Part shown: piece after piece, positions 1 through 57,815 of the stretch
How positions within the stretch are numbered: position 1 is the first letter of the stretch
Layout: each line of letters starts with the position of its first letter
Assembly (NCBI GenBank): GCA_040376695.1
Contig: JBEIQD010000004.1
Coordinates: 1-57,815, forward strand
Length of the DNA: 57,815 nucleotides
DNA from: Candidatus Nomurabacteria bacterium
Lineage (GTDB): Bacteria; Patescibacteriota; Minisyncoccia; Phycocordibacterales; UBA5272
Reading direction: 5' to 3'
Made by a program: the position numbers and the translations under genes
Notes under the pieces: generated by a model
What the model saw: the letters and a program-made list of their open reading frames with translations, nothing else
Database searches by the model: none
Told to the model about the DNA's origin: nothing

Positions 1-141
1 GTTCTTTTACGAGTTACTAATCGTCATGCTCATTGCAGTACCGGTTACTTTAGTTTTAGGAGTTTTAACCAATCTAGTTTGGGGAGACTCGTTATTTAGT
101 GATATGGGCGCTTTCTACTTCATTACAGCCGGGTCGCTTAA
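1..141. repeat. Terminal direct repeat copy 1 (identical to 57675..57815)
   Basis: nt 1-141 (gttcttttacgag...gggtcgcttaa) recur exactly as the last 141 nt of the window; implies a closed/circular contig with a 57,674 bp unit. Confidence 0.95.
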
Positions 142-175
142 CTTAATGAATGCTTTCTCTCGTATTTTTGAATAA
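2..175 (+). CDS. small hydrophobic membrane protein, 3' part (ORF starts at 57664 across the junction; 61 aa in total)
   Basis: Frame continues from ATG 57664 through the repeat to TAA 173-175; hydrophobic sequence FFYELLIVMLIAVPVTLVLGVL. Confidence 0.5.
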   Translation, partial: FFYELLIVMLIAVPVTLVLGVLTNLVWGDSLFSDMGAFYFITAGSLNLMNAFSRIFE

Positions 176-188
176 GGAGGAAAATAAT

Positions 189-248
189 ATGAGTGTCTTT
201 CTTTTATTCTCTGTGATGATGTTGTTTATATTGATAGCAGATGATTAA
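189..248 (+). CDS. 19-aa hydrophobic micro-ORF (MSVFLLFSVMMLFILIADD)
   Basis: AAGGAGG 8 nt upstream of ATG 189; last ORF before the terminator. Confidence 0.3.
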   Translation: MSVFLLFSVMMLFILIADD

Positions 249-455
249 GCCCTTAACGGGGCTTTTTTATTTGTCTATTAATAGTATATTTAATGTGCCG
301 TAGGCACGATAACCAAAGTATCAACTAAATAATCAAAAGGAATAAATTAAGGAAAGAATTTTAAAAGGAAAACAATTAAGAAAATAATGAGAAAGCAAAG
401 AATTTCAAAAGGGAGGAAGCAATCACGAAGTGATTATAATAAGGGTTAACCTCTT
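245..455 (-). ncRNA. Candidate CU-rich small RNA transcribed from the consensus promoter at 462..490
   Basis: No ORF or SD downstream of a perfect promoter; UUCG-capped hairpin (421..435); four UCC-rich motifs including GCUUCCUCCC. The 3' end is undefined (hairpins at 295..307 and 248..263). Confidence 0.3.
248..270 (+). terminator. Rho-independent terminator ending the plus-strand operon
   Basis: Hairpin AGCCC-ttaacg-GGGCT followed by TTTTTT. Confidence 0.7.
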
Positions 456-461
456 AAAACC

Positions 462-490
462 ATTATAACAATATATAAAAATCCTGTCAA
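462..490 (-). promoter_or_regulatory. Perfect sigma-A/sigma-70 consensus promoter (TTGACA-17 nt-TATAAT)
   Basis: Minus strand reads ttgacaggatttttatatattgttataat; -35 at 485..490, -10 at 462..467, 17-nt spacer counted. Confidence 0.65.
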
Positions 491-546
491 ATTATTCTGA
501 GAAAGCAATCTTTTAAATGTGTCTAACTTGTGACAGATTAGGTTAT

Positions 547-1037
547 ATGCACGAATGTGCGTTTAATAGCCCTTTAGAGGACGAGCAAGCCAAACAGGTA
601 TCATAGTATTACTTGCACGGTTACAAAGGCAGGAGCAAGCCTTTAAATGCACAGTTATATGCACGGTTACAGATAATTTACTCATGCACGGTTAAATGCG
701 AGTTAAATGGGGGTTAATGATGCACTGTTGGCTTTCTCGTTACGTCCGGGTTAAATGACGGGTTACAACGGGGTTACTTATGCACGGTTACACACAGCTT
801 AATGCCGGGTTACATAATTTGAGATTCTCAAAAAATGAAATTTTAAAAAATTGATATTAGAGATTTATCTACCATACCACGACGGACTCACCCCGCTTCC
901 AAAATCTGGTGGGAACTTTTTATAAGTAAGTAACTTAAAGTAACCCGCACATTAAAAGTAAGTATACTAATATAACATGGCAGTGGTCAGACAACCGTAC
1001 AACTGGGGTTACATCGGGGTTACATGCACGGTACAAC
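547..1037 (+). repeat. Directional iteron-like array (ATGCAC[G/A]GTTAC and (C)GGGGTTAC units) flanking an AT-rich segment at 815..870
   Basis: ATGCAC starts in this span at 547, 647, 659, 684, 720, 780, 1024 (further copies at 1130, 1175, 1208, 1252, 1442, 1735, 1758). GGTTAC/GGTTAA units are dense in 613..1022. Confidence 0.8.
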
Positions 1038-1847
1038 TACCACTAGCTAATAGATATACAACCATAGTAACCCGTCACTATAACACGATAGTAATAGCAC
1101 AATAGTATACAACTATAACAACACACCACATGCACACTATACCCATATAATACTAGGTATTATAGTACTATACCATGCACAGTATACCACCATACTATAC
1201 CTATATAATGCACAGTTGTGCGGGTAAACTATACCCCTATAATGATACTACATGCACCATACAACTACATACTATACCGCTATAACAACACTTATATATA
1301 TAAGTATAATACCCGGCTTACTCATAGTGCATTACTTACTAAAAGTACCTAGATAATCTAAAGTAAATCACTTACAAAAAGTAAGCGAATAACCAAACGA
1401 AAGTCACTTACAAATGGTAAGCGAATCACATAGAATAACCTATGCACATACCTATAGCTACTTACTTTAAGTACATAGCACATCCTTATATACCTACTTA
1501 CTAATAGTGAGCAGGCTCTCTTTCATAACGTACTTACTATTAGTACACAAGGGGTATTTGCAGTAACTTACTTACTTTTAATAAGTGTCGGGTATATGAA
1601 GTTCATAATGTACTATTAGTAAGTGACTTACTTTTAGTAACCCGACGACCGGAACTTTACTATTAGTAACCTACTTACTTTAAGTAACTGCATACGATAT
1701 ACAAAAAAGTGCATACTCATAAAGATGTATATTTATGCACTGAATTATTGGATGATTATGCACAAAAGTGTATATACATATTACTTCCAACAACACCGAA
1801 ATAATAGGCAATAACTAGGAGAAAGCAAGCCACTTACTAAAAGTAAC
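924..1847. repeat. About 13 dispersed copies of the palindrome TTACT-N3-AGTAA
   Basis: Examples: 1334..1348, 1459..1474, 1494..1509, 1531..1546, 1610..1624, 1625..1641, 1655..1670, 1671..1688, 1831..1847. Two 23-mers tcacttacaaaNNgtaagcgaat at 1368..1390 and 1404..1426. Confidence 0.8.
1130..1316. repeat. Seven ACTATACC units (GGTATAGT on the minus strand), several followed by TATAAT
   Basis: cactatacccatataat, tactatacca, cagtatacca, atactatacctatataat, aactatacccctataat, tactataccgctataac, agtataatacccgg. Confidence 0.7.
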
Positions 1848-2015
1848 GACGTCTATTTCATCGTTTTTAAGCCCTGCTTCTCACTGAGCCTTATCTTACT
1901 ATTCATTCAGAATTTGACACCTCTTAAACGGGCTAAAAACAGCCTTCTCGTACAAATTCGTCTCTTTTGAACCAGTGCATATTCTCGACCGAGATTAGAT
2001 TGCATAAACGGTGTT

Positions 2016-2079
2016 AGACGTCAGACTTCTAGTTTGGAGACATCCAGTTGAATAAGTAAGACGTCAGACCTCTAATTTG
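2016..2079 (+). repeat. Two 21-nt direct repeats agacgtcagacYtctaRtttg
   Basis: Copies at 2016..2036 and 2059..2079; they share the GTCAGAC core with sites at 3250, 3304 and 3431. Confidence 0.7.
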
Positions 2080-2082
2080 AAC

Positions 2083-2106
2083 AAAAAAAAGAGAGCTTTC
2101 GCTCTC
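2083..2106 (-). terminator. Rho-independent terminator ending the minus-strand gene series
   Basis: Minus strand: GAGAGC-gaaa-GCTCTC followed by TTTTTTTT. Confidence 0.75.
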
Positions 2107-2449
2107 AGTTGCATTGAGTTTCATATCCAAACCCTACCATGTTGTCGAACTCATACAGGACGCATTCTTGACCCCAAACGATTGCAAGGTTTTCTGCCAT
2201 AGCTTTAATATCCTTAATCGTCACTTCCATCGGATTTACCGCCGTTTTGACCGTGTAACCCTTTTCCCGGATAACAAGCCCTGTACTGCCAATCCATGAG
2301 CCGTCATGCTCTAAGACCGTACAACCACCGAATTGAGCGGAAATGAGAGAGTGAGTGGACGCAAGCCGAACAATCCGAAGTTCTTCTGAAATATCGTTTC
2401 CGTTTGCATCGAACTGAGTTCCAATTGTAAAGATTGCCATTTTTAACAT
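2105..2449 (-). CDS. hypothetical protein (114 aa), last minus-strand gene
   Basis: Long ORF followed directly by a terminator; no motif recognised. Confidence 0.6.
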   Translation of the reverse strand: MLKMAIFTIGTQFDANGNDISEELRIVRLASTHSLISAQFGGCTVLEHDGSWIGSTGLVIREKGYTVKTAVNPMEVTIKDIKAMAENLAIVWGQECVLYEFDNMVGFGYETQCN

Positions 2450-2531
2450 AATAAGCGCTTCCTTTCGTCTTGCAGGTAGTAACGGGTTAACCGTTCTATG
2501 AGAAGCCCCACAGAGGGCTTCCTAACAACGT

Positions 2532-2852
2532 TTAACGGTCTGATTCCTCTTTGCAACCAACCATATAGCCGTCGATTGACTTCCAGTTCATTCCATCCGA
2601 TGCCATTTTCAGGACTCTTTTCAATGTCGAACGTTTGACCTCTTTTTCATCACCATTGTTCGGATTTACCATTGCATCGCCGTTTGAACAAAACGAGCAT
2701 CCGGCTAGACCAAACCGCCAAAACACTTCCACAACGTCATCCTCATGCCAAAACGTATCGTGTGCCATTTCAAGGGTTTTCATTGGAATACGAGCCGATT
2801 TGAACGCTTTAGTAATAATTACCATTTCTTCCGGTGTTAGTTCGAGTTTCAT
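2532..2852 (-). CDS. hypothetical protein (106 aa)
   Basis: ATG 2852 preceded by ctaGGAGGaattaac; the track ORF extends to 2882. Confidence 0.6.
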   Translation of the reverse strand: MKLELTPEEMVIITKAFKSARIPMKTLEMAHDTFWHEDDVVEVFWRFGLAGCSFCSNGDAMVNPNNGDEKEVKRSTLKRVLKMASDGMNWKSIDGYMVGCKEESDR

Positions 2853-2933
2853 GTTAATTCCTCCTAGTTTTTGGTAGGTCACAAGATTTGGGCAGATTCC
2901 CAGAATTTGGGGAAAAGCTGGTTTTCTTGTGCC

Positions 2934-2953
2934 TGTACTTAATATATGCCCTG
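2934..2953 (-). promoter_or_regulatory. Variant of the conserved phage box (cagGGCATATATTAAGTACA)
   Basis: About 80 nt upstream of the 2852 start; matches the box consensus except 3-4 positions. Confidence 0.4.
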
Positions 2954-3037
2954 TGGGCTGAAATTAAAACCCCATATTCCAAAATAAATCAAGTGTCACA
3001 AAATGTTCACAATTAGATATTTATTTTAGTGAAACAC

Positions 3038-3066
3038 TTGACAAATCCGATGAAGTTTGATATTTG
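3038..3066 (+). promoter_or_regulatory. Sigma-A-like promoter (TTGACA-17-TATTTG with a TGn extension), no ORF downstream
   Basis: TTGACA at 3038..3043, tGaTATTTG at 3058..3066. Confidence 0.3.
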
Positions 3067-3131
3067 CGTGTGCGCTCGCACATTATTATAGGAAAGCATT
3101 TTCCCTTAACACAATTCGATAAATCCGTCAA

Positions 3132-3150
3132 GGGGTAATATATTGACATT
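3132..3150 (+). promoter_or_regulatory. Plus-oriented variant of the conserved box (GGGGTAATATATTGACATT)
   Basis: First 13 nt fit the box; no ORF downstream. Confidence 0.3.
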
Positions 3151-3341
3151 GGAATGTGAAATAAAGGGGTTTGAATCTTTTTTAGTTGCATGATACAAAC
3201 AACTGTTCACTAACACACTTCGATGATAAAGTCAAGATGTTTATAAGATGTCAGACCGGGTAAAGACATATACGAACAAAAAACCGAACATCTTTGGTAG
3301 GAGGTCTGACCTCTCTATACAAGCGCCAGTTTCGACGGCTT

Positions 3342-3406
3342 GTTATACCTGTATAACTTATTCTGAGTTATATTGATATAACGAATTGTCGTTATACTGA
3401 TATAAC
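3342..3406. promoter_or_regulatory. Three 16-bp palindromes GTTATA-N4-TATAAC (operator-like triplet)
   Basis: gttatacctgtataac 3342..3357, gttatattgatataac 3367..3382, gttatactgatataac 3391..3406; centre spacing 25 and 24 bp; flanked by AGGTCTGAC at 3302 and 3429. Confidence 0.6.
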
Positions 3407-3489
3407 TCTTTTTCATGTTTAGAGAACAGAGGTCTGACAACATACCACCAGTCTGCAATCACAAGAAAAAGGTATTTTCATATTGCTTT

Positions 3490-3740
3490 TCAATTGTCAG
3501 AATAGTGTCGATTTAAAGAATATTTAAATTGTCAGAATATTCTACAATGAAAGACAATTGAAAAAGTACCTTCTTTTTTTGTGGAAAAAAATAAAGCATT
3601 AAAAGCGATTAGCAAGTTTTATCCGGCGGCGTGACGACGACATGACGATGAACGAGTGAGAAGAAGTTGACGAGATGAGAAGAACGAGAGAGAAAGAGAG
3701 TGATGAGAAGAAAAGACGAGAAAGCAAGTAAAAGAGAGTA
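3490..3740. repeat. Non-coding module copy A, proximal blocks (TTGTCAGAATA boxes, TTTTTTTGTGGAAAA, GC-rich patch, polypurine tract)
   Basis: Block-wise similarity to 7010..7230 (ttgtcagaatagtgtc, tttttttgtggaaaa, gaagaagttga[c/g]gag); about 110-nt purine-rich run at 3630..3740. Confidence 0.7.
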
Positions 3741-3991
3741 AAGCTAAATGACTTTTTTGACTATAGAGCTATGAGAATGCTGTTTTAAGCTACAGTAGCC
3801 CCACCACTAATAGTAGGATAACCACCCCACTACAGAGAAGCTCTTAGAGGGCATATAAGAGAGATTTTAAGAGATTGCTTTCTCATTCTTTCAAGAAAAA
3901 GTCTGAAAAACTTTAGAAAAACCGGTTTAAAATCTTGATAAAAAGGGTAAAAATGTTGTAAGAATGTCTTGAAATTCTTTGAAAAACCATG

Positions 3992-4015
3992 AGAAAAACC
4001 CTCAAATTTTGAGGG
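3992..4015 (-). terminator. Rho-independent terminator following A-tract array A
   Basis: Minus strand: CCCTCAAA-a-TTTGAGGG followed by TTTTTC. Confidence 0.6.
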
Positions 4016-4084
4016 AAAATCTCTCTTATTTTGTCCGAATTTCATCGAAATAATAGGGAATATTTTCCGAATTATTTTGAGATT

Positions 4085-4240
4085 TTGGGCTGAATTTTCC
4101 AGTGAATTTCCGGTGAAATTTGGCTGAATTTTTTGCCGTATTTTTTTCGGATTTTTTTTGAACTTTTTTCTGCATTTTTTCTGAATTTTTTTTGTGCTTT
4201 TTTTCGAGTTTTTTCCACACTTTTTCTGCGATTTTTTTAA
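4085..4240. repeat. Phased T-tract (A-tract on the sense strand) array A
   Basis: 10 runs of >=5 T starting at 4129, 4141, 4152, 4164, 4175, 4186, 4198, 4209, 4221, 4232 (mean spacing about 11.4 bp); homologous to 7590..7810. Confidence 0.85.
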
Positions 4241-4416
4241 GAAGTAAGCGAGTGTGTTTTCTCAATTGTAACACCCTCCAAAGAGTTGATAAACTTGACC
4301 GCTTCTTTCTCAGTGTCATAGTGAGATTCAAATAATATTTTAGTAAACATCCGGCAACGGACTGTATAACCGTCTTTCTCATTGCCGATGATATAGACCT
4401 TGATTGATTTTCTCAT
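4237..4416 (-). CDS. hypothetical small protein (59 aa)
   Basis: GGAG SD, TAATG overlap with the upstream gene; non-repetitive sequence. Confidence 0.55.
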   Translation of the reverse strand: MRKSIKVYIIGNEKDGYTVRCRMFTKILFESHYDTEKEAVKFINSLEGVTIEKTHSLTS

Positions 4417-4808
4417 TACCATTTCACTCCTTGAACTAGGATTTGACCTTTAGCATTGATGACTGCAATAAAAGAGCGAGAAACCGGGTTTAATGACTCT
4501 TTATCATAGAAGTAAGGGAAACGATAGGGGTTGTAACTGACTAATACGGTGTTTATTCCTCTATTGATAAACAAGTTGTTAGCATAGTAGCCGACGACGA
4601 AAGCATGAACGTTCTTCCGACCTTCTTTCAAGACTCTCGCTCTGCCTTTTCGATTGACTTGGAAATCTGCCGCTAACAGCGTGATTGAATCAGCATGGGC
4701 AACAACTAATCCGTTTTGCATAACAGAGAGCTTGCCGTTATTGAGGTTACGATAAACTTTAACCTTTTTATCATTGTCGATAGAACGTCCTTTATAAGAT
4801 GTAATCAT
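4416..4808 (-). CDS. hypothetical protein (130 aa)
   Basis: ATG 4808 after GAAAGGA SD; the conserved box lies 34 nt upstream. Confidence 0.6.
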   Translation of the reverse strand: MITSYKGRSIDNDKKVKVYRNLNNGKLSVMQNGLVVAHADSITLLAADFQVNRKGRARVLKEGRKNVHAFVVGYYANNLFINRGINTVLVSYNPYRFPYFYDKESLNPVSRSFIAVINAKGQILVQGVKW

Positions 4809-4842
4809 TTTAACCATCCTTTCAATTTTAGGCTTAATTGCT

Positions 4843-4862
4843 TGATAGTAGTATTTACCCCG
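4843..4862 (-). promoter_or_regulatory. Conserved phage box, exact 20-mer CGGGGTAAATACTACTATCA
   Basis: Identical 20-mer also at 17903..17922 (-) and 51573..51592 (+). Confidence 0.6.
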
Positions 4863-4886
4863 TACTATCAAGCTATAAACCGAAAA

Positions 4887-5183
4887 TCAGAAATTAGTTG
4901 ATTCGACTCGTTCAATTTTTGTGATGTCGCCGTTGCCATCGACTCCGATTCTTAAAGTCTCATGTTCAGCATATTTTCCATCATCCGGAAGAAGTACAGA
5001 GTAATCTTCCAATGCTCTATCAACTGCCTGTGCTTCGACATAATTGTCCTCTTTGTTGTCGGTTACGATATAGATAGAGGTTGTCAATGTTTCAGTCTGA
5101 ACAATTTCCTCTTTGTGAGATGAGTAAGCCGAACCTGCCGTAATACCGACTGCAACTAATAGTAATACGAGTGTCTTTTTCAT
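4887..5183 (-). CDS. secreted or membrane-anchored small protein (98 aa)
   Basis: N-terminal signal/TM segment MKKTLVLLLVAVGITAGSAYS. Confidence 0.55.
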   Translation of the reverse strand: MKKTLVLLLVAVGITAGSAYSSHKEEIVQTETLTTSIYIVTDNKEDNYVEAQAVDRALEDYSVLLPDDGKYAEHETLRIGVDGNGDITKIERVESTNF

Positions 5184-5521
5184 TATAATTTCCCTCCTAA
5201 GATGTTTCGTCCGTGAATGTTAAACTTGTAATGACCACTCATACCGAGAACGATTAACAGAGCGTTAATGGCATCTCTGTCAGAAGAAGAATAGACCGCT
5301 ACTGATACATTTTCTTCACCGAATATATTGTATGAGATTGTCAAGATTGGCGTTCCATAATGGAATAGAGTCAGATGGTTTTCGAGTTTGTCCGACTTAT
5401 CGGCTGTAAGTTCGTAAGTCCGATGTTTGGCATAAGCGGTTGTTTCTCCGATTGCATCCGAGCGTTTCATAGAGCGTTTGACTTTTTCAAGTAGCGTTTT
5501 CATTCCGATTGTTGGTAACAT
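5183..5521 (-). CDS. hypothetical protein (112 aa)
   Basis: ORF tightly packed between neighbours. Confidence 0.55.
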   Translation of the reverse strand: MLPTIGMKTLLEKVKRSMKRSDAIGETTAYAKHRTYELTADKSDKLENHLTLFHYGTPILTISYNIFGEENVSVAVYSSSDRDAINALLIVLGMSGHYKFNIHGRNILGGKL

Positions 5522-5522
5522 T

Positions 5523-6026
5523 TTAGATAACCCCTTTCAGATTTGAGAAGATAGTTTCAATTGCTTCTATAGTATCATATTTCCCCTTGTTGTATGAACC
5601 TAAACACTTTTCCATAACTTTTTTTAGATTTAAGAAAGAAAGTTTTGAGATGTAACCATTATCCAATGCCCACCCGATTCCAATTTCCCAAGCTCTCATT
5701 TCATATTCGAAAGTGTTTTTAGCATACTTTCCGCCGTAAGCATTTACATCAGCGTGATAATTGAGAGCATCGTAAGCATGACCTAACTCATGTAACAGGA
5801 TATAAATGTAAATCCGGTTACCATCAAAGTTCTCGTATTTATTAGGGTCAAGTCTGATTCCTTTGATAGAGTTGTTGGTGCGATTGATTAAGATACACCC
5901 TGCGCCGACTTTACCGGGAATACTTTCGATTATCAACGGAATGTTAACATCTTGTTGTTTGTTGAATCTTTCAACCATTTCTACTACAGTTTGTCCGATG
6001 GTTTTAGTACGAGTTTGGAAATACAT
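5523..6026 (-). CDS. putative zinc metallopeptidase (HExxH), paralog 1
   Basis: LLHELGHAYD followed by EMRAWEIG; same pattern as the 6101..6694 product. Confidence 0.5.
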   Translation of the reverse strand: MYFQTRTKTIGQTVVEMVERFNKQQDVNIPLIIESIPGKVGAGCILINRTNNSIKGIRLDPNKYENFDGNRIYIYILLHELGHAYDALNYHADVNAYGGKYAKNTFEYEMRAWEIGIGWALDNGYISKLSFLNLKKVMEKCLGSYNKGKYDTIEAIETIFSNLKGVI

Positions 6027-6060
6027 ATTGCATCCTCCTTTTTAATAAGTGCTTAATTGT

Positions 6061-6081
6061 CTGATAGTTATATATTCCCGA
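6061..6081 (-). promoter_or_regulatory. Conserved box variant (tCGGGAATATATAACTATCAG)
   Basis: 19-mer ctgatagttatatattccc shared with 6731..6749; 34 nt upstream of the start. Confidence 0.55.
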
Positions 6082-6100
6082 ACTATCAGACTATAAACGC

Positions 6101-6694
6101 TTATTCAAAAACTTTTTGATAAATTTCTTCCGCTACTCTGATAAAAGTAGTGACGCTGTTATCATAGTACTTGCAATATGTTGCCAAGCAGAGCATTGAC
6201 CGAACCCATGTTTTGTCAATTTCTTCCTTTGTTACAAGTCCGGTTAAGTAGCCGAACCGTAGACCGTAAATCCAAGCCTTAATTTCTTTATCCATCGTAG
6301 CGACATAATCACGACGGCAAAACTCTTTAAAGTCTTTTTTAGAAAAGTCAATGCCGTGTCCAACCTCATGTAAAGCAGAGATTAAATGGAAGAAGTCGTT
6401 TGCTTTACCTTTGGTTAATATCAGAATAGTTTTTCTTCCAGTGAGAGGATGCCGGTTGCCATCCATGAAGTACTCAAAACTTTTAACCCGGTTCGATTGA
6501 GTGTTACTGAATGTGAAAGCGAGTTCTTCACAGTTGTAAGTTGCCTGTACATGGTCTTGAATCTTGTTGAAGCGTTCGATTAAGATTGCAGGCTCTCCTA
6601 GGTCTTCACCTTTATAGATGAACTCGTTGATAAGCTGATTAGCACCGTGTTTCCGGTAAAGCTCTTTCAGTTGTTCTGTTTGCTGTTTGTTCAT
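6101..6694 (-). CDS. putative zinc metallopeptidase (HExxH), paralog 2
   Basis: SALHEVGHGID followed by EIKAWIYG; ATG 6694 after AAAGGGTGG. Confidence 0.5.
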   Translation of the reverse strand: MNKQQTEQLKELYRKHGANQLINEFIYKGEDLGEPAILIERFNKIQDHVQATYNCEELAFTFSNTQSNRVKSFEYFMDGNRHPLTGRKTILILTKGKANDFFHLISALHEVGHGIDFSKKDFKEFCRRDYVATMDKEIKAWIYGLRFGYLTGLVTKEEIDKTWVRSMLCLATYCKYYDNSVTTFIRVAEEIYQKVFE

Positions 6695-6730
6695 TTCAAC
6701 CACCCTTTCCGGTGTGACTGTGGTATTACT

Positions 6731-6752
6731 CTGATAGTTATATATTCCCCGG
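6731..6752 (-). promoter_or_regulatory. Conserved box variant (CCGGGGAATATATAACTATCAG)
   Basis: 36 nt upstream of the 6694 start. Confidence 0.55.
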
Positions 6753-7009
6753 TAAACAGGATATAAACGCTTTTAAACAAAAAACTTTAAAAACTTTTCG
6801 CTTCCTTTAAATAGCGCACATAAGCGCACACGCTATACCACGTTGAAACCGGTCTTAAACCTGTTTTGTTTAAAAAATAAATATTTTGGGTAAATTCATA
6901 ATAAGACGTTTAAAAACCAGAAAGCTGAGATGCAATGAGACGGCTAGTTGTCCGACTCCATACATCTCGATGCAACTGAGAGCGTTTAAGATATAGTAAA
7001 ATAGTATGT

Positions 7010-7230
7010 AAGTTGTCAGAATAGTGTCTAAATCTGAAACAATTTAATATTTTTAAATTTTCCTTCTTTTCAGAAAATTGAAAATGAAGGTCATTTTTTT
7101 GTGGAAAATTTTCAAATCCTTTAAAGGCTTTCAAAAAGTTTTATGGGGGCGCACGGCGACACGACACAAAAGCTGTGAAGAAGTTGAGAAGCGAGAGAAA
7201 GCTGAACACACAAAAGAAGCAAGCTCACTG
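7010..7230. repeat. Non-coding module copy B, proximal blocks
   Basis: Shares ttgtcagaatagtgtc, tttttttgtggaaaa, a GC-rich patch and gaagaagttgagaagcgagagaaag with 3490..3740. Confidence 0.7.
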
Positions 7231-7560
7231 TGAAAGTGAACCTGCTGAATGTGAAATGATTGACCAATCTCTAGCATCATCTTGGATTAAATCATGTTTA
7301 ACGAATGGCATTTTACTCAATGAGCGAGCGATTCTTAACAATGAACTGTCCGGCATCCGGAGAGTATAGTGGTAAACACCGAAAGTATTTTGGTGAAATT
7401 CTATGAGTTCTCCTTGGTTAATTGCTAAAATAATTAAGAGAATTTCTTCATATTTTTCTCCAGAAAGTCCGACTAATTCTTGTTTTAAATCTAAGGAAAT
7501 TCGGACTAAAACTTCTTCTGCGTGGTCAAAACTTAGGGAATTTTGCTCAGTTTTTTTCAA
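7225..7560 (-). CDS. hypothetical protein (111 aa, TTG start) embedded in module B
   Basis: Long non-repetitive ORF, but weak SD and only a TTG start. Confidence 0.4.
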   Translation of the reverse strand: MKKTEQNSLSFDHAEEVLVRISLDLKQELVGLSGEKYEEILLIILAINQGELIEFHQNTFGVYHYTLRMPDSSLLRIARSLSKMPFVKHDLIQDDARDWSIISHSAGSLSQ

Positions 7561-7589
7561 AATATTTGCCCCATTTCTCTAGGATTTTT

Positions 7590-7810
7590 ACGGAATTTTC
7601 AGCCAATTTTCCAGTGAATTTTCAGTGAATTTTTAGCTGAAATCTGGCTGAATTTTTTCCGTATTTTTTTCTGTATTTTTTCTGAACTTTTTTTGAATTT
7701 TTTTCTGAACTTTTTTTGAATTTTTTTCTGTACTTTTTTCGTATTTTTTTTGAACTTTTTTCTACACTTTTTCTGCATTATTTTTGCAGTTTTTTCTGAC
7801 ATTTTTTACC
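7590..7810. repeat. Phased T-tract (A-tract) array B with a 23-bp tandem core
   Basis: 14 runs of >=5 T starting 7653..7802 (mean spacing about 11.5 bp); ctgaactttttttgaattttttt repeated exactly at 7682..7704 and 7705..7727. Confidence 0.85.
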
Positions 7811-8290
7811 GGTCTGGTAAAGGTAAACATCGGATTCGATTGAACGAATTTTCTTGATGGCTGACTCCATTAGACCGGATGCTTTCTCATTAGCATGAGG
7901 GTTAGCGATGTCAATGAGGAGGAATGTTTTATCTGGCTCATCAATTGATTCAACAAATGAAGCGTTGATTAAGAGTGTGTGCAATGCTAGCAAGTTAAAG
8001 ACCTTGACTTCATCTGGCTTTAATTTCTGAGTGAGTGAGCGAGGAATGAGTGTCTTAGCATCTAAACTATACTGAGCTAGCAATGGAAGTAACTCAACCA
8101 TAGTCTCTGAGACTGGAACGATAGCTGTTGTATCTCGATTGAAACTAGCTGAACTGAGGTCTGTATCTAAAACATCCTGTAACATGATTGCTTCTTGCTT
8201 CTCATGGTCATAGAAGAAACTAACACCGTCGTAAAAACTTGCCACCGTTTCAATTTGTTCTTTCGTGATTTGTAATCGTTTCATCTTCAT
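7778..8290 (-). CDS. hypothetical protein (170 aa)
   Basis: Long ORF; the last ~10 codons run into array B. Confidence 0.6.
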   Translation of the reverse strand: MKMKRLQITKEQIETVASFYDGVSFFYDHEKQEAIMLQDVLDTDLSSASFNRDTTAIVPVSETMVELLPLLAQYSLDAKTLIPRSLTQKLKPDEVKVFNLLALHTLLINASFVESIDEPDKTFLLIDIANPHANEKASGLMESAIKKIRSIESDVYLYQTGKKCQKKLQK

Positions 8291-8651
8291 TACCTCCTAA
8301 TAAATATTTTAGTGTGTGGAACTCCTTCTTACTAATCATTACCCCGTAATCATTAACTGTAAACTTGTAGCATACAACCTCTCTATCCAACCGGGCTGAG
8401 AAACGAATCATGCTCTTGGCTACTGCAAAAATTCCTTTATCAGTAAAGCAAACTTCGATTTCTTCTAGCTCTCTGACTGCGATAAAATGGTGTTCACCGG
8501 CTGATGTGATACAGTGAATCATCGTGGTTCTTGGTGTCGCATCAGTGTTTACAAATGTACCAACGACATATAAGAGAGTGCCATATGGTAGTTTGGGGTA
8601 ACCGGTGTTAACCATCACCCCTGTCATCTCTACATAATTTCTAATTTTCAT
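8250..8651 (-). CDS. hypothetical protein (133 aa)
   Basis: ATG 8651 after GAGGGGTGAGGAA; the track ORF extends to 8666. Confidence 0.6.
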   Translation of the reverse strand: MKIRNYVEMTGVMVNTGYPKLPYGTLLYVVGTFVNTDATPRTTMIHCITSAGEHHFIAVRELEEIEVCFTDKGIFAVAKSMIRFSARLDREVVCYKFTVNDYGVMISKKEFHTLKYLLGGNEDETITNHERTN

Positions 8652-8655
8652 TTCC

Positions 8656-9222
8656 TCACCCCTCAATGATGTCTGAAATGATGTCCTCTACTTGGGTTAA
8701 TAAGTCTGCTAGCGTGGTATCTTTACCGTTATAAATAACATAGTCGGCATGGTCTTTGAATTGTTCGACATTTTCTGTGCTGTGACCTAACTCTAAGACC
8801 GATGCTTCCTCTCCTTTAGCTGTCATCCGTTCAACCTGTGCCATTGTATCTGTCTCAACGTAGATGATATGAGCGTCTTCGATACTCATATACCAAACTT
8901 CATTTTCTTGTCGAACATCGGTAACGATAGTTACTTGGTGATTACCAATTCTTTCACCCATTTCTTGTGCGACTGGTAAAGCCCAAACATCTCGACCTAA
9001 AATATCTCTAGCTCCCTGCCCAAAGTCTTGAATCAATCGTCGGTCTGTCTCTTTATTGAATGGTCTACCATGAGCAAGCGAGAACAGTTGCTTCATCTTG
9101 TCACCGAATGCTAACTGCTTAACGTCGGTATACTCCGGGTAACACATATCTAAATGTGCTTCAATCAAGTCTGCCACCGTGTTCTTACCACTTCTCATAC
9201 GACCTACAATTGCGATTTTCAT
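8656..9222 (-). CDS. deoxynucleoside monophosphate kinase-like P-loop protein
   Basis: Walker A IAIVGRMRSGKNT at the N-terminus; size about 188 aa; AAGGTGG SD before ATG 9222. Confidence 0.55.
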   Translation of the reverse strand: MKIAIVGRMRSGKNTVADLIEAHLDMCYPEYTDVKQLAFGDKMKQLFSLAHGRPFNKETDRRLIQDFGQGARDILGRDVWALPVAQEMGERIGNHQVTIVTDVRQENEVWYMSIEDAHIIYVETDTMAQVERMTAKGEEASVLELGHSTENVEQFKDHADYVIYNGKDTTLADLLTQVEDIISDIIEG

Positions 9223-9530
9223 TTCTTCGTCCACCTTTCAGCATACTCATGTTGTAATACTTTTCGTTTCTTAGCAATTGGAAACACTTCATCAATCCGT
9301 TTACCATCGTTGAACTGCTGTGTGTCGAATGCCTTTAAGAAAGCGTGTAATACATCTTTAGGCACTTTACAGTACATATAATCTGTCTGGCTTCTCGTTT
9401 TAAAAGTGTAATCGAGGAAGCGCATTGTAATACCTGTCGTGCCAACCGTTCCTTTTTGTGGTCGGTAAACCAAGTATACAAAGTTGTCATCCGGCGCTAA
9501 CTCCTTCAAGTAGATTTCATTTTCATCCAT
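9219..9530 (-). CDS. hypothetical protein (103 aa)
   Basis: ATG 9530 after AAGGCGGTG; the track uses GTG 9539. Confidence 0.55.
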   Translation of the reverse strand: MDENEIYLKELAPDDNFVYLVYRPQKGTVGTTGITMRFLDYTFKTRSQTDYMYCKVPKDVLHAFLKAFDTQQFNDGKRIDEVFPIAKKRKVLQHEYAERWTKK

Positions 9531-9541
9531 CTTATTCACCG

Positions 9542-9561
9542 CCTTACTGGTATTTACCCCG
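9542..9561 (-). promoter_or_regulatory. Conserved box variant (CGGGGTAAATACCAGTAAGG)
   Basis: Its 3' end abuts the SD of the 9530 start. Confidence 0.5.
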
Positions 9562-9572
9562 ATTAGAGGATG

Positions 9573-10037
9573 TTAAACCTTGAAGTATTGTTTAAGCATC
9601 CATACAATCGCTGTCGGGTCTTTTCTTAGAATGTCTATCTCGTCCTTTAAGAACATACAGAATGGAATGTCCGGATGGTACTTCTTAAATAGTCTCGTTC
9701 GCTTCTTAGAGCGGTCATCGAACCACCCTTTCACTTCGAGATAGCCACCGTACTCCGGGATGTAGAAGTCTGGCAAGTAGGATTCTTTCTCCTTATAGAA
9801 CTTGAAGCGCTTGGGTTCATATTCGTATTCGATACCGGCTTCAAAAAGTGCATCAGCTACGATTACTTCCCAAGTCGAGCGGTAAGTATGACCATCACGT
9901 TCGTGATATAACTTAACACTCTTTCGCTTTCTCGTCTTTCTCTTGCCTTTGACTTCTTCTGCCATGGCATCGTGTACATTCGTAAAATCTTTATCGTTAC
10001 ATCTCCATTTCTTCGTCTGGTAGTTGTAATAAATCAA
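9573..10037 (-). CDS. PD-(D/E)XK-type endonuclease-like protein
   Basis: Motif LPDFYIP...GGYLEVKG (D...E-x-K); TTG start with GAGGTG SD. Confidence 0.45.
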   Translation of the reverse strand: MIYYNYQTKKWRCNDKDFTNVHDAMAEEVKGKRKTRKRKSVKLYHERDGHTYRSTWEVIVADALFEAGIEYEYEPKRFKFYKEKESYLPDFYIPEYGGYLEVKGWFDDRSKKRTRLFKKYHPDIPFCMFLKDEIDILRKDPTAIVWMLKQYFKV

Positions 10038-10707
10038 GCTCCATCACCTCGGTGTAGGCTTCTCTAAAAGCCTTTTTAGACTTGGAGAGGTAGACGGGAA
10101 AACTCTTTTCTCCAATTCCTAGTTCATCAATAATTTCTTTCTCCCCTTTCCCTTCAAAGAAGTGCATCGTGATTACTTGTCGTTCACGCTTGGTTAATTT
10201 GTCGAGAGCGAGATAGAAACGAATGTCTGTAATCTCGTCTTCTCCTTCAAATACATCGTCAATATGTGTTGACTTGTGCTTATCAGCCGCTTCAAGCGAG
10301 ATGACAACCGTTCTATCTTCAACGTAATTGTTCATGTGGTTGAGAGTAGCATAACGGAACTGCATTTGTAGATAGCCGCTAAACAGCATATCTTTCGGGT
10401 CATCAGAGATATGATAATCGTTAACTGCTTTGGTAAAGACTTCGATTAAATGAAGTCTGAACTCACTCATATCTGTGAATTTACTTTTCTTCATGGTAGA
10501 AAAGAATAGTGGAATCATCATGTCGATTAAGTCCAAGAAAGCATTCTCGTCTCCTGTCTCTCGATAACGTCGGATTAACTTATTCTGTTGTACCCAACTT
10601 TCATGTCGGTTATCAAAATCACGGAAACGGAATAAATCTGGTGGTGGGCTGTCGCCACTCCAATTGTTTGCCATACCCATCAAAAAATCTAATCCGTTCA
10701 TAGTCAT
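9997..10707 (-). CDS. phage-encoded sigma-70-family (ECF-like) factor
   Basis: Region-2-like HLIEVFTKAVNDY...FSGYLQMQFRYATLNHM and region-4 HTH LTKRERQVITMHFFEGKGEKEIIDELGI...SKSKKAFRE. Confidence 0.7.
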   Translation of the reverse strand: MTMNGLDFLMGMANNWSGDSPPPDLFRFRDFDNRHESWVQQNKLIRRYRETGDENAFLDLIDMMIPLFFSTMKKSKFTDMSEFRLHLIEVFTKAVNDYHISDDPKDMLFSGYLQMQFRYATLNHMNNYVEDRTVVISLEAADKHKSTHIDDVFEGEDEITDIRFYLALDKLTKRERQVITMHFFEGKGEKEIIDELGIGEKSFPVYLSKSKKAFREAYTEVMELDLLQLPDEEMEM

Positions 10708-11114
10708 TTCCCCTTTTTATTTTCTGCTCGTAAGCGCTTTAACTCCTCTAGCTCAATCCATCTCTCTCCATATTTCTTGCTGTATTGCAAGCAGATTAGT
10801 GGAATACCAAACTGCTTCCAGAACATCTTTCGCTTCAAGATGAACATGGCTGTCTCTTGCCCTTTGATGTCGATTACTTCCTCTGTTCCATCCGGATATT
10901 GAACCCGGAAGTCTGCTACATATTTGATAGGAAGAATTTTTTTACCATCATATCTTACGAAACCTTCTTGCAAGATAAAGCTAGGTTGCAACTCGAAAGA
11001 TACAACCCGTCCTGCTTCTTTAGCTTTCTTTAAATCTTCGTAAAAGTGAGCTTCCGCCTTGCTGTCAAATGTAATGCCATCAACTACTGTCTTCTTGTTA
11101 TTATACTTGGTCAT
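10704..11114 (-). CDS. DUF1064-like PD-(D/E)XK nuclease (resolvase-like)
   Basis: NNKKTVVDGITFDSKAEA...VADF...VIDIKG pattern; ATGA overlap with the upstream gene. Confidence 0.5.
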   Translation of the reverse strand: MTKYNNKKTVVDGITFDSKAEAHFYEDLKKAKEAGRVVSFELQPSFILQEGFVRYDGKKILPIKYVADFRVQYPDGTEEVIDIKGQETAMFILKRKMFWKQFGIPLICLQYSKKYGERWIELEELKRLRAENKKGK

Positions 11115-11893
11115 AATAGCGACCAACCATCGGCACAAGCCCGGCATTCTGGATGACAGAAGAAGTGCATTGCTTTCTTATCGAATGTGCTTTGACGAAT
11201 CTCTGCAATGACATCGTACAAGACCTGCATTTTCTCTTTAACATCGACTACTACAATCGGCTTCTTCTGATTCTCATACTCATATACTCCGTCACCGATA
11301 TGAACTGCTGATTGATACTTGTCGATAACCGGATAGTAATAGGTGATACGAGCAGGGAATACGCCGAATCGACGATAGAGAATCATAGCGTAAATTGGCA
11401 TCTGTAAATCTGTCGCTAAATCTGCTTTAGGTTTGGTAGAGCCGGAGGTCTTGAAGTCTGTAACCTCGTAAGTCTCCGGTTTACCTAGCTCACCGTCAAC
11501 CCGGTCAATGAAGCCGTACATAGGGGGAATAGATTCATCAGCGAACAACCGGTCTTTAAACTTCATTTCCGTGAAGATTGGCTCTTTTTTAGCATACTCG
11601 CTAAGAAGATAGTTGTCTTTTCCTTTGACCATTTTGCCATACATTTCACGCCCCTCTGATTTGTCTTCATAACCATCTTGATACTTTAAAAACTCGTCAA
11701 TCAGCAGTTGGTCTGCATCCATGCCCGGCTTATAATGCTCTGCAAACGAGTGGAATGCAGAACCGGCAGACATATACTTGCTTTTTTGTCGTGGTACTTT
11801 TTTGATATAGGTGAGATAGAAACAATACTCACACCGCATAAAACTGGAAATCTGACTGTAACTCATATATGCTTTGACTGGATAATCGTTCAA
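11111..11893 (-). CDS. RecB/Cas4-like PD-(D/E)XK exonuclease with a Cys cluster
   Basis: N-terminal RCEYCFY, IDRVD...VTDFKT core, QMPIYA, C-terminal CHPECRAC (4Fe-4S-type arrangement). Confidence 0.6.
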   Translation of the reverse strand: MNDYPVKAYMSYSQISSFMRCEYCFYLTYIKKVPRQKSKYMSAGSAFHSFAEHYKPGMDADQLLIDEFLKYQDGYEDKSEGREMYGKMVKGKDNYLLSEYAKKEPIFTEMKFKDRLFADESIPPMYGFIDRVDGELGKPETYEVTDFKTSGSTKPKADLATDLQMPIYAMILYRRFGVFPARITYYYPVIDKYQSAVHIGDGVYEYENQKKPIVVVDVKEKMQVLYDVIAEIRQSTFDKKAMHFFCHPECRACADGWSLL

Positions 11894-11907
11894 TTAAATC
11901 ACTCCTA

Positions 11908-14900
11908 TTAAATTTGTTCTGCGCTGTTGACGATGAACTTCTCACCATCACGTTTACAGTGGACTTTAACTAACTTGCCTTTAACCAGAACTTCTTTGAG
12001 CTTGCTCCATTGGTTAGAGAAAGCAACACCTTCATAGACTCCAAACTGAGTTTCAAGTGACAGGAATGCCATCTCGTTACCCTTCTTGTCGATGTGTGTC
12101 TTAGCCTTGATTACTGTTCCACCTAAGAGAGCCGGTTGTTGGTCTTCAAAGTGGGTTAATGAGCGGAAGTGGAACTCGTCAAGAGGGTGCTTCGAGATAT
12201 ACATTCCGAAATGCTCCTTCTCTAGTTCTTCCATCGGCTTGCTCATCTTATTGTATCGCTCCCGGTTAGCTTCTCTTACCTTTGGTGAATCCTTTCTGCT
12301 AGCAAGATAGTTTTCTAGCATAGTTTCCCGGTCATCACCGAACACTCCAAGTTGAATCAAAGTGAAGATGTGACCGATGTTCAGTTTTAAATCTTTACGA
12401 GCGGCTAAGGTTGTAAAGTATTCATCAAGCGGTACATCCTTCAAGACTTCCATTGCTTCAACTGCTTTCTCTCCTAGACCTTTAATCATAAATGCAGGGA
12501 AAGCAATCTTGCCATCAATAGGGATGAACCGGTCAACTGAGAAGTTGTAACGAGGAAGCATAAACTCAATCTCACGATGTTTAAGCTCTCGTACAAAGCG
12601 AGATAGCTTCTCGTCGTCACCAATCTCTTTTGTCAAGTTAGCACAATACCATTCCAACGGGTAATGAACCTTTAACCACGCTGTAATGTAGCTAATCATG
12701 GTGTAAGCGACGGCGTGTGACTTGTTGAACCCGTAGCCTGCTCCTTCTACAATCTTGTTCCAGATTTCATCCATGCCGACGATATAACCTCTCGCTTCGG
12801 TATCAGCTAGGAACTTAACTCGTAACTCCTCTAACTCCTCTGCTGATTTCTTTCGCAAACTGTCACCGAACCCGAGCGTCCATCCTGCATACTTGTGAAC
12901 TAACTGCATCGTTTGTTCTTGGTAAGCGAGGATGCCATATGTTTCGCTTAATACGTCATTCTCGCCACTAAATGATGCCCCTCGCATCCGTTTGGAAAAT
13001 TCAAAGGCATCACCATTGGCAAGTACAGCCGGGCGATACATGGACGTACAGGCGACTAAATGGGCAAAGGTCTGAGGTTGTACGGTCTTTGTATAAGCCC
13101 CTAAACCATCTGCTTGAAACTGGAATACTGTGCTAGTATCGCCACGACGGAACAGCTTGAACACTTCTTCATCATCCATCTTTCTCGTTAGTGAGTAGAT
13201 GTCAATGTCAATATCGTGTTGCTCCTTGATAATCTTAACTGCAATGTCAATGATTGAAAGGGTTTTAAGACCAAGTAAATCGAACTTAACTCCTCCGATA
13301 CGAGCAATCTCTTTTTTGTTATACTCGATAAGAGGATAGCCGTCACTCGTTCTCAATGGGAAGTGGTTCCAGATTTCATCCGGGGTAATGATTACTCCTC
13401 CTGCGTGTTTACCAACTGAACCGATAACACCATCGAACTTGATAGCGATGTCACGAATCTTTTTCAGATGGACAGTTCCGGCTTGCTCATCCTTCTTTGT
13501 ATCGACTGTGCGATTCCACATAGGGTCGTCGTAGAAGTCTTTGACGCTCATACCATCCGGGATTAAATTGGTGATAGCTAGCGACTCTTTAAACGGCACA
13601 CCGAACGTTTTAAGGACTGGCTTGATTGCCGATTTACCTTTCATAAAGATGTGGTTAGCTACCTGTGCAACCTTGTCTTTGCCGTACTTCTCAATCAGAT
13701 AGTCGATGACTTCATAGCGTCGTGCATCGGCAATATCTGAATCAATATCCGGCATATCTGGTCGTGTTTCATCGAGGAAGCGTTCAAAGAGTAAGCCGTG
13801 TTCAATGCTGTCTACCTCTGTAATGTCAATCATATAACAGACGAGAGAGCCTGCGCTTGAACCTCGACCGGGTGCGACCGGGATGCCCATAGCTTTAGCT
13901 TCCTTCAAGTAATCAGCAACAATCAAAAAGTAATCCTCGAATCCTAACTTGAAGATTACTCCCATCTCTCTCTTGATTCTCTCAGCATAAACAGGCAGGA
14001 GATGTTTTGGCTTACCAACCATCTTGCGTTCAAACCCTTCTTTAACGAGCTGTCGTAATTCTGACTGTGCATCGTTCGATACTTCTGGAAGGATATAGGG
14101 TTCATCTTCTGCCTTGTAAATGTTGTACTCTGCAACTAGTTTAGAAATCTTATTGGTATTTGCGATAGCGCCTGTAATGACTGCTTCTTCGATTCCCTGC
14201 TCCGTTGCTTTTCGGATAATTTCTTCATCCGTTCTAGGATAGTAGGTGTTACCTTGGTACGGGATTCCGTAGTTTTCCTCCAAGATGTCATGTGCGTCTT
14301 TATCCTCCTTACGAGCATAGTGTGTGTCGCCGGTTACAATGAGGTCAATGCCTAGCTCCTGTGCTAGCTTGATTACCTCCCGGTTAACTGAGCGTTGCAA
14401 TGGCACTTCATTAATCTGAATCTCCATGACGAACATCTCAAACGATTGTTGCATCTTAACAGCCCATTCTCTAGCCTTGTCTAACTCACCTTTTTGGATG
14501 TACCGTGGAATACGACTTGCCAAGCAACCAGAGCTAGCTAAGATTCCTTTCCCTAGTCGTGTATACACCGAGTCGTCAGTCCGAGGTTTACGTTTAAAGC
14601 CGTTTAAATTGGCATCTGATACAATCTCCATTAAGTTACGGTAACCGTCCTTATTCAGAGCGATTAACAAGAAGTGGTAGTGATGGTCTGTTTCTTTCCG
14701 GTTGTCCGTCTCGTACATTTCAACACCGATAATCGGTTTGATACCGTGCTTACAACAAGCATCAATGTGCTTTGGTACTGTGAGCATTGTACCGTGATTC
14801 GTAACTGCAACCGCTTCGCTTCCCATCTCTTTGGCTCTACTAGCGTTCTGTTCTGGTGTAGCGATGCTGTCTCGAATAGAACCACAATCGTGACTGTGAA

Positions 14901-14925
14901 GGTCAACCATAATTCGTTTTGGCAT
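11908..14925 (-). CDS. dnaE: DNA polymerase III alpha subunit (DnaE-type replicase)
   Basis: N-terminal PHP domain VDLHSHDCGS...NHGT; GVKFDLLGLKTLS; FNKSHAVAYT; 1005 aa. Confidence 0.9.
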   Translation of the reverse strand: MPKRIMVDLHSHDCGSIRDSIATPEQNASRAKEMGSEAVAVTNHGTMLTVPKHIDACCKHGIKPIIGVEMYETDNRKETDHHYHFLLIALNKDGYRNLMEIVSDANLNGFKRKPRTDDSVYTRLGKGILASSGCLASRIPRYIQKGELDKAREWAVKMQQSFEMFVMEIQINEVPLQRSVNREVIKLAQELGIDLIVTGDTHYARKEDKDAHDILEENYGIPYQGNTYYPRTDEEIIRKATEQGIEEAVITGAIANTNKISKLVAEYNIYKAEDEPYILPEVSNDAQSELRQLVKEGFERKMVGKPKHLLPVYAERIKREMGVIFKLGFEDYFLIVADYLKEAKAMGIPVAPGRGSSAGSLVCYMIDITEVDSIEHGLLFERFLDETRPDMPDIDSDIADARRYEVIDYLIEKYGKDKVAQVANHIFMKGKSAIKPVLKTFGVPFKESLAITNLIPDGMSVKDFYDDPMWNRTVDTKKDEQAGTVHLKKIRDIAIKFDGVIGSVGKHAGGVIITPDEIWNHFPLRTSDGYPLIEYNKKEIARIGGVKFDLLGLKTLSIIDIAVKIIKEQHDIDIDIYSLTRKMDDEEVFKLFRRGDTSTVFQFQADGLGAYTKTVQPQTFAHLVACTSMYRPAVLANGDAFEFSKRMRGASFSGENDVLSETYGILAYQEQTMQLVHKYAGWTLGFGDSLRKKSAEELEELRVKFLADTEARGYIVGMDEIWNKIVEGAGYGFNKSHAVAYTMISYITAWLKVHYPLEWYCANLTKEIGDDEKLSRFVRELKHREIEFMLPRYNFSVDRFIPIDGKIAFPAFMIKGLGEKAVEAMEVLKDVPLDEYFTTLAARKDLKLNIGHIFTLIQLGVFGDDRETMLENYLASRKDSPKVREANRERYNKMSKPMEELEKEHFGMYISKHPLDEFHFRSLTHFEDQQPALLGGTVIKAKTHIDKKGNEMAFLSLETQFGVYEGVAFSNQWSKLKEVLVKGKLVKVHCKRDGEKFIVNSAEQI

Positions 14926-14941
14926 ATTCTCACTCCTTTTT

Positions 14942-14962
14942 TGACATAGTAATATATACCCG
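14942..14962 (-). promoter_or_regulatory. Conserved box (aCGGGTATATATTACTATGTCA) upstream of dnaE
   Basis: 16 nt upstream of ATG 14925, directly followed by the AAAGGAG SD. Confidence 0.55.
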
Positions 14963-14978
14963 TTTTATCAACAAACTA

Positions 14979-15013
14979 AACCCCTTCTATACCACCAAGG
15001 TACAAAAGGGGTT
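14979..15013 (-). terminator. Hairpin/terminator after the 15020 gene
   Basis: AACCCCTT ... AAGGGGTT stem with a 19-nt loop; T-rich tail is weak. Confidence 0.4.
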
Positions 15014-15019
15014 AATCTG

Positions 15020-15520
15020 TTATAGTGAATATTTAGCCCGTAAAGCCTGTGAAACTGTCCGGGTCGGAACACCGTGCTTCTTCATCCGGCGACGGATTGT
15101 AGCTTCATCAACTCCTAGGAGAGAGCCAACTTCTCGTAATGATAGGTTAGCCGTGTAGTAAGCGTCGATGATAAACGGGATGTCGTCATTCAGTGCTTGC
15201 TCGTTAATTGTCAGCGTGAAGTTTGTGTTGTCCCGTGGTCGATGTTCTGTTGGGATAGTATACGAACTGAGAGTGCCGATTAAATCATCTAGGTCATCAT
15301 CGAATACTGCAACTGCTTCAAAACTTGGCACACGCTCTAAGTCTGAAAAGAGAACGAACTGTTTTTTACCACTTTCATTTTCATATTGGTAGTATGTTTC
15401 GGTTCGTAGTGTTACAGTTTGACCTGTCGCTGTTACAATTTCACCTCTGGTAAATGAGTGGTGAAAATCTTCGTTGCCAACTACCTCAAACACATCACCT
15501 TTTAAAACTTTCTCGCTCAT
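15020..15520 (-). CDS. DNA-binding protein: N-terminal small beta-barrel-like domain plus C-terminal HTH
   Basis: C-terminus LSLREVGSLLGVDEATIRRRMKKHGVPTR (HTH); N-terminus KGDVFEVVG...GEIVTATG. Confidence 0.5.
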   Translation of the reverse strand: MSEKVLKGDVFEVVGNEDFHHSFTRGEIVTATGQTVTLRTETYYQYENESGKKQFVLFSDLERVPSFEAVAVFDDDLDDLIGTLSSYTIPTEHRPRDNTNFTLTINEQALNDDIPFIIDAYYTANLSLREVGSLLGVDEATIRRRMKKHGVPTRTVSQALRAKYSL

Positions 15521-15930
15521 TCGTCATCTTCCTCTCTTTGATTGAAGCGTTCAGCATTGATTTGTTCGGACAACTTCTCGTCCTTATACATCATTACCCG
15601 TCCGTTAGGTTGTTTAAACATCTGGTAGATAATCCAACCTTGCTTGATGATACGGACTGCATAGATGCACCGGGTAAGCCCGGTAACATCCATGTAATCG
15701 CATAACCGTCCATAACTTTTGTCGATGATGTGTTGGTCAAACCCTTTCAAGCGGTCAACTTTAATCGCTGTGACATTGCCATCTACGATGTGCAAGAGGT
15801 CTACGAACTCATTGCTTGCTCTGACTTGGTGAATCTTACCTCCAAAGAGGTATTCAAAGTAAGGTTTAAGCTCGTAGATACTTGGCGTTTTACTGCGACG
15901 ACCTTGCTTGTTCTGTCTGTCGGGTCGCAT
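15517..15930 (-). CDS. hypothetical protein (137 aa)
   Basis: ORF with 4-nt overlaps on both sides. Confidence 0.55.
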   Translation of the reverse strand: MRPDRQNKQGRRSKTPSIYELKPYFEYLFGGKIHQVRASNEFVDLLHIVDGNVTAIKVDRLKGFDQHIIDKSYGRLCDYMDVTGLTRCIYAVRIIKQGWIIYQMFKQPNGRVMMYKDEKLSEQINAERFNQREEDDE

Positions 15931-16304
15931 TAGAAATCAACTCCCGGTCGTTTAATGACTACTAAATCTTTCTTGTGATACCAGTAGCCGTTGTGTTCAA
16001 AAGTATCATCGTTCAAGTCGATGTCGTTAAGGAGGGTAAATTCTGCTCCTTTTTTCTCCATATCTTCTTTAGCCCAAGAGAGAGCTTTGGTTGTATGCTT
16101 CTTACTAACGAGCCGGACTGTATCACCTTTCTTTGGTTTTAAGAGTTTTACAATGTTCATTTGGACGTACCAATCTGCGTCATGGTTTGAAAACTTTGGA
16201 ATTTTGCTACCATCATCGTGAATCAACTTTACAACCGAACCTTTCTTAAAACTTAGCATATCCGCTTTCATCTTATACAAAGCACCTTCAACTTTTTTAG
16301 CCAT
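15930..16304 (-). CDS. small beta-barrel (KxGD) repeat-family protein (124 aa)
   Basis: FKKGSVVKLIHDDGSKIPKFSN...WYVQM and KKGDTVRLV; same repeat type as the 16476..17657 product. Confidence 0.55.
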   Translation of the reverse strand: MAKKVEGALYKMKADMLSFKKGSVVKLIHDDGSKIPKFSNHDADWYVQMNIVKLLKPKKGDTVRLVSKKHTTKALSWAKEDMEKKGAEFTLLNDIDLNDDTFEHNGYWYHKKDLVVIKRPGVDF

Positions 16305-16305
16305 A

Positions 16306-16479
16306 TCATTTTCCTCCTTTATAAGTCAAGAACAATAGAGTAATGAACATCGGTAAACCTACTAGCATAAGAAGCAGGTTAGCCATGAATGGAATTTCCT
16401 GCTCCTTTGGTGCTAAGAGGTTACTAGCAAATACAATCGCTAGATTAAAGAGAAAGTAAGTTGCTAAAGCGTAAATCAT
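16306..16479 (-). CDS. small membrane protein (57 aa, below the track cutoff)
   Basis: Hand-translated: MIYALATYFLFNLAIVFASNLL...LLLMLVGLPMFITLLFLTYKGGK; ATGA overlap upstream. Confidence 0.5.
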   Translation of the reverse strand: MIYALATYFLFNLAIVFASNLLAPKEQEIPFMANLLLMLVGLPMFITLLFLTYKGGK

Positions 16480-17657
16480 TTTTTCAACTCGCCTTTCAAA
16501 CCGAGATGCTCAACTTCACTTTGCTTAGTCCAGTTGCCGTTGCCGCTTGTACGACCGGGTACATCTACAGTGAATGTGCTATCTCCGATGACACTAGAGC
16601 TGATTACCCCGATGTCTCCTACTTTGTTACGGCTGTTGTTAGTGTTGCCTGTGATGCGAACGATGTCACCTGTTTCAAACTTAGGTTTAGCCGGCTCTAC
16701 TTTGTCTTGCGCTCCACCCGGGATTGGTTGAAGTCGTGAAAGGTGAGTGTATGCTTCAAAACCATCACTGAGTCGTTTAACTTTTGGGATGTCGTCACCT
16801 TGCAATCGAGTCAGCTCAACTTTATCGCCTTTTTTGAATCCAGAAGAAGGGTCTACAACGATATAGTGACCGCCTAAAACTTGCTTTGGTTTCTTATCGA
16901 CTCGTACCAAGTCTTCGATTGCGTAAGATTTTGTAATACCGTTATGCTCTGCTCGAACAATCTTGCCGTTGTGACCTGTGATTTCTTTAACTAACACCTT
17001 TTGACCAACTTTAGCCATAACATCTGTGTGATGGTGACGAGAATCAGTGATGTCAGTTCCGATTACGATTGCCTTTTTACCTACTTTTAATTTTTTCAAT
17101 TTGCTATCCCCTTTCGGTTTGAGTTCGATTCGGCTCATGTACATCCAAGCTGTACGACCTGTTGATTCAGAACGGAAGCGTGGCATACTACTACCATCAT
17201 CTTGAATCAACTCGATAATTTCACCAGTTGAAAAGTCGCTGTCTCCGTCTGTTACGATATATTTTGCCCCTACGATTTTTTCTGCCAATTTAATTTCCCC
17301 TTTCAATTCTACGTTATTGAACTCGACTGTTTGCTCCATACCAGAATCGCTTCGGAACTCTCCATAACCCTTTGGGCTAATCGAACGGAGAGTGACTTCT
17401 GTGCCTAAGTCATAATAGTTTGTAATCCCGTCTAAACCACGGTTACCTGTGATAATATACTTTCGACCGATAATCTTTTCTGCCATTTCAACTCGTTCGA
17501 GCTTGCTCATTTGAACCCAATAATGTTCTCCTTTCGGGTTGGTAAACATTGGCATTTCAGTTCCATCATCATTGTGAAGGATTGCAACGTCTCCTTTTTT
17601 AAATCCTGTACAATTTTCTTTTACAATATACTTGTCGCCTTCTTTTCGTGTAGTCAT
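16476..17657 (-). CDS. six-fold tandem-repeat protein built from about 65-aa KxGD/DDGSxxPxF modules
   Basis: Repeats such as KYIVKENCTGFKKGDVAILHNDDGTEMPMF, KYIVTDGDSDFSTGEIIELIQDDGSSMPRF, HYIVVDPSSGFKKGDKVELTRLQGDDIPKV; ATG 17657 after GGAAGGGG. Confidence 0.6.
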   Translation of the reverse strand: MTTRKEGDKYIVKENCTGFKKGDVAILHNDDGTEMPMFTNPKGEHYWVQMSKLERVEMAEKIIGRKYIITGNRGLDGITNYYDLGTEVTLRSISPKGYGEFRSDSGMEQTVEFNNVELKGEIKLAEKIVGAKYIVTDGDSDFSTGEIIELIQDDGSSMPRFRSESTGRTAWMYMSRIELKPKGDSKLKKLKVGKKAIVIGTDITDSRHHHTDVMAKVGQKVLVKEITGHNGKIVRAEHNGITKSYAIEDLVRVDKKPKQVLGGHYIVVDPSSGFKKGDKVELTRLQGDDIPKVKRLSDGFEAYTHLSRLQPIPGGAQDKVEPAKPKFETGDIVRITGNTNNSRNKVGDIGVISSSVIGDSTFTVDVPGRTSGNGNWTKQSEVEHLGLKGELKK

Positions 17658-17662
17658 ATATC

Positions 17663-17890
17663 TTATTCCCCTTCCGGAATGAATTGTTCTTCTGTCAACC
17701 ACTGAGTCTCTCCAGTTAAAATCGAGCGGCAAAAATAATGTTGTTCGCTGATTCCGTCGTCTTCGATGCGAATGACTTCTACTTTTTCATTTTGGTCAAA
17801 ATCGTGAAACCAACCGGTAAAAATGTCTCGCTGTTCTACCGCTTTACCTTTTTGTCCTACACGATGTTTGAATGTTGTCATTTGAATCAT
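17663..17890 (-). CDS. hypothetical protein (75 aa)
   Basis: First ORF after the box at 17902. Confidence 0.55.
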   Translation of the reverse strand: MIQMTTFKHRVGQKGKAVEQRDIFTGWFHDFDQNEKVEVIRIEDDGISEQHYFCRSILTGETQWLTEEQFIPEGE

Positions 17891-17901
17891 CCTTCCTTAC
17901 T

Positions 17902-17922
17902 GTGATAGTAGTATTTACCCCG
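17902..17922 (-). promoter_or_regulatory. Conserved box, exact copy (CGGGGTAAATACTACTATCAC)
   Basis: 11 nt upstream of the SD and start of the 17890 gene. Confidence 0.6.
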
Positions 17923-17942
17923 TGTGAGAAATCTTAAACCTT

Positions 17943-18968
17943 TTATTCTAGGTCATCGAAATCTGAGTCTGCCACCTCGCTGTAACTTGTCACTGTACGC
18001 TCAAAGAAATCGGTGAATACATCGGTGTTGCTACCGAATGCTTTAAGCCATGGTACAGGATTGTTAACTCCGATAGCCGGATAGATATGCTCTAATCCTA
18101 ATGAGCTAGCCCGGATGTTAGCGTTGTATTCAATGAAGGAAACAAAGTCTTCAACGTCGGCTTCCTCTACTGAACTGACAGCTCGTTTAATCCATTTCTT
18201 CTCTAGCTCTGTTGCTTGCTTCAAGAAGTCTTTCGTGAACTGATTGAACTCTACCGTGTTGTACTCCGGGTTCTCTGTGAGGATAGCCCGTAGTGTATGA
18301 GCGATGATATAAGCGTGTAAATTCTCGTCACGATGAATGTATTGAATCATCGACGCTGTACCTTGCATCTTGTTTGACTTAGCTAGGAGATAGAAGAATG
18401 TAAACCCGGAGAAGAAGAAGATACCTTCCAGAGCCATGTTCGCTACGAACGTTTTCAAGAGTGTTTCCATGCTTGGATTCTCTTTGAACTCGTCGTAAAT
18501 GTCGAACACCAATTGCATACGCTCCATCATTTCTTCATCTGTACGAGCTACATCGAAAATCTCTCGTTGCTCCTGCTTGCTCACTAGCGTTGAGAAAGTG
18601 TAAGAGTATGACTGATTATGAACTGCTTCTTGACTAGCGATTTCTGCGAATACAGCAGAGACAGCCGGGTTCGGAATAGTACCCATGACATCATAGATGT
18701 AACGAGTCTGTACCGAGTCCAAAACAGCGAGTGAGCCGATGATACGTTTGTACGCTTCTCGTTCTCCATCGGTTAACTTACTGCTGTAATCTTTTAAATC
18801 GGTTGACATACTGACCTTTTCTGGAATCCATAAGTTCTCTCGTAGCCGCTTATAGAAATCGTAGAATTGCTTTGGTGCTTGATTCCAGTCCAAGATACCG
18901 GATGATTCACCGAAAATCTTGAACGCTTCGTTATTGGCATCGGTTTGTAAATATTTAATTTTTCGCAT
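17943..18968 (-). CDS. nrdB: ribonucleotide reductase small (beta) subunit, class I
   Basis: Di-iron ligand motifs EAVHNQSYSY, EGIFFFSGF, HRDENLH; acidic C-terminal tail. Confidence 0.85.
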   Translation of the reverse strand: MRKIKYLQTDANNEAFKIFGESSGILDWNQAPKQFYDFYKRLRENLWIPEKVSMSTDLKDYSSKLTDGEREAYKRIIGSLAVLDSVQTRYIYDVMGTIPNPAVSAVFAEIASQEAVHNQSYSYTFSTLVSKQEQREIFDVARTDEEMMERMQLVFDIYDEFKENPSMETLLKTFVANMALEGIFFFSGFTFFYLLAKSNKMQGTASMIQYIHRDENLHAYIIAHTLRAILTENPEYNTVEFNQFTKDFLKQATELEKKWIKRAVSSVEEADVEDFVSFIEYNANIRASSLGLEHIYPAIGVNNPVPWLKAFGSNTDVFTDFFERTVTSYSEVADSDFDDLE

Positions 18969-19200
18969 TGAACAACTCCTCGATGTCTTGTGGCTTGAAA
19001 CCTGTTACCCGTTTAACCTCTTTACCCATATCGTCAAGAAGTAAAACCACCGGTACTCCTGTAATCATATAATGCTGTGCAACCTTTGGAAGTTCTTCGA
19101 CGTTAACAACTTCATCCGGGCTGACTCCTAGAATCTTGAAGAACTCGTTAACTTGGTTACATGGCATACAGTTGTGTTTTTCAAATTTAATAATTTGCAT
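18955..19200 (-). CDS. NrdH/thioredoxin-like redoxin (81 aa)
   Basis: CMPC redox motif near the N-terminus (KHNCMPCNQ); ATG 19200 after GAGGAGG; adjacent to nrdB. Confidence 0.6.
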   Translation of the reverse strand: MQIIKFEKHNCMPCNQVNEFFKILGVSPDEVVNVEELPKVAQHYMITGVPVVLLLDDMGKEVKRVTGFKPQDIEELFNAKN

Positions 19201-19201
19201 T

Positions 19202-19369
19202 TTAATTATCCTCCTCTTGGTCAAAAATATCTTTATAAACAAGAACTGTGTCTCCGTTGTCATTCTCGTCCACTAAAAAAATTCTATTATCGTAGACTAC
19301 CCAAACTTTATACATTTTCCCTTTAGTAATACCCATTGTTTTGTTTGTGATTTTCGCTGTTAGGTTCAT
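19202..19369 (-). CDS. small protein (55 aa, below the track cutoff)
   Basis: Hand-translated MNLTAKITNKTMGITKGKMYKVWVVYDNRIFLVDENDNGDTVLVYKDIFDQEEDN; AAGGAGG upstream. Confidence 0.45.
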   Translation of the reverse strand: MNLTAKITNKTMGITKGKMYKVWVVYDNRIFLVDENDNGDTVLVYKDIFDQEEDN

Positions 19370-19381
19370 TTGTATCATCCT

Positions 19382-19401
19382 CCTTAGTAGTATATACCCA
19401 A
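19382..19401 (-). promoter_or_regulatory. Conserved box (TTGGGTATATACTACTAAGG)
   Basis: Immediately downstream of the nrdA terminator and abutting the next SD. Confidence 0.5.
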
Positions 19402-19417
19402 AAAGAGAAGGGATAAA
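19389..19417 (-). terminator. Rho-independent terminator after nrdA
   Basis: Minus strand: AGAGAGGGG-tttat-CCCTTCTCT followed by TTTTT. Confidence 0.6.
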
Positions 19418-19429
19418 CCCCTCTCTCGT

Positions 19430-21886
19430 TTAGGTACAGCTCTCACAATCTAAATCATCTACAGTATCATCTTTACTGCGAATGTAATAGGTTGACTTCA
19501 ATCCATGCTTCCAAGCTGACATATGCAAAGCATATAGCTCACTCATTTTAACTGACTTCTTAACATAGAAGTTAAACGAGATAGCTTGGTCTACGAACCG
19601 TTGAATACCTGCCGTTTGTTTAATCATTTTCAACTGGTCATAGTCACTGGCATTCTTGAAGAACCAATACGACTGACTGACGAATCCACCACCGGTTGCC
19701 ATACATTTAACGCCGTCTTTATCCAAGACGAAAGCCCGTTGAAATGCAGGGTCGTGAGATGGACTGACACTGGCGATATGAGAGATAGTAGCGTTCGGTG
19801 CAACTGCCATGACATAAGCGTTTCTCATACCGTAGCGCATTACATCTTTTTTTAACTGAACCCAACGCTTGCTCGTTAAGCCGTGTTCATCGAACCACGT
19901 TCCATCAGACCATTTACTTTCGTAGAACGCCGGGAAGTGACCACGTTCCTTAGCTAGCTCCATGCTTGCCTTGATAGAGAAGTAAGCAATATCGTCGTAT
20001 AGTTTGTTCATAAACTTACGAGCTGTCTTGCTGTCAAACTCTTTCCCCTCCAGAGAAAGCAACGTGTGTTTACCCATTGAGCCTGCTCCGATAGGACGAT
20101 ACTTCATGTTGGTAATCTTAGCTTCCGGTACAGGGAACTGATTCAACTCGATTACGTTATCCAAAGCACGAATCTGTAACTGGATTGTACGCTCCAACTT
20201 AGCCCGGTTGTACTCCGGCTGATAGTAGATTGAAGGAAGGTTCAAACTAGACAAGTTACAGACGACATAATCACCGGCTGTAAAGTGTTTCGTATACGTT
20301 CCATCCTCGTTGATTACAAATCCTTCTGCCTGTGTCGGTGTCATGTTTTGCATGATTTCTGTACACAGGTTACTCGAATAAATAATCCCTTCCTTCATCG
20401 TGTTCTTCCGGTTGACTGTATCACGGTAGAACATATACGGCGTTCCTGTTCGCTTCTGTTCTCCGATAATCAACTTCATCAAATCGAGAGCAGGCATCTT
20501 CTTGTAGCGAATCAACCCGTCGTCTGCCATCTTAACAAGCCGCTCGTAGTTCCATGAGTAAGCGTGTCGTACAGGGTCTACTGGCTCACCTTCTTGCAGT
20601 TTAGAAGCATCGTAGAAATCTTCTAACCCACGACCTAAGATAGCTTTCATATCTTTAGGGTCGAACATATACCACTGTTCCCGGCTCTCAACCTTTCTCA
20701 TAAAGATGTCCGGTACACAAACACCTAAGAACAGGTCATGTGTCTTCCGGCGTTGGTCACCGTTCTCGCTCTTGGCTTCAATGAACTCTACGATGTCTAA
20801 ATGGTGCAAGTCAAGGTATACTGCAATAGCACCTTTACGAATACCACCTTGGTTAACCCCGTTTGCAACCTCGTTTAACTGGCGCATCCAAGTGATAACT
20901 CCTGTGCCTACTCCCTTCTGCAATCCGATGTCAGCCCCTACTGAACGTAGCTTACCAAGATATACAGCGATGCCGCCACCGGATTTACTCAATTCTGCTG
21001 ACGAGTTAACCGTGTGGTAAATTGAAGTCAAGTCATCCTCCATCGTGTCGATAAAGCAAGAAGACATCTGACCGCTTGTACGACCTGTGTTAGCGAATGT
21101 CGGTGTAGCAAGTACAATCTTAGTGGTTACAAGAGCCATATACATTTCTTTAATGAGTCCAAAAATAGGCGTGTAAGCGAGTGGGAAGAACCCGGCATAG
21201 TTCGGCTTAACTGAGATACGTTCACCCATCTTAGGCTTTTTCATCGTATAGTCGTACATCATCAAGAATCCGGAAATCATAAACATCCGTTCTTCTGGTG
21301 TTTCGAACACTTTACCGTTTACTTTGCCAAGATACTTATTCTCTAAGATTCTTGCTCCTGCATAGGAGATAGCTGTCATTTCAATCTGTCGGTTGCTGTT
21401 GTAGACCTTATCAACTTTAGGGTAGGTTAACCCCTTCTTACTTGTGTGTGTCATCTCTAGCAACGTCAGAGCGTCACTGGCATAGATACGTTCTTTAACA
21501 CCGAGGTTAATCAGTGACGAAATGTACCGGTCACCTCCTGCTTCCTCCCGGTTGTCTAGTGCTTCCCGACGTAGATAAGAGAGGTACAAGTCTCCTGCAA
21601 GATAGTTATGCTCCGGTGTCATTGCCGAGATAGTTTCTGAAATAATTTCTGCCGACTTCTTGTAAACAACTTTGTCCTCTACTTCCTTTCCGTCAAAGTG
21701 CTTAAAGATTTTTTCAATGAACAGTGAGTGGTCGAGTAACTCAAAGTTAATGTGTGGAACTCGCTCTGCTTTGGCGTGTACATTCTCCAATAAGAAACTG
21801 AGTAAGCCCCTTGTTGTTTTAATTTCTACTGGTTTAGTTTGGCGCTTGTAGAACATTCCTGTGCGCTTAATAATTTTAATAGCCAT
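19430..21886 (-). CDS. nrdA: ribonucleotide reductase large (alpha) subunit, class I
   Basis: Active-site SSNLCTEI, C-terminal redox pair CESCT; 818 aa from ATG 21886. Confidence 0.9.
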   Translation of the reverse strand: MAIKIIKRTGMFYKRQTKPVEIKTTRGLLSFLLENVHAKAERVPHINFELLDHSLFIEKIFKHFDGKEVEDKVVYKKSAEIISETISAMTPEHNYLAGDLYLSYLRREALDNREEAGGDRYISSLINLGVKERIYASDALTLLEMTHTSKKGLTYPKVDKVYNSNRQIEMTAISYAGARILENKYLGKVNGKVFETPEERMFMISGFLMMYDYTMKKPKMGERISVKPNYAGFFPLAYTPIFGLIKEMYMALVTTKIVLATPTFANTGRTSGQMSSCFIDTMEDDLTSIYHTVNSSAELSKSGGGIAVYLGKLRSVGADIGLQKGVGTGVITWMRQLNEVANGVNQGGIRKGAIAVYLDLHHLDIVEFIEAKSENGDQRRKTHDLFLGVCVPDIFMRKVESREQWYMFDPKDMKAILGRGLEDFYDASKLQEGEPVDPVRHAYSWNYERLVKMADDGLIRYKKMPALDLMKLIIGEQKRTGTPYMFYRDTVNRKNTMKEGIIYSSNLCTEIMQNMTPTQAEGFVINEDGTYTKHFTAGDYVVCNLSSLNLPSIYYQPEYNRAKLERTIQLQIRALDNVIELNQFPVPEAKITNMKYRPIGAGSMGKHTLLSLEGKEFDSKTARKFMNKLYDDIAYFSIKASMELAKERGHFPAFYESKWSDGTWFDEHGLTSKRWVQLKKDVMRYGMRNAYVMAVAPNATISHIASVSPSHDPAFQRAFVLDKDGVKCMATGGGFVSQSYWFFKNASDYDQLKMIKQTAGIQRFVDQAISFNFYVKKSVKMSELYALHMSAWKHGLKSTYYIRSKDDTVDDLDCESCT

Positions 21887-21887
21887 T

Positions 21888-22904
21888 TTAACCTCCATTT
21901 TCTTTGAGCCATTTACCTGCTCTAATCTTATTTTGATATGCTGTCTCTAGTTCTTCAAACGTACAGTCATCTGCATCTTTACCCAAAGGGAACTGCATTA
22001 CAAACATATCGAACAAATGACCAAAGTTTGTAATGATACGCTTCATCCCTTCTTTTCCTCCATCATCTGCATCCATAGCCAAAACCATCTTTGTAGCATG
22101 ACGGGCGCATAAGTGAGCCTGCTGTTCGGAGAAGTACGTTCCGATAGGTGATACAGTATTTTTAATTCCTGCTTGATAAAGTTTAGCACAATCGAAAACC
22201 CCCTCTACTACAATGACTTCATCTTTCTCTACAATGTGCTTCCGATTGTTGACTAACAGTGGCATGAACCAACCCATCTTTAACCCGGTCTTAGGAATGT
22301 GCATCCATTTGGGATTGTCTCGCTTGTCAACCTCTTTCGTTGTTCTGCCGGTCATACCTACGAGAGTGCCATCTAAGTCATACAATGGACATACAACCCG
22401 GTCTGCTAGCTCACCTTTAGTGCATAGTAGAATCTTGAAGTGCTTCATCGTTTCTTCATCGTAGCCACGGAATGATTTAATCTTGCTAAACTCCATGTCC
22501 GATAATTGATACGGTTGAATCTTTTCTTTACGTTTTTCACTGAGCCGCTTCATTGCTTTGATTACTTTCTCTGAACTGAAACCCAAGTTCTCCCGGGTAA
22601 TCTTAGCATCTGTAACCTCGATGTCAAAGATTTCTGAAAGGACTTGAATCGCTTCCGGAAAAGAACAGTCTTCAACGTGCTGTACGAGAGAGATAATATC
22701 CATCCCACCACAGTGAGTGTGGCAGTAACCTACTTTCTCCTCTGTGTTGAAAACTAGTCCTGTGGGGTTATCTCCACCGTGACAGAATGTTTTACTACGA
22801 ATATTCCTTGCGCCTGCTCCCTTGTACTGAATACCGTAATGGCTGAATACTTTTTCAACGTCGATGTGTTCTTTAAATTCACTTGAATCAATCTTGCGAG
22901 CCAT
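21888..22904 (-). CDS. dnaG: DnaG-type primase (zinc finger plus TOPRIM)
   Basis: CHGGDNPTGLVF...CHTHC zinc-binding motif; TOPRIM VIVVEGVFD ... LAMDADDGG. Confidence 0.8.
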   Translation of the reverse strand: MARKIDSSEFKEHIDVEKVFSHYGIQYKGAGARNIRSKTFCHGGDNPTGLVFNTEEKVGYCHTHCGGMDIISLVQHVEDCSFPEAIQVLSEIFDIEVTDAKITRENLGFSSEKVIKAMKRLSEKRKEKIQPYQLSDMEFSKIKSFRGYDEETMKHFKILLCTKGELADRVVCPLYDLDGTLVGMTGRTTKEVDKRDNPKWMHIPKTGLKMGWFMPLLVNNRKHIVEKDEVIVVEGVFDCAKLYQAGIKNTVSPIGTYFSEQQAHLCARHATKMVLAMDADDGGKEGMKRIITNFGHLFDMFVMQFPLGKDADDCTFEELETAYQNKIRAGKWLKENGG

Positions 22905-24204
22905 ATTCAGCCACCTCTTTCAGTTCCATTCCATGTCGCTTAAAGTAAATCATCTTAGGTTTAATCTTACCCTGTGAACGCTGTGCTACAATCTTCATCT
23001 TAATGTCTGCATCAGTGACAACTTGCTCCTCTAATGAGACACCTTTAATCATAATCAATCGGTTACAGAACTGAACAATCTTATCTGAGCCTGCCACCAT
23101 GCTTTCATCCATTCCGCTATCAGAACCGATTGCTTGCCGGTTAAGCTGTACTGCCGTCAAAATAGGGATTCTGAGCTTGCCTGCTTGCTCTTTAAGGACT
23201 GTGGTAATCTGTCCGAGGTACAAGTATTCTTTGTCGCTTCCTCCCTCTCCTAGCTTGATATAATCGAAAATAACCAACCCGACACCATACTTTGCTTTAT
23301 GCTGTTTAATCGCTGTAGCTAATTTTTCTGGTGTGAACTGTGGCATATAAACGTGATAGAAAAAGCCGCTATCAAGAACATCCATAGCCCGGTTAATTGC
23401 ATCGACCTCTAGCTCGTTCTTGCTGAACTCACCTGTTTTAATCTTCCATTCTTCAACACCGGATAATAAGGAGAGAATGCGATTCTCTTGCTCCTCCTCA
23501 TACATCTCTGTATCAATATATAATACTGGAATAGCTTGGTCATAAGCAACACAAGCCCCGATGCCTAATAGGAACGATGATTTACCTAACTTAGCTCGAC
23601 CTGCAATGACCGTTAACTCGCCGGGTAACATACCAAGTGTCTGCAAGTTAAGAGACACCCACGGTGTTTTTAATCCGAGTACAGGTTCTTCCATCGCCTT
23701 TAACCGTTCGATACGCTCTCTGACACCCTCTCCAATGCGCTTTACTTCATCGTTAGAGATAACAGTAAGCCCGACATCAGCTTGCATCTTCTCTAGCTCT
23801 GTAAGCGTCTCAATGGCTAGTTTATCCGGGTTGAACATATCCTCTTTAATCTGCTCTAACCGTTGGTGAATAATCTTCTTGGTGTAAGCAGAGTGGATTC
23901 GTTCGGCGTATAAACTGGCTGAACGTCCTGTGGCTAGCTCCTTCAACGTGAAAAGATATTGTAATCCACCGATGTCATCAATCTCTTTAATGATTCCTTC
24001 ATCGGTATAGAAGTGATAAATCGCACTTGCATCTGCCGGTAAGTCCTGTCCATACAATTCTTTGATAGCGAGAAAGATATATCTATGCCCGGATAATGAA
24101 AAGTGTTCCGGCTTCAATCCTTCTACCTCGACCAACTGGTTCATATCAAACATCAAAGATGATAGTAAAGCTCGTTCTGAACCATGACTAGCAAATTCCT
24201 CCAT
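22888..24204 (-). CDS. dnaB: DnaB-family replicative helicase
   Basis: N-terminal SERALLSSLM, Walker A AGRAKLGKSSF, Walker B LVIFDYI, QLNR. Confidence 0.85.
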   Translation of the reverse strand: MEEFASHGSERALLSSLMFDMNQLVEVEGLKPEHFSLSGHRYIFLAIKELYGQDLPADASAIYHFYTDEGIIKEIDDIGGLQYLFTLKELATGRSASLYAERIHSAYTKKIIHQRLEQIKEDMFNPDKLAIETLTELEKMQADVGLTVISNDEVKRIGEGVRERIERLKAMEEPVLGLKTPWVSLNLQTLGMLPGELTVIAGRAKLGKSSFLLGIGACVAYDQAIPVLYIDTEMYEEEQENRILSLLSGVEEWKIKTGEFSKNELEVDAINRAMDVLDSGFFYHVYMPQFTPEKLATAIKQHKAKYGVGLVIFDYIKLGEGGSDKEYLYLGQITTVLKEQAGKLRIPILTAVQLNRQAIGSDSGMDESMVAGSDKIVQFCNRLIMIKGVSLEEQVVTDADIKMKIVAQRSQGKIKPKMIYFKRHGMELKEVAEYGSQD

Positions 24205-24226
24205 ATTGCACCTCCTAGATATAGAC

Positions 24227-24254
24227 AAAAAAAGAGGGGGGATTAACCCCTCTC
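24227..24254 (-). terminator. Rho-independent terminator after the SSB-like gene
   Basis: Minus strand: GAGAGGGG-ttaatc-CCCCTCT followed by TTTTTTT. Confidence 0.7.
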
Positions 24255-24256
24255 GT

Positions 24257-24991
24257 TTAGCCTAAGTCGTAGCCTTTCAAGTCGTCTGCTGATAGTTTTG
24301 TATCATCGGCTTCTACCGAGTTATCAGTTTCGGCTTTCTCTACTTTTTCGGCAGGGGCTTCACCGTCTTTAGGATAGTGCTTCTTGAAGGCTTCTTGAAT
24401 GCTCATTGCACCAGAGAGAGCTTCCATCCATACAGCTTCTTTAATGTCCGGGTTGACAATCTTCTCGAACACTTCTGGGGTCGGCAATGACTCTGCAATC
24501 TTTTCTTGCTCCTCAGTCAGTGGCGTGTTATTCCGAGCAGGAACGACTGAGTAATCTTTACCATCTTTAGTCATCAAAGTTACTGTGATGTCGTAGTTAG
24601 TCAAGTCGCCGTACTCTGGATTTTTGTGGTACTTAACAAGCTCTCCGAACAATGCCCAACCCTTTTGAATCAATTTAACTTTGCCATCCGAGTAGTCGTA
24701 TACGAGAATGCCAAACTGTTTATTGAGCTTGATACGCTGTTTAGCGTCCGTTACATTGTCGTTATGCTTGGCTACCCATGCAGAAGTTAGAGGTGTCTTA
24801 GCGACGAAAATACCCTTCTTACCACCGTAGTTAACACCCGGTACTGCTGTGATATAGAATTGTAATTTCTGTACCGGTTCGTTCATAACCCGTAGCTTAA
24901 CCTCTTTACCAACTTCTAGCTTCATATACTCAAACTTCTCATCATCAAAGTTACGTCCTTGTTCTGGTGCTTTAATATCATCCCATGCCAT
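24257..24991 (-). CDS. putative ssDNA-binding protein (T7 gp2.5-like architecture)
   Basis: Position upstream of the helicase; 244 aa with an acidic C-terminal tail (EADDTKLSADDLKGYDLG). Assignment rests on context only. Confidence 0.35.
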   Translation of the reverse strand: MAWDDIKAPEQGRNFDDEKFEYMKLEVGKEVKLRVMNEPVQKLQFYITAVPGVNYGGKKGIFVAKTPLTSAWVAKHNDNVTDAKQRIKLNKQFGILVYDYSDGKVKLIQKGWALFGELVKYHKNPEYGDLTNYDITVTLMTKDGKDYSVVPARNNTPLTEEQEKIAESLPTPEVFEKIVNPDIKEAVWMEALSGAMSIQEAFKKHYPKDGEAPAEKVEKAETDNSVEADDTKLSADDLKGYDLG

Positions 24992-24992
24992 A

Positions 24993-25343
24993 TTATTTGT
25001 CCTCCTTTTTAGTGACTGCATCTGATAGGTCAATTGTACCGACTGTTTGTTTAACCTTTACATCCATCAACGGCTTACCATCTTCTTGCTCGATTGGTTC
25101 GAGTTCGAGTTCCACTCCGACTCCTGCTAAACCGAGCAAGAGGTCTGTTAAGAACTCGTCGTCAGTTAAATCCTTCTCGTCTTTATGGTCTGTTGGTAAA
25201 CCTGCTTGTTCAGAGATTTGAATTGCTACACCGATTAAAACCTCTTGTACGATAGCATCTGCTTTCTCTGTGTCAATTACAATCTCTGGCTCTGTTGATG
25301 ATGATGGTTGAATATCGTCTTTTCCAAACCCTTGTTTTTTCAT
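24993..25343 (-). CDS. highly acidic hypothetical protein (116 aa)
   Basis: D/E-rich throughout. Confidence 0.5.
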   Translation of the reverse strand: MKKQGFGKDDIQPSSSTEPEIVIDTEKADAIVQEVLIGVAIQISEQAGLPTDHKDEKDLTDDEFLTDLLLGLAGVGVELELEPIEQEDGKPLMDVKVKQTVGTIDLSDAVTKKEDK

Positions 25344-25349
25344 CAGTCA

Positions 25350-25664
25350 TTATCCTCTCTTTGTTGTATAAATTGTTTTTTCAACTACTTTTGGAAATAC
25401 TTCCCGGACTTCCATGTCTGGCTCATAGCCATCTTGCATTTCAGTAGAACCTTGTGAAAACTCTACTTCTAAGAATCGTTCTCCGAACCGTAACACTAAA
25501 CGCTTGTCAGTCATCCAACGATGTTGAGCTGTGATTTCATCGACCATTACTTCGTCCGACATTTCATAAAGTTCCCAATGGTCTAAATCGCCTAAAACTT
25601 CTTCTTCTGTAAACTTTGTTTGTTCTGCGACAATCTTTGCAATTTCTTCATTGCTCAATGACAT
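25350..25664 (-). CDS. hypothetical protein (104 aa)
   Basis: First gene after two tandem boxes. Confidence 0.55.
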   Translation of the reverse strand: MSLSNEEIAKIVAEQTKFTEEEVLGDLDHWELYEMSDEVMVDEITAQHRWMTDKRLVLRFGERFLEVEFSQGSTEMQDGYEPDMEVREVFPKVVEKTIYTTKRG

Positions 25665-25684
25665 TTAACATTTCTCCTTTCGGC

Positions 25685-25705
25685 GTGATAATAATATATA
25701 CCCCG
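25685..25705 (-). promoter_or_regulatory. Conserved box (CGGGGTATATATTATTATCAC)
   Basis: 20 nt upstream of ATG 25664. Confidence 0.55.
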
Positions 25706-25757
25706 ATAGCTTCAAGGTTAAACATTTCTGTTTTACCGGAAACAAAAAGGGATACTA

Positions 25758-25777
25758 CTCTTATAGTAATACCCCTG
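25758..25777 (-). promoter_or_regulatory. Shortened box variant (CAGGGGTATTACTATAAGAG)
   Basis: Tandem with 25685..25705, just after the holin stop. Confidence 0.35.
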
Positions 25778-25787
25778 TGTCAGATTC

Positions 25788-25970
25788 TTAAACCTTTGGT
25801 TCGTCGTCCTTGCGTTCACTATCAAAGATACCGAGAGCTGTAAGCCCTAGACCTAAGTTAGTGAGCAAGACACCGGCGAAATCTAAATGCTCCGGTAAGA
25901 ATTGACCTACGACTGCGAGTGCAATACCGCTAATCGCTACCCATACTTTAAAGTTTAATTTTTTTCTCAT
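25788..25970 (-). CDS. holin (60 aa, two TM segments, charged C-terminus)
   Basis: VWVAISGIALAVVGQF / AGVLLTNLGLGLTALGIF then SERKDDEPKV; adjacent to the lysins. Confidence 0.6.
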   Translation of the reverse strand: MRKKLNFKVWVAISGIALAVVGQFLPEHLDFAGVLLTNLGLGLTALGIFDSERKDDEPKV

Positions 25971-26029
25971 GTCTATTCACCTTTTTAGTCCTTTCTAATT
26001 AGATTTGGGTCGCCCACTTTTGGTAGGTC

Positions 26030-26512
26030 TTACAATAGGTCGTATACGGATTCAATCGTTCCTGCATACTTATCGTTCATAGCCCATCGGTTATTCAAGT
26101 CTTTCCATGCCGGGGCAATTCCCCGTTTAACATACTTGAATCGTGGGTCGAGGATGCTGTCTCCTTCTGGTAAAGGAAGGGTAGAAGCGTATGCGAACAA
26201 GTGTTGAATGTGGGCTGTAACCCCTTCTTCAATTGTTCTGAACTCATTTCCTTTAAGTCCATTGCTAGTAACTCCCATACCACAATAGTTATGTTGGTCT
26301 GGCGTAACTGCTGAACCACGGAATGTAAACCATCCTGTTTCTACGATAGCTTGTGCAAAAGCGACATCACCTCTTACTCCATATCGTTTACCGATACGGA
26401 TATAAGCTCCTGCAATATCTTCTATACGTTTAGCATCGGGGTTAACGTTTAGAACCTGTGCAGAAAGTTGAAGGTGAGTTTTTACACTCACCCCCATAAT
26501 CTTGTTTATCAT
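26030..26512 (-). CDS. endolysin, N-acetylglucosaminidase (LytD/glucosaminidase-domain) type
   Basis: VAFAQAIVETGWF...NYCGMGV motif characteristic of the glucosaminidase domain. Confidence 0.7.
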   Translation of the reverse strand: MINKIMGVSVKTHLQLSAQVLNVNPDAKRIEDIAGAYIRIGKRYGVRGDVAFAQAIVETGWFTFRGSAVTPDQHNYCGMGVTSNGLKGNEFRTIEEGVTAHIQHLFAYASTLPLPEGDSILDPRFKYVKRGIAPAWKDLNNRWAMNDKYAGTIESVYDLL

Positions 26513-27243
26513 AAGTCTACCCGGTCAATCCGGATGTCCTTACCTTCATGTTTGTCTACAAGTTCTTCAACGTTCTTGTAGTCAGAGAAAGCCCCGATTT
26601 GCTTCTCATCAATGAAGACACGATAAATCGTTTTCTTTGTCTCAACCGGTGGCTTAACCGGTGTTGGTGCTTTGATTGCTTCTCCGATAATTGCTTCTGC
26701 AATAACTTTGCCGACTCCATCTGCTTTCAATTTCTTGTAAGCGTCTGTGTCTGCTTTGCTATCTACGAAACAAATCTCTACGAGAATGCCATAAGCTGTA
26801 CGTTCTACCCATTGAATAGGAACACCTTTACCAAAGCGATTGTCTGAATCCTTAACCCCACGGTTAGGAAGACCTAGTGCTTTTGCAAGTTGGTCAACGA
26901 TTCGTTTTGCACGAACTTTATCTTTCTCCCGTGCTTGACGGAATGAAATAAAGACTTCAACACCAACTGCTTGTGCCATTGTACGAACTGCATTGAAATG
27001 CAATTGAATGTCACACTCTGCATCTGGATGTTTCAAGTGTTTGTTAACCGAGTTTGAAATAATTTGTTGAGCTGTTCGACCGATGTTATCGGTACAGTCA
27101 GCGAAATCCCAACCACCTTGCTTGATATATTTTTCGACTGCATCTAAAACGATGCGATTCTCGACTTCTTCCTTGATATAACCTCTAGCGCCCGGAATGA
27201 TTAAGTTATGACCTGCTGAACCTGCTAATTTTTTCTTAGCCAT
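26509..27243 (-). CDS. endolysin, N-acetylmuramoyl-L-alanine amidase (Amidase_3-like) with a SPOR-like C-terminus
   Basis: AGHNLIIPGARGYIKEEVENR... amidase-3-like N-terminus; C-terminal IYRVFIDEKQIGAFSDYKNVEELV resembles the SPOR motif. Confidence 0.65.
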   Translation of the reverse strand: MAKKKLAGSAGHNLIIPGARGYIKEEVENRIVLDAVEKYIKQGGWDFADCTDNIGRTAQQIISNSVNKHLKHPDAECDIQLHFNAVRTMAQAVGVEVFISFRQAREKDKVRAKRIVDQLAKALGLPNRGVKDSDNRFGKGVPIQWVERTAYGILVEICFVDSKADTDAYKKLKADGVGKVIAEAIIGEAIKAPTPVKPPVETKKTIYRVFIDEKQIGAFSDYKNVEELVDKHEGKDIRIDRVDL

Positions 27244-27280
27244 TTGTATCACCTCCTTCAATCCCAAGGTAGTAGTTAGA

Positions 27281-27634
27281 TTAATCCTTGTCTTTAAATC
27301 GGACTCGCTCATTAATACGGTCTACATCCTGCTCGATTCGTTCGAGACTATCGCTAAGTTTGTTTAATGAGCTTGCGATTTCCTTTACTTGTTCAAGAAT
27401 AATCGCTTCTCGTCGTGCTGAACCTTCCTTCTCCTCTGCTAGCTGTTCTCTCAAATAGGCTTCCCTACGTTCGGCTGACTCTCTAGCTAGACGGGCATCT
27501 TCTTTCCTTTCGACTTCCATCTGGCTAAATCTGTCAGCAACGTATTTGATAGCAATGAAGAAGAAGGTGATGAACAAGCCCATGAAGACATTCTCAACAC
27601 CTAACAATTTCAGTATAGCAACAAATTCTGCCAT
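27281..27634 (-). CDS. BhlA/UviB-like holin-like membrane protein (N-terminal TM plus coiled coil)
   Basis: FMGLFITFFFIAIKYV TM followed by a long charged coiled coil; position before the lysins. Confidence 0.4.
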   Translation of the reverse strand: MAEFVAILKLLGVENVFMGLFITFFFIAIKYVADRFSQMEVERKEDARLARESAERREAYLREQLAEEKEGSARREAIILEQVKEIASSLNKLSDSLERIEQDVDRINERVRFKDKD

Positions 27635-27650
27635 TTCCTTTTCACCTCCT

Positions 27651-27911
27651 TTACGAGTTTTTAATCTTGCAAAGGATTACGAAAGTATTCCCCACCCTTG
27701 CAAGAAGAACTCTATCATTTGCAACCGGCGTGTAACTGGCATTATGTGAGTATGCCTTGTCTGCTACTGTGTCATCACCATCCACAAGCACCTTTGGTAA
27801 GCCGGATGTATAAGCCGGGTCAATCTTACCGAGATAGAATGCTTGTGTCTGGTGTTGTGACTTGAAATACTCGTCTAGTAAATCAACGAAGTTAGTTGGT
27901 AATTCCATCAA
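27651..27911 (-). CDS. small tail/baseplate-associated protein (86 aa)
   Basis: Context after the tailspikes; PVANDRVLLARVGNTFVIL-type motif. Confidence 0.35.
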   Translation of the reverse strand: MMELPTNFVDLLDEYFKSQHQTQAFYLGKIDPAYTSGLPKVLVDGDDTVADKAYSHNASYTPVANDRVLLARVGNTFVILCKIKNS

Positions 27912-28845
27912 TATCCACCACCTTTTGTACCTCGAACTTCATCTGTCCTCCGATGCGTAAGTCCAAGGAATATTTTGTAACTAGGAATTTATCGTTGATT
28001 CCTAAAGCTGAGTTGCGAAGTTCGATAACGTCTTGAAATTCAAAGTTTGGAATGTTTGCAGTTGCAAATGTTACAGAGCCGAATACCTGTGATAGCTCAT
28101 ATGATTTCTTCTTTGCATATGCGTTCAAGACCGTCTGGCTCTCGATGTCAGAGACTTCTTCATAGTGGGTAATGGTACGACCTACAACAACTGTACTAGT
28201 CGGGCTAGTAGGGTCTGTATTAGTCACGGTCGATTTAAGGACTGTGTTCTTTTCTGCATTAGTGTGTACAAAGATGAACCGGTTCGGAATACGGAAGTAA
28301 TCCAATTCCTCCTCGACTCCATCATACATGACAGAATACTCTGAGTCTGCAAACGAGAAGACAGGCGCTCTACTCGTCGGTAACTTGTACTCGAAACTAG
28401 TGAAGTAACCCCGGCTATCAACGAACAATGGAACGTAGTTAATCCGGATTAGCAAGTCTTTGATTGCTTCCATATAGCTCGTACCTGCATTGTAAACTAC
28501 GGTTACTTCCAAGTTTTTACCAGTCTGTTCGATGTTCTGTTTAGTGATGCCTGCTCCATTCATCAAAGTCCGGATAGCTGTGTCGTAACTCGTTCCAATC
28601 GTGATTGAATAAGACGACTCAAACTTCTTGTCTAAGAGAATGATAGAGTCATCATAAAGTTCGATGTCACGGTAAATCTTGTCGTTCTGGCTGACTCGTT
28701 TAGGCGTAGAAGGAAAGAACTCTCCTAAAGGATATTCTAACCATTCTCCATCCGGCATTTGAAATCTCATGTAAGGAATAATCTTAGCTTGATTCCAAAT
28801 GATTTCATTACTTCTTTCAACATAAAGCTCTGACATAAAAGCCAT
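27892..28845 (-). CDS. tail/baseplate structural protein (317 aa)
   Basis: Context only. Confidence 0.4.
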   Translation of the reverse strand: MAFMSELYVERSNEIIWNQAKIIPYMRFQMPDGEWLEYPLGEFFPSTPKRVSQNDKIYRDIELYDDSIILLDKKFESSYSITIGTSYDTAIRTLMNGAGITKQNIEQTGKNLEVTVVYNAGTSYMEAIKDLLIRINYVPLFVDSRGYFTSFEYKLPTSRAPVFSFADSEYSVMYDGVEEELDYFRIPNRFIFVHTNAEKNTVLKSTVTNTDPTSPTSTVVVGRTITHYEEVSDIESQTVLNAYAKKKSYELSQVFGSVTFATANIPNFEFQDVIELRNSALGINDKFLVTKYSLDLRIGGQMKFEVQKVVDIDGITN

Positions 28846-28859
28846 TTATCTCACCTCCA

Positions 28860-30566
28860 TTAAGTTGATACGTTACCGGCTGTGGTAACGTTCCCTGTAC
28901 CAGACAGGTTGACTGTGTTTGCTGTTCCATTACCTCCTACTTTATTACCCCATACATGGTTCGCTGAAACCGTACTGGATGAGTAGATGCCGTTAGTGGC
29001 GCTTGTTCCTTTGTTACAGATGTTGTTCATAGCTACTGTAATATCAGTAGAGCTAGCCGTGATTGAAACTCCACCGTAATCTCCACCGTCTGCATTTGAT
29101 TTCTCAATATGGTTGCTAGATACAACGATTCTATCCGAGCTTGTGGTTAAGTGAACACCGGACTTGGCGCTACCGAAAAGTTTATTCCCGTAAATCGTTC
29201 CATCCTCACAGTCGTAAATGCCGATGTTATGATACTTACTTGTAAACATCGTGTTACCGGCGATTACAAATCCGTTACAGCTAGTGACGATGATGTTGTT
29301 AGAACCGGTCAAGACACTTTCCTTGATACTGTTACCTGTGATTACAAGCCGTCTCACAAACGTACAAAGGATGGCTTCATTGTCAACGTCAGAGATGTTG
29401 TTACCGGAAATGTTAATCTCATATACTCGACCATCGTTATCATCAAACCCATCGACATAGAAAGCATATCCACTGGATGTGTTAATCGTCGAGTTAGATG
29501 TCGTTGTATATGTGTGCTGTCGAATACCTGTAACAGTATTAGCGTTTGCCATTGTCCGGAACATATCACTTGGCGCTCCTGTGAAGTCACCAGAGTCTTG
29601 ATTGGTTCTGACTCGTAAAGCTCCACCACAGTTTCGTACTAAATTATTCGAGAATACTGAGTTAGTAAATCCGTAAGAATACATACAAACATCTAGCACA
29701 TCTTGGAAGATATTGTTTGTTACAACGATACCTTGGCTTCCTCCCGATGCTGTAATGAATGAGTGTTCTCCTACTCCTCGACCACAAGACCATTGGTTAG
29801 CGGCTGAACGCTTCCATGTGTTGTGATGGATTGTAACGTCCTCTGTAACGACTCCATCTGCCGAAGCAGGGTTAGTATTGGTTGGCAATGCACCAGAGCT
29901 TGCAAGGTCAATCTGGATGCTCTCAGCGTAGTAGCGACGACCACTAGCTAGCGTCTTATCCCAATCGTAACCTTCAAATGTACAATAGGCAATCTCTACT
30001 CCTTTCATAGCTACTAAGTCGATACAGTGAGAACCATAACTATCGAGGAAGCGAACTCCTAGAATCCGTAGGTTACGTCCGTGTGACCAACCACTCATGT
30101 TATTCTGATTCTGAATACCACCACTTCTTCCTCGTTGGTCGAATGTTCCACCGATGATTGTGATGTTGTTATTCCCTTTCATGCCGGAAACATCTGCTGA
30201 ACGGTCGAAGTTGATGAAGAAGCCGTGGTTACCTAAGCGTCTAATTGTCGTGTCAGTGTGCATTAAAAGCGTTGTGTTTGCCGGGATTGTGATGTAAGCA
30301 GAGATAGAATAAACTCCCCGGGGGATGATTAGAATACCAAGGTTCTCCGTCTTCATCTCTTTAAAGGCATTGATGAATGCCTGTGTTACATCTGTGTTAT
30401 CCGTCTTGTTAGACGGCAAGTAACTTTTCAAGTTGACGATACCATACCCACCTTTAAGGCTAGCATCGTCAATCTTTTCAAAGTTCTCTACTAACGTGTC
30501 AATGATAGATAAATCATCTGTCTTGTTCGGTAGATAGAGATTTAAGTTTGGTGTATAGCTTGGCAT
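28860..30566 (-). CDS. tailspike / receptor-binding protein with right-handed beta-helix (pectate-lyase-like), paralog 2
   Basis: N-terminus MPSYTPNLNLYLPNKTDD shared with the next gene; repeated xNNxIxG beta-helix rungs; GVYSI...IPANTTL. Confidence 0.65.
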   Translation of the reverse strand: MPSYTPNLNLYLPNKTDDLSIIDTLVENFEKIDDASLKGGYGIVNLKSYLPSNKTDNTDVTQAFINAFKEMKTENLGILIIPRGVYSISAYITIPANTTLLMHTDTTIRRLGNHGFFINFDRSADVSGMKGNNNITIIGGTFDQRGRSGGIQNQNNMSGWSHGRNLRILGVRFLDSYGSHCIDLVAMKGVEIAYCTFEGYDWDKTLASGRRYYAESIQIDLASSGALPTNTNPASADGVVTEDVTIHHNTWKRSAANQWSCGRGVGEHSFITASGGSQGIVVTNNIFQDVLDVCMYSYGFTNSVFSNNLVRNCGGALRVRTNQDSGDFTGAPSDMFRTMANANTVTGIRQHTYTTTSNSTINTSSGYAFYVDGFDDNDGRVYEINISGNNISDVDNEAILCTFVRRLVITGNSIKESVLTGSNNIIVTSCNGFVIAGNTMFTSKYHNIGIYDCEDGTIYGNKLFGSAKSGVHLTTSSDRIVVSSNHIEKSNADGGDYGGVSITASSTDITVAMNNICNKGTSATNGIYSSSTVSANHVWGNKVGGNGTANTVNLSGTGNVTTAGNVST

Positions 30567-30578
30567 CTTATCTCCTCC

Positions 30579-32165
30579 TTATGAGTTTGTAGCGGCTTCT
30601 GAATTAGAAGTTCCACTATCCAGTTTATATGCTGTAACGAATCCACCTGTGAACTTGTTACCGAAGTAGCTGTTAAAGTTAGCACCAGAGTTCAAACTGA
30701 TACCGTACTGTGCCTTGTTGCTTGCTCCGTTAAAGATACGGTTAGCTGTGATGATACAGTATGTTGCACCAGAGTTGAGCAAGATTCCTTGGTAAGTTGC
30801 ATTCGTTTGAATACCGACATCGTACATATGGTTTCCGTTAATCAGAGAATATGGACTTGTTCCAGAAGACCAGATTCCGTGTTGCTGAATTGAACGAATC
30901 GTATTACCGGCAACTACCGAAGATGAAGATGTTACGATACGAATACCATAAGTCGCTCCGTCAATCGAGTTACCAACACAGCTAGCTCCACTACAAGTAT
31001 CGAAGATGAAACCAGAACCACCAGTACAAGCTGACATATTGTTCCCTGTCGCTGAACCATTCTGAGTTTTATCAAACTGAATCCCACCGTACTTCATAAC
31101 GTTGTTTGAAGCAGAGATGTTACGAGCCGAAATGGTTTCTTGACCTTGACCAACGAAGATAGCGTATTTCCCGGAGGAAGCTGTATTCATGTACAAAACA
31201 TTACCGTTTACTGTATTGTCTGTTACAAGAGTTGTTACAGTGATAGCTGTACCGGAAGCGTTAACCCACTCAGCCGTATCATATCCTCGCAAGTAAATCG
31301 TAGCATCTTTCGTGTCGTTAAAGACGTTATCCGAGATGTTGGAATATCCAAGTCCACGAATATAAACTCCAAAACTTTCCATGTTTGAAACGTTGTTGTT
31401 CGTGATTTGGAAGCGACGGTGTTGATAGTCTGAGAGAGCAGGTGGTGAAGTCGTTCCTACTTGTGAAATGAAACTCGTTGCATACTCAGTTGTGTCCGGT
31501 TTGGCTGTGTTGTTCGAGATTGTAATTGTGTCACAACCACGTTTAGTTGTCGGTGAACGGTCAACTAAAATCATTACACAGTTGATACCCACTTGATTGC
31601 GATAGATACGGAAGAAGTTCCCTTCAATCAAAGTGTTCTTAGCTCCCTGTAACCAGATTGCATCTCCTACAATGTTATAGTGCAATGTACGAGTGATGAT
31701 AACCCCATCTGCATCCGGGTCTAACTTTAAGTTACAGCAATCCGTATTGAAGCTAGAGTTCTGATTGAACTGTCCTCCACTCCAACTTACCCCTGTACCA
31801 ATGTTGAACATGACCGTAAGACCGCTTACTCCTCGTCGGAAGATTGCTCCGTTCTGACAGTTGATTTCAAAATCAGCCGGGATTGTTACAGTGGTGTCTA
31901 ACCGGTAAGTTCCGTTCGGGAAGTAGAGTTTTTTCAATCCAGTTGAACTAGCGCTTGCAATGGCACTAGCAATAGCAGAGCTAGCACTTGTAGCTCCTGT
32001 GTCATCTGCTCCAAACTGCTTTACCGATACCCCGAAAACACCACTCAAATCCTTAAAAGCAGTATCAATCTTAGTGAAGTTATCTGATAAAGCGACATCC
32101 AATTCAATTGTATTGTCTGCCCGGTTTGGTAAATATAGGTTCATTAAGTCTGTATAGTTTGGCAT
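30579..32165 (-). CDS. tailspike / receptor-binding protein with beta-helix, paralog 1
   Basis: N-terminus MPNYTDLMNLYLPNRADN; KQFGADDTGATSAS...YFPNGTYRL typical of pectate_lyase_3-type spikes; repetitive Gly/Asn rungs. Confidence 0.65.
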   Translation of the reverse strand: MPNYTDLMNLYLPNRADNTIELDVALSDNFTKIDTAFKDLSGVFGVSVKQFGADDTGATSASSAIASAIASASSTGLKKLYFPNGTYRLDTTVTIPADFEINCQNGAIFRRGVSGLTVMFNIGTGVSWSGGQFNQNSSFNTDCCNLKLDPDADGVIITRTLHYNIVGDAIWLQGAKNTLIEGNFFRIYRNQVGINCVMILVDRSPTTKRGCDTITISNNTAKPDTTEYATSFISQVGTTSPPALSDYQHRRFQITNNNVSNMESFGVYIRGLGYSNISDNVFNDTKDATIYLRGYDTAEWVNASGTAITVTTLVTDNTVNGNVLYMNTASSGKYAIFVGQGQETISARNISASNNVMKYGGIQFDKTQNGSATGNNMSACTGGSGFIFDTCSGASCVGNSIDGATYGIRIVTSSSSVVAGNTIRSIQQHGIWSSGTSPYSLINGNHMYDVGIQTNATYQGILLNSGATYCIITANRIFNGASNKAQYGISLNSGANFNSYFGNKFTGGFVTAYKLDSGTSNSEAATNS

Positions 32166-32179
32166 TTTTTACCCTCCTG

Positions 32180-32464
32180 TTATCCTAAAGCATTCCAAGT
32201 CAAGTTTCCGATGTCTGCCCATGTCGTGTAACTGAGCGTTTTATAATCACTTTGACTTGTCACAATTTTGGCTGTCCGTTTGATTTCAGATGTTGAATCG
32301 AATGTTAAACTTGCCGACTCAATTTCTGTTAGGTCTGTAATTTTTACTTTTGTCGTTTTATCAATTAGCTCGAATCGGTAATCCACAACCCGAGACTGAC
32401 CACGGGAAAGGACGACATCAAGTACGTCCTCTCTCTCATAGTCTTTCTGTTCAAAGTTTTGCAT
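32180..32464 (-). CDS. hypothetical tail protein (94 aa)
   Basis: Context only. Confidence 0.4.
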   Translation of the reverse strand: MQNFEQKDYEREDVLDVVLSRGQSRVVDYRFELIDKTTKVKITDLTEIESASLTFDSTSEIKRTAKIVTSQSDYKTLSYTTWADIGNLTWNALG

Positions 32465-34848
32465 TAAATCAATCCTCCCGAATCAATCTCAGTGATTTTG
32501 AGAGCGACCTCATAACCGCCTGCGATTAAATCTTTGGTCTTAACTCCACCGTCAATGACACAAATCATCTGTCTACCAGAGTAATCACGGTAGTACAATG
32601 GTCTACGGAATCGAGAAAGATTCTTAACCTCCTGTACTTCTTGGTAAGTGTCGAAGTAAGCACCTAGTGAAATGCTGTTATCTTCTGCGATACCGAACTC
32701 TGGTACAGGCGATTTACGACCTAAGAACTTTGTCAGCTCTTGTGTGATTTGGAACTCCTCATCACGGGTATCATTTACAGTGAAAGCAATCATGTTGCTT
32801 AAATCACTATTGACAGCAAGGTAAGCATATTCAAACGTGGTTGAGAACTGAGCGACATCACTTGTATTACTAGAACCGGATGATGCAACTACTTCCACCT
32901 TATATTCCATCGTGCTACCACTTGGGAAACGATAGTTGATAGATTCAATGCCTGCTCCTGTTGCCGTAATACCTTCAACCAAGAACCACTCTTTCGAGTT
33001 GTTAGCCGTGTATTCTCTTGCGTAGACATTGGCATAAGCCAATACCATAGCGTAAGCCGTCGGGCTAGGTGCTGTGTTGAATTTGATATAGTCGTTTGAT
33101 AGACTCGATGCTACTGTTCCGTTGCTTGCTTCTGCATGAGCGAGAACATACAGCTTACCATCTGTATCAATCCAAGTGAACCCGGACAGTGTAACAGTGA
33201 TTGACAAATCTTGGTTACTAGCACTCGTATGAGAAACTCCGAGAACCCATGTGCTACTCGCTTTAGACCAAACTTTTAAGTTGGCTTTGTTTCCGGCAGG
33301 TGAGCTTCCTCGTCCGTTCCAAGTTACAGTGATAGATGGGAAGTTCGCTTTAATCCAAGTAATCTTGTTTGCAAGAGTTGTTCCACCCGGGATGTCACCG
33401 TACTCTCTCTCAACGTGAGCAACAATATCGAACACATAGAGTGTTTGAGCGAGATACAAGTTGGTCGTAGTTGAGATTGTAACGACTGTTTCCTCATCGA
33501 CTGCAACTTGGTCGTACTGAGTCTGGTTGAACTCTGTTCCAAGCGTGGTTGCAGTAGCCAGTACGTTCGAGTAAGAACGTGCTAGATGTGGGTTGATAGT
33601 CGTTGAACCTGCAATCTTATCTGCCAAGTCTCCCGGTGCTGTCTCAGCGTTAGGGTCGTTGTATTCCGAACGAGCAAAAGTTGTGAAGTTAACGATGTGG
33701 TCTGTTCCATCAGTTGTTGTAATCGAGTTGATGACCGGTTTCTCTGGTCGAACAAACTGAGTAGTGAATGAACGAGTTGATACAGCCGAGCTTGCTCCAT
33801 CTGTGTTCTCAATCTGTAATCGAATCGTATAAGATGAGTTATCTAATAGTTGACCTGCAATCGTCGTTGACTTTGCAGTACCAGATTCTTCCTCTACATA
33901 GATTACGTTACCGCCACTATCTACCAATTCAAGCGTGTAGTAAGACTGGTTAACACTAGTCCACGATACGTTCAATACGTCACTCGTCAGGACTGCTCCT
34001 GCTGTTGGTGATGTGATAGATGGTGCGCTTGCAATCGAAACAACGTTAAATGGAACGGTTGCTGATGTTGGTGACACTTGACTATTTGTAGCCCGGGTTA
34101 CGACGTACCATTCATATTCTCCTAAAGAGAAAGTCGAAGGTGCGAATGTATGCTTAGAATCTGCCGAGCTATTGAACCCTGTACTCGATGGGATGTAAAC
34201 CCAAGAGCCAGATGGTTTCAACCGATAAGCGATACGGTAACCGTTCTGTGTCTTAGCCAATCCAGTACCATTATGCTTCCAAGAGAAAGTATTGTTAGCA
34301 CCGGGGTCTAACGTCCGACCTGTTGATGGAGATAGGTTAGTAGGTGTTGTTGGAACATCATCAAATGTTCCTTCAATAATAATCTGCATCGAGTTGCTAT
34401 CAGATGTTAACCCGTAACCTTCCATGTAGTTCTGACCGCTTTGACCGTAGAAGACAAGACCTTTGAATCCGTAAGATAAAAGAGCTGTCTTGAATCCGTA
34501 ACCACCTGCTGTAAGCGTGGCGTTCGTAACTTCTTGTGTGTACCAACCTGTTGGCACGGTTCTTTCTAAACCGATGTAAGTGTAGTAGATGTTCGGTTGC
34601 TTATCATTACTTGCTTTTTTATGAGCGCCGAAGGCTACTACACCCTCATTGGTACAGCGCCACTTAATATAGATTTTAGCGCTTGTCTTGCTCTCCTTGA
34701 TAGCGTCAATAGCATCGGTAGGAAAGCCGATAATACTTGTATAAGCCGGGCTACCCGACGACTTAACAGGGGTGTTACTGTTCTTGTAACTGCCCCCTTG
34801 ATAAGCGTACAGGAAACTAGGCTTAAAGATTTTTTGCGTGATTGCCAT
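32464..34848 (-). CDS. distal tail protein-like (C-terminal) with FN3/Ig-like insertions (794 aa)
   Basis: Directly follows the tape measure gene; central PTNLSP...FSW and APSITSP...VSW FN3-like units. Confidence 0.45.
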   Translation of the reverse strand: MAITQKIFKPSFLYAYQGGSYKNSNTPVKSSGSPAYTSIIGFPTDAIDAIKESKTSAKIYIKWRCTNEGVVAFGAHKKASNDKQPNIYYTYIGLERTVPTGWYTQEVTNATLTAGGYGFKTALLSYGFKGLVFYGQSGQNYMEGYGLTSDSNSMQIIIEGTFDDVPTTPTNLSPSTGRTLDPGANNTFSWKHNGTGLAKTQNGYRIAYRLKPSGSWVYIPSSTGFNSSADSKHTFAPSTFSLGEYEWYVVTRATNSQVSPTSATVPFNVVSIASAPSITSPTAGAVLTSDVLNVSWTSVNQSYYTLELVDSGGNVIYVEEESGTAKSTTIAGQLLDNSSYTIRLQIENTDGASSAVSTRSFTTQFVRPEKPVINSITTTDGTDHIVNFTTFARSEYNDPNAETAPGDLADKIAGSTTINPHLARSYSNVLATATTLGTEFNQTQYDQVAVDEETVVTISTTTNLYLAQTLYVFDIVAHVEREYGDIPGGTTLANKITWIKANFPSITVTWNGRGSSPAGNKANLKVWSKASSTWVLGVSHTSASNQDLSITVTLSGFTWIDTDGKLYVLAHAEASNGTVASSLSNDYIKFNTAPSPTAYAMVLAYANVYAREYTANNSKEWFLVEGITATGAGIESINYRFPSGSTMEYKVEVVASSGSSNTSDVAQFSTTFEYAYLAVNSDLSNMIAFTVNDTRDEEFQITQELTKFLGRKSPVPEFGIAEDNSISLGAYFDTYQEVQEVKNLSRFRRPLYYRDYSGRQMICVIDGGVKTKDLIAGGYEVALKITEIDSGGLI

Positions 34849-34850
34849 TA

Positions 34851-37800
34851 TTATCTCCCTCCTGTGCGTGACCGAATTGCTTGCTTGACTCCATCTGTTC
34901 CAATCTCATATCCGATAGAGCCAGATACGAATTGGTCAACTTGACCGACTCCCGTTCCATTGACATTAACTGTACCATCGTGACGGTGGTAAACTGTTAC
35001 ACTAGAACCACTAGCGAACATTCTAGCTCCGACTTCCGATTGCAACGAAGCATCAACTTGCTTAGTTAACTGTCGAGCTTGACTGACAGCGTAACCTGCT
35101 CCCTTAGCAATCCCTTGTGCGAACGTTACAGGAAGCATTGAACCCGAGTGAGTCAAGTCACTTAAAGCCCCTTGCTTTGCATCCGAACCCGGAAGGAACG
35201 AACGTAACTTACCGGCAAGACCAGAGACGGCATTGATAGCTCCGTTCATCTTGCTTGTGATACCGCCTGTAAGAGCGCTGATAAGTCCTGCCCCGGCTGA
35301 CCGGAACGAACCAATCTTACTAGTGATTGCTGACAATGCCCGAGTGATACCGCTTGAAACTGCCGATGCTACGTTACTGAATCCAGTACGAACTGCCGAA
35401 ACAATTCCTTGTACGCCTTGTGCCATCGAGCTTCTCATTCTGCTTGCTCCGGATGTAACTTTCGATACAGCCGTTGACATAGCAGATGTGATTGCCGATT
35501 TAACTTGGTTGAATCCAGAACGAGCTGATGAAGCCATTTGTCGAATCCCGTTCGTCATAGCTGATTTCATCCGGCTTGCTCCACTCGTTACTTTCGATGT
35601 CATAGTTGACATAGCGTTGCTTGCATCGTTTTTAACTTGATTCCATTTTCCTCTAGCATCACTAGCGAGTGATTGCAAGGCTCTAGCAAATCCTTGTCGA
35701 ATCTGAGCCGCTTTGGCGTTAACCCGAGATTGCATAGCGTTAAGCTGTGCTACCGATTGGGTGTTGGCGTTACGGAAGTTAGTAGCCGCTTTCTCAGCGA
35801 TACCACTAAACCACCGAGCCGCCCCGGCACGAAACCGGCTAGCCCAAGCGTCTACTCTGCCTTGGAACTGATTCAAGATTGCCATAGACTGTGTGTTTAC
35901 TGTCCGGAAGTTGGTAGCGGCTCTAGTTCCGATACCTGTAAACCATCTAGCCGCTCCTGCTCTAAAGCGAGTTGCCCATGCGTCTACACGGCTTTGGAAG
36001 TTGTTTAAAGCTCCCATTGACTGAGTGTTAACTGTTTGGAAGTTCTTTACAGCGTTAGGTGCTAGGTTAGAAAACCAACGAGCGGCACTAGCACGGAAGC
36101 GAGTTGCCCAAGCATCAACCTTGGCTTGGAATTGATTCAACGCTGTCATGTTCTGACCTAAATCAGCAGACATCATTGAAGCTGTTCCTTTGGTTGAACC
36201 ACTTAAAGCTCGTTTAATCCCGGCTGATGTCGTCGTAGCAGATGTTACCATGCCGTTACCATTAGATGTCATAGACGATTTCATGGCAAGCATATCAGCA
36301 TCAAAGTCTGTTTTAGCTCCATCAGTAGATGTTCCGATTGCATCCATGCTCTCTCCTACCTTGGTAGAAATCTCCCAAGTCGAGAAGTTTTTGAAACCAT
36401 CTGACATGAGCTTGATGCTTTGGTCAGAAGCTACTGATGATGCCTTAGCGAGTTCGGCTGACTTAGTAAAGTCTCCTGCCCAAGCGGCGGCAACGGAAGC
36501 AATAGAGAGTCCAAGAGCGTAGAATGATTTAACAACCCCGGCTGTAATAGCGATTACAGAATAGAGTACATCTGCAAACACAGCAATGATTGTAATGACG
36601 ACTTTCAAAACGGTTGCAACACCTTGAACAACCATCGTCCAAGCACTAGCTGAGTCGATGTTAGCTCCAAAGCTATTGGCTAGCTCTACTAGCATATTGA
36701 CAAAGGTTTGAACACCTGCCCAAGCAACTTTGAACACCTCACCTAGTTGCCCTACGGCTACCCTCAGAGAAGCTGATTGTTTATAGGCATTCATAAAGTC
36801 TCGAACAAGGATGGCAATGACAGCAGATACAGCTAGGACAGCCGCTCCAATAGGAGTAAAGGCAAGACCTAATGCTTTCATAACTGTGCTACCCTGCTTG
36901 ACGGCGGCTACTAATCGAAGTACGATAGGAATACCGGCAGACAATACTTTAAAGACTGCTACACCTGCAACTAACCCCATAGCCGTAGCTAGGATGTTCC
37001 ATGCTTCCGGTGACATTGCATCTCGTAATGAAGCGAATACTCCTTTACCTTTTTGAATGCTTGCTGTTACTTTATCCATATAAGAAGTTACACTAGCCAT
37101 CCCGGCTTTTAACTTCTCGAACAGTGGTTGAGCTAGCACTCCTGCAAATACGGTGAACGTATCTTTCATCTTATCCAGTCGCCCTGCAAACGTTCTACCG
37201 TATGCTTCAATAGCGTCTGTACCTTTAAGGAATTTGTTGTTTAAAAAATCAATGATTAATGCACTAGTCTTAGCATCTTTCCCTGCTCCTTGAATCTCAG
37301 CAGAAGTCAATCCTAATTCATCTCGTAAAATTTGGTAGATTGGAATACCATTCTCTTGCATCTGGTTAAGTTCCTCTACTGAGATTTTTCCTTTACCGAT
37401 AGCCTGTGTGTAACCCCGGATAGCGGCTTGGGCTTGCTCGTTTGTCAGACCGTACTTGGCTGTAACGTTTGCTAATCCCATCAGCTTACCTTCTAAATCT
37501 TTCGACTTGACACCTGCCCCGGCAAGCATTGTAGCATAGTTGTTAATCTGGTCTGTTGTGAATGATGTCTCCTTAGCTACTCGAAGAATCATTTGAACCA
37601 TTCCTTCACCCTGCTTTGCAGAACCGGTTAATTCAGTCCATCGCATACGAGCAAGCTCCATTGAACTATTGAACTTTACCCCGGCGGCTACTGAACCAAC
37701 TAACCCGGTTTGTAATGCCATTAACCCACCGAATACTTGTGCCTGTGCAAAGAACTTTAAAGTGTCTGATACGAAACCACCTGTCTTGCCTAGCCCTCTG

Positions 37801-37877
37801 AGAGCTGTCTCAGTTGAGCGGATAGCCGGTGTAGCTCTGTCTACTGCCCGGATTAGAATTTCAATATTTTGTGCCAT
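34851..37877 (-). CDS. tape measure protein
   Basis: 1008 aa; Ala/Gly-rich TM-like middle; three ~44-aa tandem repeats (NxFQxRVDAWAxRFRAGAARWF); position after G/GT. Confidence 0.85.
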   Translation of the reverse strand: MAQNIEILIRAVDRATPAIRSTETALRGLGKTGGFVSDTLKFFAQAQVFGGLMALQTGLVGSVAAGVKFNSSMELARMRWTELTGSAKQGEGMVQMILRVAKETSFTTDQINNYATMLAGAGVKSKDLEGKLMGLANVTAKYGLTNEQAQAAIRGYTQAIGKGKISVEELNQMQENGIPIYQILRDELGLTSAEIQGAGKDAKTSALIIDFLNNKFLKGTDAIEAYGRTFAGRLDKMKDTFTVFAGVLAQPLFEKLKAGMASVTSYMDKVTASIQKGKGVFASLRDAMSPEAWNILATAMGLVAGVAVFKVLSAGIPIVLRLVAAVKQGSTVMKALGLAFTPIGAAVLAVSAVIAILVRDFMNAYKQSASLRVAVGQLGEVFKVAWAGVQTFVNMLVELANSFGANIDSASAWTMVVQGVATVLKVVITIIAVFADVLYSVIAITAGVVKSFYALGLSIASVAAAWAGDFTKSAELAKASSVASDQSIKLMSDGFKNFSTWEISTKVGESMDAIGTSTDGAKTDFDADMLAMKSSMTSNGNGMVTSATTTSAGIKRALSGSTKGTASMMSADLGQNMTALNQFQAKVDAWATRFRASAARWFSNLAPNAVKNFQTVNTQSMGALNNFQSRVDAWATRFRAGAARWFTGIGTRAATNFRTVNTQSMAILNQFQGRVDAWASRFRAGAARWFSGIAEKAATNFRNANTQSVAQLNAMQSRVNAKAAQIRQGFARALQSLASDARGKWNQVKNDASNAMSTMTSKVTSGASRMKSAMTNGIRQMASSARSGFNQVKSAITSAMSTAVSKVTSGASRMRSSMAQGVQGIVSAVRTGFSNVASAVSSGITRALSAITSKIGSFRSAGAGLISALTGGITSKMNGAINAVSGLAGKLRSFLPGSDAKQGALSDLTHSGSMLPVTFAQGIAKGAGYAVSQARQLTKQVDASLQSEVGARMFASGSSVTVYHRHDGTVNVNGTGVGQVDQFVSGSIGYEIGTDGVKQAIRSRTGGR

Positions 37878-37893
37878 TAAGTCTCACCTCCTT

Positions 37894-38447
37894 TTAACTT
37901 CTACGTTGTTGTCGTCGTTGACGTTTTTCTTCTTTTTCTTCTGCCTTGGCTTGCTCCTCCATAATGATTAGAAAGTCTTCAACAATACTTGCATCTTGTC
38001 GCATGACTTCATCGGGCAAGCATTTGAATCGGTCACAAAATGCAAACAATAAAATAGAGGGGTGAGGGTCTTTTACGCCCTTTCCCCCTCCGAGTTTTTT
38101 AGCTTGCCCCTTTAGTCTTTTTTTTGAAGTTCATCCTGTGGTTCGATGACGTCAATTGCTTTGAACAATTCATCAACAAAGTCCGGGTCAAGCAGGTTGT
38201 TAATTGTGTTCTCGTCAATCGGAAGTGGTTCTCCTGCTTCATCTTTCAAACTCCAAGACTTGATAGCCTTCAAGTTTAATAGATTGGCATAACGTTTGAA
38301 GTCGAAGTTCATCGTTCCCGATAACGGGTCGATAATCTGAGTGAGCCGGGTAATTTCATCCCGTTCACCAAAACTCAAATTCTGAACCTCGAACGTCTCT
38401 CCGTGCAATTCCACTGTCCGTAATTTACGCTTAAACAAATAACTCAT
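37894..38447 (-). CDS. tail assembly chaperone GT-like product made by -1 frameshift
   Basis: After A_AAA_AAA (38118..38124) the -1 frame stays open for about 75 codons to TAA 37894..37896, ending just before the tape measure SD. Confidence 0.6.
38112..38447 (-). CDS. tail assembly chaperone (G-like)
   Basis: 111 aa between the major tail and tape measure genes; ends ...QDELQKKD on a run of 8 A. Confidence 0.65.
   Translation of the reverse strand: MSYLFKRKLRTVELHGETFEVQNLSFGERDEITRLTQIIDPLSGTMNFDFKRYANLLNLKAIKSWSLKDEAGEPLPIDENTINNLLDPDFVDELFKAIDVIEPQDELQKKD
38118..38124 (-). promoter_or_regulatory. Slippery heptamer A_AAA_AAA for the G/GT frameshift
   Basis: 8 consecutive A on the sense strand, in phase caA AAA AAA gac taa. 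Confidence 0.6.
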
Positions 38448-38471
38448 TTTTATCATCCTTTCGATTAGTTT

Positions 38472-39398
38472 TTAGAATGGTGTTGGTAACGAAGATTTGT
38501 AAACGATTGACATACCAGTTGAGATAAACTCAATTTCAATCTCAGTCAAATCTTCTGCTTCTGGTGAGAGTTCTGCTGAATCATATACACATTGTGGTAA
38601 AGTCAATGTGAATGTGTGTCCAGTTGGGTTAGCAGAATCCGTGAAAATCAATTCGATGTCAACTTTAGTACCGGCTAAGAATGCTGTGTAAGCATCTTTG
38701 TCCATGAAGTCCATTGTGAATGAACCAGTTACTTCCGAAGAACCTTCTTCAATACGAACAGGGAACTTGTCTCCGTTCAATGTGAAGCGACTTTCAAGAC
38801 CGTTTGATAACTCAACCTCGAACTCTGTGATGTTCGCATTCAAGACTGTGTTCAACTTGATTGTTCCCTCATAGAACATGAAGTAGTTAGTAGTTACGTC
38901 TGCTGTCACCGTTGCAGGTGTAAGCTCCTCTAATACTTTTTGTGCCATACCTTCAATCTCAATCTCTAGTGCTTCATTTGCAGAAGCCGTAAGAGTCATT
39001 GTGTCAACTTTACAACCTAGTAAGTTCCGGCAAAACGGAATGTTAGGCATATTGTTTTGCAATGTGAATGATGGCATAACGTCTGCTTCCTGTGCTAGCG
39101 TCATTGTATGTGTATACGGTGCGCTTGCTCCTACTGTGGTAACCTTTCCTAAAGCATAGTACATTAGAATAGGGTTTTGAACTCCACCTGTGATAGAGAA
39201 CTCTGTTGATACACCACCTTGACGAATCATAACAGGCGCTCGCTTACCAAGTGAACGACGGCTATCAGAGTTGTTCGATTGTTCAACCCCAAATTCAGAA
39301 ATCAATCCGAGCCATTTCAACGTGGAAGCCTTTGTGCCGTAAGTTGTTTCCTTACCGCCTACTAGCGTATTTGTAAAACCTTTAGCTTGTCCGGGCAT
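38472..39398 (-). CDS. major tail protein
   Basis: 308 aa immediately upstream of the chaperone pair. Confidence 0.6.
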   Translation of the reverse strand: MPGQAKGFTNTLVGGKETTYGTKASTLKWLGLISEFGVEQSNNSDSRRSLGKRAPVMIRQGGVSTEFSITGGVQNPILMYYALGKVTTVGASAPYTHTMTLAQEADVMPSFTLQNNMPNIPFCRNLLGCKVDTMTLTASANEALEIEIEGMAQKVLEELTPATVTADVTTNYFMFYEGTIKLNTVLNANITEFEVELSNGLESRFTLNGDKFPVRIEEGSSEVTGSFTMDFMDKDAYTAFLAGTKVDIELIFTDSANPTGHTFTLTLPQCVYDSAELSPEAEDLTEIEIEFISTGMSIVYKSSLPTPF

Positions 39399-39592
39399 TA
39401 TTTCTCACCTCCTTCTTTCTTCTCTTTAATTTCAACAAAGCCAACTTCTTTTAACTCATCTAGTTGACTTGCTTTCACTTCCAAGGTATCACCTTGCTTA
39501 ATGATACCAAGGTTCGGATTCATCATATAGACTTGTTCAGCTTCACCTTGGTATTTGACTTTAATCATTTTTGGTTTAGTCATTTTTGCCAC
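39398..39592 (-). CDS. hypothetical structural-module protein (64 aa)
   Basis: Context only. Confidence 0.45.
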   Translation of the reverse strand: MAKMTKPKMIKVKYQGEAEQVYMMNPNLGIIKQGDTLEVKASQLDELKEVGFVEIKEKKEGGEK

Positions 39593-39596
39593 CTCC

Positions 39597-40052
39597 TTAG
39601 TTTGTCGGTAAGTGAATTTCCAAGTAAATTGGAATCTTCACACCTTGTAAAAAGTTCTCCGGGTCTTCAACGATTCCGAACTCGATACGCTCCTCTGTAA
39701 CCTCTGTGATGAGGTCGCTCCACAATCCAGTACGCTTTCTATTCTCCGTCCGTTCAAGGACTCCTAGAACCGTTTGCATAATGTCGATTAGCTCATCTTC
39801 TGATTCCATCGGGTCATAAATCTTAGTCCAGATAAAAACGTTAATCCGTAGTCGAACTTTCTTGATTCCACCTAGAGCGTGACGAGTCTGCATAAAGTCT
39901 GCTGTCTCTAGGTTGACTGCCGGGAATACTGGAATGTTAAGTTGAGGTGTACGATACACTTCAATATGCCGAGCCGGATAAACTGTGTCTAGCTCTGTTT
40001 GAATGATTGTTCTTAGCTCATTCTTAATCTCTGAAATTTGAATCTGTGCCAT
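39597..40052 (-). CDS. tail completion/terminator-like protein
   Basis: Position between the head-closure genes and the major tail gene. Confidence 0.4.
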   Translation of the reverse strand: MAQIQISEIKNELRTIIQTELDTVYPARHIEVYRTPQLNIPVFPAVNLETADFMQTRHALGGIKKVRLRINVFIWTKIYDPMESEDELIDIMQTVLGVLERTENRKRTGLWSDLITEVTEERIEFGIVEDPENFLQGVKIPIYLEIHLPTN

Positions 40053-40066
40053 TATCTTACACCTCC

Positions 40067-40501
40067 TTATCTTAACATTTTCTCAATATAGCGACGGAAG
40101 TAAGTTGCAATCTTAGGTTCTTCTCCTGCTCTGACTAGGAAGAACTTACGCTGTGGTGTTCGTCCTCCTCCATACTGATGCCAATGAGCGTATTCAGTCG
40201 GAACGAATAGTGTAACACTATTCATTGTCAGACGTTGATTAGACGGGCTTGTAGCGTCTTGTCGCATACGTCCTGTCTCAATCAATACCTTAGCCGAACC
40301 TTTACGTGCAACTGTACTAGGTGCTAGCGCTTTCCATTGACCTTCTGCTCCTCCATAAGAGAACGATTGATTCGTTTTCATACGAACGTAGTTAGCAGAT
40401 TGCTTTAGCGGCTCGTCTAAATTGTGCATTGCCACTCGAAACAATTGCATCTTTTGAGCAACTTGCTCTTGGTTCTTTACATCAATATAGAGTCGAATCA
40501 T
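40067..40501 (-). CDS. virion morphogenesis / head-tail joining protein (Mu gpG / HK97 gp10-like)
   Basis: WKALAPSTVARKGSAKVLIETGRMRQD motif typical of the virion-morphogenesis family. Confidence 0.5.
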   Translation of the reverse strand: MIRLYIDVKNQEQVAQKMQLFRVAMHNLDEPLKQSANYVRMKTNQSFSYGGAEGQWKALAPSTVARKGSAKVLIETGRMRQDATSPSNQRLTMNSVTLFVPTEYAHWHQYGGGRTPQRKFFLVRAGEEPKIATYFRRYIEKMLR

Positions 40502-40504
40502 AAC

Positions 40505-40924
40505 TTACCACTCCTTGTCCGGGTCAATCGTGAAGAAAATGTCTCCTTCAAACGTGGTGTCAAATCCTGTACCAGATTTCTTCTCCGTGATAGGATAGCC
40601 CTCTAGGACAATCGAACCCTCCGAAATCATTTTAAGCATTTCCATTACACGTTCATAACGCTTGACGTTAAACTGGTCTTGGTTAGGTTGGAATGAGCTG
40701 TATAGCGATTCATGTAACAAGTAGATAGTGAGGTTGATAGAAATGGTTTGAATGACTTCTGGAACTGGATTGAACGGTACATCGTAGCTGTCGAATAGAT
40801 AGCCGTTGATGATTGTGTCTGCTTGCTCAATGTGAGAAAGAATATCTCCGTCTGCGAAAGAAGCCGGTAACCCTTTCATTCTAGCTCGAATATCTGCTAC
40901 TGTTGCATATGCCATATTACTCAC
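40505..40924 (-). CDS. head-tail connector (gp6-like)
   Basis: N-terminus YATVADIRARMKGL...HIEQADTIINGYL typical of gp6-like connectors. Confidence 0.5.
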   Translation of the reverse strand: MSNMAYATVADIRARMKGLPASFADGDILSHIEQADTIINGYLFDSYDVPFNPVPEVIQTISINLTIYLLHESLYSSFQPNQDQFNVKRYERVMEMLKMISEGSIVLEGYPITEKKSGTGFDTTFEGDIFFTIDPDKEW

Positions 40925-41225
40925 CTCCCTCTAACTTAGCTTTGATGTCTTTGATTAAACTTTCTTTACGTTTGTTGCCAACGAATAAATCTAACTCCTT
41001 AGCAATCTTTTTAACTCTTGCTTCTGTCATGGCTTCTAATGGACGGTCAAACTTTCGTCCTCCGATAGTTACTTCCGGCATCTTCTCTCCGCCTTTAACG
41101 ACGTTACGGACTTCTTCAACTTGACCTTTCTTGATAAGATATTCGGCTTGCTCTTTGGGCAAGTCAACAATCTCACCGATTGCATTAGTGCCACCTGCTC
41201 CAATCATTAATGATTTTACTAACAT
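40917..41225 (-). CDS. head-associated protein with a Rho-N/HeH-like motif
   Basis: MTEARVKKIAKELDLFVGNKRKESLIKDI. Confidence 0.4.
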   Translation of the reverse strand: MLVKSLMIGAGGTNAIGEIVDLPKEQAEYLIKKGQVEEVRNVVKGGEKMPEVTIGGRKFDRPLEAMTEARVKKIAKELDLFVGNKRKESLIKDIKAKLEGGE

Positions 41226-41242
41226 AGTAACACCTCCTTATA

Positions 41243-41281
41243 CAAAAATAAGGGAAGGGAAGTATTATCCTCCCTCCCCTC
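41243..41281 (-). terminator. Hairpin/partial terminator after the major capsid gene
   Basis: GGGGAGGGA...TCCCTTCCC stem (one mismatch) then TTATTTTTG on the minus strand. Confidence 0.5.
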
Positions 41282-41288
41282 TTAAAGA

Positions 41289-42188
41289 TTAAGACAAGAC
41301 GTTTTTAATCAAGTAAACTGCTTTTGGTTCAACAAGTTGAACTGCTGTAAAGCGAGTAACACGGATTACTGTCCGGTCTTGCTCCTCTTGGTTGTAAATC
41401 TTTGTGCGAAGCCCTTCTGCATCTACGATGTCACCGATAACTCCACGTTGTACCAAGAGTACAGTGTCGTTAGCGTCACCGAAGCGTGGGTCAGAGATGA
41501 ACGTTAAGCCCATGAAATCTCCAATGTAGCCACGAAGCAATGCTACGTCAGTGTTGTTAACACGGAAAGCGTCACGGAAAGTTTTAGATTTGAGCATCAT
41601 AGCTTCAATGTCCGGAGACATGATAACTGTGTCAAGCTCGAATCCGAACTTACGAGCGTTTGCCCGAGCGTCGATTAAGTCGGCAATCATGTTTTCTGCT
41701 CCGAGTGTTGCATCGTTCCAGAAACTACCTGCTTTGACTTTACCTTCAATTTGAACAGAAGTAGGAGAACCTGCTACTGTGTAATCTTGGGTAATTTTCT
41801 TGTAAGCCATAGTGTTAATCATGTTTGCGACGTTATCTGCAAGACGACGTAATCCACGTTGCAAGTGAGAACCTAAGCCCCATTTTTGCATCTCGTAAGT
41901 TACGACGAACTCAAGACCATACCGACGAATCATTTCTGACTTCTCGACTTCTGTTACCCCGATACGACGGAGAGCTGACGCTTCCCCGAGTTCCGGAACG
42001 TCTTCATAAGTCTTACGTCCGAAAGCATCTTGGTCACCATCAACCATATAGCGAGTAGCTAGTGTAGCTGATGTTGATTTTGTCAAGAGTGTGTCTGCAA
42101 TCATTTGATGTCCGAGTAACTCTTGGATGTTACGGTTGATTGCTTCTTGTTTTAATAGTGGGTGCATACCCAATACGAAATCTGCCAT
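41289..42188 (-). CDS. major capsid protein
   Basis: 299 aa; order protease-scaffold, decoration, capsid; followed by a strong hairpin. Confidence 0.7.
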   Translation of the reverse strand: MADFVLGMHPLLKQEAINRNIQELLGHQMIADTLLTKSTSATLATRYMVDGDQDAFGRKTYEDVPELGEASALRRIGVTEVEKSEMIRRYGLEFVVTYEMQKWGLGSHLQRGLRRLADNVANMINTMAYKKITQDYTVAGSPTSVQIEGKVKAGSFWNDATLGAENMIADLIDARANARKFGFELDTVIMSPDIEAMMLKSKTFRDAFRVNNTDVALLRGYIGDFMGLTFISDPRFGDANDTVLLVQRGVIGDIVDAEGLRTKIYNQEEQDRTVIRVTRFTAVQLVEPKAVYLIKNVLS

Positions 42189-42204
42189 TATTTATTCACC
42201 TCCA

Positions 42205-42627
42205 TTATCCTAATGCTACAATGCCGTATGAACCGGCTACTGCGCCTTTAATTACAATACCTACACGGGCTAAGTCTGAATCAGTACCGGCAACAAGGTT
42301 TACACCGAGTCCGTTTGCATCTGATTTAGCGATAGAGCCTGCTGTTAAACCGCCTGTACCTGCTTTCAAGTAAACTTGTGGTTTAAGCATAACGACTGTT
42401 ACAACGTGCTGTTTGTCTCCCTCGTAGCCAACGTTTAATCCGTCGATACCAACTGTACCCGAGAAAACGATACCAACTACTTTCTGAGAAGTAGCACCTG
42501 CTTTTTGAACTTCCAAGTCACCAGAGACTTCAACGAGTTCACCGATTTTGATGACAGCACCTGCTTTAACTTTGAAAGTATGCAATGCACCGTCTTGGAT
42601 ATTTACCTCAACTCTGTTTTGAGCCAT
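42205..42627 (-). CDS. head decoration-like protein (DUF2190-like)
   Basis: 140-aa Gly/Val-rich beta protein between the scaffold and capsid genes. Confidence 0.5.
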   Translation of the reverse strand: MAQNRVEVNIQDGALHTFKVKAGAVIKIGELVEVSGDLEVQKAGATSQKVVGIVFSGTVGIDGLNVGYEGDKQHVVTVVMLKPQVYLKAGTGGLTAGSIAKSDANGLGVNLVAGTDSDLARVGIVIKGAVAGSYGIVALG

Positions 42628-42629
42628 TA

Positions 42630-43430
42630 TTATTCACCTCCCTGTTCCATCATTTCTTTCCATGCTTTATAATCCGCTTCTGCTTTCTCCTCTGCTGACA
42701 TCTCAACTTTCTGTTCTTGACCGCCTTTCTCGTCAAGGTCGATTTGAGTGCCTGCTTCCAAGAATGCTTTGAATGCTTCTAACTGTTCATCTGAGAATGA
42801 CTTGACCAAGACTTTCATAGATTCTTCCTGTGCCGGAATAACCTTTTCTGAAAATTCTGTGACGATAGCCTGTGCCTTAGCTTCAAGTTCTTTCTCTGCG
42901 AATGCTTTCAATTGTTCTTCCATCTCGCTAAACTTAGAAAGATATTCTGCTTCAATCTGCTTTCGCATTTCAACTAATTTTTCTTCTTCCATCTCTTTAA
43001 CACCTCCGTCCTCTTTGAACATTTTAGCTCCTTTAAGTTGTGGGAATGCCACGATAGAAACCTCTCGTAAACGAGTCGGCTTGCTCCCTTTTTGATAAAA
43101 GCTAACCGATAGTTTTTGATTGAGCTTCTGTTCCACTCGTTCACGCCACTTAGAATCTACGATGTCAAGCTCGCCCATAAGGTTGTTACCATCAACCCAT
43201 ACATTGCGAACGAAACCAACGGTGTCTTTAGCCGAGCTAGAGTGGTCGATTTGAATTGGTGTCGGGTCATCGTTATCGAATGACTTAGCTAATGTGTGCA
43301 AGTCTTCTACGGTGTAATCTACATTACGATGTTTTCCGGCAGAGAATAAGATACCCGTCTTTGTAGACTTTGCTTCCTCCCCTTCAATACTTTCAAAATT
43401 AATTACACTTTCAAATTCAAACATATCCAT
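42630..43430 (-). CDS. prohead serine protease (HK97/S78-like) fused to a coiled-coil scaffolding domain
   Basis: PIQIDHSSS...GFVRNVWVDGNNLMGELDI...LSVSF...LREVSIVAFPQLKGA fits the S78 pattern; C-terminal EEKLVEMRKQIEAE... coiled coil; ATG 43430 after GGAGGTGAAATA. Confidence 0.6.
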   Translation of the reverse strand: MDMFEFESVINFESIEGEEAKSTKTGILFSAGKHRNVDYTVEDLHTLAKSFDNDDPTPIQIDHSSSAKDTVGFVRNVWVDGNNLMGELDIVDSKWRERVEQKLNQKLSVSFYQKGSKPTRLREVSIVAFPQLKGAKMFKEDGGVKEMEEEKLVEMRKQIEAEYLSKFSEMEEQLKAFAEKELEAKAQAIVTEFSEKVIPAQEESMKVLVKSFSDEQLEAFKAFLEAGTQIDLDEKGGQEQKVEMSAEEKAEADYKAWKEMMEQGGE

Positions 43431-43461
43431 TATTTCACCTCCGTTGCAAACCGTATGAATT

Positions 43462-43490
43462 ATGATAACAAGCTGTTTACTTGCTTTCAA
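43462..43490 (-). promoter_or_regulatory. Sigma-A-like promoter for the morphogenesis operon (TTGAAA-17-TGtTATCAT)
   Basis: Minus strand ttgaaagcaagtaaacagcttgttatcat; extended -10 TG. Confidence 0.5.
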
Positions 43491-43536
43491 AACCAAGGTA
43501 TATAGTTCATTAATGTTTTAGTATAGTATACTGCTA

Positions 43537-43565
43537 TTGACAGTATTTATAGATATATATATAAT
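43537..43565 (+). promoter_or_regulatory. Perfect sigma-A consensus promoter (TTGACA-17-TATAAT)
   Basis: ttgacagtatttatagatatatatataat; spacer counted as 17 nt; points at the dCMP deaminase gene. Confidence 0.65.
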
Positions 43566-43738
43566 GGGGTTAAGGGGGTTATAACCGGTTAAGTAACTTG
43601 TTAAGTAACAGGTTTAGATACATAATAATATAGGGTATGTTATAACTAGTTAATAAAAAAGAATATAAAGAATAATATAAAAGAGAATAGTTTAATAATA
43701 ATTTAATAAGGGTAATAGATAGTAAAGGAGGAGAAAGC

Positions 43739-44200
43739 ATGAAGTATAATAAAAAAGAATTAGAACCTAAGTTTCGTTTATATTATTTAGACATTACAGA
43801 GAGAGTAGCATCTCTTAGTACTTGTAAAAGAGCTAATGTAGGATGTGTTATAGTCAAGGATAATAAAATCATTAGTACAGGTTATAACGGTTCAGTAAGG
43901 GGAGCAAGCCATTGTTCAGATGTAGGTTGCTTGATGGTCGATGACCACTGTATGCGCTGTCTCCATGCTGAGGTTAATGCGATTGCCTTTGCTGAGAAAG
44001 ACGATTTAAAACGGGCTACATTGTTTTGCACTCATAAACCATGCCTATCTTGTTTCAATCTCTTAGCCCAAGTCGGTATAACAGATGTAGTTTATATCAA
44101 CGACTATGGCAAGAGCGAGCCAAAGGTTGAAGAATATTATTGGCAGATTAAAAGAACCCGTGGTATCACTTTCCATAAAGGTGATACAGACTACTACTAA
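43739..44200 (+). CDS. dCMP deaminase (ComEB-like)
   Basis: Zinc motifs CLHAEVNAI and THKPCLSCFNLL. Confidence 0.85.
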   Translation: MKYNKKELEPKFRLYYLDITERVASLSTCKRANVGCVIVKDNKIISTGYNGSVRGASHCSDVGCLMVDDHCMRCLHAEVNAIAFAEKDDLKRATLFCTHKPCLSCFNLLAQVGITDVVYINDYGKSEPKVEEYYWQIKRTRGITFHKGDTDYY

Positions 44201-44203
44201 GGA

Positions 44204-44410
44204 GTGATACAGATGGATGATGATTTCTTTTATGGTGTTATAGTGAAAAGTTATCGTGTTGTTTACTACCAGTTTGATAACGGTCATTTAACAAAGATTG
44301 TACAAAGAGACGAGATGGGTTATTGGGAAGCACGGAAGTTTCTGAAATCAATTCGTAAAATCACACCGTATGATAAAGACCAGTATCAGATTGAAAAATA
44401 TTACTACTGA
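44204..44410 (+). CDS. hypothetical protein (68 aa)
   Basis: ORF with SD. Confidence 0.5.
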   Translation: MIQMDDDFFYGVIVKSYRVVYYQFDNGHLTKIVQRDEMGYWEARKFLKSIRKITPYDKDQYQIEKYYY

Positions 44411-44422
44411 GGAGGAAGCGGA

Positions 44423-44767
44423 ATGAGTAAGCAAGTTGAGATTGGATATGTTAACACGAACTATTTTGGAAAAAAGTTTCAAGAGGGTCAGATGGTATAC
44501 TGCTTCTTCCAAGACTATGACACGTTCTACCGGGTTGAAACTCTTGACGGTTGGGAATCAGATTATCTTGCTCTTGAAGAAATTACACTGGAACGTGAGC
44601 TAGCCGCTTTTAAGCCGGTTGGTAAAACGTTTATTGATTTTAATGGAACCGAGTATATCATTATGGAAGACTTAGGATTGTCAGTATATGCCGATACCGG
44701 TACGAAGATTATGCTGTTCAGCAAGTTAGAGATTATGTTCTGGAAAGAAAAAAAGAAGAAGCGTTAA
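44423..44767 (+). CDS. hypothetical protein (114 aa)
   Basis: GAGGAGG SD; its stop overlaps the converging MuF stop (TTAA). Confidence 0.55.
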   Translation: MSKQVEIGYVNTNYFGKKFQEGQMVYCFFQDYDTFYRVETLDGWESDYLALEEITLERELAAFKPVGKTFIDFNGTEYIIMEDLGLSVYADTGTKIMLFSKLEIMFWKEKKKKR

Positions 44768-45480
44768 GCCCCTTCTTCCTCTTGCGAAACTGTATTAGCG
44801 ATAATCAAGCCCTCGACTAGTACAGCAAACAGTAAGTCAATGAATCCATTGTAGTTAGGATTGAAGTCTGGTTCTGCCGGTGCTTCTTGTGACTCTGTTT
44901 CCTCGACATCTTCCTCGACTGGAATCCACAATGAACGACAATTGAAGTGAGCCGGAATCAAGTAAGGAATACGAGGGTCATCTTTCAAATAGATGTTGCC
45001 ATCTCTACTCTTACAGATTTCGGTTGTTTTATTATCTAGTACAGCGCTGTATTCTAACTTCTGTACAGTGTCATCTTGCAAGTAGTAAGCGAGAGAGCCA
45101 AGGGCGTAACCCCGTGTTGATTCGGTTCTTACAATGGTTCTAGCGTGGTTCATCGAGTAGACCTTATCGACGTATTCATTCAAGCTCTTGCCGATGTCCT
45201 GTGCTGATTTACCTTGCTGTAGCCCGTCTGCAACGATTTGTTTTACTGCGAAAGCATTTGATTCATCGTAGAACTTACTCAGCTCGAAAGCATACGTCCG
45301 TACTACACGGTCAACCTCTGCATCTACTTTAGGGTCATACTTGGCGAACAAGTCCTTGTCATAGATGTTTTTGAAGTCTTCATCAAAATCAGATGTTAAA
45401 CTATCTTTAGAGACGACTGCCCCATGCAAGATTGAACTTAGAATCATTTTTTGAATAATCTTTCCACTCTCCTTTGTCAT
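44764..45480 (-). CDS. MuF/SPP1 gp7-like minor head (head morphogenesis) protein; frame open upstream to 45669 without any start codon
   Basis: TTEICKSRDGNIY...PAHFNCRSLWIP motif of the Phage_Mu_F family. 63 additional in-frame sense codons upstream lack ATG/GTG/TTG. Confidence 0.7.
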   Translation of the reverse strand: MTKESGKIIQKMILSSILHGAVVSKDSLTSDFDEDFKNIYDKDLFAKYDPKVDAEVDRVVRTYAFELSKFYDESNAFAVKQIVADGLQQGKSAQDIGKSLNEYVDKVYSMNHARTIVRTESTRGYALGSLAYYLQDDTVQKLEYSAVLDNKTTEICKSRDGNIYLKDDPRIPYLIPAHFNCRSLWIPVEEDVEETESQEAPAEPDFNPNYNGFIDLLFAVLVEGLIIANTVSQEEEGA

Positions 45481-45647
45481 CGGGATAATAAAGTCGCTAA
45501 AGTCAATTTCTTCCTTCTCTAACAGACTAGCAATCCGTTCCTTAGTGAGCCGTACCTTTTTACCGGTGACGGCTTCACTTTGTTTAAGGAACTCATCTTC
45601 TAGTCCATCGAATACCTGTTCCGACGCTTTAGCGTATGTTGAGAAGG

Positions 45648-47129
45648 TTACAACTTTAAATCGTCGTCCTCAGCTAGATTGACAGAGCGCTCACGTTCTA
45701 CTGATGCTCGTTCATCCTTTGTCTGACCTGTACCCTTTGGTTTAGAAGGTTTGCCTACCTTTGGAGCATTAGAGCCTAATGAAGATGAACCTGTTGGTCT
45801 AGTCTGCCCACCTGTAGCACCTTCATCAGCGCCTTTAGTATAGTAGTCAGAAAGTGCTTCTGCTTGGGTAATCTCAGCTTCAACGAGTCGGTCAAGAGTG
45901 TCCTTAACTTCTTCTGATGCAGGCTCGAATCCAAGAGCTTCACGAATCCATGGTTCAGTAGGAAGCAATGCACCTGCTGTGATTTGAGAAATGATAGTGT
46001 CGTTAAGAACTTTCATGTCTTTATCAACGAGCGGGCTGAATGTGATTTTCGGATATTCGTCCGGGTTAGGGAAGTTATAGTCGATTAAGTCTCTGATGAC
46101 TTGTTCTTCTAGCATAGCTTTAATGTCTCGTTGTAAAGCGTTGAGCTTCATCATAAATACGTCCATCTGGTTACTAGACAAGGCATATGAGCCGGCAATC
46201 GCTTTACTTGATGCTACAAGCATTGAAGGAATGTTCATGCTCTCATAGATAGAGCGAGAGTGATATTCTAGTACAGCTACCCAGTCAACGTTCTGCTGTG
46301 GTTGAATCGCTGTAATGGTATCTTCACCGCTAATAGCAAGCGATGTCATAGCGTTCAGTTTGGAAAGCAGTTGCTTCATCTTACCAGTGTTCTTAGCATC
46401 TTGTACTTGTCCGATAATCAACGGCGTACCGTATCGTTCATAAGCGACGTTAGCGAACTTCAAGATTTTATCCTTGATGTACCAGTTCTTGTAACAAGCC
46501 TTTAACTCTGATTCACCGTACATATTGCCAAAGCGTTTGTTGTTGACGAACCAGATGATTTTCTGTTTCGGCATCTCAACATGATAAGCACCAATACGCT
46601 GTGTGATATGGACGACGTTACCATATGAGTCAGTCCGGATTGTTACTGTTGTCGGGTCTAACGTTTTAAACTTTTTCAGCATAATCTTACTGCCGAATTG
46701 TTTTGTCTGGCGACGTTCGTAAACTTTTTCAGTAGCGGAATAACCGTACTCTAAGCAGGTCATCATCTCCATTAGATAGTCCTCGATATTACCTTCAAGG
46801 TCGTCGAAGTTCTTTTTAATGAAATCTGCTAACTCCTTGTTACTTTCGTCGTCTACTGTGATTTGAAATCCTCGACTCAGTACTGACAGCTTTAGGACGT
46901 TCAACGCTGACTTGATTACGGCATCTTTCATCATCTTGTCATAGACGGAAAGGTCGAACTCGTCAAAGTTTAAATCGTCGTAAATGTCAATTCCATAGTC
47001 TTTGTGTGGGTCGGAATATGCCGTTAGTTCTAACGACAAGTCACGTAACTCCGCTTCAAGCGCACGTTTAGCTTGTTGCTCTGCGCTCTCAACATCTCTG
47101 TCTTTTCCGAATGGGAATTTAAAAGCCAT
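45648..47129 (-). CDS. portal protein
   Basis: 493 aa, adjacent to the MuF-like gene, acidic/charged C-terminus; size and context typical. Confidence 0.7.
   Translation of the reverse strand: MAFKFPFGKDRDVESAEQQAKRALEAELRDLSLELTAYSDPHKDYGIDIYDDLNFDEFDLSVYDKMMKDAVIKSALNVLKLSVLSRGFQITVDDESNKELADFIKKNFDDLEGNIEDYLMEMMTCLEYGYSATEKVYERRQTKQFGSKIMLKKFKTLDPTTVTIRTDSYGNVVHITQRIGAYHVEMPKQKIIWFVNNKRFGNMYGESELKACYKNWYIKDKILKFANVAYERYGTPLIIGQVQDAKNTGKMKQLLSKLNAMTSLAISGEDTITAIQPQQNVDWVAVLEYHSRSIYESMNIPSMLVASSKAIAGSYALSSNQMDVFMMKLNALQRDIKAMLEEQVIRDLIDYNFPNPDEYPKITFSPLVDKDMKVLNDTIISQITAGALLPTEPWIREALGFEPASEEVKDTLDRLVEAEITQAEALSDYYTKGADEGATGGQTRPTGSSSLGSNAPKVGKPSKPKGTGQTKDERASVERERSVNLAEDDDLKL
45654..45660 (-). 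promoter_or_regulatory. Candidate -1 slippery heptamer T_TTA_AAG at the end of the portal gene
   Basis: Sense strand gaT TTA AAG ttg taa; the -1 frame is the MuF frame. Confidence 0.5.
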
Positions 47130-47167
47130 TTACCTTGCACCTCCATGTGGTTTACATTTCTTTGGTT

Positions 47168-47191
47168 CGGGGTAAGTATTAGTATACCCTC
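47168..47191. promoter_or_regulatory. Near-palindromic double box (CGGGGTAAGTATTAGTATACCCTC) in the divergent region
   Basis: Reads as a box in both orientations (GGGGTAAGTATTAGTATA / GAGGGTATACTAATACTTA). Confidence 0.5.
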
Positions 47192-47196
47192 ACACC

Positions 47197-47218
47197 AAGG
47201 TATAAAATTAGTTAAGGA
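47197..47218 (+). promoter_or_regulatory. Box variant (AAGGTATAAAATTAGTTAAGGA) abutting the SD
   Basis: Directly upstream of the 47231 start. Confidence 0.4.
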
Positions 47219-47230
47219 GAGTGGATTATA

Positions 47231-47647
47231 ATGAACGATATTCAACGGATGGTAATTGTAGAAACAATGAAAGAAGCGGAAGATAAAATCTCAGAGATTA
47301 CAGCTCTTATGCTTGAACTTGGTTTTGAAGTGTTTGACCGAGAGGAGCAAGAGGATGTTGATGTAATTCCTTATCTCGACCGGATGAAAGAGATTCATGC
47401 AAAGGGTGATGTCATTCTCGAAGACCTAGAGCAAGAAGTTATGAATATGCCGGAAGATATGCAGGAATGGGATTTTACCGGTGACAAAGAATACATCGGC
47501 TATCACGAAGGTATCTATGCACATCTTAACATCATCTTAGCGACCGTTGAAGAAGTCATTGAAACCTGTGTCATCCTCGATTACGAGACAACCCTTAAAT
47601 GGGCATATGAGAATGATATGATTGCAGATGAAGAGGAGGGCGAATAA
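47231..47647 (+). CDS. highly acidic hypothetical protein (138 aa)
   Basis: Very D/E-rich; first gene of the long plus operon. Confidence 0.55.
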   Translation: MNDIQRMVIVETMKEAEDKISEITALMLELGFEVFDREEQEDVDVIPYLDRMKEIHAKGDVILEDLEQEVMNMPEDMQEWDFTGDKEYIGYHEGIYAHLNIILATVEEVIETCVILDYETTLKWAYENDMIADEEEGE

Positions 47648-48507
47648 TGTTTACAGCAGATATGATTTGGGCAACTTACGCTCATTTAATTGATGACATC
47701 GGGGTTAGTGATGCTAACCGGGCTGTCCGGGCTAAGTGGGGTGATACCGGGGAACTGGCAACATCTCATATGTTACCGTCAGCAGGGCATCATACTTTCA
47801 ACGTAGGAGAAGGCGATTTCGGTTTGACTACAATCAAACACGTTCCTACTAAGAAAGCGATTGACGAGATTCGATGGATTTATCAAGATAAGTGTAATGA
47901 TGTTTATTTGCTCGAAGAAAAGTATGGAATTAAATGGTGGCGCTCTTGGGCTTATGCAGATGGTTCAATTGGAAAGAGCTATGGTTATCAAATCGCAAAC
48001 AAAAAGCGAGATGTACGAATTGATGGAAAATTAGTTCAGCTTGACCAGATGGACTGGCTCTTATACAAATTAAAGAACAGCCCAGACCGTCGGATGATTA
48101 TGTCAATGTTCTCACCAGAAGATGAACACAATAAAGCATTGCAAGAATGTGCTTATGAAACGATTTGGACTGTCCGGGGAGACGAGCTGAACATGATGCT
48201 CATTCAACGGTCATCAGATTACTTTGTAGCAGGAGCTATCAATCAATTCCAATACTGCTGTCTCCTAGCAATGGTAGCCCATGCAACCGGCTATAAAGTG
48301 GGTGTAATGGAATACGTTATCGCTGACTTGCATATGTATGACCGTCATCGAGAACAGGTTATGGAGATTAGTAAGCGTGAACCGAAGGAGCAACCAAAGG
48401 TCAAGTTGAAAGAGGATGCACCGAAAGACTTCTACAAAATCACTAGTGACCACTTTGAAATTGAATATGAATCCTACCCACCGGATAAAATGGATGTAGC
48501 GATTTAA
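47647..48507 (+). CDS. thyA: thymidylate synthase family protein (ThyA-like, divergent active-site loop)
   Basis: SPDRRMIMS, ALQECAYE (Cys retained, Pro/His lost), IQRSSDYFVAGAINQFQY (Asn retained), ADLHMYDRH. Confidence 0.75.
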   Translation: MFTADMIWATYAHLIDDIGVSDANRAVRAKWGDTGELATSHMLPSAGHHTFNVGEGDFGLTTIKHVPTKKAIDEIRWIYQDKCNDVYLLEEKYGIKWWRSWAYADGSIGKSYGYQIANKKRDVRIDGKLVQLDQMDWLLYKLKNSPDRRMIMSMFSPEDEHNKALQECAYETIWTVRGDELNMMLIQRSSDYFVAGAINQFQYCCLLAMVAHATGYKVGVMEYVIADLHMYDRHREQVMEISKREPKEQPKVKLKEDAPKDFYKITSDHFEIEYESYPPDKMDVAI

Positions 48508-48513
48508 GCACTT

Positions 48514-48543
48514 GCCTACCTTGGTTTTGAGGTAGGCTTTTTG
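48514..48543 (+). terminator. Rho-independent terminator after thyA
   Basis: GCCTACC-10 nt-GGTAGGC followed by TTTTTG. Confidence 0.7.
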
Positions 48544-48569
48544 TGTTACTAATATAGGAGGTGGCTAAT

Positions 48570-49304
48570 ATGTCAGAAAGAAAACCGAGACGCTATAACA
48601 AGCGTAGCGAAATTATGAAAGAGGTTACAAGTAAAATGCAGGACGATTTAGAGCGTGGTGACTTCCAAGTACAAGCGTTGAGACGAGAGGACTTAAAAGA
48701 TATTCAAACATTATATTCAGACTCACCGGAGACAGCTATCGAGCGCTACAATGAGCTTGTAGACGAGCTTGAAGATTCCCCGGTCTTTTGTGGTTATCCG
48801 ACCTTTAACGGAGAACAAATGTTATTGTGCGATAAGAAACCATGGACGAACAATCAAGGCGTTTGTAATGGTCGTTGTATGGAACATCACCGGGAAGGTC
48901 AATTGCAGTACGCCGATAAGAGTGTGGTTCACATTCGTTCGGATATGGCTAAGAGCATCTATCTCACATATCCGGCAATGCGATTTACATTACAGGAGAA
49001 AGCGCTTTATATCAGTACAATGAATTGGTTTGTACAGATGGATGAACGGGCTACACCTTTAGACATCATGGTGTTAGACCGTGGTTTGAGAGCCTTTATT
49101 AATGCTGTACGGATGGAGAGCCGGGTAGGTATGGATGCAGTACCGACGACTCGTAAAGAAGACCAAGACTTTGATATTAAGTTCTTGAAGTGCATCACTA
49201 CCCTAGGGTTAGACCGGAAGTTCCGGTTACAACAAGAAGGAAAGGAGCAAGCTGTTAAAGGGGCTACAAGCATCTTTGACATGATGATGGAGGATGATGA
49301 ATAA
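48570..49304 (+). CDS. possible small terminase subunit (244 aa)
   Basis: Basic N-terminus, ATGA overlap with the large terminase; assignment by position only. Confidence 0.35.
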   Translation: MSERKPRRYNKRSEIMKEVTSKMQDDLERGDFQVQALRREDLKDIQTLYSDSPETAIERYNELVDELEDSPVFCGYPTFNGEQMLLCDKKPWTNNQGVCNGRCMEHHREGQLQYADKSVVHIRSDMAKSIYLTYPAMRFTLQEKALYISTMNWFVQMDERATPLDIMVLDRGLRAFINAVRMESRVGMDAVPTTRKEDQDFDIKFLKCITTLGLDRKFRLQQEGKEQAVKGATSIFDMMMEDDE

Positions 49305-50962
49305 TGGACAGAAAGGAACTAGCTAAGAAGCTAAAAGACCCGTTATTTTTTACGGAGTATACCGGTACAATCAAGGGTAAGCCGTTTACATTTGCCGGAC
49401 ACGAACCGAATAAAGCGGTCTACTCTGACCGTTCACCACGGGTAATTGTAGTAGCCGGACGGCAGGTTGCAAAGAGTGAAACGTGTGTACGATTACTATT
49501 GGCTAAAGCCTTTGTAAACCCTCATTACACATTCACTTACGGCTCTCCTATCGACACGATTACAAACCGTTTCCAAGCTGACCGGTTCCGTCCTGCTATC
49601 AAAGATGGACGACATAATCTATTGGAGAACGCCGTTGAGAAAGGTCGTGACTTACTCTCTGCAACACGATTCAAAAATAATACTATCATCTACTTTACTT
49701 CTTTGTACGGAGACGGAGACAGCGCCCGGGGTATTGCCGGTGATATTGTGTTCTTTGATGAAGTACAGGATGTCAGTCAGAATGCGATTGAGAACACGAT
49801 TAAGAACACCAGTCACTCACAGGTTTATTACGAGGAGTACGAGATTCGTGGTCAATCTTATTTCTTTGGCACACCGAAGGAAGCAGGCTCGTATTACCAG
49901 ACAATGTGGATGCTGTCGGACATGAAGAAATGGTATGTCACCTGTACTAATACAGATTGCTGTGAGGAGCAGTTAGTGACGTTTAACCATATCAAACAGA
50001 TTCCAGACAAACCAGACCGCTACCGGTTCGAGTGCCACTATTGTGGAACAGAGCTAGACCGGAATAACGGACGATGGATTGCTACTAACCCGGATGCACA
50101 CCCCGGTTGGAGCGGCTATCACTACAGTCAGTTATACTTCCCTCACAACACGGCTACATCCATTATGATGGATTATCGTACAATGTCTGCTGACCGTTTC
50201 TCGAATGAGGTTTTAGGAGAGTTTTACAGTGGTTCTAAGAAGCCATTGACACGGGAAGTAATCGACCGTAACTCAGACTATACAAAGGGCATGGAGTTCC
50301 AATCAGAAGACTTCACTTACATGGGAGTTGACTGGGGTGGAGGAGTAGCGAGTAAAACTATCGTTCATATCATTCGACCAACCGATGATGACCGGTTCGA
50401 GATTATCTATGCAGAGGAAATTCGGGAACAGGACTTTGAGAAGAAGTTGCAGTACATCCTGCAATTACAACACCAGTATAGAGTCGAGAAGACCGTCGTT
50501 GACTTAGGTTACGGGGCGTATGAGAATGATTGGCTGTATAACCAGATGGGCAGTATGGTTAACGCTTGTCGTTACAGCAACTTTGAACGAGAACCTCACA
50601 AAAGGAAGCGAGACGGAAAGAATATCATCATGGTTGACCGGACGTTCATCATTGACAAGATTGTAGACTTGTTCCATAAAGAGCGCTTCATCCTACCGAG
50701 ACAGAACAAAGCAGAGTGGGAAATCTTTATCGACCATTATACAGCTATCGAAGTCGAGTACAAGGTCAGCCAATCGGGAACAGGTAAAAAGATTTACACC
50801 CATAAGACACCAGATGATTCACTACACGCTTTAACGTATGCTTACTTGGCTTGGAGAGAGTCTAGTAATACCTTCACTTATGATTTCAATGAGCGAGACA
50901 CGTTAGAAGTAGGAGACATTCTGACAGCGATGGGAGAGGACGATTTACCAAGTTGGGGCTAA
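49304..50962 (+). CDS. terL: terminase large subunit
   Basis: Walker A VVAGRQVAKSE, Walker B IVFFDEVQD; C-terminal nuclease-like region; 552 aa. Confidence 0.85.
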   Translation: MDRKELAKKLKDPLFFTEYTGTIKGKPFTFAGHEPNKAVYSDRSPRVIVVAGRQVAKSETCVRLLLAKAFVNPHYTFTYGSPIDTITNRFQADRFRPAIKDGRHNLLENAVEKGRDLLSATRFKNNTIIYFTSLYGDGDSARGIAGDIVFFDEVQDVSQNAIENTIKNTSHSQVYYEEYEIRGQSYFFGTPKEAGSYYQTMWMLSDMKKWYVTCTNTDCCEEQLVTFNHIKQIPDKPDRYRFECHYCGTELDRNNGRWIATNPDAHPGWSGYHYSQLYFPHNTATSIMMDYRTMSADRFSNEVLGEFYSGSKKPLTREVIDRNSDYTKGMEFQSEDFTYMGVDWGGGVASKTIVHIIRPTDDDRFEIIYAEEIREQDFEKKLQYILQLQHQYRVEKTVVDLGYGAYENDWLYNQMGSMVNACRYSNFEREPHKRKRDGKNIIMVDRTFIIDKIVDLFHKERFILPRQNKAEWEIFIDHYTAIEVEYKVSQSGTGKKIYTHKTPDDSLHALTYAYLAWRESSNTFTYDFNERDTLEVGDILTAMGEDDLPSWG

Positions 50963-50978
50963 GATGTTTAGCCCTTTT
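50955..50978 (+). terminator. Rho-independent terminator overlapping the terL stop
   Basis: GGGCTAA-gatgt-TTAGCCC followed by TTTTT. Confidence 0.65.
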
Positions 50979-50982
50979 TCTT

Positions 50983-51004
50983 TTGGGTATATATTAGTAT
51001 ACGA
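50983..51004 (+). promoter_or_regulatory. Conserved box (TTGGGTATATATTAGTATACGA)
   Basis: 14 nt upstream of ATG 51019, followed by GAGGAGG. Confidence 0.55.
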
Positions 51005-51018
51005 GAGGAGGAGATAAG

Positions 51019-51561
51019 ATGAACTACTTTGGTAGACCGATTAAGTTCATATTCTCAAAAGACTTACACGGAAATACAACGAAAGGTGCATTCGATTTAA
51101 TCGCCACTCACCCAAGCGATATGGACTTCTTTAAGCGGACTACAATGAACCATGTAGTGCTGATGGGATATGCCACTTATATGACGTTAGAGAAGCCGTT
51201 GCCCGGCAGATTGAATGTTGTGTTCAGCGAACAAGATTTAGACAACACAGACTTACGAGAAGGGTTTCACTCGTTGCAATTTTCACACGAATTGATTCGA
51301 GATTTCTTAGATTTCGACCAAGACCGTATCGTATGGTGCATCGGAGGAGTTAATACGTTCGAAGCGCTTATTCGTATCACTCAGAGCTATCCTAGTGAAA
51401 TGATGATTACAACTTATAAGACGATTGTAGAAGACGGTAACCGACCGGCATCTTTCCTTGGAGAATTATCATCTGACGATAATTGGAAAGCATACCCTGT
51501 TCACATCGGGGAGAATATGGAGTTCGATATTAAACTATGGAAGATTAAAAGAAAGGTTTAA
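51019..51561 (+). CDS. folA: dihydrofolate reductase-like protein
   Basis: DMDFFKRTTMNHVVLMGYATYMTLEKPLPGRLNVVFS and IGGVNTFEALI fit the DHFR core; N-terminus is divergent. Confidence 0.6.
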   Translation: MNYFGRPIKFIFSKDLHGNTTKGAFDLIATHPSDMDFFKRTTMNHVVLMGYATYMTLEKPLPGRLNVVFSEQDLDNTDLREGFHSLQFSHELIRDFLDFDQDRIVWCIGGVNTFEALIRITQSYPSEMMITTYKTIVEDGNRPASFLGELSSDDNWKAYPVHIGENMEFDIKLWKIKRKV

Positions 51562-51572
51562 TATTCTGAGAA

Positions 51573-51593
51573 CGGGGTAAATACTACTATCAC
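51573..51593 (+). promoter_or_regulatory. Conserved box, exact copy (CGGGGTAAATACTACTATCAC)
   Basis: 18 nt upstream of ATG 51612. Confidence 0.6.
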
Positions 51594-51611
51594 ACTAAGG
51601 GAGACGATAAT

Positions 51612-51827
51612 ATGAAAAAAGAAGATTTGGTAATTGGGAAAACTTACTACTATAACGGAGAAGACGTAGGCTCGTTTATGCCGGCAGGAAACGTTAAAGT
51701 AACACGGGATGTTGTACAGCTTGACGAAGAAGAACGTGACATCAATTCGTTCGTATACAACGAAGAACTAGGTTTAAGTCAAGTTGTATTGAGCAGTTGT
51801 CTCTCAGAAATCGAAGGAGGAAACTAA
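51612..51827 (+). CDS. small paralog-array protein 1 (71 aa)
   Basis: Ends ...EIEGGN; the 19-nt junction gaaggaggaaactaatatg supplies the next SD and start. Confidence 0.55.
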   Translation: MKKEDLVIGKTYYYNGEDVGSFMPAGNVKVTRDVVQLDEEERDINSFVYNEELGLSQVVLSSCLSEIEGGN

Positions 51828-51828
51828 T

Positions 51829-52092
51829 ATGAAAATGACAGAAGTTAAAACAGGTATGAAAGTAGCGGCATTCGGAATTGCACCGGCAGACACGTTCTTC
51901 ACAGGAGCAGAAAATGGAGATAGCGGAACTGTACTAGTTGCTATCGGTGAACCACTTCCACGACACGAAAATTTAAAACCAGAATCAGAAGGTAAAATTT
52001 CAGAATACGTTTATGTCATCTTAGATAAAAACGGAGAGTTGCTTGTGCTTGACGAAACTCAATCGGTTGTAGTATTAGAAGGAGGAAACTAA
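51829..52092 (+). CDS. small paralog-array protein 2 (87 aa)
   Basis: VKTGMKVAAF...ADTFFTG...GDSGTVLV; ends VLEGGN with the identical junction. Confidence 0.55.
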   Translation: MKMTEVKTGMKVAAFGIAPADTFFTGAENGDSGTVLVAIGEPLPRHENLKPESEGKISEYVYVILDKNGELLVLDETQSVVVLEGGN

Positions 52093-52093
52093 T

Positions 52094-52360
52094 ATGGAAT
52101 TAACACAATTAAAACGGGGCGACAAAGTACGTGTAACTAAATTATCGGCGGCAGATGTTCAGTTTACAGATGTTCAACCGGGTGATTTACTGACGGTTCA
52201 CGCCGGGTTAAATGAGATTGTTCTTGCTCACGAAGAAATCAACGAAGCTATCCATGGTACACCAAATGTTTTTGGGGTAGTTATGGCTTTCTCATCAGAG
52301 GGGCAAGGGTTCTTGATTAGCGAGGAGAATGAAGTCGAGCTAGTATTGGAAGGGGAGTAA
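52094..52360 (+). CDS. small paralog-array protein 3 (88 aa)
   Basis: LKRGDKVRVT...ADVQFTD...GDLLTVH; ends VLEGE. Confidence 0.55.
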   Translation: MELTQLKRGDKVRVTKLSAADVQFTDVQPGDLLTVHAGLNEIVLAHEEINEAIHGTPNVFGVVMAFSSEGQGFLISEENEVELVLEGE

Positions 52361-52362
52361 TT

Positions 52363-52572
52363 ATGAAAAAGAAAAATGCCCGTTTAGGGATGAAGGTTCA
52401 GATTAAAGATGGAGCTTGGCTAGTCGAAGATACTAAAGTCGGAGATGTTCTGACTGTAACCCGATTAACACCTTTTGGTATGTGGCTAGCTGAAAAAGGT
52501 AAAACAACCGGTGAAGCTCATTTCTACACTTACAACGAAGTTCGGCAGGTGAGAGGTCATGCCTATCTATAA
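52363..52572 (+). CDS. small paralog-array protein 4 (69 aa)
   Basis: RLGMKVQIKDG...VGDVLTVT. Confidence 0.5.
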   Translation: MKKKNARLGMKVQIKDGAWLVEDTKVGDVLTVTRLTPFGMWLAEKGKTTGEAHFYTYNEVRQVRGHAYL

Positions 52573-52822
52573 GGAAGGTGATTACGTCCAAGTAACGAGT
52601 CTATATACCATAGACTCTTATTTGGGTCTTGAAGTCGGTGATATTTTCTGCATCGAGAAAGATTGCCCACATGAAGGTGGAATTTTATTCCGACCTAATG
52701 GAAACACAGCTCTCTCTGCTAGGGAGTTTGCAAGTGAAGAAGATGATGGTTGTTATGTTCTATTATATAGTCAGATTGAGCCGGTCAACTCACTAGTAGG
52801 AGAAATGTTTAGAAAGAATTAA
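52559..52822 (+). CDS. small paralog-array protein 5 (87 aa)
   Basis: YKEGDYVQVT...VGDIFCIE. Confidence 0.5.
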   Translation: MPIYKEGDYVQVTSLYTIDSYLGLEVGDIFCIEKDCPHEGGILFRPNGNTALSAREFASEEDDGCYVLLYSQIEPVNSLVGEMFRKN

Positions 52823-52823
52823 C

Positions 52824-52844
52824 CCGGGTATAACTATTATAAGG
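52824..52844 (+). promoter_or_regulatory. Conserved box (CCGGGTATAACTATTATAAGG) fused to the SD
   Basis: Its 3' end runs into AAGGAGGTG, 12 nt before ATG 52857. Confidence 0.55.
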
Positions 52845-52856
52845 AGGTGAAAGAAA

Positions 52857-53141
52857 ATGCTAAACGCTAACCCAAGACAATTCTTCAACTACAAGATGAA
52901 GGGTCGTCGTGCTAGGATTCGTAACCAGAAGCGCTCGAAGCATTACCGTTCGAGGTTAGACCGTTCTCTTGATAAAGCCGATTTAACCAAAAAACTCAAA
53001 CAGGAAGAATCCCTAAAACGTCCTATGCGCCCTATGTATCGAACCGAGGGGTTAGCTAAGGCACAAAGCGAGTCGGCAACGTTCTTACTATTCTTCATCA
53101 TCGTTGCAGTCATTATGGGAATCTTAGTTGACATTATGTAA
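52857..53141 (+). CDS. tail-anchored membrane protein with a basic N-terminus (94 aa)
   Basis: KGRRARIRNQKRSKHYRSR... then C-terminal TM FLLFFIIVAVIMGILV. Confidence 0.5.
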   Translation: MLNANPRQFFNYKMKGRRARIRNQKRSKHYRSRLDRSLDKADLTKKLKQEESLKRPMRPMYRTEGLAKAQSESATFLLFFIIVAVIMGILVDIM

Positions 53142-53152
53142 GGAGTGATAGG

Positions 53153-53488
53153 ATGCACTTAGAAGAATATCAAGATGCAGTAACACGAACAATGAATAAG
53201 AAAGCGCCCCGAGAGCAAGCTCTATCTAATTATGCGATGGGTTTAGCCGGGGAGTCTGGTGAAGTATTGGAGATGTTAAAGAAGCACATTTACCACGGTC
53301 ACACGCTGAGTTCAACGGAGATGAAGAAAGAATTAGGGGATGTACTTTGGTATCTGACGGCTATTGCCGAGGAGCTAGAGATTGATATGCCAGAAGTGGC
53401 TAGTCGAAACGTGAGGAAGTTACAAGCTCGTTACCCGGATGGGTTCGATGCTGAGTTATCACAAAAGCGAGATACAGAGAGAGAATGA
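53153..53488 (+). CDS. mazG: MazG-like nucleoside triphosphate pyrophosphohydrolase
   Basis: GLAGESGEVLEMLKKH...ELGDVLWYL...RNVRKLQARYPDGF. Confidence 0.8.
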   Translation: MHLEEYQDAVTRTMNKKAPREQALSNYAMGLAGESGEVLEMLKKHIYHGHTLSSTEMKKELGDVLWYLTAIAEELEIDMPEVASRNVRKLQARYPDGFDAELSQKRDTERE

Positions 53489-53682
53489 AGATGACACTAA
53501 CCGTGCTTTTAACGTTCATAGCGATTATGATTCTGTTAAAGTACGGTTTAGTTTGGGTTGCTTTAGGGTCATACTTCCTCACATTCCTTATTACTCTATA
53601 CTATCCTAAACTGATGGACTTCCGATTATTGTGGGGTATCTTGTTTGTCTTGTTACTATTAATTCAACTAAAGGGAGGATGA
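53485..53682 (+). CDS. small membrane protein (65 aa, 2-3 TM)
   Basis: Hydrophobic throughout. Confidence 0.5.
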   Translation: MKMTLTVLLTFIAIMILLKYGLVWVALGSYFLTFLITLYYPKLMDFRLLWGILFVLLLLIQLKGG

Positions 53683-53687
53683 AGGTT

Positions 53688-53876
53688 ATGAACATCTATG
53701 AGTACGAGTTATATGGGCGCTATACATTCGAGAAAGGTGGTACAGGGAAAGCACCGATGTCGTTTACCGGGTTTATGCAGGTATTAAAGCACCGGCTCGC
53801 TAATGATAGTCGGAAGGATGAAATGGTTACAAAAGAGTTACAGATGGAGATTGCTATTGAAATGGGGCGGGAGTAA
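53688..53876 (+). CDS. hypothetical protein (62 aa)
   Basis: ATG 53688 after GGGAGGATGAAGGTT; the track ORF starts at 53631. Confidence 0.5.
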   Translation: MNIYEYELYGRYTFEKGGTGKAPMSFTGFMQVLKHRLANDSRKDEMVTKELQMEIAIEMGRE

Positions 53877-54049
53877 TGGCAATCGCATACCTTGTTGAAG
53901 TCGAACGAGAGCGGAAGATGCTTGGTCAAGAGAACCCTTTAATACGAATCGTTCAAGCGAATGACTTAGATGATTTCTTTTATGAACACGTTGGAAAAAC
54001 AGATTCGGTAACAGTTAGGCAGGTGGAAATGTATAAGCCATGTTTATAA
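53876..54049 (+). CDS. hypothetical protein (57 aa, below the track cutoff)
   Basis: Hand-translated MAIAYLVEVERERKML...VEMYKPCL; TAATG overlap. Confidence 0.45.
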   Translation: MAIAYLVEVERERKMLGQENPLIRIVQANDLDDFFYEHVGKTDSVTVRQVEMYKPCL

Positions 54050-54058
54050 CCCCGGCAA

Positions 54059-54079
54059 CGGGGTATACATATAATAAGG
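54059..54079 (+). promoter_or_regulatory. Conserved box (CGGGGTATACATATAATAAGG) fused to the SD; its GGGG forms a hairpin with the upstream CCCC
   Basis: CCCCG-gcaa-CGGGG at 54050..54063. Confidence 0.55.
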
Positions 54080-54090
54080 AGGTGGAATGG

Positions 54091-54327
54091 TTGAAGCCGT
54101 ATGCTGAACAAACTAAAACATATGATAACGGGAGAGGTAAGTTGTTCACTATCAGACTCTTTTGCCAAGGCACTTATGATTTCACTATCAAGGATTACGG
54201 TGGCAATACAGTATATCTTATAACAGCTATAGACGTTCATTATGTACACGAATGTGTACGAGAAATGAGGGGATGGCATGACAATCAAGGAATTGAACCA
54301 ACGTCAATGGACTCCTTACCGGGATGA
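54091..54327 (+). CDS. hypothetical protein (78 aa, TTG start)
   Basis: TTG 8 nt after AAGGAGG; the track ORF starts at 54040 upstream of the box. Confidence 0.45.
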   Translation: MKPYAEQTKTYDNGRGKLFTIRLFCQGTYDFTIKDYGGNTVYLITAIDVHYVHECVREMRGWHDNQGIEPTSMDSLPG

Positions 54328-54577
54328 TTTACTAGCGAAGTTACAATGCGAGTTACAGCCGAGTAAGATTGTTCGTAAGAGCGATGGCTTGCTCTCTATC
54401 CGTGGGGCTGACATGGTGATAGATTTTAACATTGAGCGGCTAGAGTTATTCGTTGTAAACCGGGAACGAGGAGGAGCAGGCAGAATCAGCTTAGACAAAT
54501 TAAAAAGAATCGACACGATTCTATTCTGGTGGGCTATCGACCATGGTTTCCACCAAGGGGAGGTGATGGCACGATGA
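54278..54577 (+). CDS. hypothetical protein (99 aa)
   Basis: ORF, overlaps its neighbour. Confidence 0.5.
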   Translation: MTIKELNQRQWTPYRDDLLAKLQCELQPSKIVRKSDGLLSIRGADMVIDFNIERLELFVVNRERGGAGRISLDKLKRIDTILFWWAIDHGFHQGEVMAR

Positions 54578-54738
54578 TTGTAAACTTTTTGATAGGTATG
54601 TTCATCTGGACATTCTACTTTTACCTTCTGTTCTATCTCACTAAACAAGAGGTAACCGACATGAAGCTACTGAGGTTTGTAGTTGTGACAGGATGGGTAT
54701 TTATGATTATACGGTTGATTACAACTAATTTCTTATAA
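54574..54738 (+). CDS. small membrane protein (54 aa)
   Basis: ATGA overlap; FLIGMFIWTFYFYLLFYL and VVVTGWVFMIIRLI. Confidence 0.5.
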   Translation: MIVNFLIGMFIWTFYFYLLFYLTKQEVTDMKLLRFVVVTGWVFMIIRLITTNFL

Positions 54739-54753
54739 AAGGAGATGGACAGT

Positions 54754-54960
54754 ATGAAGTTGAAGTTTAAAAAAGGTGATGTGGTAATTGTAAAAGAGAA
54801 TACGACTTCCGGGTTCTGCGCTGGAACGGTTGTTCGTATTGAAAGCGTTCGCTATGATGACGAGAATTACAAAAGCTATCTTGTTCAAACACTGGATGGT
54901 ACATCAAAAAAGTACCATGACCAAGAAGACTTACGAAAAATTAAGGGGTGGGATAAATGA
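54754..54960 (+). CDS. small beta-barrel (KxGD) family protein
   Basis: KFKKGDVVIVKENTTSGFCAGTVVRIESV...DLRKIKGWDK. Confidence 0.55.
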   Translation: MKLKFKKGDVVIVKENTTSGFCAGTVVRIESVRYDDENYKSYLVQTLDGTSKKYHDQEDLRKIKGWDK

Positions 54961-55193
54961 CATTAAAAGAATTGCTAGCTGAGAGCGGAGCGGCTGTCTC
55001 TGCTACTATCGAGGGTGAAGATGGTATTGATTACAAGTTTGTATTCACCGTCCAAGATGACGAAGTTGAGTGTGTAACGTTTGCAGTTGTAGCAGGACAT
55101 GAGATGGTTGTTGCAATGGGTCACGAATTTGAAATGCAGATGTTTGAAAAACTTTCAAAACAGATGGGAGATGTATCAGATGACGAAATTTAA
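54957..55193 (+). CDS. acidic hypothetical protein (78 aa)
   Basis: ORF with ATGA overlap. Confidence 0.5.
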   Translation: MTLKELLAESGAAVSATIEGEDGIDYKFVFTVQDDEVECVTFAVVAGHEMVVAMGHEFEMQMFEKLSKQMGDVSDDEI

Positions 55194-55605
55194 AGTTGGT
55201 GATGTAGTAGTGGTAAAAGAAAATACGAGCGGTGGTCACCCGGCAGGAACAATTGCAAAAGTCATTGGTGTACGACCTAGTGGTGGTGTTGATATTATTG
55301 GATTACCGGGAAGCCGTTACACTTTCTCGTTAGTGCATGATAAAGGCGACTTACGGAAGATTGCTAAGTTTGATAAGGCTGTAAGCGGTGCTGACCAAAA
55401 AGAAGTCCTAAACATCAAACCGGGGGATGTAGTAATCATCAAAGAAAATCGCTCTGGAGGTCATTCGGCAGGAACTCTTGGTCGTGTCAAATCAGTCAGT
55501 TTCGATGGAGGACAAGTACAGGTAGCTGAGCTGTCAAAAGGTTGGGGAAAAACTTATTTGCATACGATGAAAGAGTTACGGAAGATTAAAGGGTACGACA
55601 AATGA
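55180..55605 (+). CDS. tandem-duplicated KxGD beta-barrel family protein (141 aa)
   Basis: FKVGDVVVVKENTSGGHPAGT...DLRKIAKFDK and IKPGDVVIIKENRSGGHSAGT...ELRKIKGYDK. Confidence 0.55.
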   Translation: MTKFKVGDVVVVKENTSGGHPAGTIAKVIGVRPSGGVDIIGLPGSRYTFSLVHDKGDLRKIAKFDKAVSGADQKEVLNIKPGDVVIIKENRSGGHSAGTLGRVKSVSFDGGQVQVAELSKGWGKTYLHTMKELRKIKGYDK

Positions 55606-55778
55606 AATCACTAACCCGGAAGTTAGCGGATGGTACAACCATTCGTGCATCTCTCTCCTCGAAAGGGGAGGGGGATTTTACAATCTGGCGTAAAGAAGGA
55701 ATTGAAGCCAAACTAATCACAGAGTCAGAAGCGGTTGAAGCGCTGAATATGATTAAGGAGATGAAGCAAGGTGAGTAA
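55602..55778 (+). CDS. hypothetical protein (58 aa, below the track cutoff)
   Basis: Hand-translated MKSLTRKLADGTTIRASLSSKGEGDFTIWRKEG... Confidence 0.4.
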   Translation: MKSLTRKLADGTTIRASLSSKGEGDFTIWRKEGIEAKLITESEAVEALNMIKEMKQGE

Positions 55779-55959
55779 TTTAGAAACTTTAAAAAGAAAC
55801 TGCCAATCGAGAATTAGATTTTTAAACATGGATATAGACGAGTTAGAAGAACGTGAATCTTGCTCGTATGCTTTAGCAGAGGAAGCTGTTATGAAAGCTA
55901 AGATTGAACAACTAAGAGAGGTCATCAAGTGGATTAAAGGGATGGATGACAGCCTATGA
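55771..55959 (+). CDS. hypothetical coiled-coil protein (62 aa, GTG start)
   Basis: Track ORF. Confidence 0.45.
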   Translation: MSNLETLKRNCQSRIRFLNMDIDELEERESCSYALAEEAVMKAKIEQLREVIKWIKGMDDSL

Positions 55960-56036
55960 GTGAACTATTAGCTATGATAGTATTCGGAATCGTTATAGGG
56001 CGCTTATGGTGGCACGTTAGGGGGTTACGACGGTGA
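55956..56036 (+). CDS. 26-aa single-TM micro-protein
   Basis: MSELLAMIVFGIVIGRLWWHVRGLRR; ATGA overlap on both sides. Confidence 0.35.
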   Translation: MSELLAMIVFGIVIGRLWWHVRGLRR

Positions 56037-56386
56037 CAATGTACGATAAACAGTGGACAATTGAACAACACTTTGCCGATTTAGAGAAAAAGAAGCTAGC
56101 TCTCCGAAAGATTACCGAATACCATGAGGAAGAAGCCGCTAAAAGCCGTGCTAGAGAACGCCACCTAGTTGAGACACACCTTAGCATTGCCACAGACCTT
56201 ATCGACGGTCTATGGTGGGAAATAGACGACATAGAGTGCGCTTTAAACGAACGAGACAGCCTATTCTTCATAAAAGAGCAGGTAAAACGTAATGAATTGT
56301 GGTCTGAATGGGTCGATAAAAGGCTCGAAATCATTCGTTTGATGAAGTTAGAAAGAGAACTAGAAGCGTGTTTAGAAGCCCTCTAA
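56033..56386 (+). CDS. hypothetical coiled-coil protein (117 aa)
   Basis: Track ORF. Confidence 0.5.
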   Translation: MTMYDKQWTIEQHFADLEKKKLALRKITEYHEEEAAKSRARERHLVETHLSIATDLIDGLWWEIDDIECALNERDSLFFIKEQVKRNELWSEWVDKRLEIIRLMKLERELEACLEAL

Positions 56387-56408
56387 CGAGGGTATACATA
56401 CTATAAGG
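56387..56408 (+). promoter_or_regulatory. Conserved box (CGAGGGTATACATACTATAAGG) fused to the SD
   Basis: Runs into AAGGAGGTG, 10 nt before ATG 56419. Confidence 0.55.
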
Positions 56409-56418
56409 AGGTGCAAAT

Positions 56419-56529
56419 ATGGTCGGGTGTATGGAAAACATTGCTTCTATCATCTTATTGAGTATAGGAATTATCGTGATTCTTTTAATACCGCTAATGT
56501 TTTATGTTATTTGGAGAGATTACATTTGA
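56419..56529 (+). CDS. 36-aa single-TM micro-protein
   Basis: MVGCMENIASIILLSIGIIVILLIPLMFYVIWRDYI; strong SD. Confidence 0.45.
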   Translation: MVGCMENIASIILLSIGIIVILLIPLMFYVIWRDYI

Positions 56530-56558
56530 TGAAAATTTGATTTTAGGAGGTGGATAAG

Positions 56559-56663
56559 GTGAAAAATGTAGATAAATTCGGTATAGCGGTAGGCGCTTTA
56601 TGGACTGGATGGATTATTTTCTTAATTGTTCTTGGTTTGCATATAGGAGGTGCTTTTAATTGA
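56559..56663 (+). CDS. 34-aa single-TM micro-protein (GTG start)
   Basis: VKNVDKFGIAVGALWTGWIIFLIVLGLHIGGAFN; TAGGAGGTGG upstream. Confidence 0.4.
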   Translation: MKNVDKFGIAVGALWTGWIIFLIVLGLHIGGAFN

Positions 56664-56956
56664 AGATTTACGCTGAGGAATACAATTGGCAGAATGACAT
56701 CAAGTTAGTAGAAGTCCGGCTCTTTGCTATTGCAGGTAACTGGTACGAAGATTACGAAGCACATGACGGGCTTTTCTTTAACGAGTTATACACCAGTTAT
56801 CGAGCGGCGAGTATGGCACTGTTAGAGCAGGGTTATCATATTGAGTTTGCCCATTGGGAACATCGGGTATATGGTCATCAAGAGATAGATTTTGTTAAAG
56901 ATTTCGATGATTGTGTTCATGTAGTCAGAATTGAAGAAATGGAGGTAGTAAAATGA
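56660..56956 (+). CDS. hypothetical protein (98 aa, TTG start)
   Basis: Track ORF; ATAGGAGGTG SD. Confidence 0.5.
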   Translation: MKIYAEEYNWQNDIKLVEVRLFAIAGNWYEDYEAHDGLFFNELYTSYRAASMALLEQGYHIEFAHWEHRVYGHQEIDFVKDFDDCVHVVRIEEMEVVK

Positions 56957-57216
56957 GATACGGAATCACGCTTTATACAGAAAAAGGGGTTAACCCGGAG
57001 TTACCGGAGACGAAAAAAGGGTGGAGAAAATGTCGTATTACAGGGCTTTGGTTCGATTCAGTAGCATCTTTCTCCTTGGAGGAAGCCGATAAGCTCTTAA
57101 CGGAAGCAGGATATGTATTTGATGAAATTGATGCAGAAGGTTGGCACACTTACTTTAAAGGTGGCAAAGAAGACGGATTTATGGCTGAAATCACCATCTT
57201 GGAGGGCGAACTATGA
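56953..57216 (+). CDS. hypothetical protein (87 aa)
   Basis: Track ORF; ATGA overlap. Confidence 0.5.
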   Translation: MRYGITLYTEKGVNPELPETKKGWRKCRITGLWFDSVASFSLEEADKLLTEAGYVFDEIDAEGWHTYFKGGKEDGFMAEITILEGEL

Positions 57217-57323
57217 GACAGCTAGCTCTAGCTTTCCTCTTATTATGTATTGTATGGCTTGCAGGCTCAGTTTTAAGTATGCTGACGGTATATTGGGTGT
57301 TTAGAATGATTACAGGGGGTTAA
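57213..57323 (+). CDS. 36-aa single-TM micro-protein
   Basis: MRQLALAFLLLCIVWLAGSVLSMLTVYWVFRMITGG; ATGA overlap. Confidence 0.4.
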   Translation: MRQLALAFLLLCIVWLAGSVLSMLTVYWVFRMITGG

Positions 57324-57443
57324 ATGATGGAAATAGTTATTGGCTTTCTCATTGCTTTCTTTGTCGGAGCCGGGTTTTACACTTTTGTAATCGGTATAGC
57401 TTATGGAATTGACTCTATATTAGGCAGAAAGGGGAGAAAATGA
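57324..57443 (+). CDS. 39-aa single-TM micro-protein
   Basis: MMEIVIGFLIAFFVGAGFYTFVIGIAYGIDSILGRKGRK. Confidence 0.4.
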   Translation: MMEIVIGFLIAFFVGAGFYTFVIGIAYGIDSILGRKGRK

Positions 57444-57667
57444 TGGTTGAAATGGGGTTAAACTTTATTATATTCGGCATTCTCACTGGATTTGCTACAG
57501 TCATTCCTATAACGATAGTAGGAGACGCTAACACCGAGGACGGGCTTTTGCAGTTACCCGGCTATCTCGCTAAATTGTTCCAAGTGTTCACAGCAATGAT
57601 GATTGTACTGGCTTTAGCAGGGGTTATAGTGGGGTTAACAATGGTGGGAATGGGGGTTATATTATGA
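57440..57667 (+). CDS. small membrane protein (75 aa, 2-3 TM)
   Basis: Track ORF, hydrophobic. Confidence 0.5.
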   Translation: MMVEMGLNFIIFGILTGFATVIPITIVGDANTEDGLLQLPGYLAKLFQVFTAMMIVLALAGVIVGLTMVGMGVIL

Positions 57668-57815
57668 CTAATCAGTTCTTTTACGAGTTACTAATCGTCA
57701 TGCTCATTGCAGTACCGGTTACTTTAGTTTTAGGAGTTTTAACCAATCTAGTTTGGGGAGACTCGTTATTTAGTGATATGGGCGCTTTCTACTTCATTAC
57801 AGCCGGGTCGCTTAA
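57664..57815 (+). CDS. small hydrophobic membrane protein, 5' part (continues at nt 142..175 of the circular unit)
   Basis: ATGA overlap with the upstream ORF; runs off the window end inside the terminal repeat. Confidence 0.5.
   Translation, partial: MTNQFFYELLIVMLIAVPVTLVLGVLTNLVWGDSLFSDMGAFYFITAGSL
57675..57815. repeat. Terminal direct repeat copy 2 (identical to 1..141)
   Basis: Exact 141-nt match to the window start. Confidence 0.95.

Follow-up and report, generated by a model that had tools for sequence, protein, structure and literature searches.

A conserved gene-free locus of a Bacillus-type phage as a candidate genome-end centre with a candidate RNA gene

Between two convergent gene blocks of a Bacillus-type phage lies a gene-free stretch of 1.8 kb (270-2082 of the window, the window being the whole 57,815-nucleotide stretch of DNA analysed), which raises the question of whether it is spacer or a functional element and, if the latter, of which kind. 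The initial annotation regarded it as a dedicated cis-acting non-coding centre and not as random spacer. This view is supported, as 287-1039 is mostly conserved in one relative and a similar locus is present in another, and, judged by sequence comparison, the stretch is real, selectively maintained non-coding DNA. Among the functions then put forward, the packaging site and the replication origin remain the two leading readings. A genome-end or packaging centre is the best of them, although we hold it tentatively, at somewhat less than even confidence.

Anatomy of the locus

From the perspective of its architecture, the locus is a composite of a candidate ncRNA gene (287-455) and three arrays (541-1037, 1125-1290 and 1316-1850), and its features are collected in Table 1. 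The longest ORF in any frame measures 44 aa, in agreement with the earlier statement that none reaches 60 aa; together with indels of 49, 22 and 11 nt relative to the close relative L053, this led to the rejection of a coding remnant. The convergent terminators described for both ends are confirmed as T-run terminators at 247-264 (plus strand) and 2106-2091 (minus strand). No tRNA or tmRNA was found, and Rfam covariance models gave no match at gathering score in the whole window and only noise (E about 1 or worse) in 1-4400. The cumulative GC skew peaks at the junction of the convergent gene blocks where the locus lies, but it was dropped as evidence, being confounded by gene orientation.

Table 1. 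Features in and at the borders of the gene-free interval (coordinates of the window; identities are to L053)
Feature	Position	Strand	Basis and remarks
Intrinsic terminator, bidirectional-looking, closing the plus-strand operon	247..274	+	7-bp stem and T-run; stem kept in L053
Candidate ncRNA, about 170 nt, CU-rich, largely unstructured	287..455	-	promoter and conservation; no ORF of at least 25 aa
Perfect sigma-A promoter TTGACA-17-TGnTATAAT, upstream of the candidate ncRNA	462..490	-	one of only two 12/12 matches in the genome
CTGAGAAAGCAATC box, also one arm of a 20-nt inverted repeat with 3866-3885	497..511	+	inverted-repeat search
Conserved unique block with palindrome GCACGAATGTGC (549-560)	513..609		89% identical, P = 3e-7 vs neutral
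Family 1 left set, GGTTA(C/A) and ATGCACGGTTA units	610..812	+	units at 619, 665, 690, 712, 749, 761, 772, 786, 808; also 541
Conserved AT-rich unique block, TTGAGATTCTCAAAAAATGAAATTTTAAAAAATTGAT...	813..905		88% identical
Right set, direct AGTAA half-sites (925-962) and last family 1 units (1007, 1018, 1029)	915..1039	+	85% identical
ATAGTAA / CTATAACA word block with one minus-oriented GGGTTAC (1067)	1040..1124		repeat and word counts
Family 2 array, GGTATAGT units, ending in an AT palindrome (1288-1307)	1125..1312	-	repeat and word counts
Family 3 array, about 14 TTAC(T)-N3/5-(A)GTAA palindromes, core ACTA-N-TAGT	1316..1850		palindrome search
Two 24-nt direct repeats, GT(T/A)AGACGTCAGAC(T/C)TCTA(G/A)TTTG	2013..2079	+	repeat search; related words at 3244-3440
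Intrinsic terminator closing the minus-strand operon	2081..2106	-	T-run, hairpin scan

The repetitive character of the interval far exceeds that of 200 dinucleotide-preserving shuffles, since 19 9-mers occur at least three times (0.2 +/- 0.6 in the shuffles), as do 41 8-mers (2.9 +/- 2.1). Site counts bear out the earlier figure of more than 35 repeat sites, and the comparison with shuffles and with the rest of the genome that the initial annotation had proposed finds the families enriched and almost confined to the interval. All five genome copies of TGCACGGT fall within it, as do all five of GGTATAGT, every one on the minus strand, and 8 of the 17 copies of GGGTTAC; TACTA is enriched 5.5-fold. 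Two word families come in addition to the three first described, namely GACGTCAGAC at 2013-2079 and ATGCAC, which is present throughout the interval (17 of 41 genome copies, an enrichment of about 20-fold).

Each array has a distinctive arrangement. The family 1 units at 541-1037 almost all share one orientation, pointing to 1040, and adjacent GGTTA pairs are spaced by 10-12 or 21-23 bp in 45% of cases, against 10% expected (P = 0.002). Family 2, read on the plus strand, consists of ACTATACC-YN-TATAAT 16-mers at 1136, 1194, 1228 and 1271, with a further one at 1167. Family 3 includes two tandem 36-nt hairpin units at 1354-1426, and its palindromes are exclusive to the interval in the case of TACT-N3-AGTA (8/8 in the genome) and TTAC-N5-GTAA (6/6). 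TTACT-N3-AGTAA palindromes had been placed at 924..1847; the palindrome family is real, while its supposed first members, at 924-962, are direct AGTAA half-sites. An asymmetry of G·U against A·C pairs in the hairpins was set aside as an uninformative effect of base composition.

The claim that the locus is assembled from fragments of the phage's own promoter box does not withstand comparison with that promoter. The phage-specific promoter, GTTTA-N14/15-GGGTAwATAyTAsTAT, is found in about 17-20 copies ahead of SD sequences and start codons, none of them within 270-2082. PWMs for its -35 element and full -10 box give 0 matches of at least 8 bits in the interval, and the short GGGGTAwAtA core is only mildly enriched. 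This result bears on the proposal that the arrays form a regulatory sink or operator field. In that case they would titrate or organise a transcription regulator, be it the sigma-like factor (9997-10707), the HTH protein (15020-15520) or a nucleoid protein of the host, and thereby set the timing of the early-to-middle switch or overcome silencing. The palindromes have the 13-15 bp typical of dimer operators, the TACTA enrichment counts for such a sink, an HTH gene upstream of the polymerase is kept in relatives, and just downstream of the genome's second perfect sigma-A promoter lies a GGTTA/AGTAAC mini-cluster (43567-43610). However, the promoter PWMs do not fit the arrays, and L265, a distant relative, has the same promoter box yet a different iteron word, TGGTAG; these two observations leave a sink for the sigma-like factor without support. 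The divergent promoter region of L265 also lacks its own TGGTAG words, and co-variation of the iteron words with that region was rejected for this reason. As for the Rok-type decoy suggested earlier, the palindrome core is common to phages of Geobacillus, B. subtilis and uncultured hosts, which would speak against a single host factor, and its clustering in a Geobacillus phage too would favour a phage-encoded binder over B. subtilis Rok. We know of no precedent for a 1.8-kb decoy in a lytic siphovirus, and the sink as a whole appears improbable. The gene set here does look lytic, with integrase and repressor absent among the 45 screened ORFs. A partition site (parS, parC, tubC) was rejected, given that ParA, ParB, ParR and TubZ are absent among the same ORFs.

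Conservation and the candidate RNA gene

L053, the one close relative, was found by scanning IMG/VR with the family 1 word pair. Most of 287-1039 is 85-99% identical between the two phages, against 66% at four-fold degenerate sites of the neighbouring genes, and the conserved blocks alternate with neutral-looking spacers. Within the family 1 array the two differ by unit indels of 49 and 22 nt, with the motifs retained. Comparison with related phages, another step that the initial annotation had proposed, thus finds the locus conserved in L053 and the same kind of locus in L265, where the array is bidirectional, with TGGTAG sets in alternating orientation, and where a TATAGTATA block aligns with the family 2 window 1144-1207 (E = 1.5e-4). 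DNA similarity searches of 270-2082 against GenBank phages and plasmids, and of 28-48 kb against phages, returned nothing, and IMG/VR scans with the family 3 pair, the family 2 pair or the TGGTAG triple returned unrelated or chance loci only. At the protein level, the products of 2105-2449 and 2532-2882 on the right flank are orphans, that of 4416-4871 has distant, non-syntenic matches only, and, within IMG/VR, the dNMP kinase has no relatives and terL has L053 only. The nearest characterised relatives are Andromeda-like phages, which are related in terL (42-45% identity), terS (30%) and DnaE (about 40%).

The left 200 bp of the interval contain a promoter and a highly conserved, presumably transcribed block, overlooked by the initial annotation. 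At 287-490, a promoter, a conserved transcribed block and the lack of an ORF occur together, as is the case for sRNA genes, so that 287-455 can be regarded as a separate candidate ncRNA gene, read from the strongest host-type promoter of the phage. The block is identical to L053 at 179 of 181 positions, against 66% at neutral sites, and its flanks are 38% and 65% identical; the promoter of L053 retains the two hexamers at their 17-nt distance, although the sequence between them has changed. The predicted RNA contains four UCCUU/CCUCC motifs of anti-SD type, together with a 5' hairpin, AAUCACUUCGUGAUU, and a 3' one, GUGCC-UAC-GGCAC (305..293). The latter lacks a U-tract, and the next hairpin, at 270..247, has a poor U-tail on the minus strand. 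The fold z-score of the RNA is -1.4.

Firmicute RsaE/RoxS-type trans-acting sRNAs carry C/U-rich anti-SD-like seed motifs. The candidate resembles them in its sigma-A promoter, in its size (150-200 nt) and in having several unpaired pyrimidine motifs complementary to the SD sequence, but differs in that these are UCCUU/CCUCC and not CCCC, in its near lack of secondary structure, and in having neither an Rfam match nor an outstanding target among the phage start regions. The target search over phage translation-start regions, by a crude method, gave nothing above shuffles, and a 20-mer of the RNA had chance matches only in metagenome and genome collections. The candidate thus stands outside the described families, and it is the best-conserved sequence among those comparable in this phage. 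Any role for it is inferred. One speculative and improbable scenario is that a gene-free terminal repeat and the recognition arrays enter the cell first, so that their sole product would be a pre-early, highly expressed RNA, unstructured and CU-rich, which carries several anti-SD-like motifs and targets host translation or a host RNA-binding factor at a stage when no phage protein has yet been made. If true, the infection would open with a programme run by RNA alone, comparable in function to the pre-early proteins of T5.

Genome end or replication origin as possible functions

Apart from the RNA gene, the locus may be best described as a set of DNA arrays for sequence-specific proteins, read here as a DNA-processing centre at the concatemer junction. 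The GGTTAC/ATGCACGGTTA array at 541-1037 would be the counterpart of the direct-repeat arrays that abut the 0.85-kb terminal repeat of Andromeda-like relatives, and, by attracting the small terminase subunit, it would bring about a cut near 1040. To its right, at about 1040-1900, lies the DNA with the ACTATACC and palindrome arrays, which is free of ORFs and insulated by a terminator; this part would form or adjoin a non-coding terminal repeat, and the family 3 palindromes would serve as sites for a DNA-binding protein that the clade has kept. For this phage, the binding of terminase, the position of the cut and the terminal repeat are all inferred; the anatomy, enrichment, conservation, promoter and homologous or analogous loci in relatives are observed.

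This proposal draws mainly on the relatives. Andromeda (NC_020478) and 056SW001B (MN176230) have exact direct terminal repeats of 852 and 839 bp, respectively, and 5-6 one-directional short repeats in non-coding DNA abut the left boundary of each; GBK1, L391 and L392 have short direct-repeat arrays of the same type. The arrays of Andromeda, 056SW001B and GBK1, which are not annotated in the records examined, resemble the one described here in being non-coding and one-directional, with units of 6-16 bp, and in their map position, after the long plus-strand operon and before minus-strand small genes. Andromeda also shares the CTGAGAAAGCAATC box, the same 14-mer standing 142 nt before its terminal-repeat boundary, a match of weak statistics in a small search space (E = 0.26). 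In contrast, the array of the present phage is 3-5 times longer, its words differ, and the segment that it flanks lacks terS. Short-repeat arrays also flank the terminal repeat of T7.

A second likeness concerns family 3. The ACTA-N-TAGT core is clustered in a small, AT-rich non-coding locus in 056SW001B (50591-50890; 3/3 copies found), GBK1 (42904-43406; 3/9) and L391 (5120-5504; 3/5), about 1 kb from the terminal repeat in the first and upstream of a terS-like gene in the other two. As here, these loci come directly after the operon terminator and near the genome end. Their 300-500 bp contain 3 sites, compared with about 14 over the roughly 530 bp of family 3, and genes separate them from the terminal-repeat arrays, whereas both are fused here in one ORF-free stretch. 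Each sits upstream of an endonuclease gene, and their function is undescribed in the records.

Assembly breaks and gene order also bear on a genome end at this position. In all three long assemblies of the lineage a contig end falls inside the locus or at most 270 nt from it: that of L053 lies at 1039, exactly past the last family 1 unit, and the contig analysed here is circular with a 141-nt assembler overlap. A collapsed terminal repeat alone, however, should not break the assembly graph, and the contig ends may instead reflect heterogeneity in array length. The terS homologue (48561-49304) lies beside terL, about 7 kb from the locus on the circular map, and not next to the presumed end as in the relatives, whose terminal repeat carries terS; the repeat here would be non-coding. 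No repeat arrays were found near this terS homologue, and the clade end sequence CCCTCCCCTCGAYGAGG is absent from the whole window; with terS moved next to terL, the packaging signal must therefore lie elsewhere. The nearly uniform orientation of family 1 towards 1040 is consistent with a directed cut. Against this, the similarity to the relatives' arrays is marginal, being significant only for family 2 and L265, the bidirectional TGGTAG array of L265 looks more origin-like, and terL is of the lambda gpA ATPase type, which by itself does not predict terminal repeats.

The main rival is a replication origin, which we consider possible but less probable. The GGTTAC units would be iterons for a phage initiator, the AT-rich block at 813-905 and/or the ACTATACC 16-mers would be the unwinding element at which a DnaB-type helicase is loaded, and the palindromes would modulate initiation. 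Iteron origins are recognised by phased short direct repeats beside an AT-rich unwinding element, and this is what is found: direct repeats of hexamers and heptamers, spaced by helical turns, flank the conserved AT-rich block, which ranks 3rd-4th among the least stable 40-60-bp windows of the genome. The unit-number indels relative to L053, with motifs retained, and the turnover of the iteron word (GGTTAC, TGGTAG in L265) with the architecture kept fit this model as well. In unrelated viral contigs, bidirectional TGGTAG sets around AT-rich DNA adjoin genes for primase, VapE or D5-type helicase (5/6), and in another unrelated contig TGCACGGTTAC occurs within 22-bp iterons, beside a protein with a weak Rep3 match. 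SaPI-type and P4-type origins have penta- or hexanucleotide iterons on either side of an AT-rich centre (PMC9371898), the same short-iteron/AT-rich design, and the SPP1 origins, of which one is intergenic, combine direct repeats with an AT-rich DUE (PMC6316719). The locus shares with SaPI/P4 origins and SPP1 oriL/oriR its short iterons, helical phasing, central AT-rich block and lineage-specific words.

Several observations weigh against an origin. No initiator gene is recognised: Rep, initiator and winged-helix families are absent from the flanking genes and from the 45 screened ORFs, and PDB sequence searches gave nothing, although orphan proteins, such as the two neighbours at 2105-2449 and 2532-2882, may still qualify. 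Upstream of the helicase, the encoded proteins show no similarity to gp38 and gp39 of SPP1, and an SPP1-like initiator or loader was dropped on these grounds. A DnaA-box cluster is absent; boxes with one mismatch number 13 in the genome, where 15.6 are expected, and a single one falls in the locus. An origin at the convergent junction would place every gene head-on to replication, and the least stable DNA of the genome lies at 43.5-43.7 kb. SaPI iterons face each other and come directly after the rep gene, whereas family 1 runs nearly all in one direction with no initiator gene nearby. Finally, 1.8 kb with five word families far exceeds what an origin requires, the locus being about 5 times larger than SaPI/P4/SPP1 origins.

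Further readings and meaning of the locus

Two further explanations start from the right half and from the overall orientation of the arrays. In the first, 1040-1870 would give rise to long RNAs, one or several, of structured or sponge type, with the repeats acting as RNA motifs or hairpins. The segment 1316-1870 folds better than shuffles on both strands (z = -4.8 and -6.3), but palindromic DNA yields such z-scores on both strands irrespective of transcription. The minus strand has two tandem hairpins with U-rich tails (1424-1368), strand composition is strongly skewed (plus-strand G 10% in 1040-1320) and the plus strand carries a 10/12 promoter at 1282-1310; nevertheless, a strong promoter and a convincing terminator for such an RNA are both lacking, the direct repeats of families 1 and 2 are phased with the DNA helix, and the relatives' equivalents are located at DNA ends. 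An RNA-level function is thus very doubtful.

In the second, the oriented, protein-bound arrays would stall replication forks, as a barrier or terminus, or incoming DNA, as a T5-like entry pause. The locus has a convergent, terminus-like position at the GC skew peak, and families 1 and 2 are opposed in orientation around 1040-1125; yet the skew merely follows gene orientation and the opposed arrays use different words. There are precedents of both kinds, in that gp38-bound oriR of SPP1 was proposed to stall forks (PMC6316719) and the untranslated repeat regions of T5 (0.2-1.2 kb), better conserved than ORFs, were proposed as an injection stop (bioRxiv 10.1101/866236). With T5 Repeat Regions 1-3 the locus has in common its large size, the lack of translation, a presumed position near a genome end, nested direct and inverted repeats and palindromes, a conservation above that of the neighbouring ORFs, and strong host-type promoters close by. 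The T5 regions, however, are part of a 10-kb terminal repeat and have DnaA boxes, paired within inverted repeats, for which there is no counterpart here, and T5 belongs to an unrelated phage family. The model is purely architectural, and we regard it as very unlikely.

For an uncultured phage lineage, the preferred genome-end reading and the candidate RNA gene yield predictions that are cheap to examine, namely that the genome ends, or a terminal repeat is bounded, near 1040 and that an RNA of about 170 nt starts near 455. The comparison also brings to light unannotated cis-elements common to Andromeda/GBK1-like phages of Bacillus and Geobacillus, the boundary repeat arrays and the ACTA-N-TAGT clusters. 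If the arrays are terminase sites, they would illustrate how related phages replace their recognition words (GGTTAC, TGGTAG, CTGAGG) within an unchanged architecture.

Organisation of the phage genome and its repeat locus

The window is an entire circular assembly, in which the initial 141 bases recur as the final 141 (unique sequence about 57.67 kb), and by gene content the phage looks lytic and siphovirus-type. Among the ORFs screened are a DnaE-type polymerase, DnaB helicase, primase, RNR, two resolvases, one PD-(D/E)XK nuclease, a Mu-type portal and tail genes, and the closest deposited phages are the Bacillus/Geobacillus phages GBK1 and 056SW001B and those of the Andromeda group (DnaE identity about 40%). 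Genes for a dCMP deaminase, ThyA-like protein, DHFR, MazG and dNMP kinase accompany the RNR, a full nucleotide-metabolism set that may hint at nucleotide pools being modified or heavily remodelled.

Minus-strand genes fill the stretch between 43.5 kb and 2105, read downwards, and plus-strand genes extend from 47.2 kb across the contig joint to 248; this places the locus at the point where the two sets converge. The observation in the initial annotation is correct: the interval 270-2082 is flanked by convergent terminators (247-264, plus; 2106-2091, minus), its longest ORF has 44 aa, its word families are nearly confined to it, and it is far more repetitive than dinucleotide shuffles. GGTTA units tend to lie one or two helical turns apart (P = 0.002), and 17 copies of ATGCAC are spread over all blocks. 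The one close relative found, IMG/VR contig L053, is without 49 nt and 22 nt of the 541-812 array and still keeps the motifs. The block at 813-905 is among the genome's four least stable 40-60-bp windows.

Features of the window and of the relative L265
Feature	Position	Remarks
CTGAGAAAGCAATC box	from 497	
Conserved unique block	513-609	89% identical to L053
Family 1, at least 10 GGTTA(C/A)/ATGCACGGTTA units	541-812	plus
Conserved AT-rich unique block	813-905	88% identical to L053
AGTAA half-sites and final three family 1 units	915-1037	85% identical to L053
Family 2, five GGTATAGT units	1125-1290	minus; plus-strand form ACTATACC-YN-TATAAT
Family 3, about 14 TTAC(T)-N-(A)GTAA palindromes	1316-1850	
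Two direct repeats, 24 nt each	2013-2079	
Sigma-like factor	9997-10707	screened ORF
Large terminase (terL), gpA-type	49304-50962	screened ORF
Nucleotide-metabolism genes	43739-44200, 47647-48507, 51019-51561, 53153-53488, 8656-9234	
Phage promoter, window examples	51556, 17939, 4880, 25723, 47150	
Phage promoter, L265 examples	~17282, 3610-3790	

The phage-specific promoter, (G)GTTTA-N14/15-GGGTAwATAyTAsTAT, occurs in about 17-20 copies, each directly upstream of an SD and start codon, and is presumably read by the sigma-like factor. The locus had been proposed to be a dedicated cis-acting centre assembled from fragments of this box. The first part is well supported, and the second is rejected: no copy of the box lies within 270-2082, PWMs of its two halves find no match of 8 bits or more there, and the distant relative L265 keeps the same promoter with a different iteron word. 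That the locus would serve as a sink for a regulator or nucleoid protein seems improbable.

A candidate non-coding RNA gene and further repeats

A perfect sigma-A promoter (TTGACA-17-TGnTATAAT) at 490..462 on the minus strand precedes a candidate gene overlooked in the initial annotation. Positions 287-467 are identical to L053 at 179 of 181 sites (P ~1e-29 against a neutral background of 66%, from four-fold degenerate sites of neighbouring genes, n = 754), whereas the 16 nt beyond the far side are 38% identical and the promoter spacer 65%, with both hexamers and the 17-nt spacing retained, so that the conserved block runs from the -10 box to 8 nt past a hairpin at 305..293. In the block no ORF reaches 25 aa, and the sequence matches no Rfam family, is almost without structure (fold z = -1.4) and is CU-rich, with four UCCUU/CCUCC motifs. 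We consider it quite probably an independent non-coding RNA gene. Duplexes with the phage's start regions, sought by a crude method, did not exceed those of shuffles. Positions 371-388 are the exact 18-nt reverse complement of 56613-56630, intergenic and upstream of the gene at 56660. Action of the right half of the locus at the RNA level is very unlikely.

The genome's only other perfect sigma-A promoter, at 43537 (plus), heads the divergent early region; within 43537-43610, its first transcribed bases carry GGGGTTAAGGGGGTTATAACCGGTTAAGTAACTTGTTAAGTAAC, in which family-1-like words and family-3 half-sites form a mini-cluster. An inverted repeat, TGAGAAAGCAATCTTTTAAA (498-517/3866-3885, 19/20 match), encloses 3.4 kb comprising the whole repeat locus, two orphan genes (2105-2882) and a second ORF-poor, non-coding stretch. 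The latter (2883-4025) has repeats of its own. Its GTCAGAC words at 3250, 3310 and 3438 are related to words at 2014-2079; a 20-nt palindrome pair occupies 3365-3408, and a 35-nt tandem repeat 3488-3557. Paralogous arrays of CTGAATTTTTT-type units at 4082-4237 and 7584-7807 have an 11-bp period and phased A-tracts, so the DNA there is probably strongly curved; an alternative view of the 7.8-kb copy is a minus-strand, lysine-rich ORF of about 60 aa.

Comparison with relatives and readings of the locus

Andromeda and 056SW001B have exact direct terminal repeats of 852 bp (1-852 = 48408-49259) and 839 bp (1-839 = 51854-52692), each containing a terS-like gene, with 5-6 one-directional short repeats in non-coding DNA just outside the left boundary. 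The units are GGGTT-type in Andromeda, where GCTGAGAAAGCAATCC, a 14-mer identical at window 497-510, stands 142 nt ahead of the boundary, and CTGAGG/CTAATGAGG in 056SW001B; equivalent arrays surround the conserved end sequence CCCTCCCCTCGAYGAGG in GBK1 and the contigs L391 and L392. CTGAGG/CTCGAGG-type short arrays also flank the terminal repeats of Andromeda and 056SW001B on both sides, and neither repeats nor arrays have an entry in the feature tables examined. The window's terS homologue (30% identity) has moved to a place beside terL. No arrays were found around it and the window has no copy of CCCTCCCCTCGAYGAGG; the cis-acting packaging signal must therefore be elsewhere in the phage. The family 1 array sits at the ancestral map position, and we tentatively read the locus as a genome-end or packaging centre.

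GBK1, 056SW001B and L391 also carry an AT-rich non-coding locus of 300-500 bp, which in 056SW001B is separated from the terminal repeat by about 1 kb; ACTA-N0-2-TAGT palindromes cluster in it (3/3, 3/9 and 3/5 copies found, respectively). Family 3 has the same core and holds four of the window's six copies. The ORF-free stretch of the window thus looks as if two non-coding loci, which flank genes in the relatives, had been fused and expanded. Between the locus and the window's contig break lie 270 nt, L053 terminates exactly at 1039 and L265 within its family-2-like block, a coincidence with an estimated chance of about 1e-4 if breaks were random. The locus repeats are shorter than assembler k-mers; candidate causes are physical ends, a coverage step or length heterogeneity in the population.

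L265, the last 17.9 kb of a genome-sized Logan contig found by terL search (terL identity 58%), shows the window's synteny. After the plus-operon terminator and seven small minus-strand genes, and behind the promoter of the latter, non-coding DNA extends as far as the contig does. Here 430 nt hold 18 TGGTAG hexamers, grouped by 2-4 with 10-11-bp spacing, alternating orientation and AT-rich spacers, followed by a TATAGTATA/ACTATAC block that aligns with window 1144-1207 (E = 1.5e-4); this makes the locus a feature of the lineage, with words that turn over. Among unrelated viral contigs, TGGTAG sets in both orientations adjoin primase or helicase genes in 5/6 cases, which, with the SaPI (PMC9371898) and SPP1 (PMC6316719) precedents, best supports reading the locus as a replication origin, a possibility we regard as rather doubtful. 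The unrelated IMG/VR contig L049 has three 22-bp iterons, ACTGCACGGTTACCCCCCATTT (8977-9042), directly after a protein of 330 aa whose match to Rep3 WH1 is weak, and these iterons have the 11-mer TGCACGGTTAC in common with the window's units. A fork barrier or DNA-entry pause site is very unlikely.

Anatomy, enrichment, conservation and comparative position are what is observed here, and from them we infer the rest. A protein-binding, cis-acting DNA centre accompanied by a non-coding RNA gene is well supported, and its possible roles in genome-end packaging and in replication initiation are compatible with each other.

Follow-up and report, generated by a model that had tools for sequence, protein, structure and literature searches.

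Phage sigma factors with a promoter class of their own are textbook cases, as in SPO1 and T4. In SPO1, the sigmas gp28 (middle) and gp33/gp34 (late) redirect the host core polymerase to their own bipartite promoters. The sigma-like proteins of Firmicute siphophages, ArpU, RinA and Xpf, usually activate a few late promoters. Among host factors, SigB stays sequestered in growing cells that are free of stress. SigB-dependent promoters carry GTTTAA/GTTTWW at -35 and GGGTAT/GGGWAW at -10 with a 13-14-bp hexamer spacer (PMC9847131, PMC11156646), and the exact consensus occurs in only six promoters of the B. subtilis genome (PMC9847131). The short spacer of ~14 bp is a structural hallmark of SigB, with sigma2 and sigma3 jointly on duplex DNA. 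GGGWAW is numbered -15..-10, its GGG is read where sigma2 ends and the following domain begins, and SigB has no -7 pocket (PMC11156646). In Bacillus phages, SigF/SigG-like sigmas can act on host regulons (PMC9429907). The Andromedavirus phages of B. pumilus (Andromeda, Bolokhovo, Novomoskovsk) encode proteins annotated as a sigma, gp44, and as a region-4-like factor, gp40, with no cognate promoters reported for either (PMC9658697).

The window, the whole 57,815-nt stretch analysed here, is a complete 57.7-kb virulent siphophage genome with a Bacillus-like host. When 6 kb was compared by megablast with 50,697 phage records, there were zero matches, and the phage therefore has no close cultured relative. 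Related metagenomic phage contigs (L001-L003, L006-L009, L015-L018) were used for comparison; L001-L003 and L006-L008 are left-arm contigs that bear the sigma gene. No Rfam family and no tRNA was found in the genome. The phage has three promoter classes: a recurrent bipartite box, a late motif and a sigma-A consensus promoter (Table 1).

A divergent sigma-70-family factor

The sigma-like ORF belongs to the sigma-70 family, as the preliminary description had proposed; Pfam region 4, remote profiles and fold agree on this. Region 4 scores above the cut-off in two Pfam models (Sigma70_r4_2, 33.3 bits against 25.7; Sigma70_r4, 24.5 bits against 24.1) and aligns with region 4 of SigF, WhiG and SigB. 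The region-2-like segment described alongside it has indirect support. Pfam Sigma70_r2 is unmatched in the 236-aa ORF, and aa 31-143 alone drew only a spurious TPR match from PDB sequences. TIGR02937 covers aa 62-216 at 35.1 bits, under its cut-off of 42.9, and profile searching across 1.84 billion representatives returned full-length matches to ECF-sized sigmas with Sigma70_r2 and r4. An AlphaFold model of moderate confidence (pLDDT 67.5) matches sigma factors end to end in a fold search. Its top PDB match is the open-complex structure of S. aureus SigB, ahead of ECF sigmas, WhiG and SigH, and its best viral structure matches (BFVD) are phage SigF/SigG-like sigmas. The putative sigma2 is visible solely through remote profiles and the predicted fold.

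The domain layout is sigma2 (~aa 34-127), a disordered linker (128-160) and sigma4 (162-224), with an invariant acidic tail, ELDLLQL(S/P)DEEME(L/M), C-terminal to sigma4. Pfam Sigma70_r3 is unmatched, and the model leaves just ~35 mostly disordered residues between sigma2 and sigma4. The sigma4 recognition helix reads EKSFPVYLSK where SigB and SigF align SQMHVSR. By its missing sigma3, its recognition helix and its score with the SigB/F/G model TIGR02980 (24.4 bits against a cut-off of 234.35, region 4 only), the protein lies outside the SigB/SigF/SigG subfamily. It belongs to an orphan clade of 7 homologues among 5.8 billion proteins. A scan of GTDB genomes gave unrelated region-4 matches only, a scan of IMG/VR gave no match, and a more distant orthologue (P0010/L019) has 26% identity. 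Invariant across the family are the sigma4 helix-turn-helix and, at the end of sigma2, H124, N126, Y128, E130, D131 and R132. The neighbouring genes encode a DUF1064 resolvase-like protein and an endonuclease I-like resolvase, and no anti-sigma gene was recognised adjoining the sigma gene.

A recurrent bipartite box and two other promoter classes

The box, GTTTA-N14/15-GGG(T/A)A followed by wAtAyTAcTAt, with (G/T)GTTTA as the -35 form, occurs at a density of ~4 sites per 10 kb. An exact census of GTTTA-N13-16-GGG[AT]A, as the preliminary description had recommended, gives 23 bipartite sites against 1.25 +/- 1.1 in simulated sequence, and unbiased enumeration ranks GTTTA/GGGTA as the first non-homopolymer dyad (19 against 0.3 expected). 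Scores are at least 18.4 bits at 22 sites, the null maximum being 15.9. The gap from GTTTA to GGGTA is 14 nt at 11 sites, 15 nt at 11 and 16 nt at one. Downstream of GGGTA, conservation goes on with A at -9, A at -7 and T at -2. Paired invariant blocks with a spacer of fixed length and variable sequence are the signature of protein-DNA (sigma) contact and not of an RNA structure or cleavage site. The motif has the architecture of an alternative-sigma promoter. It matches the consensus of SigB of Bacillus-type hosts, the inferred hosts of this phage: 17 sites fit GTTTAA-N13-15-GGGTAT with at most one mismatch, two of them exactly.

In the preliminary description the box was a 20-nt element present in about 20 copies. 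This number stands for the core alone, as a search for the strict 20-mer that allowed 3 mismatches yielded only 5 matches; the identical 20-mer is indeed present three times, at the places given for it. Sixteen of the 19 listed positions are full sites. Position 2934 is degenerate (14.6 bits, within the null range), 3132 has the -10-like half alone, and 47197, listed as a plus-strand copy, is instead the -10 half of a degenerate site on the minus strand, facing the portal gene. Seven sites had been overlooked. The -35 that was thought to be missing is the invariant GTTTA, 14-16 nt upstream of GGGTA in each site. In place of a single-element, T7-like layout, the element is a bipartite alternative-sigma promoter with a 13-14-bp hexamer spacer and the SigB consensus. 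A start at the edge of the block, as had been suggested, does fit: in SigB numbering the 20-mer would run from about -16 to +3, placing the start at its 3' edge.

The claim that the box always points to the next gene is true of 20 of the 23 sites. The 20 sites within gene-dense DNA all run in the direction of the gene that follows. The other three, on the plus strand, face gene-poor stretches, opposite to the prevailing gene direction; downstream of one of these, 6868..6905(+), is a candidate small RNA. Between -10 and start codon lie 16-59 nt in most intergenic cases and as much as ~100 nt where the site is the upstream one of a tandem pair (two pairs); the three intragenic sites have 49-74 nt. 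Many boxes lie directly 3' of intrinsic terminators, and several adjoin terminator hairpins. The units served are those of replication, nucleotide metabolism, terminase and small genes, and the head-tail-lysis operon has no boxes. Sites are kept at orthologous positions in the compared contigs, GTTTA and GGGTA being constant while the spacer sequence varies. Each left-arm contig with this sigma also has boxes, and among 2.9 million IMG/VR contigs several boxes were found in just one, of this clade. The 5.8-kb contig L019 has 2 pattern matches, both intragenic, and one codes a conserved F-x5-GV peptide; this contig is too thin a basis for a conclusion. Placement, orientation, conservation and statistics all fit the earlier proposal of a phage-specific regulon marked by its own promoter class.

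The head-tail-lysis operon carries a different element, the conserved late motif ATACCTTG-N4/5-TGA. This motif marks three late units and is contiguous, 15-27 nt long. As a -35/-10 pair it was rejected, with 3 sites only and no convincing second block, and its sequence is more suggestive of an activator site than of a sigma promoter. The copy before the head-tail-lysis operon overlaps a host-type promoter, 43462..43490(-), whose -10 is not conserved in relatives. Host-type promoters had been described both there and at 43537..43565(+); both exist, and the rightward one alone is conserved. It serves the dCMP deaminase, 65-aa and 114-aa genes only and, going by its sequence, is a candidate early promoter. 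Sigma-A-like matches in the genome total no more than in shuffled sequence. The second candidate regulator, encoded at the same position as Andromeda gp40 (PMC9658697), has an SH3-like N-terminal domain and an invariant C-terminal helix-turn-helix weakly similar to sigma region 4.

Table 1. Regulator genes and promoter elements of the window; the last column gives the position in the preliminary description
Feature	Positions	Strand	Conserved in	Earlier position
Divergent sigma-70-family factor, 236 aa	9997..10707	-		
Second candidate regulator, 166 aa	15020..15520	-		
Late motif ATACCTTGGTTTTGAAAGCAAGTAAA, upstream of head protease - MCP - tail - lysis operon	43476..43502	-		
Late-motif copy ATACCTTGGTGTGA, upstream of portal gene 45648..47129	47190..47203	-		
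Late-motif copy GATACCTTGGAAGTGAAAGCAAGTCAA, inside 61-aa ORF, ~75 nt before tail-tube gene	39464..39490	-		
Sigma-A consensus promoter TTGACA-17-TATAAT	43537..43565	+	L015-L018	
Box, sigma gene's own operon and promoter (dnaE - PD-(D/E)XK nuclease - DUF1064 - sigma - resolvase); fused to intrinsic terminator 15013..14979	14944..14981	-	L001, L002	14942
Box, exact GTTTAA-N14-GGGTAT; first promoter of replication arm (104-aa, 116-aa, SSB-like genes)	25686..25723	-		25685
Box-like site, exact GTTTAA-N13-GGGTAT, function ambiguous; -10 within stem of terminator ending late operon (25776..25748)	25757..25793	-		25758
Box before 55-aa, NrdH-like, RNR small-subunit genes; -35 in loop of terminator 19423..19408	19382..19418	-	L001, L002	19382
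Box with identical 20-mer, before 75-aa and 408-aa genes	17903..17939	-	L001, L002	17902
Intragenic box, 74 nt before SH3-like/HTH gene 15020..15520	15582..15619	-	L001, L002	overlooked (15619)
Box before 103-aa and dNMP kinase genes	9542..9578	-	L001-L003, L006-L008, spacer variable	9542
Intragenic box, 49 nt before 170-aa gene	8327..8364	-	L001-L003, L006-L008	overlooked (8364)
Box, GGGAA variant, before 197-aa gene	6732..6768	-	L003	6731
Box, GGGAA variant, before 167-aa gene	6062..6098	-	L001, L003	6061
Weak intragenic box, GGGAA variant, 13.8 bits (null range), before 112-aa gene	5568..5605	-		overlooked (5605)
Box with identical 20-mer, before 130-aa gene (phrog_586)	4843..4880	-		4843
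Box, 16-nt spacer, 3' of sigma-A promoter, before dCMP deaminase	43612..43650	+	L015-L018	43630
Box 24 nt before dCMP deaminase start codon	43690..43727	+	L016-L018	overlooked (43690)
Box before 138-aa, thymidylate synthase, 244-aa, TerL genes; -10 in near-palindromic overlap with degenerate minus-strand site facing portal gene	47150..47187	+	L009, L016	47168
Box before DHFR gene; -35 in terminator hairpin 50955..50975	50966..51002	+	L009, L016	50983
Box with identical 20-mer, before run of 69-88-aa genes	51556..51592	+	L009, L016	51573
Box fused to Shine-Dalgarno, before 94-aa and MazG-like genes	52807..52843	+	L009	52824
Box fused to Shine-Dalgarno, before small-gene run	54042..54078	+	L009	54059
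Box fused to Shine-Dalgarno, before last small-gene run, which spans assembly junction and terminates at terminator 247..264	56370..56407	+	L009	56387
Box against leftward genes, into gene-free gap 6695..7224	6868..6905	+	L001, L003	overlooked (6868)
Box in gene-poor zone, against leftward genes	3925..3962	+	L001	overlooked (3925)
Box in gene-poor zone, 25.4 bits, without obvious downstream ORF	3239..3275	+		overlooked (3239)

Which polymerase reads the boxes

The reading that we favour, at about an even chance, is that the phage sigma directs the host core polymerase to the boxes and, its own operon being box-driven, regulates itself. What ties this sigma to this box is their co-occurrence, and we infer which protein reads each motif, where transcription starts, that feedback occurs and how it is bootstrapped. 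A minimal sigma of sigma2, linker and sigma4 would take the host sigma's place on the core RNA polymerase and guide the enzyme to ~20 bipartite promoters made of (G/T)GTTTA, a 14-15-nt gap and GGG(T/A)A with wAtAyTAcTAt. By analogy with SigB, duplex GGG would be read at -15..-13 and the A at -11 flipped out. Starting at the 3' edge of the 20-mer, transcripts would have very short leaders, often beginning at the Shine-Dalgarno. The regulon would cover the units for replication, nucleotide metabolism, terminase and small genes, and terminator-promoter cassettes insulate many of these. Since the sigma gene lies in the box-driven dnaE operon, a positive feedback loop would result, the first sigma transcripts coming most plausibly from host SigB holoenzyme, terminator read-through or weak sigma-A use of boxes. 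The late genes (head, tail, lysis) would run separately via ATACCTTG...TGA, with the SH3-like/HTH protein as a possible regulator.

In support of the sigma-box link, the invariant sigma4 helix-turn-helix and sigma2-end residues parallel the two invariant DNA blocks, and Andromeda and Bacillus phage DZ1, whose positional-orthologue sigmas are just 31-34% identical in region 4, have zero sites with up to one mismatch. Counting against it, the sigma gene has no sigma-A promoter and lies behind a terminator and a box, so that a box-reading activity is needed before sigma is made. The boxes coincide with the host SigB consensus in both blocks and in spacing (PMC9847131), but the phage sigma lacks sigma3, which helps SigB to read GGG (PMC11156646), and because its recognition helix is unlike that of SigB or SigF, shared specificity would have to be convergent. 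The usual late-promoter role of sigma-like proteins in Firmicute siphophages, the separate late motif, a region 2 without a significant sequence match of its own and the moderate pLDDT weigh on the same side.

The main rival reading, which we regard as possible but doubtful, puts host SigB, or another host sigma with the specificity of SigB, at the boxes and leaves the late genes to the phage sigma. The early and middle programme would then run on the host stress sigma, triggered by infection stress or by an early phage product; the 65-aa and 114-aa proteins of the sigma-A operon could free SigB from its anti-sigma. The phage sigma would be a box-class (middle) gene that then turns on the ATACCTTG...TGA sites. 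The 17 near-consensus sites, two of them exact, stand beside six exact promoters in the whole B. subtilis genome (PMC9847131), the ~14-bp spacer is a hallmark of SigB, which uses sigma2 together with sigma3 (PMC11156646), and the phage sigma has no sigma3 and a different recognition helix. A box-driven sigma gene without a sigma-A promoter fits an order of host sigma, phage sigma and late genes, and the distinct motif on three late units and the weak family matches of the sigma to ArpU and Xpf-type late activators point the same way. However, it would be risky to rely on a sequestered SigB for at least 20 essential promoters. In a search for a SigB-releasing protein, ~40 phage ORFs scanned with Pfam and PHROG revealed no STAS, RsbV-like or RsbW-like protein, and our literature searches turned up neither SigB-type promoters in a phage nor a lytic phage relying on SigB for its promoters. 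The hosts of Andromeda and DZ1 have SigB, yet these phages have no boxes. Because SigB has no -7 pocket, conservation downstream of -10 is not required by SigB alone (PMC11156646), and in the contiguous late motif a second block is not evident.

We find it improbable that sigma-A holoenzyme, remodelled by phage factors like the T4 MotA/AsiA appropriation, reads the boxes. A phage DNA-binding protein would sit on GTTTA, sigma-A would use TAwAtA/wAtAyT as -10, and the sigma-like ORF would work elsewhere. The product of 15020..15520, with its invariant helix-turn-helix, could be that protein; GTTTAN-N16/17-TAWATA has sigma-A spacing, the bases after GGG match TATAAT at 4 of 6, and 9-of-12 sigma-A matches overlap boxes at 25721..25693, 25715..25688 and 8363..8335. 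However, GTTTA and GGG are invariant rather than the A at -11 and T at -7 that are critical for sigma-A, the would-be -7 position is mostly A, and most boxes fail the sigma-A scan. The helix-turn-helix gene is box-driven itself, and the total of sigma-A-like matches does not rise above shuffled sequence. The box as a plain sigma-A promoter was rejected, as only 3-4 boxes overlap 9-of-12 matches. Less credible still is an RNA processing signal, the alternative raised in the preliminary description, or some other RNA- or DNA-level signal, in place of initiation. If an upstream promoter were used, its transcript would include the 3' portion of the box, ACTACTATCA, and several boxes are next to terminator hairpins, but little upstream RNA would arrive at boxes right after terminators, Rfam families are unmatched, and the two blocks with their fixed-length spacer bear the signature of protein binding.

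A tentative view, to which we give somewhat less than even chances, is that the phage has adopted the host stress promoter code, either by running most of its non-structural genes directly on host SigB or through a sigma3-less sigma, unrelated in its recognition helix, that has converged on SigB specificity. In the latter version a SigB-ignited loop would be amplified by the phage sigma, presumably outside the reach of the anti-sigma RsbW. In either version infection would be coupled to host stress transcription, and the phage sigma could switch on the host SigB regulon. Should the phage sigma read the boxes, SigB-type -10 recognition (duplex GGG, short spacer) would be possible without sigma3, and the pair could serve as an orthogonal sigma-promoter pair for Bacillus engineering. 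Should SigB read them, this would be the first lytic phage, in the literature searched, with its main programme on the host stress sigma, and infection success would be tied to host physiology. The three promoter classes separate cleanly, leaving the temporal programme of this phage group open to direct testing.

Comparison with described systems

The suggested comparison with SPO1 gp28/gp34 showed no homology: tblastn against 50,697 phage records found DZ1 only, and PHROG matches were weak and in region 4. The present sigma is without detectable sequence similarity to those of SPO1, and the promoter consensus differs. SPO1 gene 28 is early and sigma-A-transcribed, whereas here the sigma gene stands behind a box. 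The SigF/SigG-like sigmas of Eldridge, SP10, Bcp1 and Wip4 (PMC9429907) share with it a tie to host alternative sigmas, but they are clear sequence homologues with sigma3, while the present sigma has no sigma3 and another recognition helix. Andromeda and DZ1 share the gene order (helicase, primase, ..., regulator, DnaE, PD-(D/E)XK nuclease, resolvase, sigma), but their sigmas are similar in region 4 alone, and their genomes have no GTTTA/GGGTA boxes. DZ1 has another recurrent element, TGGTATGAC.

A comparison with ECF sigmas had been suggested as well. With group 4 the phage sigma shares the sigma2-sigma4 layout, a similar size and an operon behind a presumed promoter of its own, but it falls below the TIGR02937 cut-off and has no recognisable adjacent anti-sigma; the box departs from the AAC...CGT type and has a spacer ~3 bp shorter. 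Like ArpU, RinA and Xpf, it is a small sigma-like phage protein with weak family matches (TIGR01637, 6.5e-4, 19.9 bits, cut-off 43.1; Xpf-like NF005385, 1.7e-3, 18.1 bits, cut-off 136). Those proteins act at one or few late promoters, whereas the boxes are many and absent from the head-tail-lysis operon. With the SigB regulon of Bacillus, Staphylococcus and Listeria the boxes share -35, -10 and spacer, but they occur in a lytic phage, ahead of genes for replication and nucleotide metabolism, and their conservation runs on past -10 (wAtAyTAcTAt). Unusual among all of these are the orphan, ECF-sized sigma clade, a box indistinguishable from the host SigB consensus and a sigma gene apparently without a sigma-A entry.

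The bipartite box and its placement

The preliminary description listed 19 copies of a 20-nt box that was said to lack a -35 element. The flanks of all listed sites, however, show a second invariant block, GTTTA, 14-15 nt 5' of GGGTA, so that the box is one half of a bipartite site. GTTTA-N13-16-GGG[AT]A occurs 23 times against 1.25 +/- 1.1 expected from first-order Markov simulations, with a spacer of 14 nt at 11 sites, 15 nt at 11 and 16 nt at 1. When all 5-mer pairs were enumerated without bias, GTTTA/GGGTA was the top non-homopolymer dyad (19 vs 0.3 expected). Scored with a PWM built from these very sites, 22 reach at least 18.4 bits, the maximum in ten simulated genomes being 15.9. The exact census of 23 includes seven new sites and bears out 16 of the 19 earlier positions; the other three are a degenerate site (2934), a half-site (3132) and a copy placed on the wrong strand (47197). 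The three identical 20-mers were all found where they had been reported.

Seventeen boxes are intergenic and in sense orientation, and most of these place the end of GGGWA 16-59 nt ahead of the following start codon. Only 25793 and 43612, the upstream members of the two tandem pairs, lie farther off, at ~100 nt. Three more boxes fall in the final codons of the gene before, 49-74 nt ahead of the next start. The earlier claim that copies always face the next gene therefore holds for these 17 and three sites but not for plus-strand boxes 3239, 3925 and 6868, which face gene-poor DNA, opposite to the leftward genes. At several boxes, one element is built into the hairpin of an intrinsic terminator, and in these terminator-promoter cassettes each unit is thus insulated from the one upstream.

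Boxes 3239..3275(+) and 3925..3962(+) lie in a zone without convincing ORFs (2850..4050), and box 3925 is conserved in L001, a related metagenomic phage contig (16292, minus strand). Box 6868 enters a gene-free gap, 6695..7224, in opposite orientation. DNA of this gap is 88% identical to its homologues in L001 (13520-13775, minus strand) and the related contig L003 (4440-4690, minus strand), while the sigma proteins of these phages, the only protein compared across those contigs, are ~57-59% identical. RNAalifold predicts a closed ~90-nt structure here (-20 kcal/mol, one compensatory pair) from three sequences only. The gap thus holds a candidate box-driven small RNA. At 47150..47206, the -10 of a plus-strand box overlaps a degenerate minus-strand site, TTTTA-N13-GGGTATA, in the near-palindrome GGGTAAGTATTAGTATACCC; the minus-strand site faces the portal gene, forming a divergent promoter pair with a late motif also inside.

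Related metagenomic phages whose sigma is 54-60% identical retain boxes at orthologous places: left-arm boxes in L001, L002, L003 and L006-L008, right-arm boxes in L009 and L016, and the divergent region in L015-L018. GTTTA and GGGTA are unchanged in these orthologous boxes and the spacer sequence is different. In the genomes of Bacillus phages Andromeda and DZ1, no site lies within one mismatch of the box consensus; their sigmas (gp44 in Andromeda) are positional orthologues, only 31-34% identical and in region 4 only. Box-like patterns searched across 2.9 million IMG/VR contigs gave multiple boxes on only one contig, of this clade. Upstream regions of DZ1 early and middle genes are without the box and carry sigma-A-like promoters and a recurrent TGGTATGAC before at least eight genes; GACTGGTAAA lies upstream of two DZ1 packaging-region genes. 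With its two parts, its orientation and conservation and its extreme statistics, the box is a promoter-like motif that marks out the non-structural regulon; the 17-kb head-tail-lysis operon contains none.

A sigma-family protein encoded at 9997..10707

The 236-aa product of ORF 9997..10707(-) is a sigma-family protein. It had been described as having region-2-like and region-4 segments. Region 4 scores above the Pfam cut-off and, by PDB sequence search, is closest to the same region in WhiG, SigF, SigB and FliA, but region 2 has no match in Pfam or in a direct PDB sequence search. Support for a sigma2 domain comes instead from TIGR02937, which covers aa 62-216 (E = 9e-9, a score under the model cut-off), from collinear profile matches and from fold matches. 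Searched exhaustively by profile, 1.84 billion representatives yielded many collinear full-length matches to proteins of 175-200 aa, and those tested contain Sigma70_r2 and r4. In the AlphaFold model (pLDDT 67.5), helices span 34-127, residues 128-160 are disordered, and region 4, of four helices, occupies 162-224. The model's top full-length fold match is the S. aureus SigB open complex (8x6g), followed by ECF sigmas, WhiG and SigH; in BFVD the top structural matches are phage SigF/SigG-like sigmas. Sigma3 is absent.

The protein fails each of the specific models for SigB/F/G, ECF sigmas and ArpU/Xpf. Homologues are few, seven among 5.8 billion proteins, with only two representatives below E = 1e-30 in the profile search, and all share an identical gene context. 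Invariant across the family are the sigma4 helix-turn-helix, the end of sigma2 (H124, N126, Y128, E130, D131, R132) and an acidic C-terminal tail. This tail, ELDLLQL(S/P)DEEME(L/M) (9997..10038, aa 223-236), comes after region 4 in every homologue and might serve in flap or anti-sigma binding or in autoinhibition. The recognition helix, EKSFPVYLSK, differs from the SQMHVSR of SigB/SigF.

Genome layout, sigma-A promoters and the late motif

Because nt 1..141 are identical to 57675..57815, the contig is a closed circular phage genome assembly, with 57,674 bp (~57.7 kb) of unique sequence and a GC content of ~41%. A plus-strand ORF spans the assembly junction (57815/1). No tRNA and no Rfam match was found in the window, and no near-identical phage among the phage records searched. 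TerL is ~43% identical to that of Bacillus siphophages (Andromeda group, DZ1, 019DV002 and others).

Gene blocks and transcription signals in the phage genome (layout from PHROG and Pfam annotation and synteny with relatives)
Feature	Position	Strand	Content or remark
Late block	43430 down to 26030	-	head protease, major capsid protein, tail genes including tape-measure protein, endolysin
Replication arm, first part	whole arm 25.7 kb down to 2.1 kb, after terminator	-	SSB-like protein, DnaB, primase
Replication arm, continued		-	RNR large and small subunits, SH3-like/HTH protein, DnaE, PD-(D/E)XK nuclease, DUF1064 resolvase
Replication arm, end		-	sigma-like ORF, endonuclease I-like resolvase, dNMP kinase, unknowns
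Right arm	from 43.7 kb	+	dCMP deaminase, then thymidylate synthase, 244-aa protein, TerL, DHFR, MazG
Right arm, end		+	~25 small genes; run terminates at 247..264
Portal and minor head protein	47129..44764	-	within right arm
Terminator and box	15013..14979	-	box -35 in hairpin loop or arm
Terminator and box	19423..19408	-	box -35 in hairpin loop or arm
Terminator and box	50955..50975	+	box -35 in hairpin loop or arm
Terminator and box	25776..25748	-	box -10 in stem
Sigma-A promoter	43537..43565	+	before dCMP deaminase and two small proteins; two boxes follow
Sigma-A promoter, TG-extended, TTGACA-17-TATAAT	490..462	-	ORF-less ~200-nt transcript
Late motif	43476..43502	-	upstream of protease-capsid operon
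Late motif	47190..47203	-	upstream of portal gene
Late motif	39464..39490	-	in small ORF, ~75 nt before tail-tube gene

The window holds two perfect sigma-A promoters. The one at the dCMP-deaminase operon agrees with the host-type promoter described there, and all relatives keep it in the form TTGACA-17/18-TA(T/C)AAT. A second host-type promoter, assigned to the morphogenesis operon, fares less well, as relatives do not share its -10, TATCAT; conserved there instead is ATACCTTG-N4/5-(G/T)TGA(A/G)(A/G)G, the late motif, which recurs at the same places in relatives (L015, L016, L017, L009). Relatives have TCGG as the variable N4 in each of the three copies, and an invariant CATACGGTTTGCA lies immediately before the Shine-Dalgarno of the protease gene. 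The late motif is a third, late-specific promoter class, and it and the sigma-A class are separate from the boxes. ORF 15020..15520(-) encodes 166 aa, with an SH3-like domain at the N-terminus and an invariant, weakly region-4-like helix-turn-helix at the C-terminus; positionally equivalent to Andromeda gp40 (PMC9658697), it is a candidate late activator or co-factor.

The transcript from the other sigma-A promoter runs to the bidirectional terminator at 247..264 and includes a CTTCCTCCC stretch; 20-nt inverted repeats connect 498-517 with 3866-3885. Between the two convergent arms, ~1.8 kb (265..2090) has no ORF above 50 aa and is dense at 600-1900 in short direct and inverted repeats (TACTTACTwwwAGTAAC, ~10 copies; ATGCACGGTTACA, four; ACTATACCCATATAAT, three), a candidate replication origin or packaging region. 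Within ORF 4026..4382(-), T-tracts at 4096..4236 are phased every 11 nt over ~12 turns, which suggests intrinsically bent DNA. Two adjoining, overlapping ORFs (267 and 160 aa) at 26030..27312(-) each match endolysin families and may form a two-part or split lysin.

Candidate readers of the box and known systems

The box motif is identical with the SigB consensus: two boxes match GTTTAA-N13-15-GGGTAT exactly and 17 within one mismatch. For S. aureus this consensus is given as GTTTWW, ~14 bp, GGGWAW (PMC11156646). In B. subtilis, the exact consensus occurs at only six promoters genome-wide (PMC9847131). In the SigB open complex, GGG (-15 to -13) is read as duplex DNA by the last sigma2 and first sigma3 helices, A at -11 is flipped out and there is no -7 pocket, a geometry that accounts for the short spacer (PMC11156646). 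With SigB numbering, the 20-mer spans about -16 to +3. This puts the predicted start at its 3' edge, an expected 9-11 nt 3' of GGGTAW, in keeping with the earlier proposal of a start inside or at the edge of the conserved block. Boxes 19418, 52807, 54042 and 56370 are fused to the Shine-Dalgarno, and their mRNAs would start almost at it. Conservation in the phage boxes also extends past the SigB -10, to an A at both -9 and -7 and a T at -2.

Which protein reads which motif we infer. To the phage sigma as reader of the boxes we give an even chance. The architecture of the box is sigma-type, and a role as an RNA-processing signal seems extremely improbable. Sigma and box co-occur strictly within the clade, the boxes being missing where the sigma has diverged, and the protein has DNA-facing segments that are as invariant as the two blocks of the DNA. 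SigB, moreover, would have no need for extra conservation 3' of the -10. However, the gene of the phage sigma itself lies behind a terminator and box, without a sigma-A promoter. Host SigB or read-through might ignite a positive-feedback loop of the phage sigma, which would solve this bootstrapping problem. The protein also has neither sigma3 nor the SigB recognition helix, so that only convergence could have given it the specificity of SigB.

In Firmicute siphophages, sigma-like proteins usually serve to activate late genes, and the late motif is on offer as an alternative target for such a factor. That host SigB reads the boxes and the phage sigma is a late factor is accordingly a possible reading, although we regard it as rather unlikely. 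Sigma-A appropriated by phage factors is a poorer candidate still.

No report of a phage regulon on SigB-type promoters was found in the literature searched. Phage sigmas with their own promoters are already known (SPO1, T4), sigma genes have been annotated in the Andromeda group (PMC9658697), and SigF/G-like sigmas from phages can act on host regulons (PMC9429907). The phage sigma studied here is an orphan, sigma3-less lineage, and the finding gains interest beside these systems if coupling to host SigB proves real.

Follow-up and report, generated by a model that had tools for sequence, protein, structure and literature searches.

A slippery heptamer and probable programmed -1 ribosomal frameshift at the portal/MuF gene junction of a phage head module

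The portal gene and the adjoining gene for a MuF-like minor head protein very probably form one translational unit decoded by programmed -1 ribosomal frameshifting. Both lie on the minus strand of the window, i.e., the whole 57,815-nt stretch of DNA that was analyzed. The evidence computed here comprises a slippery heptamer and its phase, an open reading frame devoid of a start codon, conservation and covariation of the junction among relatives, coding constraint on the start-less stretch, and collinear single-ORF fusions of the same two proteins. INPHARED phage records gave no match to the window DNA by megablast, the window therefore being without a close cultured relative, and a scan of genome-collection contigs gave only distant MuF-domain matches, none of them from a member of the frameshift clade.

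Organization of the portal/MuF junction

The portal gene (zero frame; 45648..47129, minus strand) encodes a protein of 493 aa (55.7 kDa), recognized from the ORF list and assigned by Pfam to the Portal_Mu family (PF06074; E value 2.9e-50, 171.9 bits versus a cut-off of 23.9). In a sequence search it matched solved portal proteins with E values down to 3e-16. Its C-terminal ~60 residues form a low-complexity tail rich in G, S, K, E, and D. Upstream of the portal ATG, the sequence reads GGAGGTG (47138..47144, minus strand), a Shine-Dalgarno sequence with a duplex energy of -13.0 kcal/mol against the 16S rRNA 3′ end (background for 17-mers: mean, -2.9; standard deviation, 2.5 kcal/mol). This is the only strong ribosome-binding site with a start codon in the two-gene unit. 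At the other end of the unit, a terminator-like hairpin followed by a U-run (44745..44783, minus strand) spans the MuF stop codon, with a minimum free energy of -16.9 kcal/mol and a z score of -2.45 (6 of 200 shuffles folded as well). The hairpin was found by folding and was not reported by a promoter/terminator consensus scan, in which all matches were at background level.

The 3′ end of the portal gene, read on the minus strand, is ...GAG GAC GAC GAT TTA AAG TTG TAA. It includes the heptamer T_TTA_AAG (45654..45660) in the phase of the portal frame, the proposed site of -1 tandem slippage, separated from the portal stop codon TAA (45648..45650) by a single sense codon, TTG. The MuF frame is in the -1 register and remains open from position 45669 to its stop at 44766..44764, the TGA preceding it (45670..45672, minus strand) setting the 5′ limit of the region in which a shift would be productive. 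The two frames overlap by 22 nt, with the heptamer inside the overlap. There is no ATG, GTG, or TTG in the first 63 codons of the -1 frame, the first such codon being the ATG at 45480. The heptamer frequency of the window itself gives a chance expectation of 0.0033 for an X_XXA_AAG motif in the five in-phase slots of the overlap, and that for any XXXYYYN heptamer in the same slots is 0.025. The window as a whole has 81 frames with 100 or more codons; only 4 of these have an in-phase heptamer at their end, one of the four being the tail-chaperone frameshift site.

A -1 slip at the heptamer is predicted to yield a portal-MuF product of 788 aa (89.0 kDa). The predicted junction reads ...AEDDDLK-VVTFSTYAK; DLKVVTFSTYAKASE would be one peptide spanning it, and tryptic cleavage at the junction Lys would release VVTFSTYAK. 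The MuF-frame coordinates, the 63 start-less codons, and the phase of T_TTA_AAG had been put forward in a preliminary description of this DNA, and all hold on direct reading of the minus strand and in the ORF list. Its estimate of about 788 aa for the slip product agrees with the computed value, and the SD-like GAGG that it placed 7 nt upstream of the heptamer is indeed present (45668..45671, minus strand).

The GAGG was proposed there as a stimulator of frameshifting, which is possible. Its duplex energy is only -6.0 kcal/mol. In the relatives designated L004 and L005, GAGGAGG or GAGG lies 7 to 10 nt 5′ of the heptamer; the motif is restricted to the window clade and is missing upstream of the A_AAA_AAG-type junctions. 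RNA structure 3′ of the heptamer was sought by single-sequence folding, with no significant result for the window (z = +0.55) or for any of 18 relatives (z scores between -1.4 and +1.0). When the three closest relatives were folded together, there was almost no covariation and no conserved structure.

We infer the following course of events at the junction. Ribosomes would start at the portal ATG (47129), downstream of the sole strong Shine-Dalgarno sequence, and most would end at the TAA to produce the 493-aa portal subunit. A minority would pause when TTA and AAG of the heptamer are occupied by tRNA-Leu and tRNA-Lys, respectively; both tRNAs would slip back by one base, to TTT_AAA, and decoding would continue in the -1 frame (GTT GTA ACC ...), the outcome being the portal-MuF fusion. 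When the P-site tRNA-Leu moves from UUA to UUU, a wobble mismatch remains, a point against frameshifting at this site. In E. coli, no -1 motifs are more proficient than the X_XX.A_AA.G heptamers, of which C_CC.A_AA.G, G_GG.A_AA.G, and A_AA.A_AA.G rank highest, with U_UU.A_AA.G in the high-efficiency class (PMC4066793). E. coli reporters without stimulators shift at about 0.3%, rising to about 3.7% in a favorable 3′ context (PMC4066793). Such rates would supply fewer than one MuF per portal dodecamer and thus also count against the proposal.

Conservation of the slip site and of the start-less MuF frame

The junction was compared in 31 distinct portal/MuF pairs representing at least 13 protein clusters at <70% identity (twelve computed on MuF identity, with the C_CCA_AAG clade added later), including those of Bacillus phages Riggi, Leo2, GBK1, 019DV002, and Jayan. 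MuF is encoded directly downstream of the portal gene in the window, the order is the same in all relatives, and in every one of these the MuF frame is -1 relative to the portal frame. An in-phase X_XXA_AAG heptamer, at the portal stop or one codon short of it, was found in 30 of the 31 junctions, with X being G, A, T, or C: G_GGA_AAG in 15, A_AAA_AAG in 10, T_TTA_AAG in 3, and C_CCA_AAG in 2. Bacillus phage DZ1 and near-identical relatives have G_GGA_AAA at the same place. The codon preceding the heptamer encodes any of eight amino acids (S, P, A, V, E, G, D, or L), and its third base equals X in 30/30 cases. Asp, for example, is written GAT in the window clade, where TTA follows, and GAC in L103 to L105, where the next codon is CCA. 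The post-slip XXX triplet is homopolymeric throughout (GGG, AAA, TTT, or CCC).

The position of the stop codon is likewise conserved, 0 to 3 nt after the heptamer, with no base in between at 26 of the 30 slippery junctions. The base immediately 3′ of the heptamer is T in 30/31, and in each of the 31 the -1 frame reads GTA across the stop. In L004, the TGA of the -1 frame directly adjoins TTT AAA, so that the overlap is only 13 nt. Departures from the pattern were also found. The slippery motif is absent from the lineage L029/L030/L119, which has TTG codons in the overlap, and L111 retains only the tetramer A_AAG. Andromedavirus-type relatives have an ATG with an upstream GGAG 21 codons in and may also make a free MuF, judging from their sequences. 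The outgroups are differently organized: in Pseudomonas phage Lebethron and Acinetobacter phage TRS1, the portal stop is followed directly by a Shine-Dalgarno sequence and an ATG for MuF, and the heptamer is lacking. Such a start codon, overlapping or next to the upstream stop as in translationally coupled gene pairs, is the feature of the outgroup loci L187 and L188. No canonical start codon is present within 170 nt of the portal stop in the window, nor is there a Shine-Dalgarno sequence.

The MuF frame belongs to the Phage_Mu_F family (PF04233; E value 1.8e-14, 54.8 bits versus a cut-off of 29.6), with the domain at residues 142 to 246 of the 301-aa frame (about 44932..45246, minus strand). 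It has no sequence match among solved structures. The ORF list calls only its distal part, 238 aa from an internal Met (44764..45480, minus strand). Upstream of this Met lies the trans-frame segment, 58 codons (45481..45654, minus strand; VVTFSTYAKASEQVFDGLEDEF...DFIIP) without a canonical start. The preliminary description had suggested comparing the 58-aa extension with the N-termini of MuF/gp7 homologues; in tblastn searches, MuF homologues align with the extended frame from residue 5. T5 and F6 of the extension are part of a nearly invariant [VLI][TS]F motif in which F6 is invariant. By this homology, the 58-codon segment is, in all likelihood, the true N-terminal part of MuF.

The suspicion that MuF is start-less was borne out. 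The ATG at 45480 has no Shine-Dalgarno sequence (-0.1 versus -13.0 kcal/mol for the portal ATG) and lies inside a conserved IP[SM]xKE motif (invariant P60/K63/E64), its Met aligning with the Ser of IPSxKE. A GTG found 15 codons in, in L004 and L005, is GTA in the window. The candidate MuF starts of the relatives are at nonhomologous positions, +8 to +60 codons from the heptamer and mostly without a Shine-Dalgarno sequence, and the motif (G/K)KVxxSE...[VLI][TS]F[GA]ERR is encoded upstream of every one of them. Near-cognate CTG, ATT, ATC, and ATA starts with a Shine-Dalgarno sequence were also sought in the 63 codons; the sole strong SD-like sequence (45476..45468) lies 3′ of the ATG at 45480 and is not conserved in L004, and these starts were rejected.

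The substitution pattern is that of a translated sequence. Within six clades, the variable sites of the start-less stretch number 31, 14, and 62 at codon positions 1, 2, and 3 of the MuF frame (chi-square P = 6e-8). The ratio of synonymous to nonsynonymous variable codons is 45:35 in the MuF frame versus 13:67 and 4:74 in the other two. Judged by these counts, the start-less stretch evolves as coding sequence in the MuF frame and is evidently translated.

Alternative explanations for the junction

A restart of translation after termination at the portal stop, in the -1 frame and on a noncanonical codon such as the GTA contained in G-TAA, would produce a free MuF whose N terminus retains the conserved stretch, and would account for the coding constraint on that stretch equally well. 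The presence of GTA over the stop in every junction compared, in a geometry like that of ATGA/GTGA coupling overlaps, and the failure to find a frameshift-stimulating RNA structure both speak for it. Such reinitiation nevertheless leaves unexplained the in-phase X_XXA_AAG of 30/31 junctions and the third base that tracks X across the eight preceding amino acids; moreover, Shine-Dalgarno sequences are not consistently placed and the outgroups that do use coupling have one together with an ATG. GTA is two positions off AUG and is not a recognized bacterial initiator. We consider reinitiation unlikely. An independent start, at ATG 45480 or a near-cognate ATT or CTG, is very unlikely. Here, the 58 upstream codons would be an untranslated spacer, at odds with their alignment to MuF N-termini, their evolution as coding sequence, and the position of the ATG within IP[SM]xKE. 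Gene callers do select ATG 45480 in the window and various ATG, GTG, or TTG codons in the relatives, but at the nonhomologous positions noted above, and AAAGGAGAG occurs just 3′ of ATG 45480 with ATT codons 7 nt beyond (-13.3 kcal/mol). The ATG itself, however, lacks a Shine-Dalgarno sequence, and the AAGGAG is not conserved, the corresponding sequence in L004 being ACTAAAGAAAGT.

Transcriptional slippage, with RNA polymerase realigning on an A/T run to give mRNAs one base longer or shorter, would result in the same fusion protein, and the A_AAA_AAG-type junctions contain a run of six A residues. Polymerase slippage, however, usually needs homopolymer runs of 8 to 9 or more. The T_TTA_AAG, G_GGA_AAG, and C_CCA_AAG junctions have runs of only three, and conservation concerns the triplet-phased XXXYYYZ pattern rather than the length of the run, making this explanation highly improbable. 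The preliminary description had also raised the possibility of a 1-nt sequencing error. Portal-MuF genes in a single ORF do exist, and the deposited sequences of the relatives MVC_VPHSA1/2 and DZ1 show additional frame breaks in A-runs that resemble sequencing errors, so that an uninterrupted gene broken by a sequencing or assembly error, or by a frameshift mutation in the course of its degeneration, might be envisaged. A 1-nt error in the window is nonetheless ruled out by the GATTTAAAGTTGTAACCTTCTC junction being identical in five more contigs, which come from other assemblies (one of them from Logan SRA and three of them metagenome assemblies at NCBI), and by distant clades having the same -1 geometry with different heptamers. 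The same -1 offset and zero-frame stop recur in at least 13 clusters, among them many cultured phages sequenced on different platforms, and both the heptamer and the position of the stop codon are conserved, which renders artifact or decay exceedingly improbable. Related phages conserve a slippery heptamer together with the start-less overlap, a check that the preliminary description had proposed and that comes out in favor of a -1 frameshift.

Relation to known systems and biological meaning

A close parallel to the predicted portal-MuF frameshift is the -1 frameshift of the tail chaperones gpG/gpGT, which Levin in 1993 and Xu, Hendrix, and Duda in 2004 are said to have described in lambda and most long-tailed phages. 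Both have a simple X_XXY_YYZ heptamer near the stop of the upstream ORF at a position conserved across very divergent phages, neither has an obligatory strong RNA stimulator, and each yields, by prediction in the portal-MuF case, a fixed proportion of a minor structural or assembly protein with a C-terminal extension. The lambda heptamer, G_GGA_AAG, is also the commonest at portal/MuF junctions. The window has its own tail-chaperone frameshift site at 38118..38124, identified in the heptamer scan. The portal/MuF site differs in belonging to a gene pair of the head module. What lies downstream is no chaperone extension but an entire conserved protein family whose members stand alone in other phages, and in the window clade this downstream protein has no expression route of its own.

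Slippage of tRNA-Lys on X_XXA_AAG or A_AAG would be shared with E. coli dnaX, the orfAB genes of IS3 and IS911, and cdd of Bacillus subtilis, the last of which has CGA_AAG near a stop and shows that an A_AAG slip works in Bacillus. Those sites, in contrast, have defined stimulators (an upstream SD-like sequence and/or a hairpin or pseudoknot), the candidates at the portal/MuF junction being only the adjacent stop codon and the weak GAGG. Retroviral Gag-Pol and the T7 capsid proteins 10A/10B also exemplify a minority frameshift product fused to a structural subunit, with the coassembly ratio set by translation. They are unrelated systems, however; Gag-Pol requires strong pseudoknots or hairpins and 10B is a short extension.

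Fused and free versions of the protein pair also exist. Six IMG/VR ORFs of 768 to 945 aa (L036, L037, L039, L043, L048, and L060) carry Portal_Mu and Phage_Mu_F in one frame and in the same domain order as here, and the predicted 788-aa product aligns end to end, as a single segment, with L037 (787 aa; E value 5e-67, 768 columns) and L036. Fused portal-MuF genes are likewise known from Microbacterium phage clusters EA3/EA5/EA8 and EB (PMC7302621). In those fusions MuF is on every subunit, whereas the window pair is not one uninterrupted ORF, and the TAA and the -1 change between the domains would make the fusion a minority product. In SPP1, where the MuF protein gp7 is also encoded directly after the portal gene, portal gp6 binds gp7 strongly and targets a few copies into the procapsid interior (PMC6316719). 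SPP1 differs in that gp7 has a start of its own and binds, as a separate protein and noncovalently, to a portal of the SPP1 type rather than Portal_Mu; here, a covalent link would be set during translation. Virions of SPP1 that lack gp7 retain an infectivity of only about 25%.

The portal C-terminus is, in portal structures in general, on the capsid-interior side of the dodecamer. Frameshifted subunits would therefore place MuF inside the procapsid, provided that the fusion is, as we infer, taken up into the portal ring at all, and the number of MuF copies per portal would be set by the frameshift frequency. Since the MuF of the window clade has no usable start of its own, frameshifting would be the sole route to the protein. 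We tentatively extend this to a purpose, which on balance we regard as doubtful: frameshifting might serve both as the only source of MuF and as its means of capsid entry, with the portal tail as a covalent capsid-targeting tether, the slip frequency setting how many of the 12 subunits bear MuF, and a prohead protease cutting the disordered tail so that MuF is released in the head and leaves with the DNA at infection. If so, the portal/MuF junction would serve, through translation, to build a portal ring that is asymmetric by design, and the coexistence of free, frameshift-linked, and fully fused versions of portal and MuF would be explained.

The preliminary description knew of no earlier account of this recoding event, and we found none of a portal-to-MuF frameshift in the freely readable full-text literature, in which only fused portal-MuF genes are described (PMC7302621), or in annotation. 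A protein search with the 788-aa product likewise found no deposited joined coding sequence, close relatives yielding only portal-sized proteins of 433 to 494 aa. Many cultured Bacillus phages carry the slip site (Andromedavirus, the 019DV002 group, GBK1, Jayan, and others), and their MuF start codons are annotated inconsistently and, to go by the sequence comparisons, probably wrongly.

If the frameshift reading is true, this would be a second conserved recoding site in the structural modules of tailed phages, beside that of the tail chaperones. Programs for gene calling and frameshift prediction that were trained on tail chaperones would have a new positive class to learn from. The reading would also explain, in concrete and testable terms, how an internal head protein present in few copies comes to the portal and what fixes the number of those copies. 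Free, frameshift-linked, and fused would represent three directly comparable states of one protein pair. Some portal rings would, by implication, contain unlike chains rather than 12 identical ones, a point of relevance to the interpretation of symmetric cryo-EM reconstructions.

The portal–MuF junction and its conservation

Read directly on the minus strand, the portal gene (47129 to 45648; 493 aa; Portal_Mu PF06074, E value 2.9e-50) ends in GAG GAC GAC GAT TTA AAG TTG TAA, with the heptamer T_TTA_AAG (45660 to 45654) phased on the portal frame. The −1 frame, closed upstream by a TGA at 45672 to 45670, is open from 45669 to the stop codon of the minor head protein MuF (44766 to 44764); it carries Phage_Mu_F (PF04233, E value 1.8e-14) downstream, and its first ATG, GTG, or TTG is the ATG at 45480, 63 codons in. 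These readings, together with an ORF listing, confirmed the in-phase heptamer and the start-less frame leading to MuF, and all coordinates and numbers in the preliminary description were correct. A −1 slip would yield a 788-aa, 89.0-kDa product (junction ...AEDDDLK/VVTFSTYAK), the portal alone being 55.7 kDa. The 22-nt overlap offers five in-phase slots, for which the window's own heptamer frequency gives a chance expectation of 0.0033 for X_XXA_AAG (X, any base) and 0.025 for any XXXYYYN.

Junctions were collected from INPHARED phages (loci L001 to L011), IMG/VR (L012 to L034), Logan/JGI (L103 to L106), and a metagenome collection (L107 to L121) and analyzed with one script, giving 31 distinct junctions; by MuF, they formed 12 computed clusters below 70% identity, with one further clade found afterwards. 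MuF lies in the −1 frame relative to the Portal_Mu gene in every junction (31/31). The slippery heptamer and start-less overlap, whose conservation the preliminary description had left to be checked in related phages, are kept in 30 of the 31, with X_XXA_AAG in phase directly before the portal stop in 26 and one sense codon earlier in 4. The variants are G_GGA_AAG (15 distinct junctions), A_AAA_AAG (10), T_TTA_AAG (3), and C_CCA_AAG (2), the last defining a clade (L103 to L105) with a portal ~63% identical to that of the window; G_GGA_AAA is found in Bacillus phage DZ1 and the near-identical “Staphylococcus” phages MVC_VPHSA1/2. Of the −1 motifs in E. coli, heptamers of the X_XX.A_AA.G type are the most proficient (PMC4066793), in agreement with the slip-prone character initially ascribed to X_XXA_AAG, and all heptamer variants found here belong to the high-efficiency class of that study.

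The third base of the codon preceding the heptamer is X in 30/30 junctions, though the codon itself specifies Ser, Pro, Ala, Val, Glu, Gly, Asp, or Leu; Asp is encoded by GAT ahead of TTA and by GAC ahead of CCA. One cluster switches heptamer, with G_GGA_AAG in L027 and A_AAA_AAG in L031. Read at the sequence level, selection is acting on the nucleotide pattern and not on the last residues of the portal. Two cases show loss or weakening of the arrangement. In the L029/L030/L119 lineage the heptamer is replaced by ACG GAG TAG, apparently through loss of 3 nt from GGGAAAG; TTG codons occur in the −1 frame of the overlap (L029, 2420 to 2460); L111 (1905 to 1925) has TCA_AAG only, i.e., the tetramer A_AAG. 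Both are possible comparison cases for MuF expression without the heptamer.

Coding constraint and alternative explanations

The 58-aa extension encoded past the heptamer is homologous to MuF N termini, a comparison put forward in the preliminary description. In tblastn searches of phage genomes with the 301-aa extended frame, the alignment starts at residue 5 and the matches are minor head proteins of Bacillus phages, e.g., Leo2, Riggi, and Andromeda; in Riggi and Leo2 the annotated ATG lies 30 nt downstream of the point where the match starts. Alignment of 10 trans-frame MuFs revealed a [VLI][TS]F motif only a few residues past the heptamer, its Phe (F6) invariant and its Thr (T5) nearly so, and placed Met 45480 within an invariant IP[SM]xKE motif, with Ser in other clades. 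In most clades, the −1 frame past the heptamer encodes (G/K)KVxxSE...[VLI][TS]F[GA]ERR. No Shine-Dalgarno sequence precedes the ATG at 45480 (−0.1 kcal/mol, versus −13.0 for the GGAGGTG of the portal ATG), and the strong Shine-Dalgarno-like AAAGGAGAG just 3′ of it is incidental, since L004 reads ACTAAAGAAAGT at that place.

Across the family junctions, the first canonical start is 8 to 60 codons downstream, at nonhomologous positions and usually without a Shine-Dalgarno sequence. Over six clades, variable sites number 31, 14, and 62 at MuF-frame codon positions 1, 2, and 3 (chi-square p = 6e-8), and variable codons are 45 synonymous to 35 nonsynonymous in the MuF frame versus 13:67 and 4:74 in the other two. 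The codon-position bias, synonymous excess, and scattered starts thus argue that the start-less stretch is translated, the sole consistent entry being from the portal frame.

Of the closest relatives, L004 and L005 were reached via two proteins 75 to 77% identical to the window MuF, L106 via a 92% identical portal, and L107 and L108 from the metagenome scan; GAT TTA AAG TTG TAA CCT TCT C is unchanged in all five. In L004 the −1-frame stop adjoins TTT AAA, and the productive overlap is only 13 nt, filled by the heptamer. These relatives have five variable codons between the portal stop and their first GTG; three are synonymous when read in the MuF frame, versus none in either other frame. This GTG, which lacks a Shine-Dalgarno sequence and corresponds to GTA in the window, is therefore excluded as a functional MuF start. 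The unchanged junction in independent contigs, together with this substitution pattern, also excludes a sequencing error, the artifact foreseen at the outset.

The portal–MuF junction is thus very probably a conserved programmed −1 frameshift, as first proposed, a reading supported by heptamer conservation, covariation, and MuF-frame coding constraint. Internal initiation of MuF conflicts with the homology and coding signal found upstream of the internal start, and transcriptional slippage is implausible on runs of only three bases. Reinitiation on the GTA overlapping the portal stop would account for the coding constraint of the start-less stretch but leaves the heptamer and its covariation unexplained, and we consider it quite improbable.

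Stimulators, transcription unit, and a second candidate site

No significant RNA structure was detected 3′ of the heptamer (window, z = +0.55; 18 loci, z = −1.4 to +1.0), and a three-sequence consensus fold of this region had almost no covariation. Conserved beside the heptamer are a zero-frame stop 0 to 3 nt downstream and a T directly 3′ (30/31 junctions); a GAGG 7 to 10 nt upstream is present in the window and its T_TTA_AAG relatives alone and absent from the A_AAA_AAG clades. Given this limited set of elements, frameshift efficiency is probably modest. In E. coli, −1 shifting is ~0.3% on bare heptamers and up to ~3.7% with a favorable 3′ context (PMC4066793).

The unit starts at the portal's Shine-Dalgarno sequence, its single strong one, and ends at an 11-bp hairpin (G-U pairs included) plus U-run (44745 to 44783, minus strand; z = −2.45) with the MuF stop in the loop. 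The hairpin may be a bidirectional terminator, since a convergent plus-strand ORF (44423 to 44767) ends at the same place. Plus-strand genes bracket the unit, at 43739 to 44767 (dCMP deaminase, 43739 to 44200, and two small ORFs) and 47231 to 50962 (a 138-aa ORF, thymidylate synthase at 47647 to 48507, a 247-aa ORF, and the GpA_ATPase large terminase). With the portal on the minus and the terminase on the plus strand, transcription is divergent. Nucleotide-metabolism genes thus lie inside the head module, a layout also seen in L004 and L103 to L106.

Elsewhere in the window, a 114-aa minus-strand ORF (38112 to 38456) has A_AAA_AAA (38118 to 38124) in phase one codon before its stop, past which the −1 frame is open for 77 codons to a TAA (37894 to 37896), 17 nt before the tape-measure ATG (37877). 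This region (37894 to 38456) looks like a canonical tail-assembly-chaperone −1 frameshift, so that the phage would have two frameshift sites.

Architectures, proposed mechanism, and significance

Among the more distant loci, many have one continuous frame of 750 to 950 codons, and Portal_Mu and Phage_Mu_F were found in one ORF at the six loci tested. The predicted 788-aa product is collinear with L037 (787 aa), aligning in one segment (26% identity, 768 columns, E value 5e-67), and also aligns in one segment with L036. Fused portal–MuF genes are known from Microbacterium phage clusters EA3/EA5/EA8 and EB (PMC7302621). The outgroups with free-standing MuF, Pseudomonas phage Lebethron and Acinetobacter phage TRS1, lack the heptamer; in both, a normal Shine-Dalgarno sequence and ATG directly follow the portal stop. 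Judging from these gene layouts, the same protein pair occurs in three states: free, frameshift-linked, and fused.

Several features of the relatives deserve mention. The frameshift-linked MuF of GBK1-like phages and of some metagenomic relatives is 660 to 730 aa long (L007, 1708 to 3729; equivalents in L027, L031, L034, and L111), for a predicted fusion of ~1100 aa in these phages; no Pfam family matches the last ~390 residues of this MuF, and these proteins may be related to “long MuF” proteins with toxin domains. In one alignment, a C2H2-zinc-finger-like motif, YTCxxCGxxFxNxxxLxxHxR, is seen in the portal tails of two clades, shortly before the heptamer (L010, about 1640 to 1710; equivalents in L017 and L025). 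MVC_VPHSA1/2, with the DZ1-type junction G_GGA_AAA TAA, have extra frame breaks at A-runs within MuF (CAAAAAGAGCC versus CAAAAAAGAGCC in DZ1), and the DZ1 portal is split into two CDS (L003, 1730 to 1820; L011, 1550 to 1745; L006, 1496 to 1780), probably through homopolymer sequencing errors; the MVC_VPHSA1/2 module is Bacillus-phage-like, the Staphylococcus host label notwithstanding. Pectobacterium phage PcaP2EGY and Bacillus phage 1_ICo-2020, both from Egypt, gave the same match scores and spans (matches H34/H36 and H54/H55) and may be one phage, or two nearly identical ones, deposited under two host labels.

We infer that tRNA-Leu and tRNA-Lys would slip −1 in tandem on U_UUA_AAG in a minority of ribosomes, giving portal subunits that bear MuF on a disordered C-terminal tail. 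The portal C terminus points to the capsid interior in portal structures in general, and the MuF part would hence be delivered inside the procapsid, its copy number set by slip frequency. The fusion may be cleaved later; the portal of phage Mu is proteolytically processed. In the window and its closest relatives, MuF would come from frameshifting alone, since no independent start is available. In Andromedavirus-type phages, free MuF may also be made from an ATG that lies 21 codons in and has GGAG ahead of it.

No joined portal–MuF CDS is annotated in the deposited relatives examined, and when 5.8 billion proteins were searched with the 788-aa product, the matches among close relatives were all portal-sized. 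Mechanistically this is the classic bacterial −1 frameshift, already known. The gene pair, its product, and its biological use appear undescribed: in line with the preliminary description, no account of a portal-to-MuF frameshift was found in searches of full-text literature, an earlier mention being possible in subscription-only literature, outside this scope. The finding offers a testable account of how MuF is recruited and how its copy number is set, and it corrects gene annotation in a sizeable phage group.
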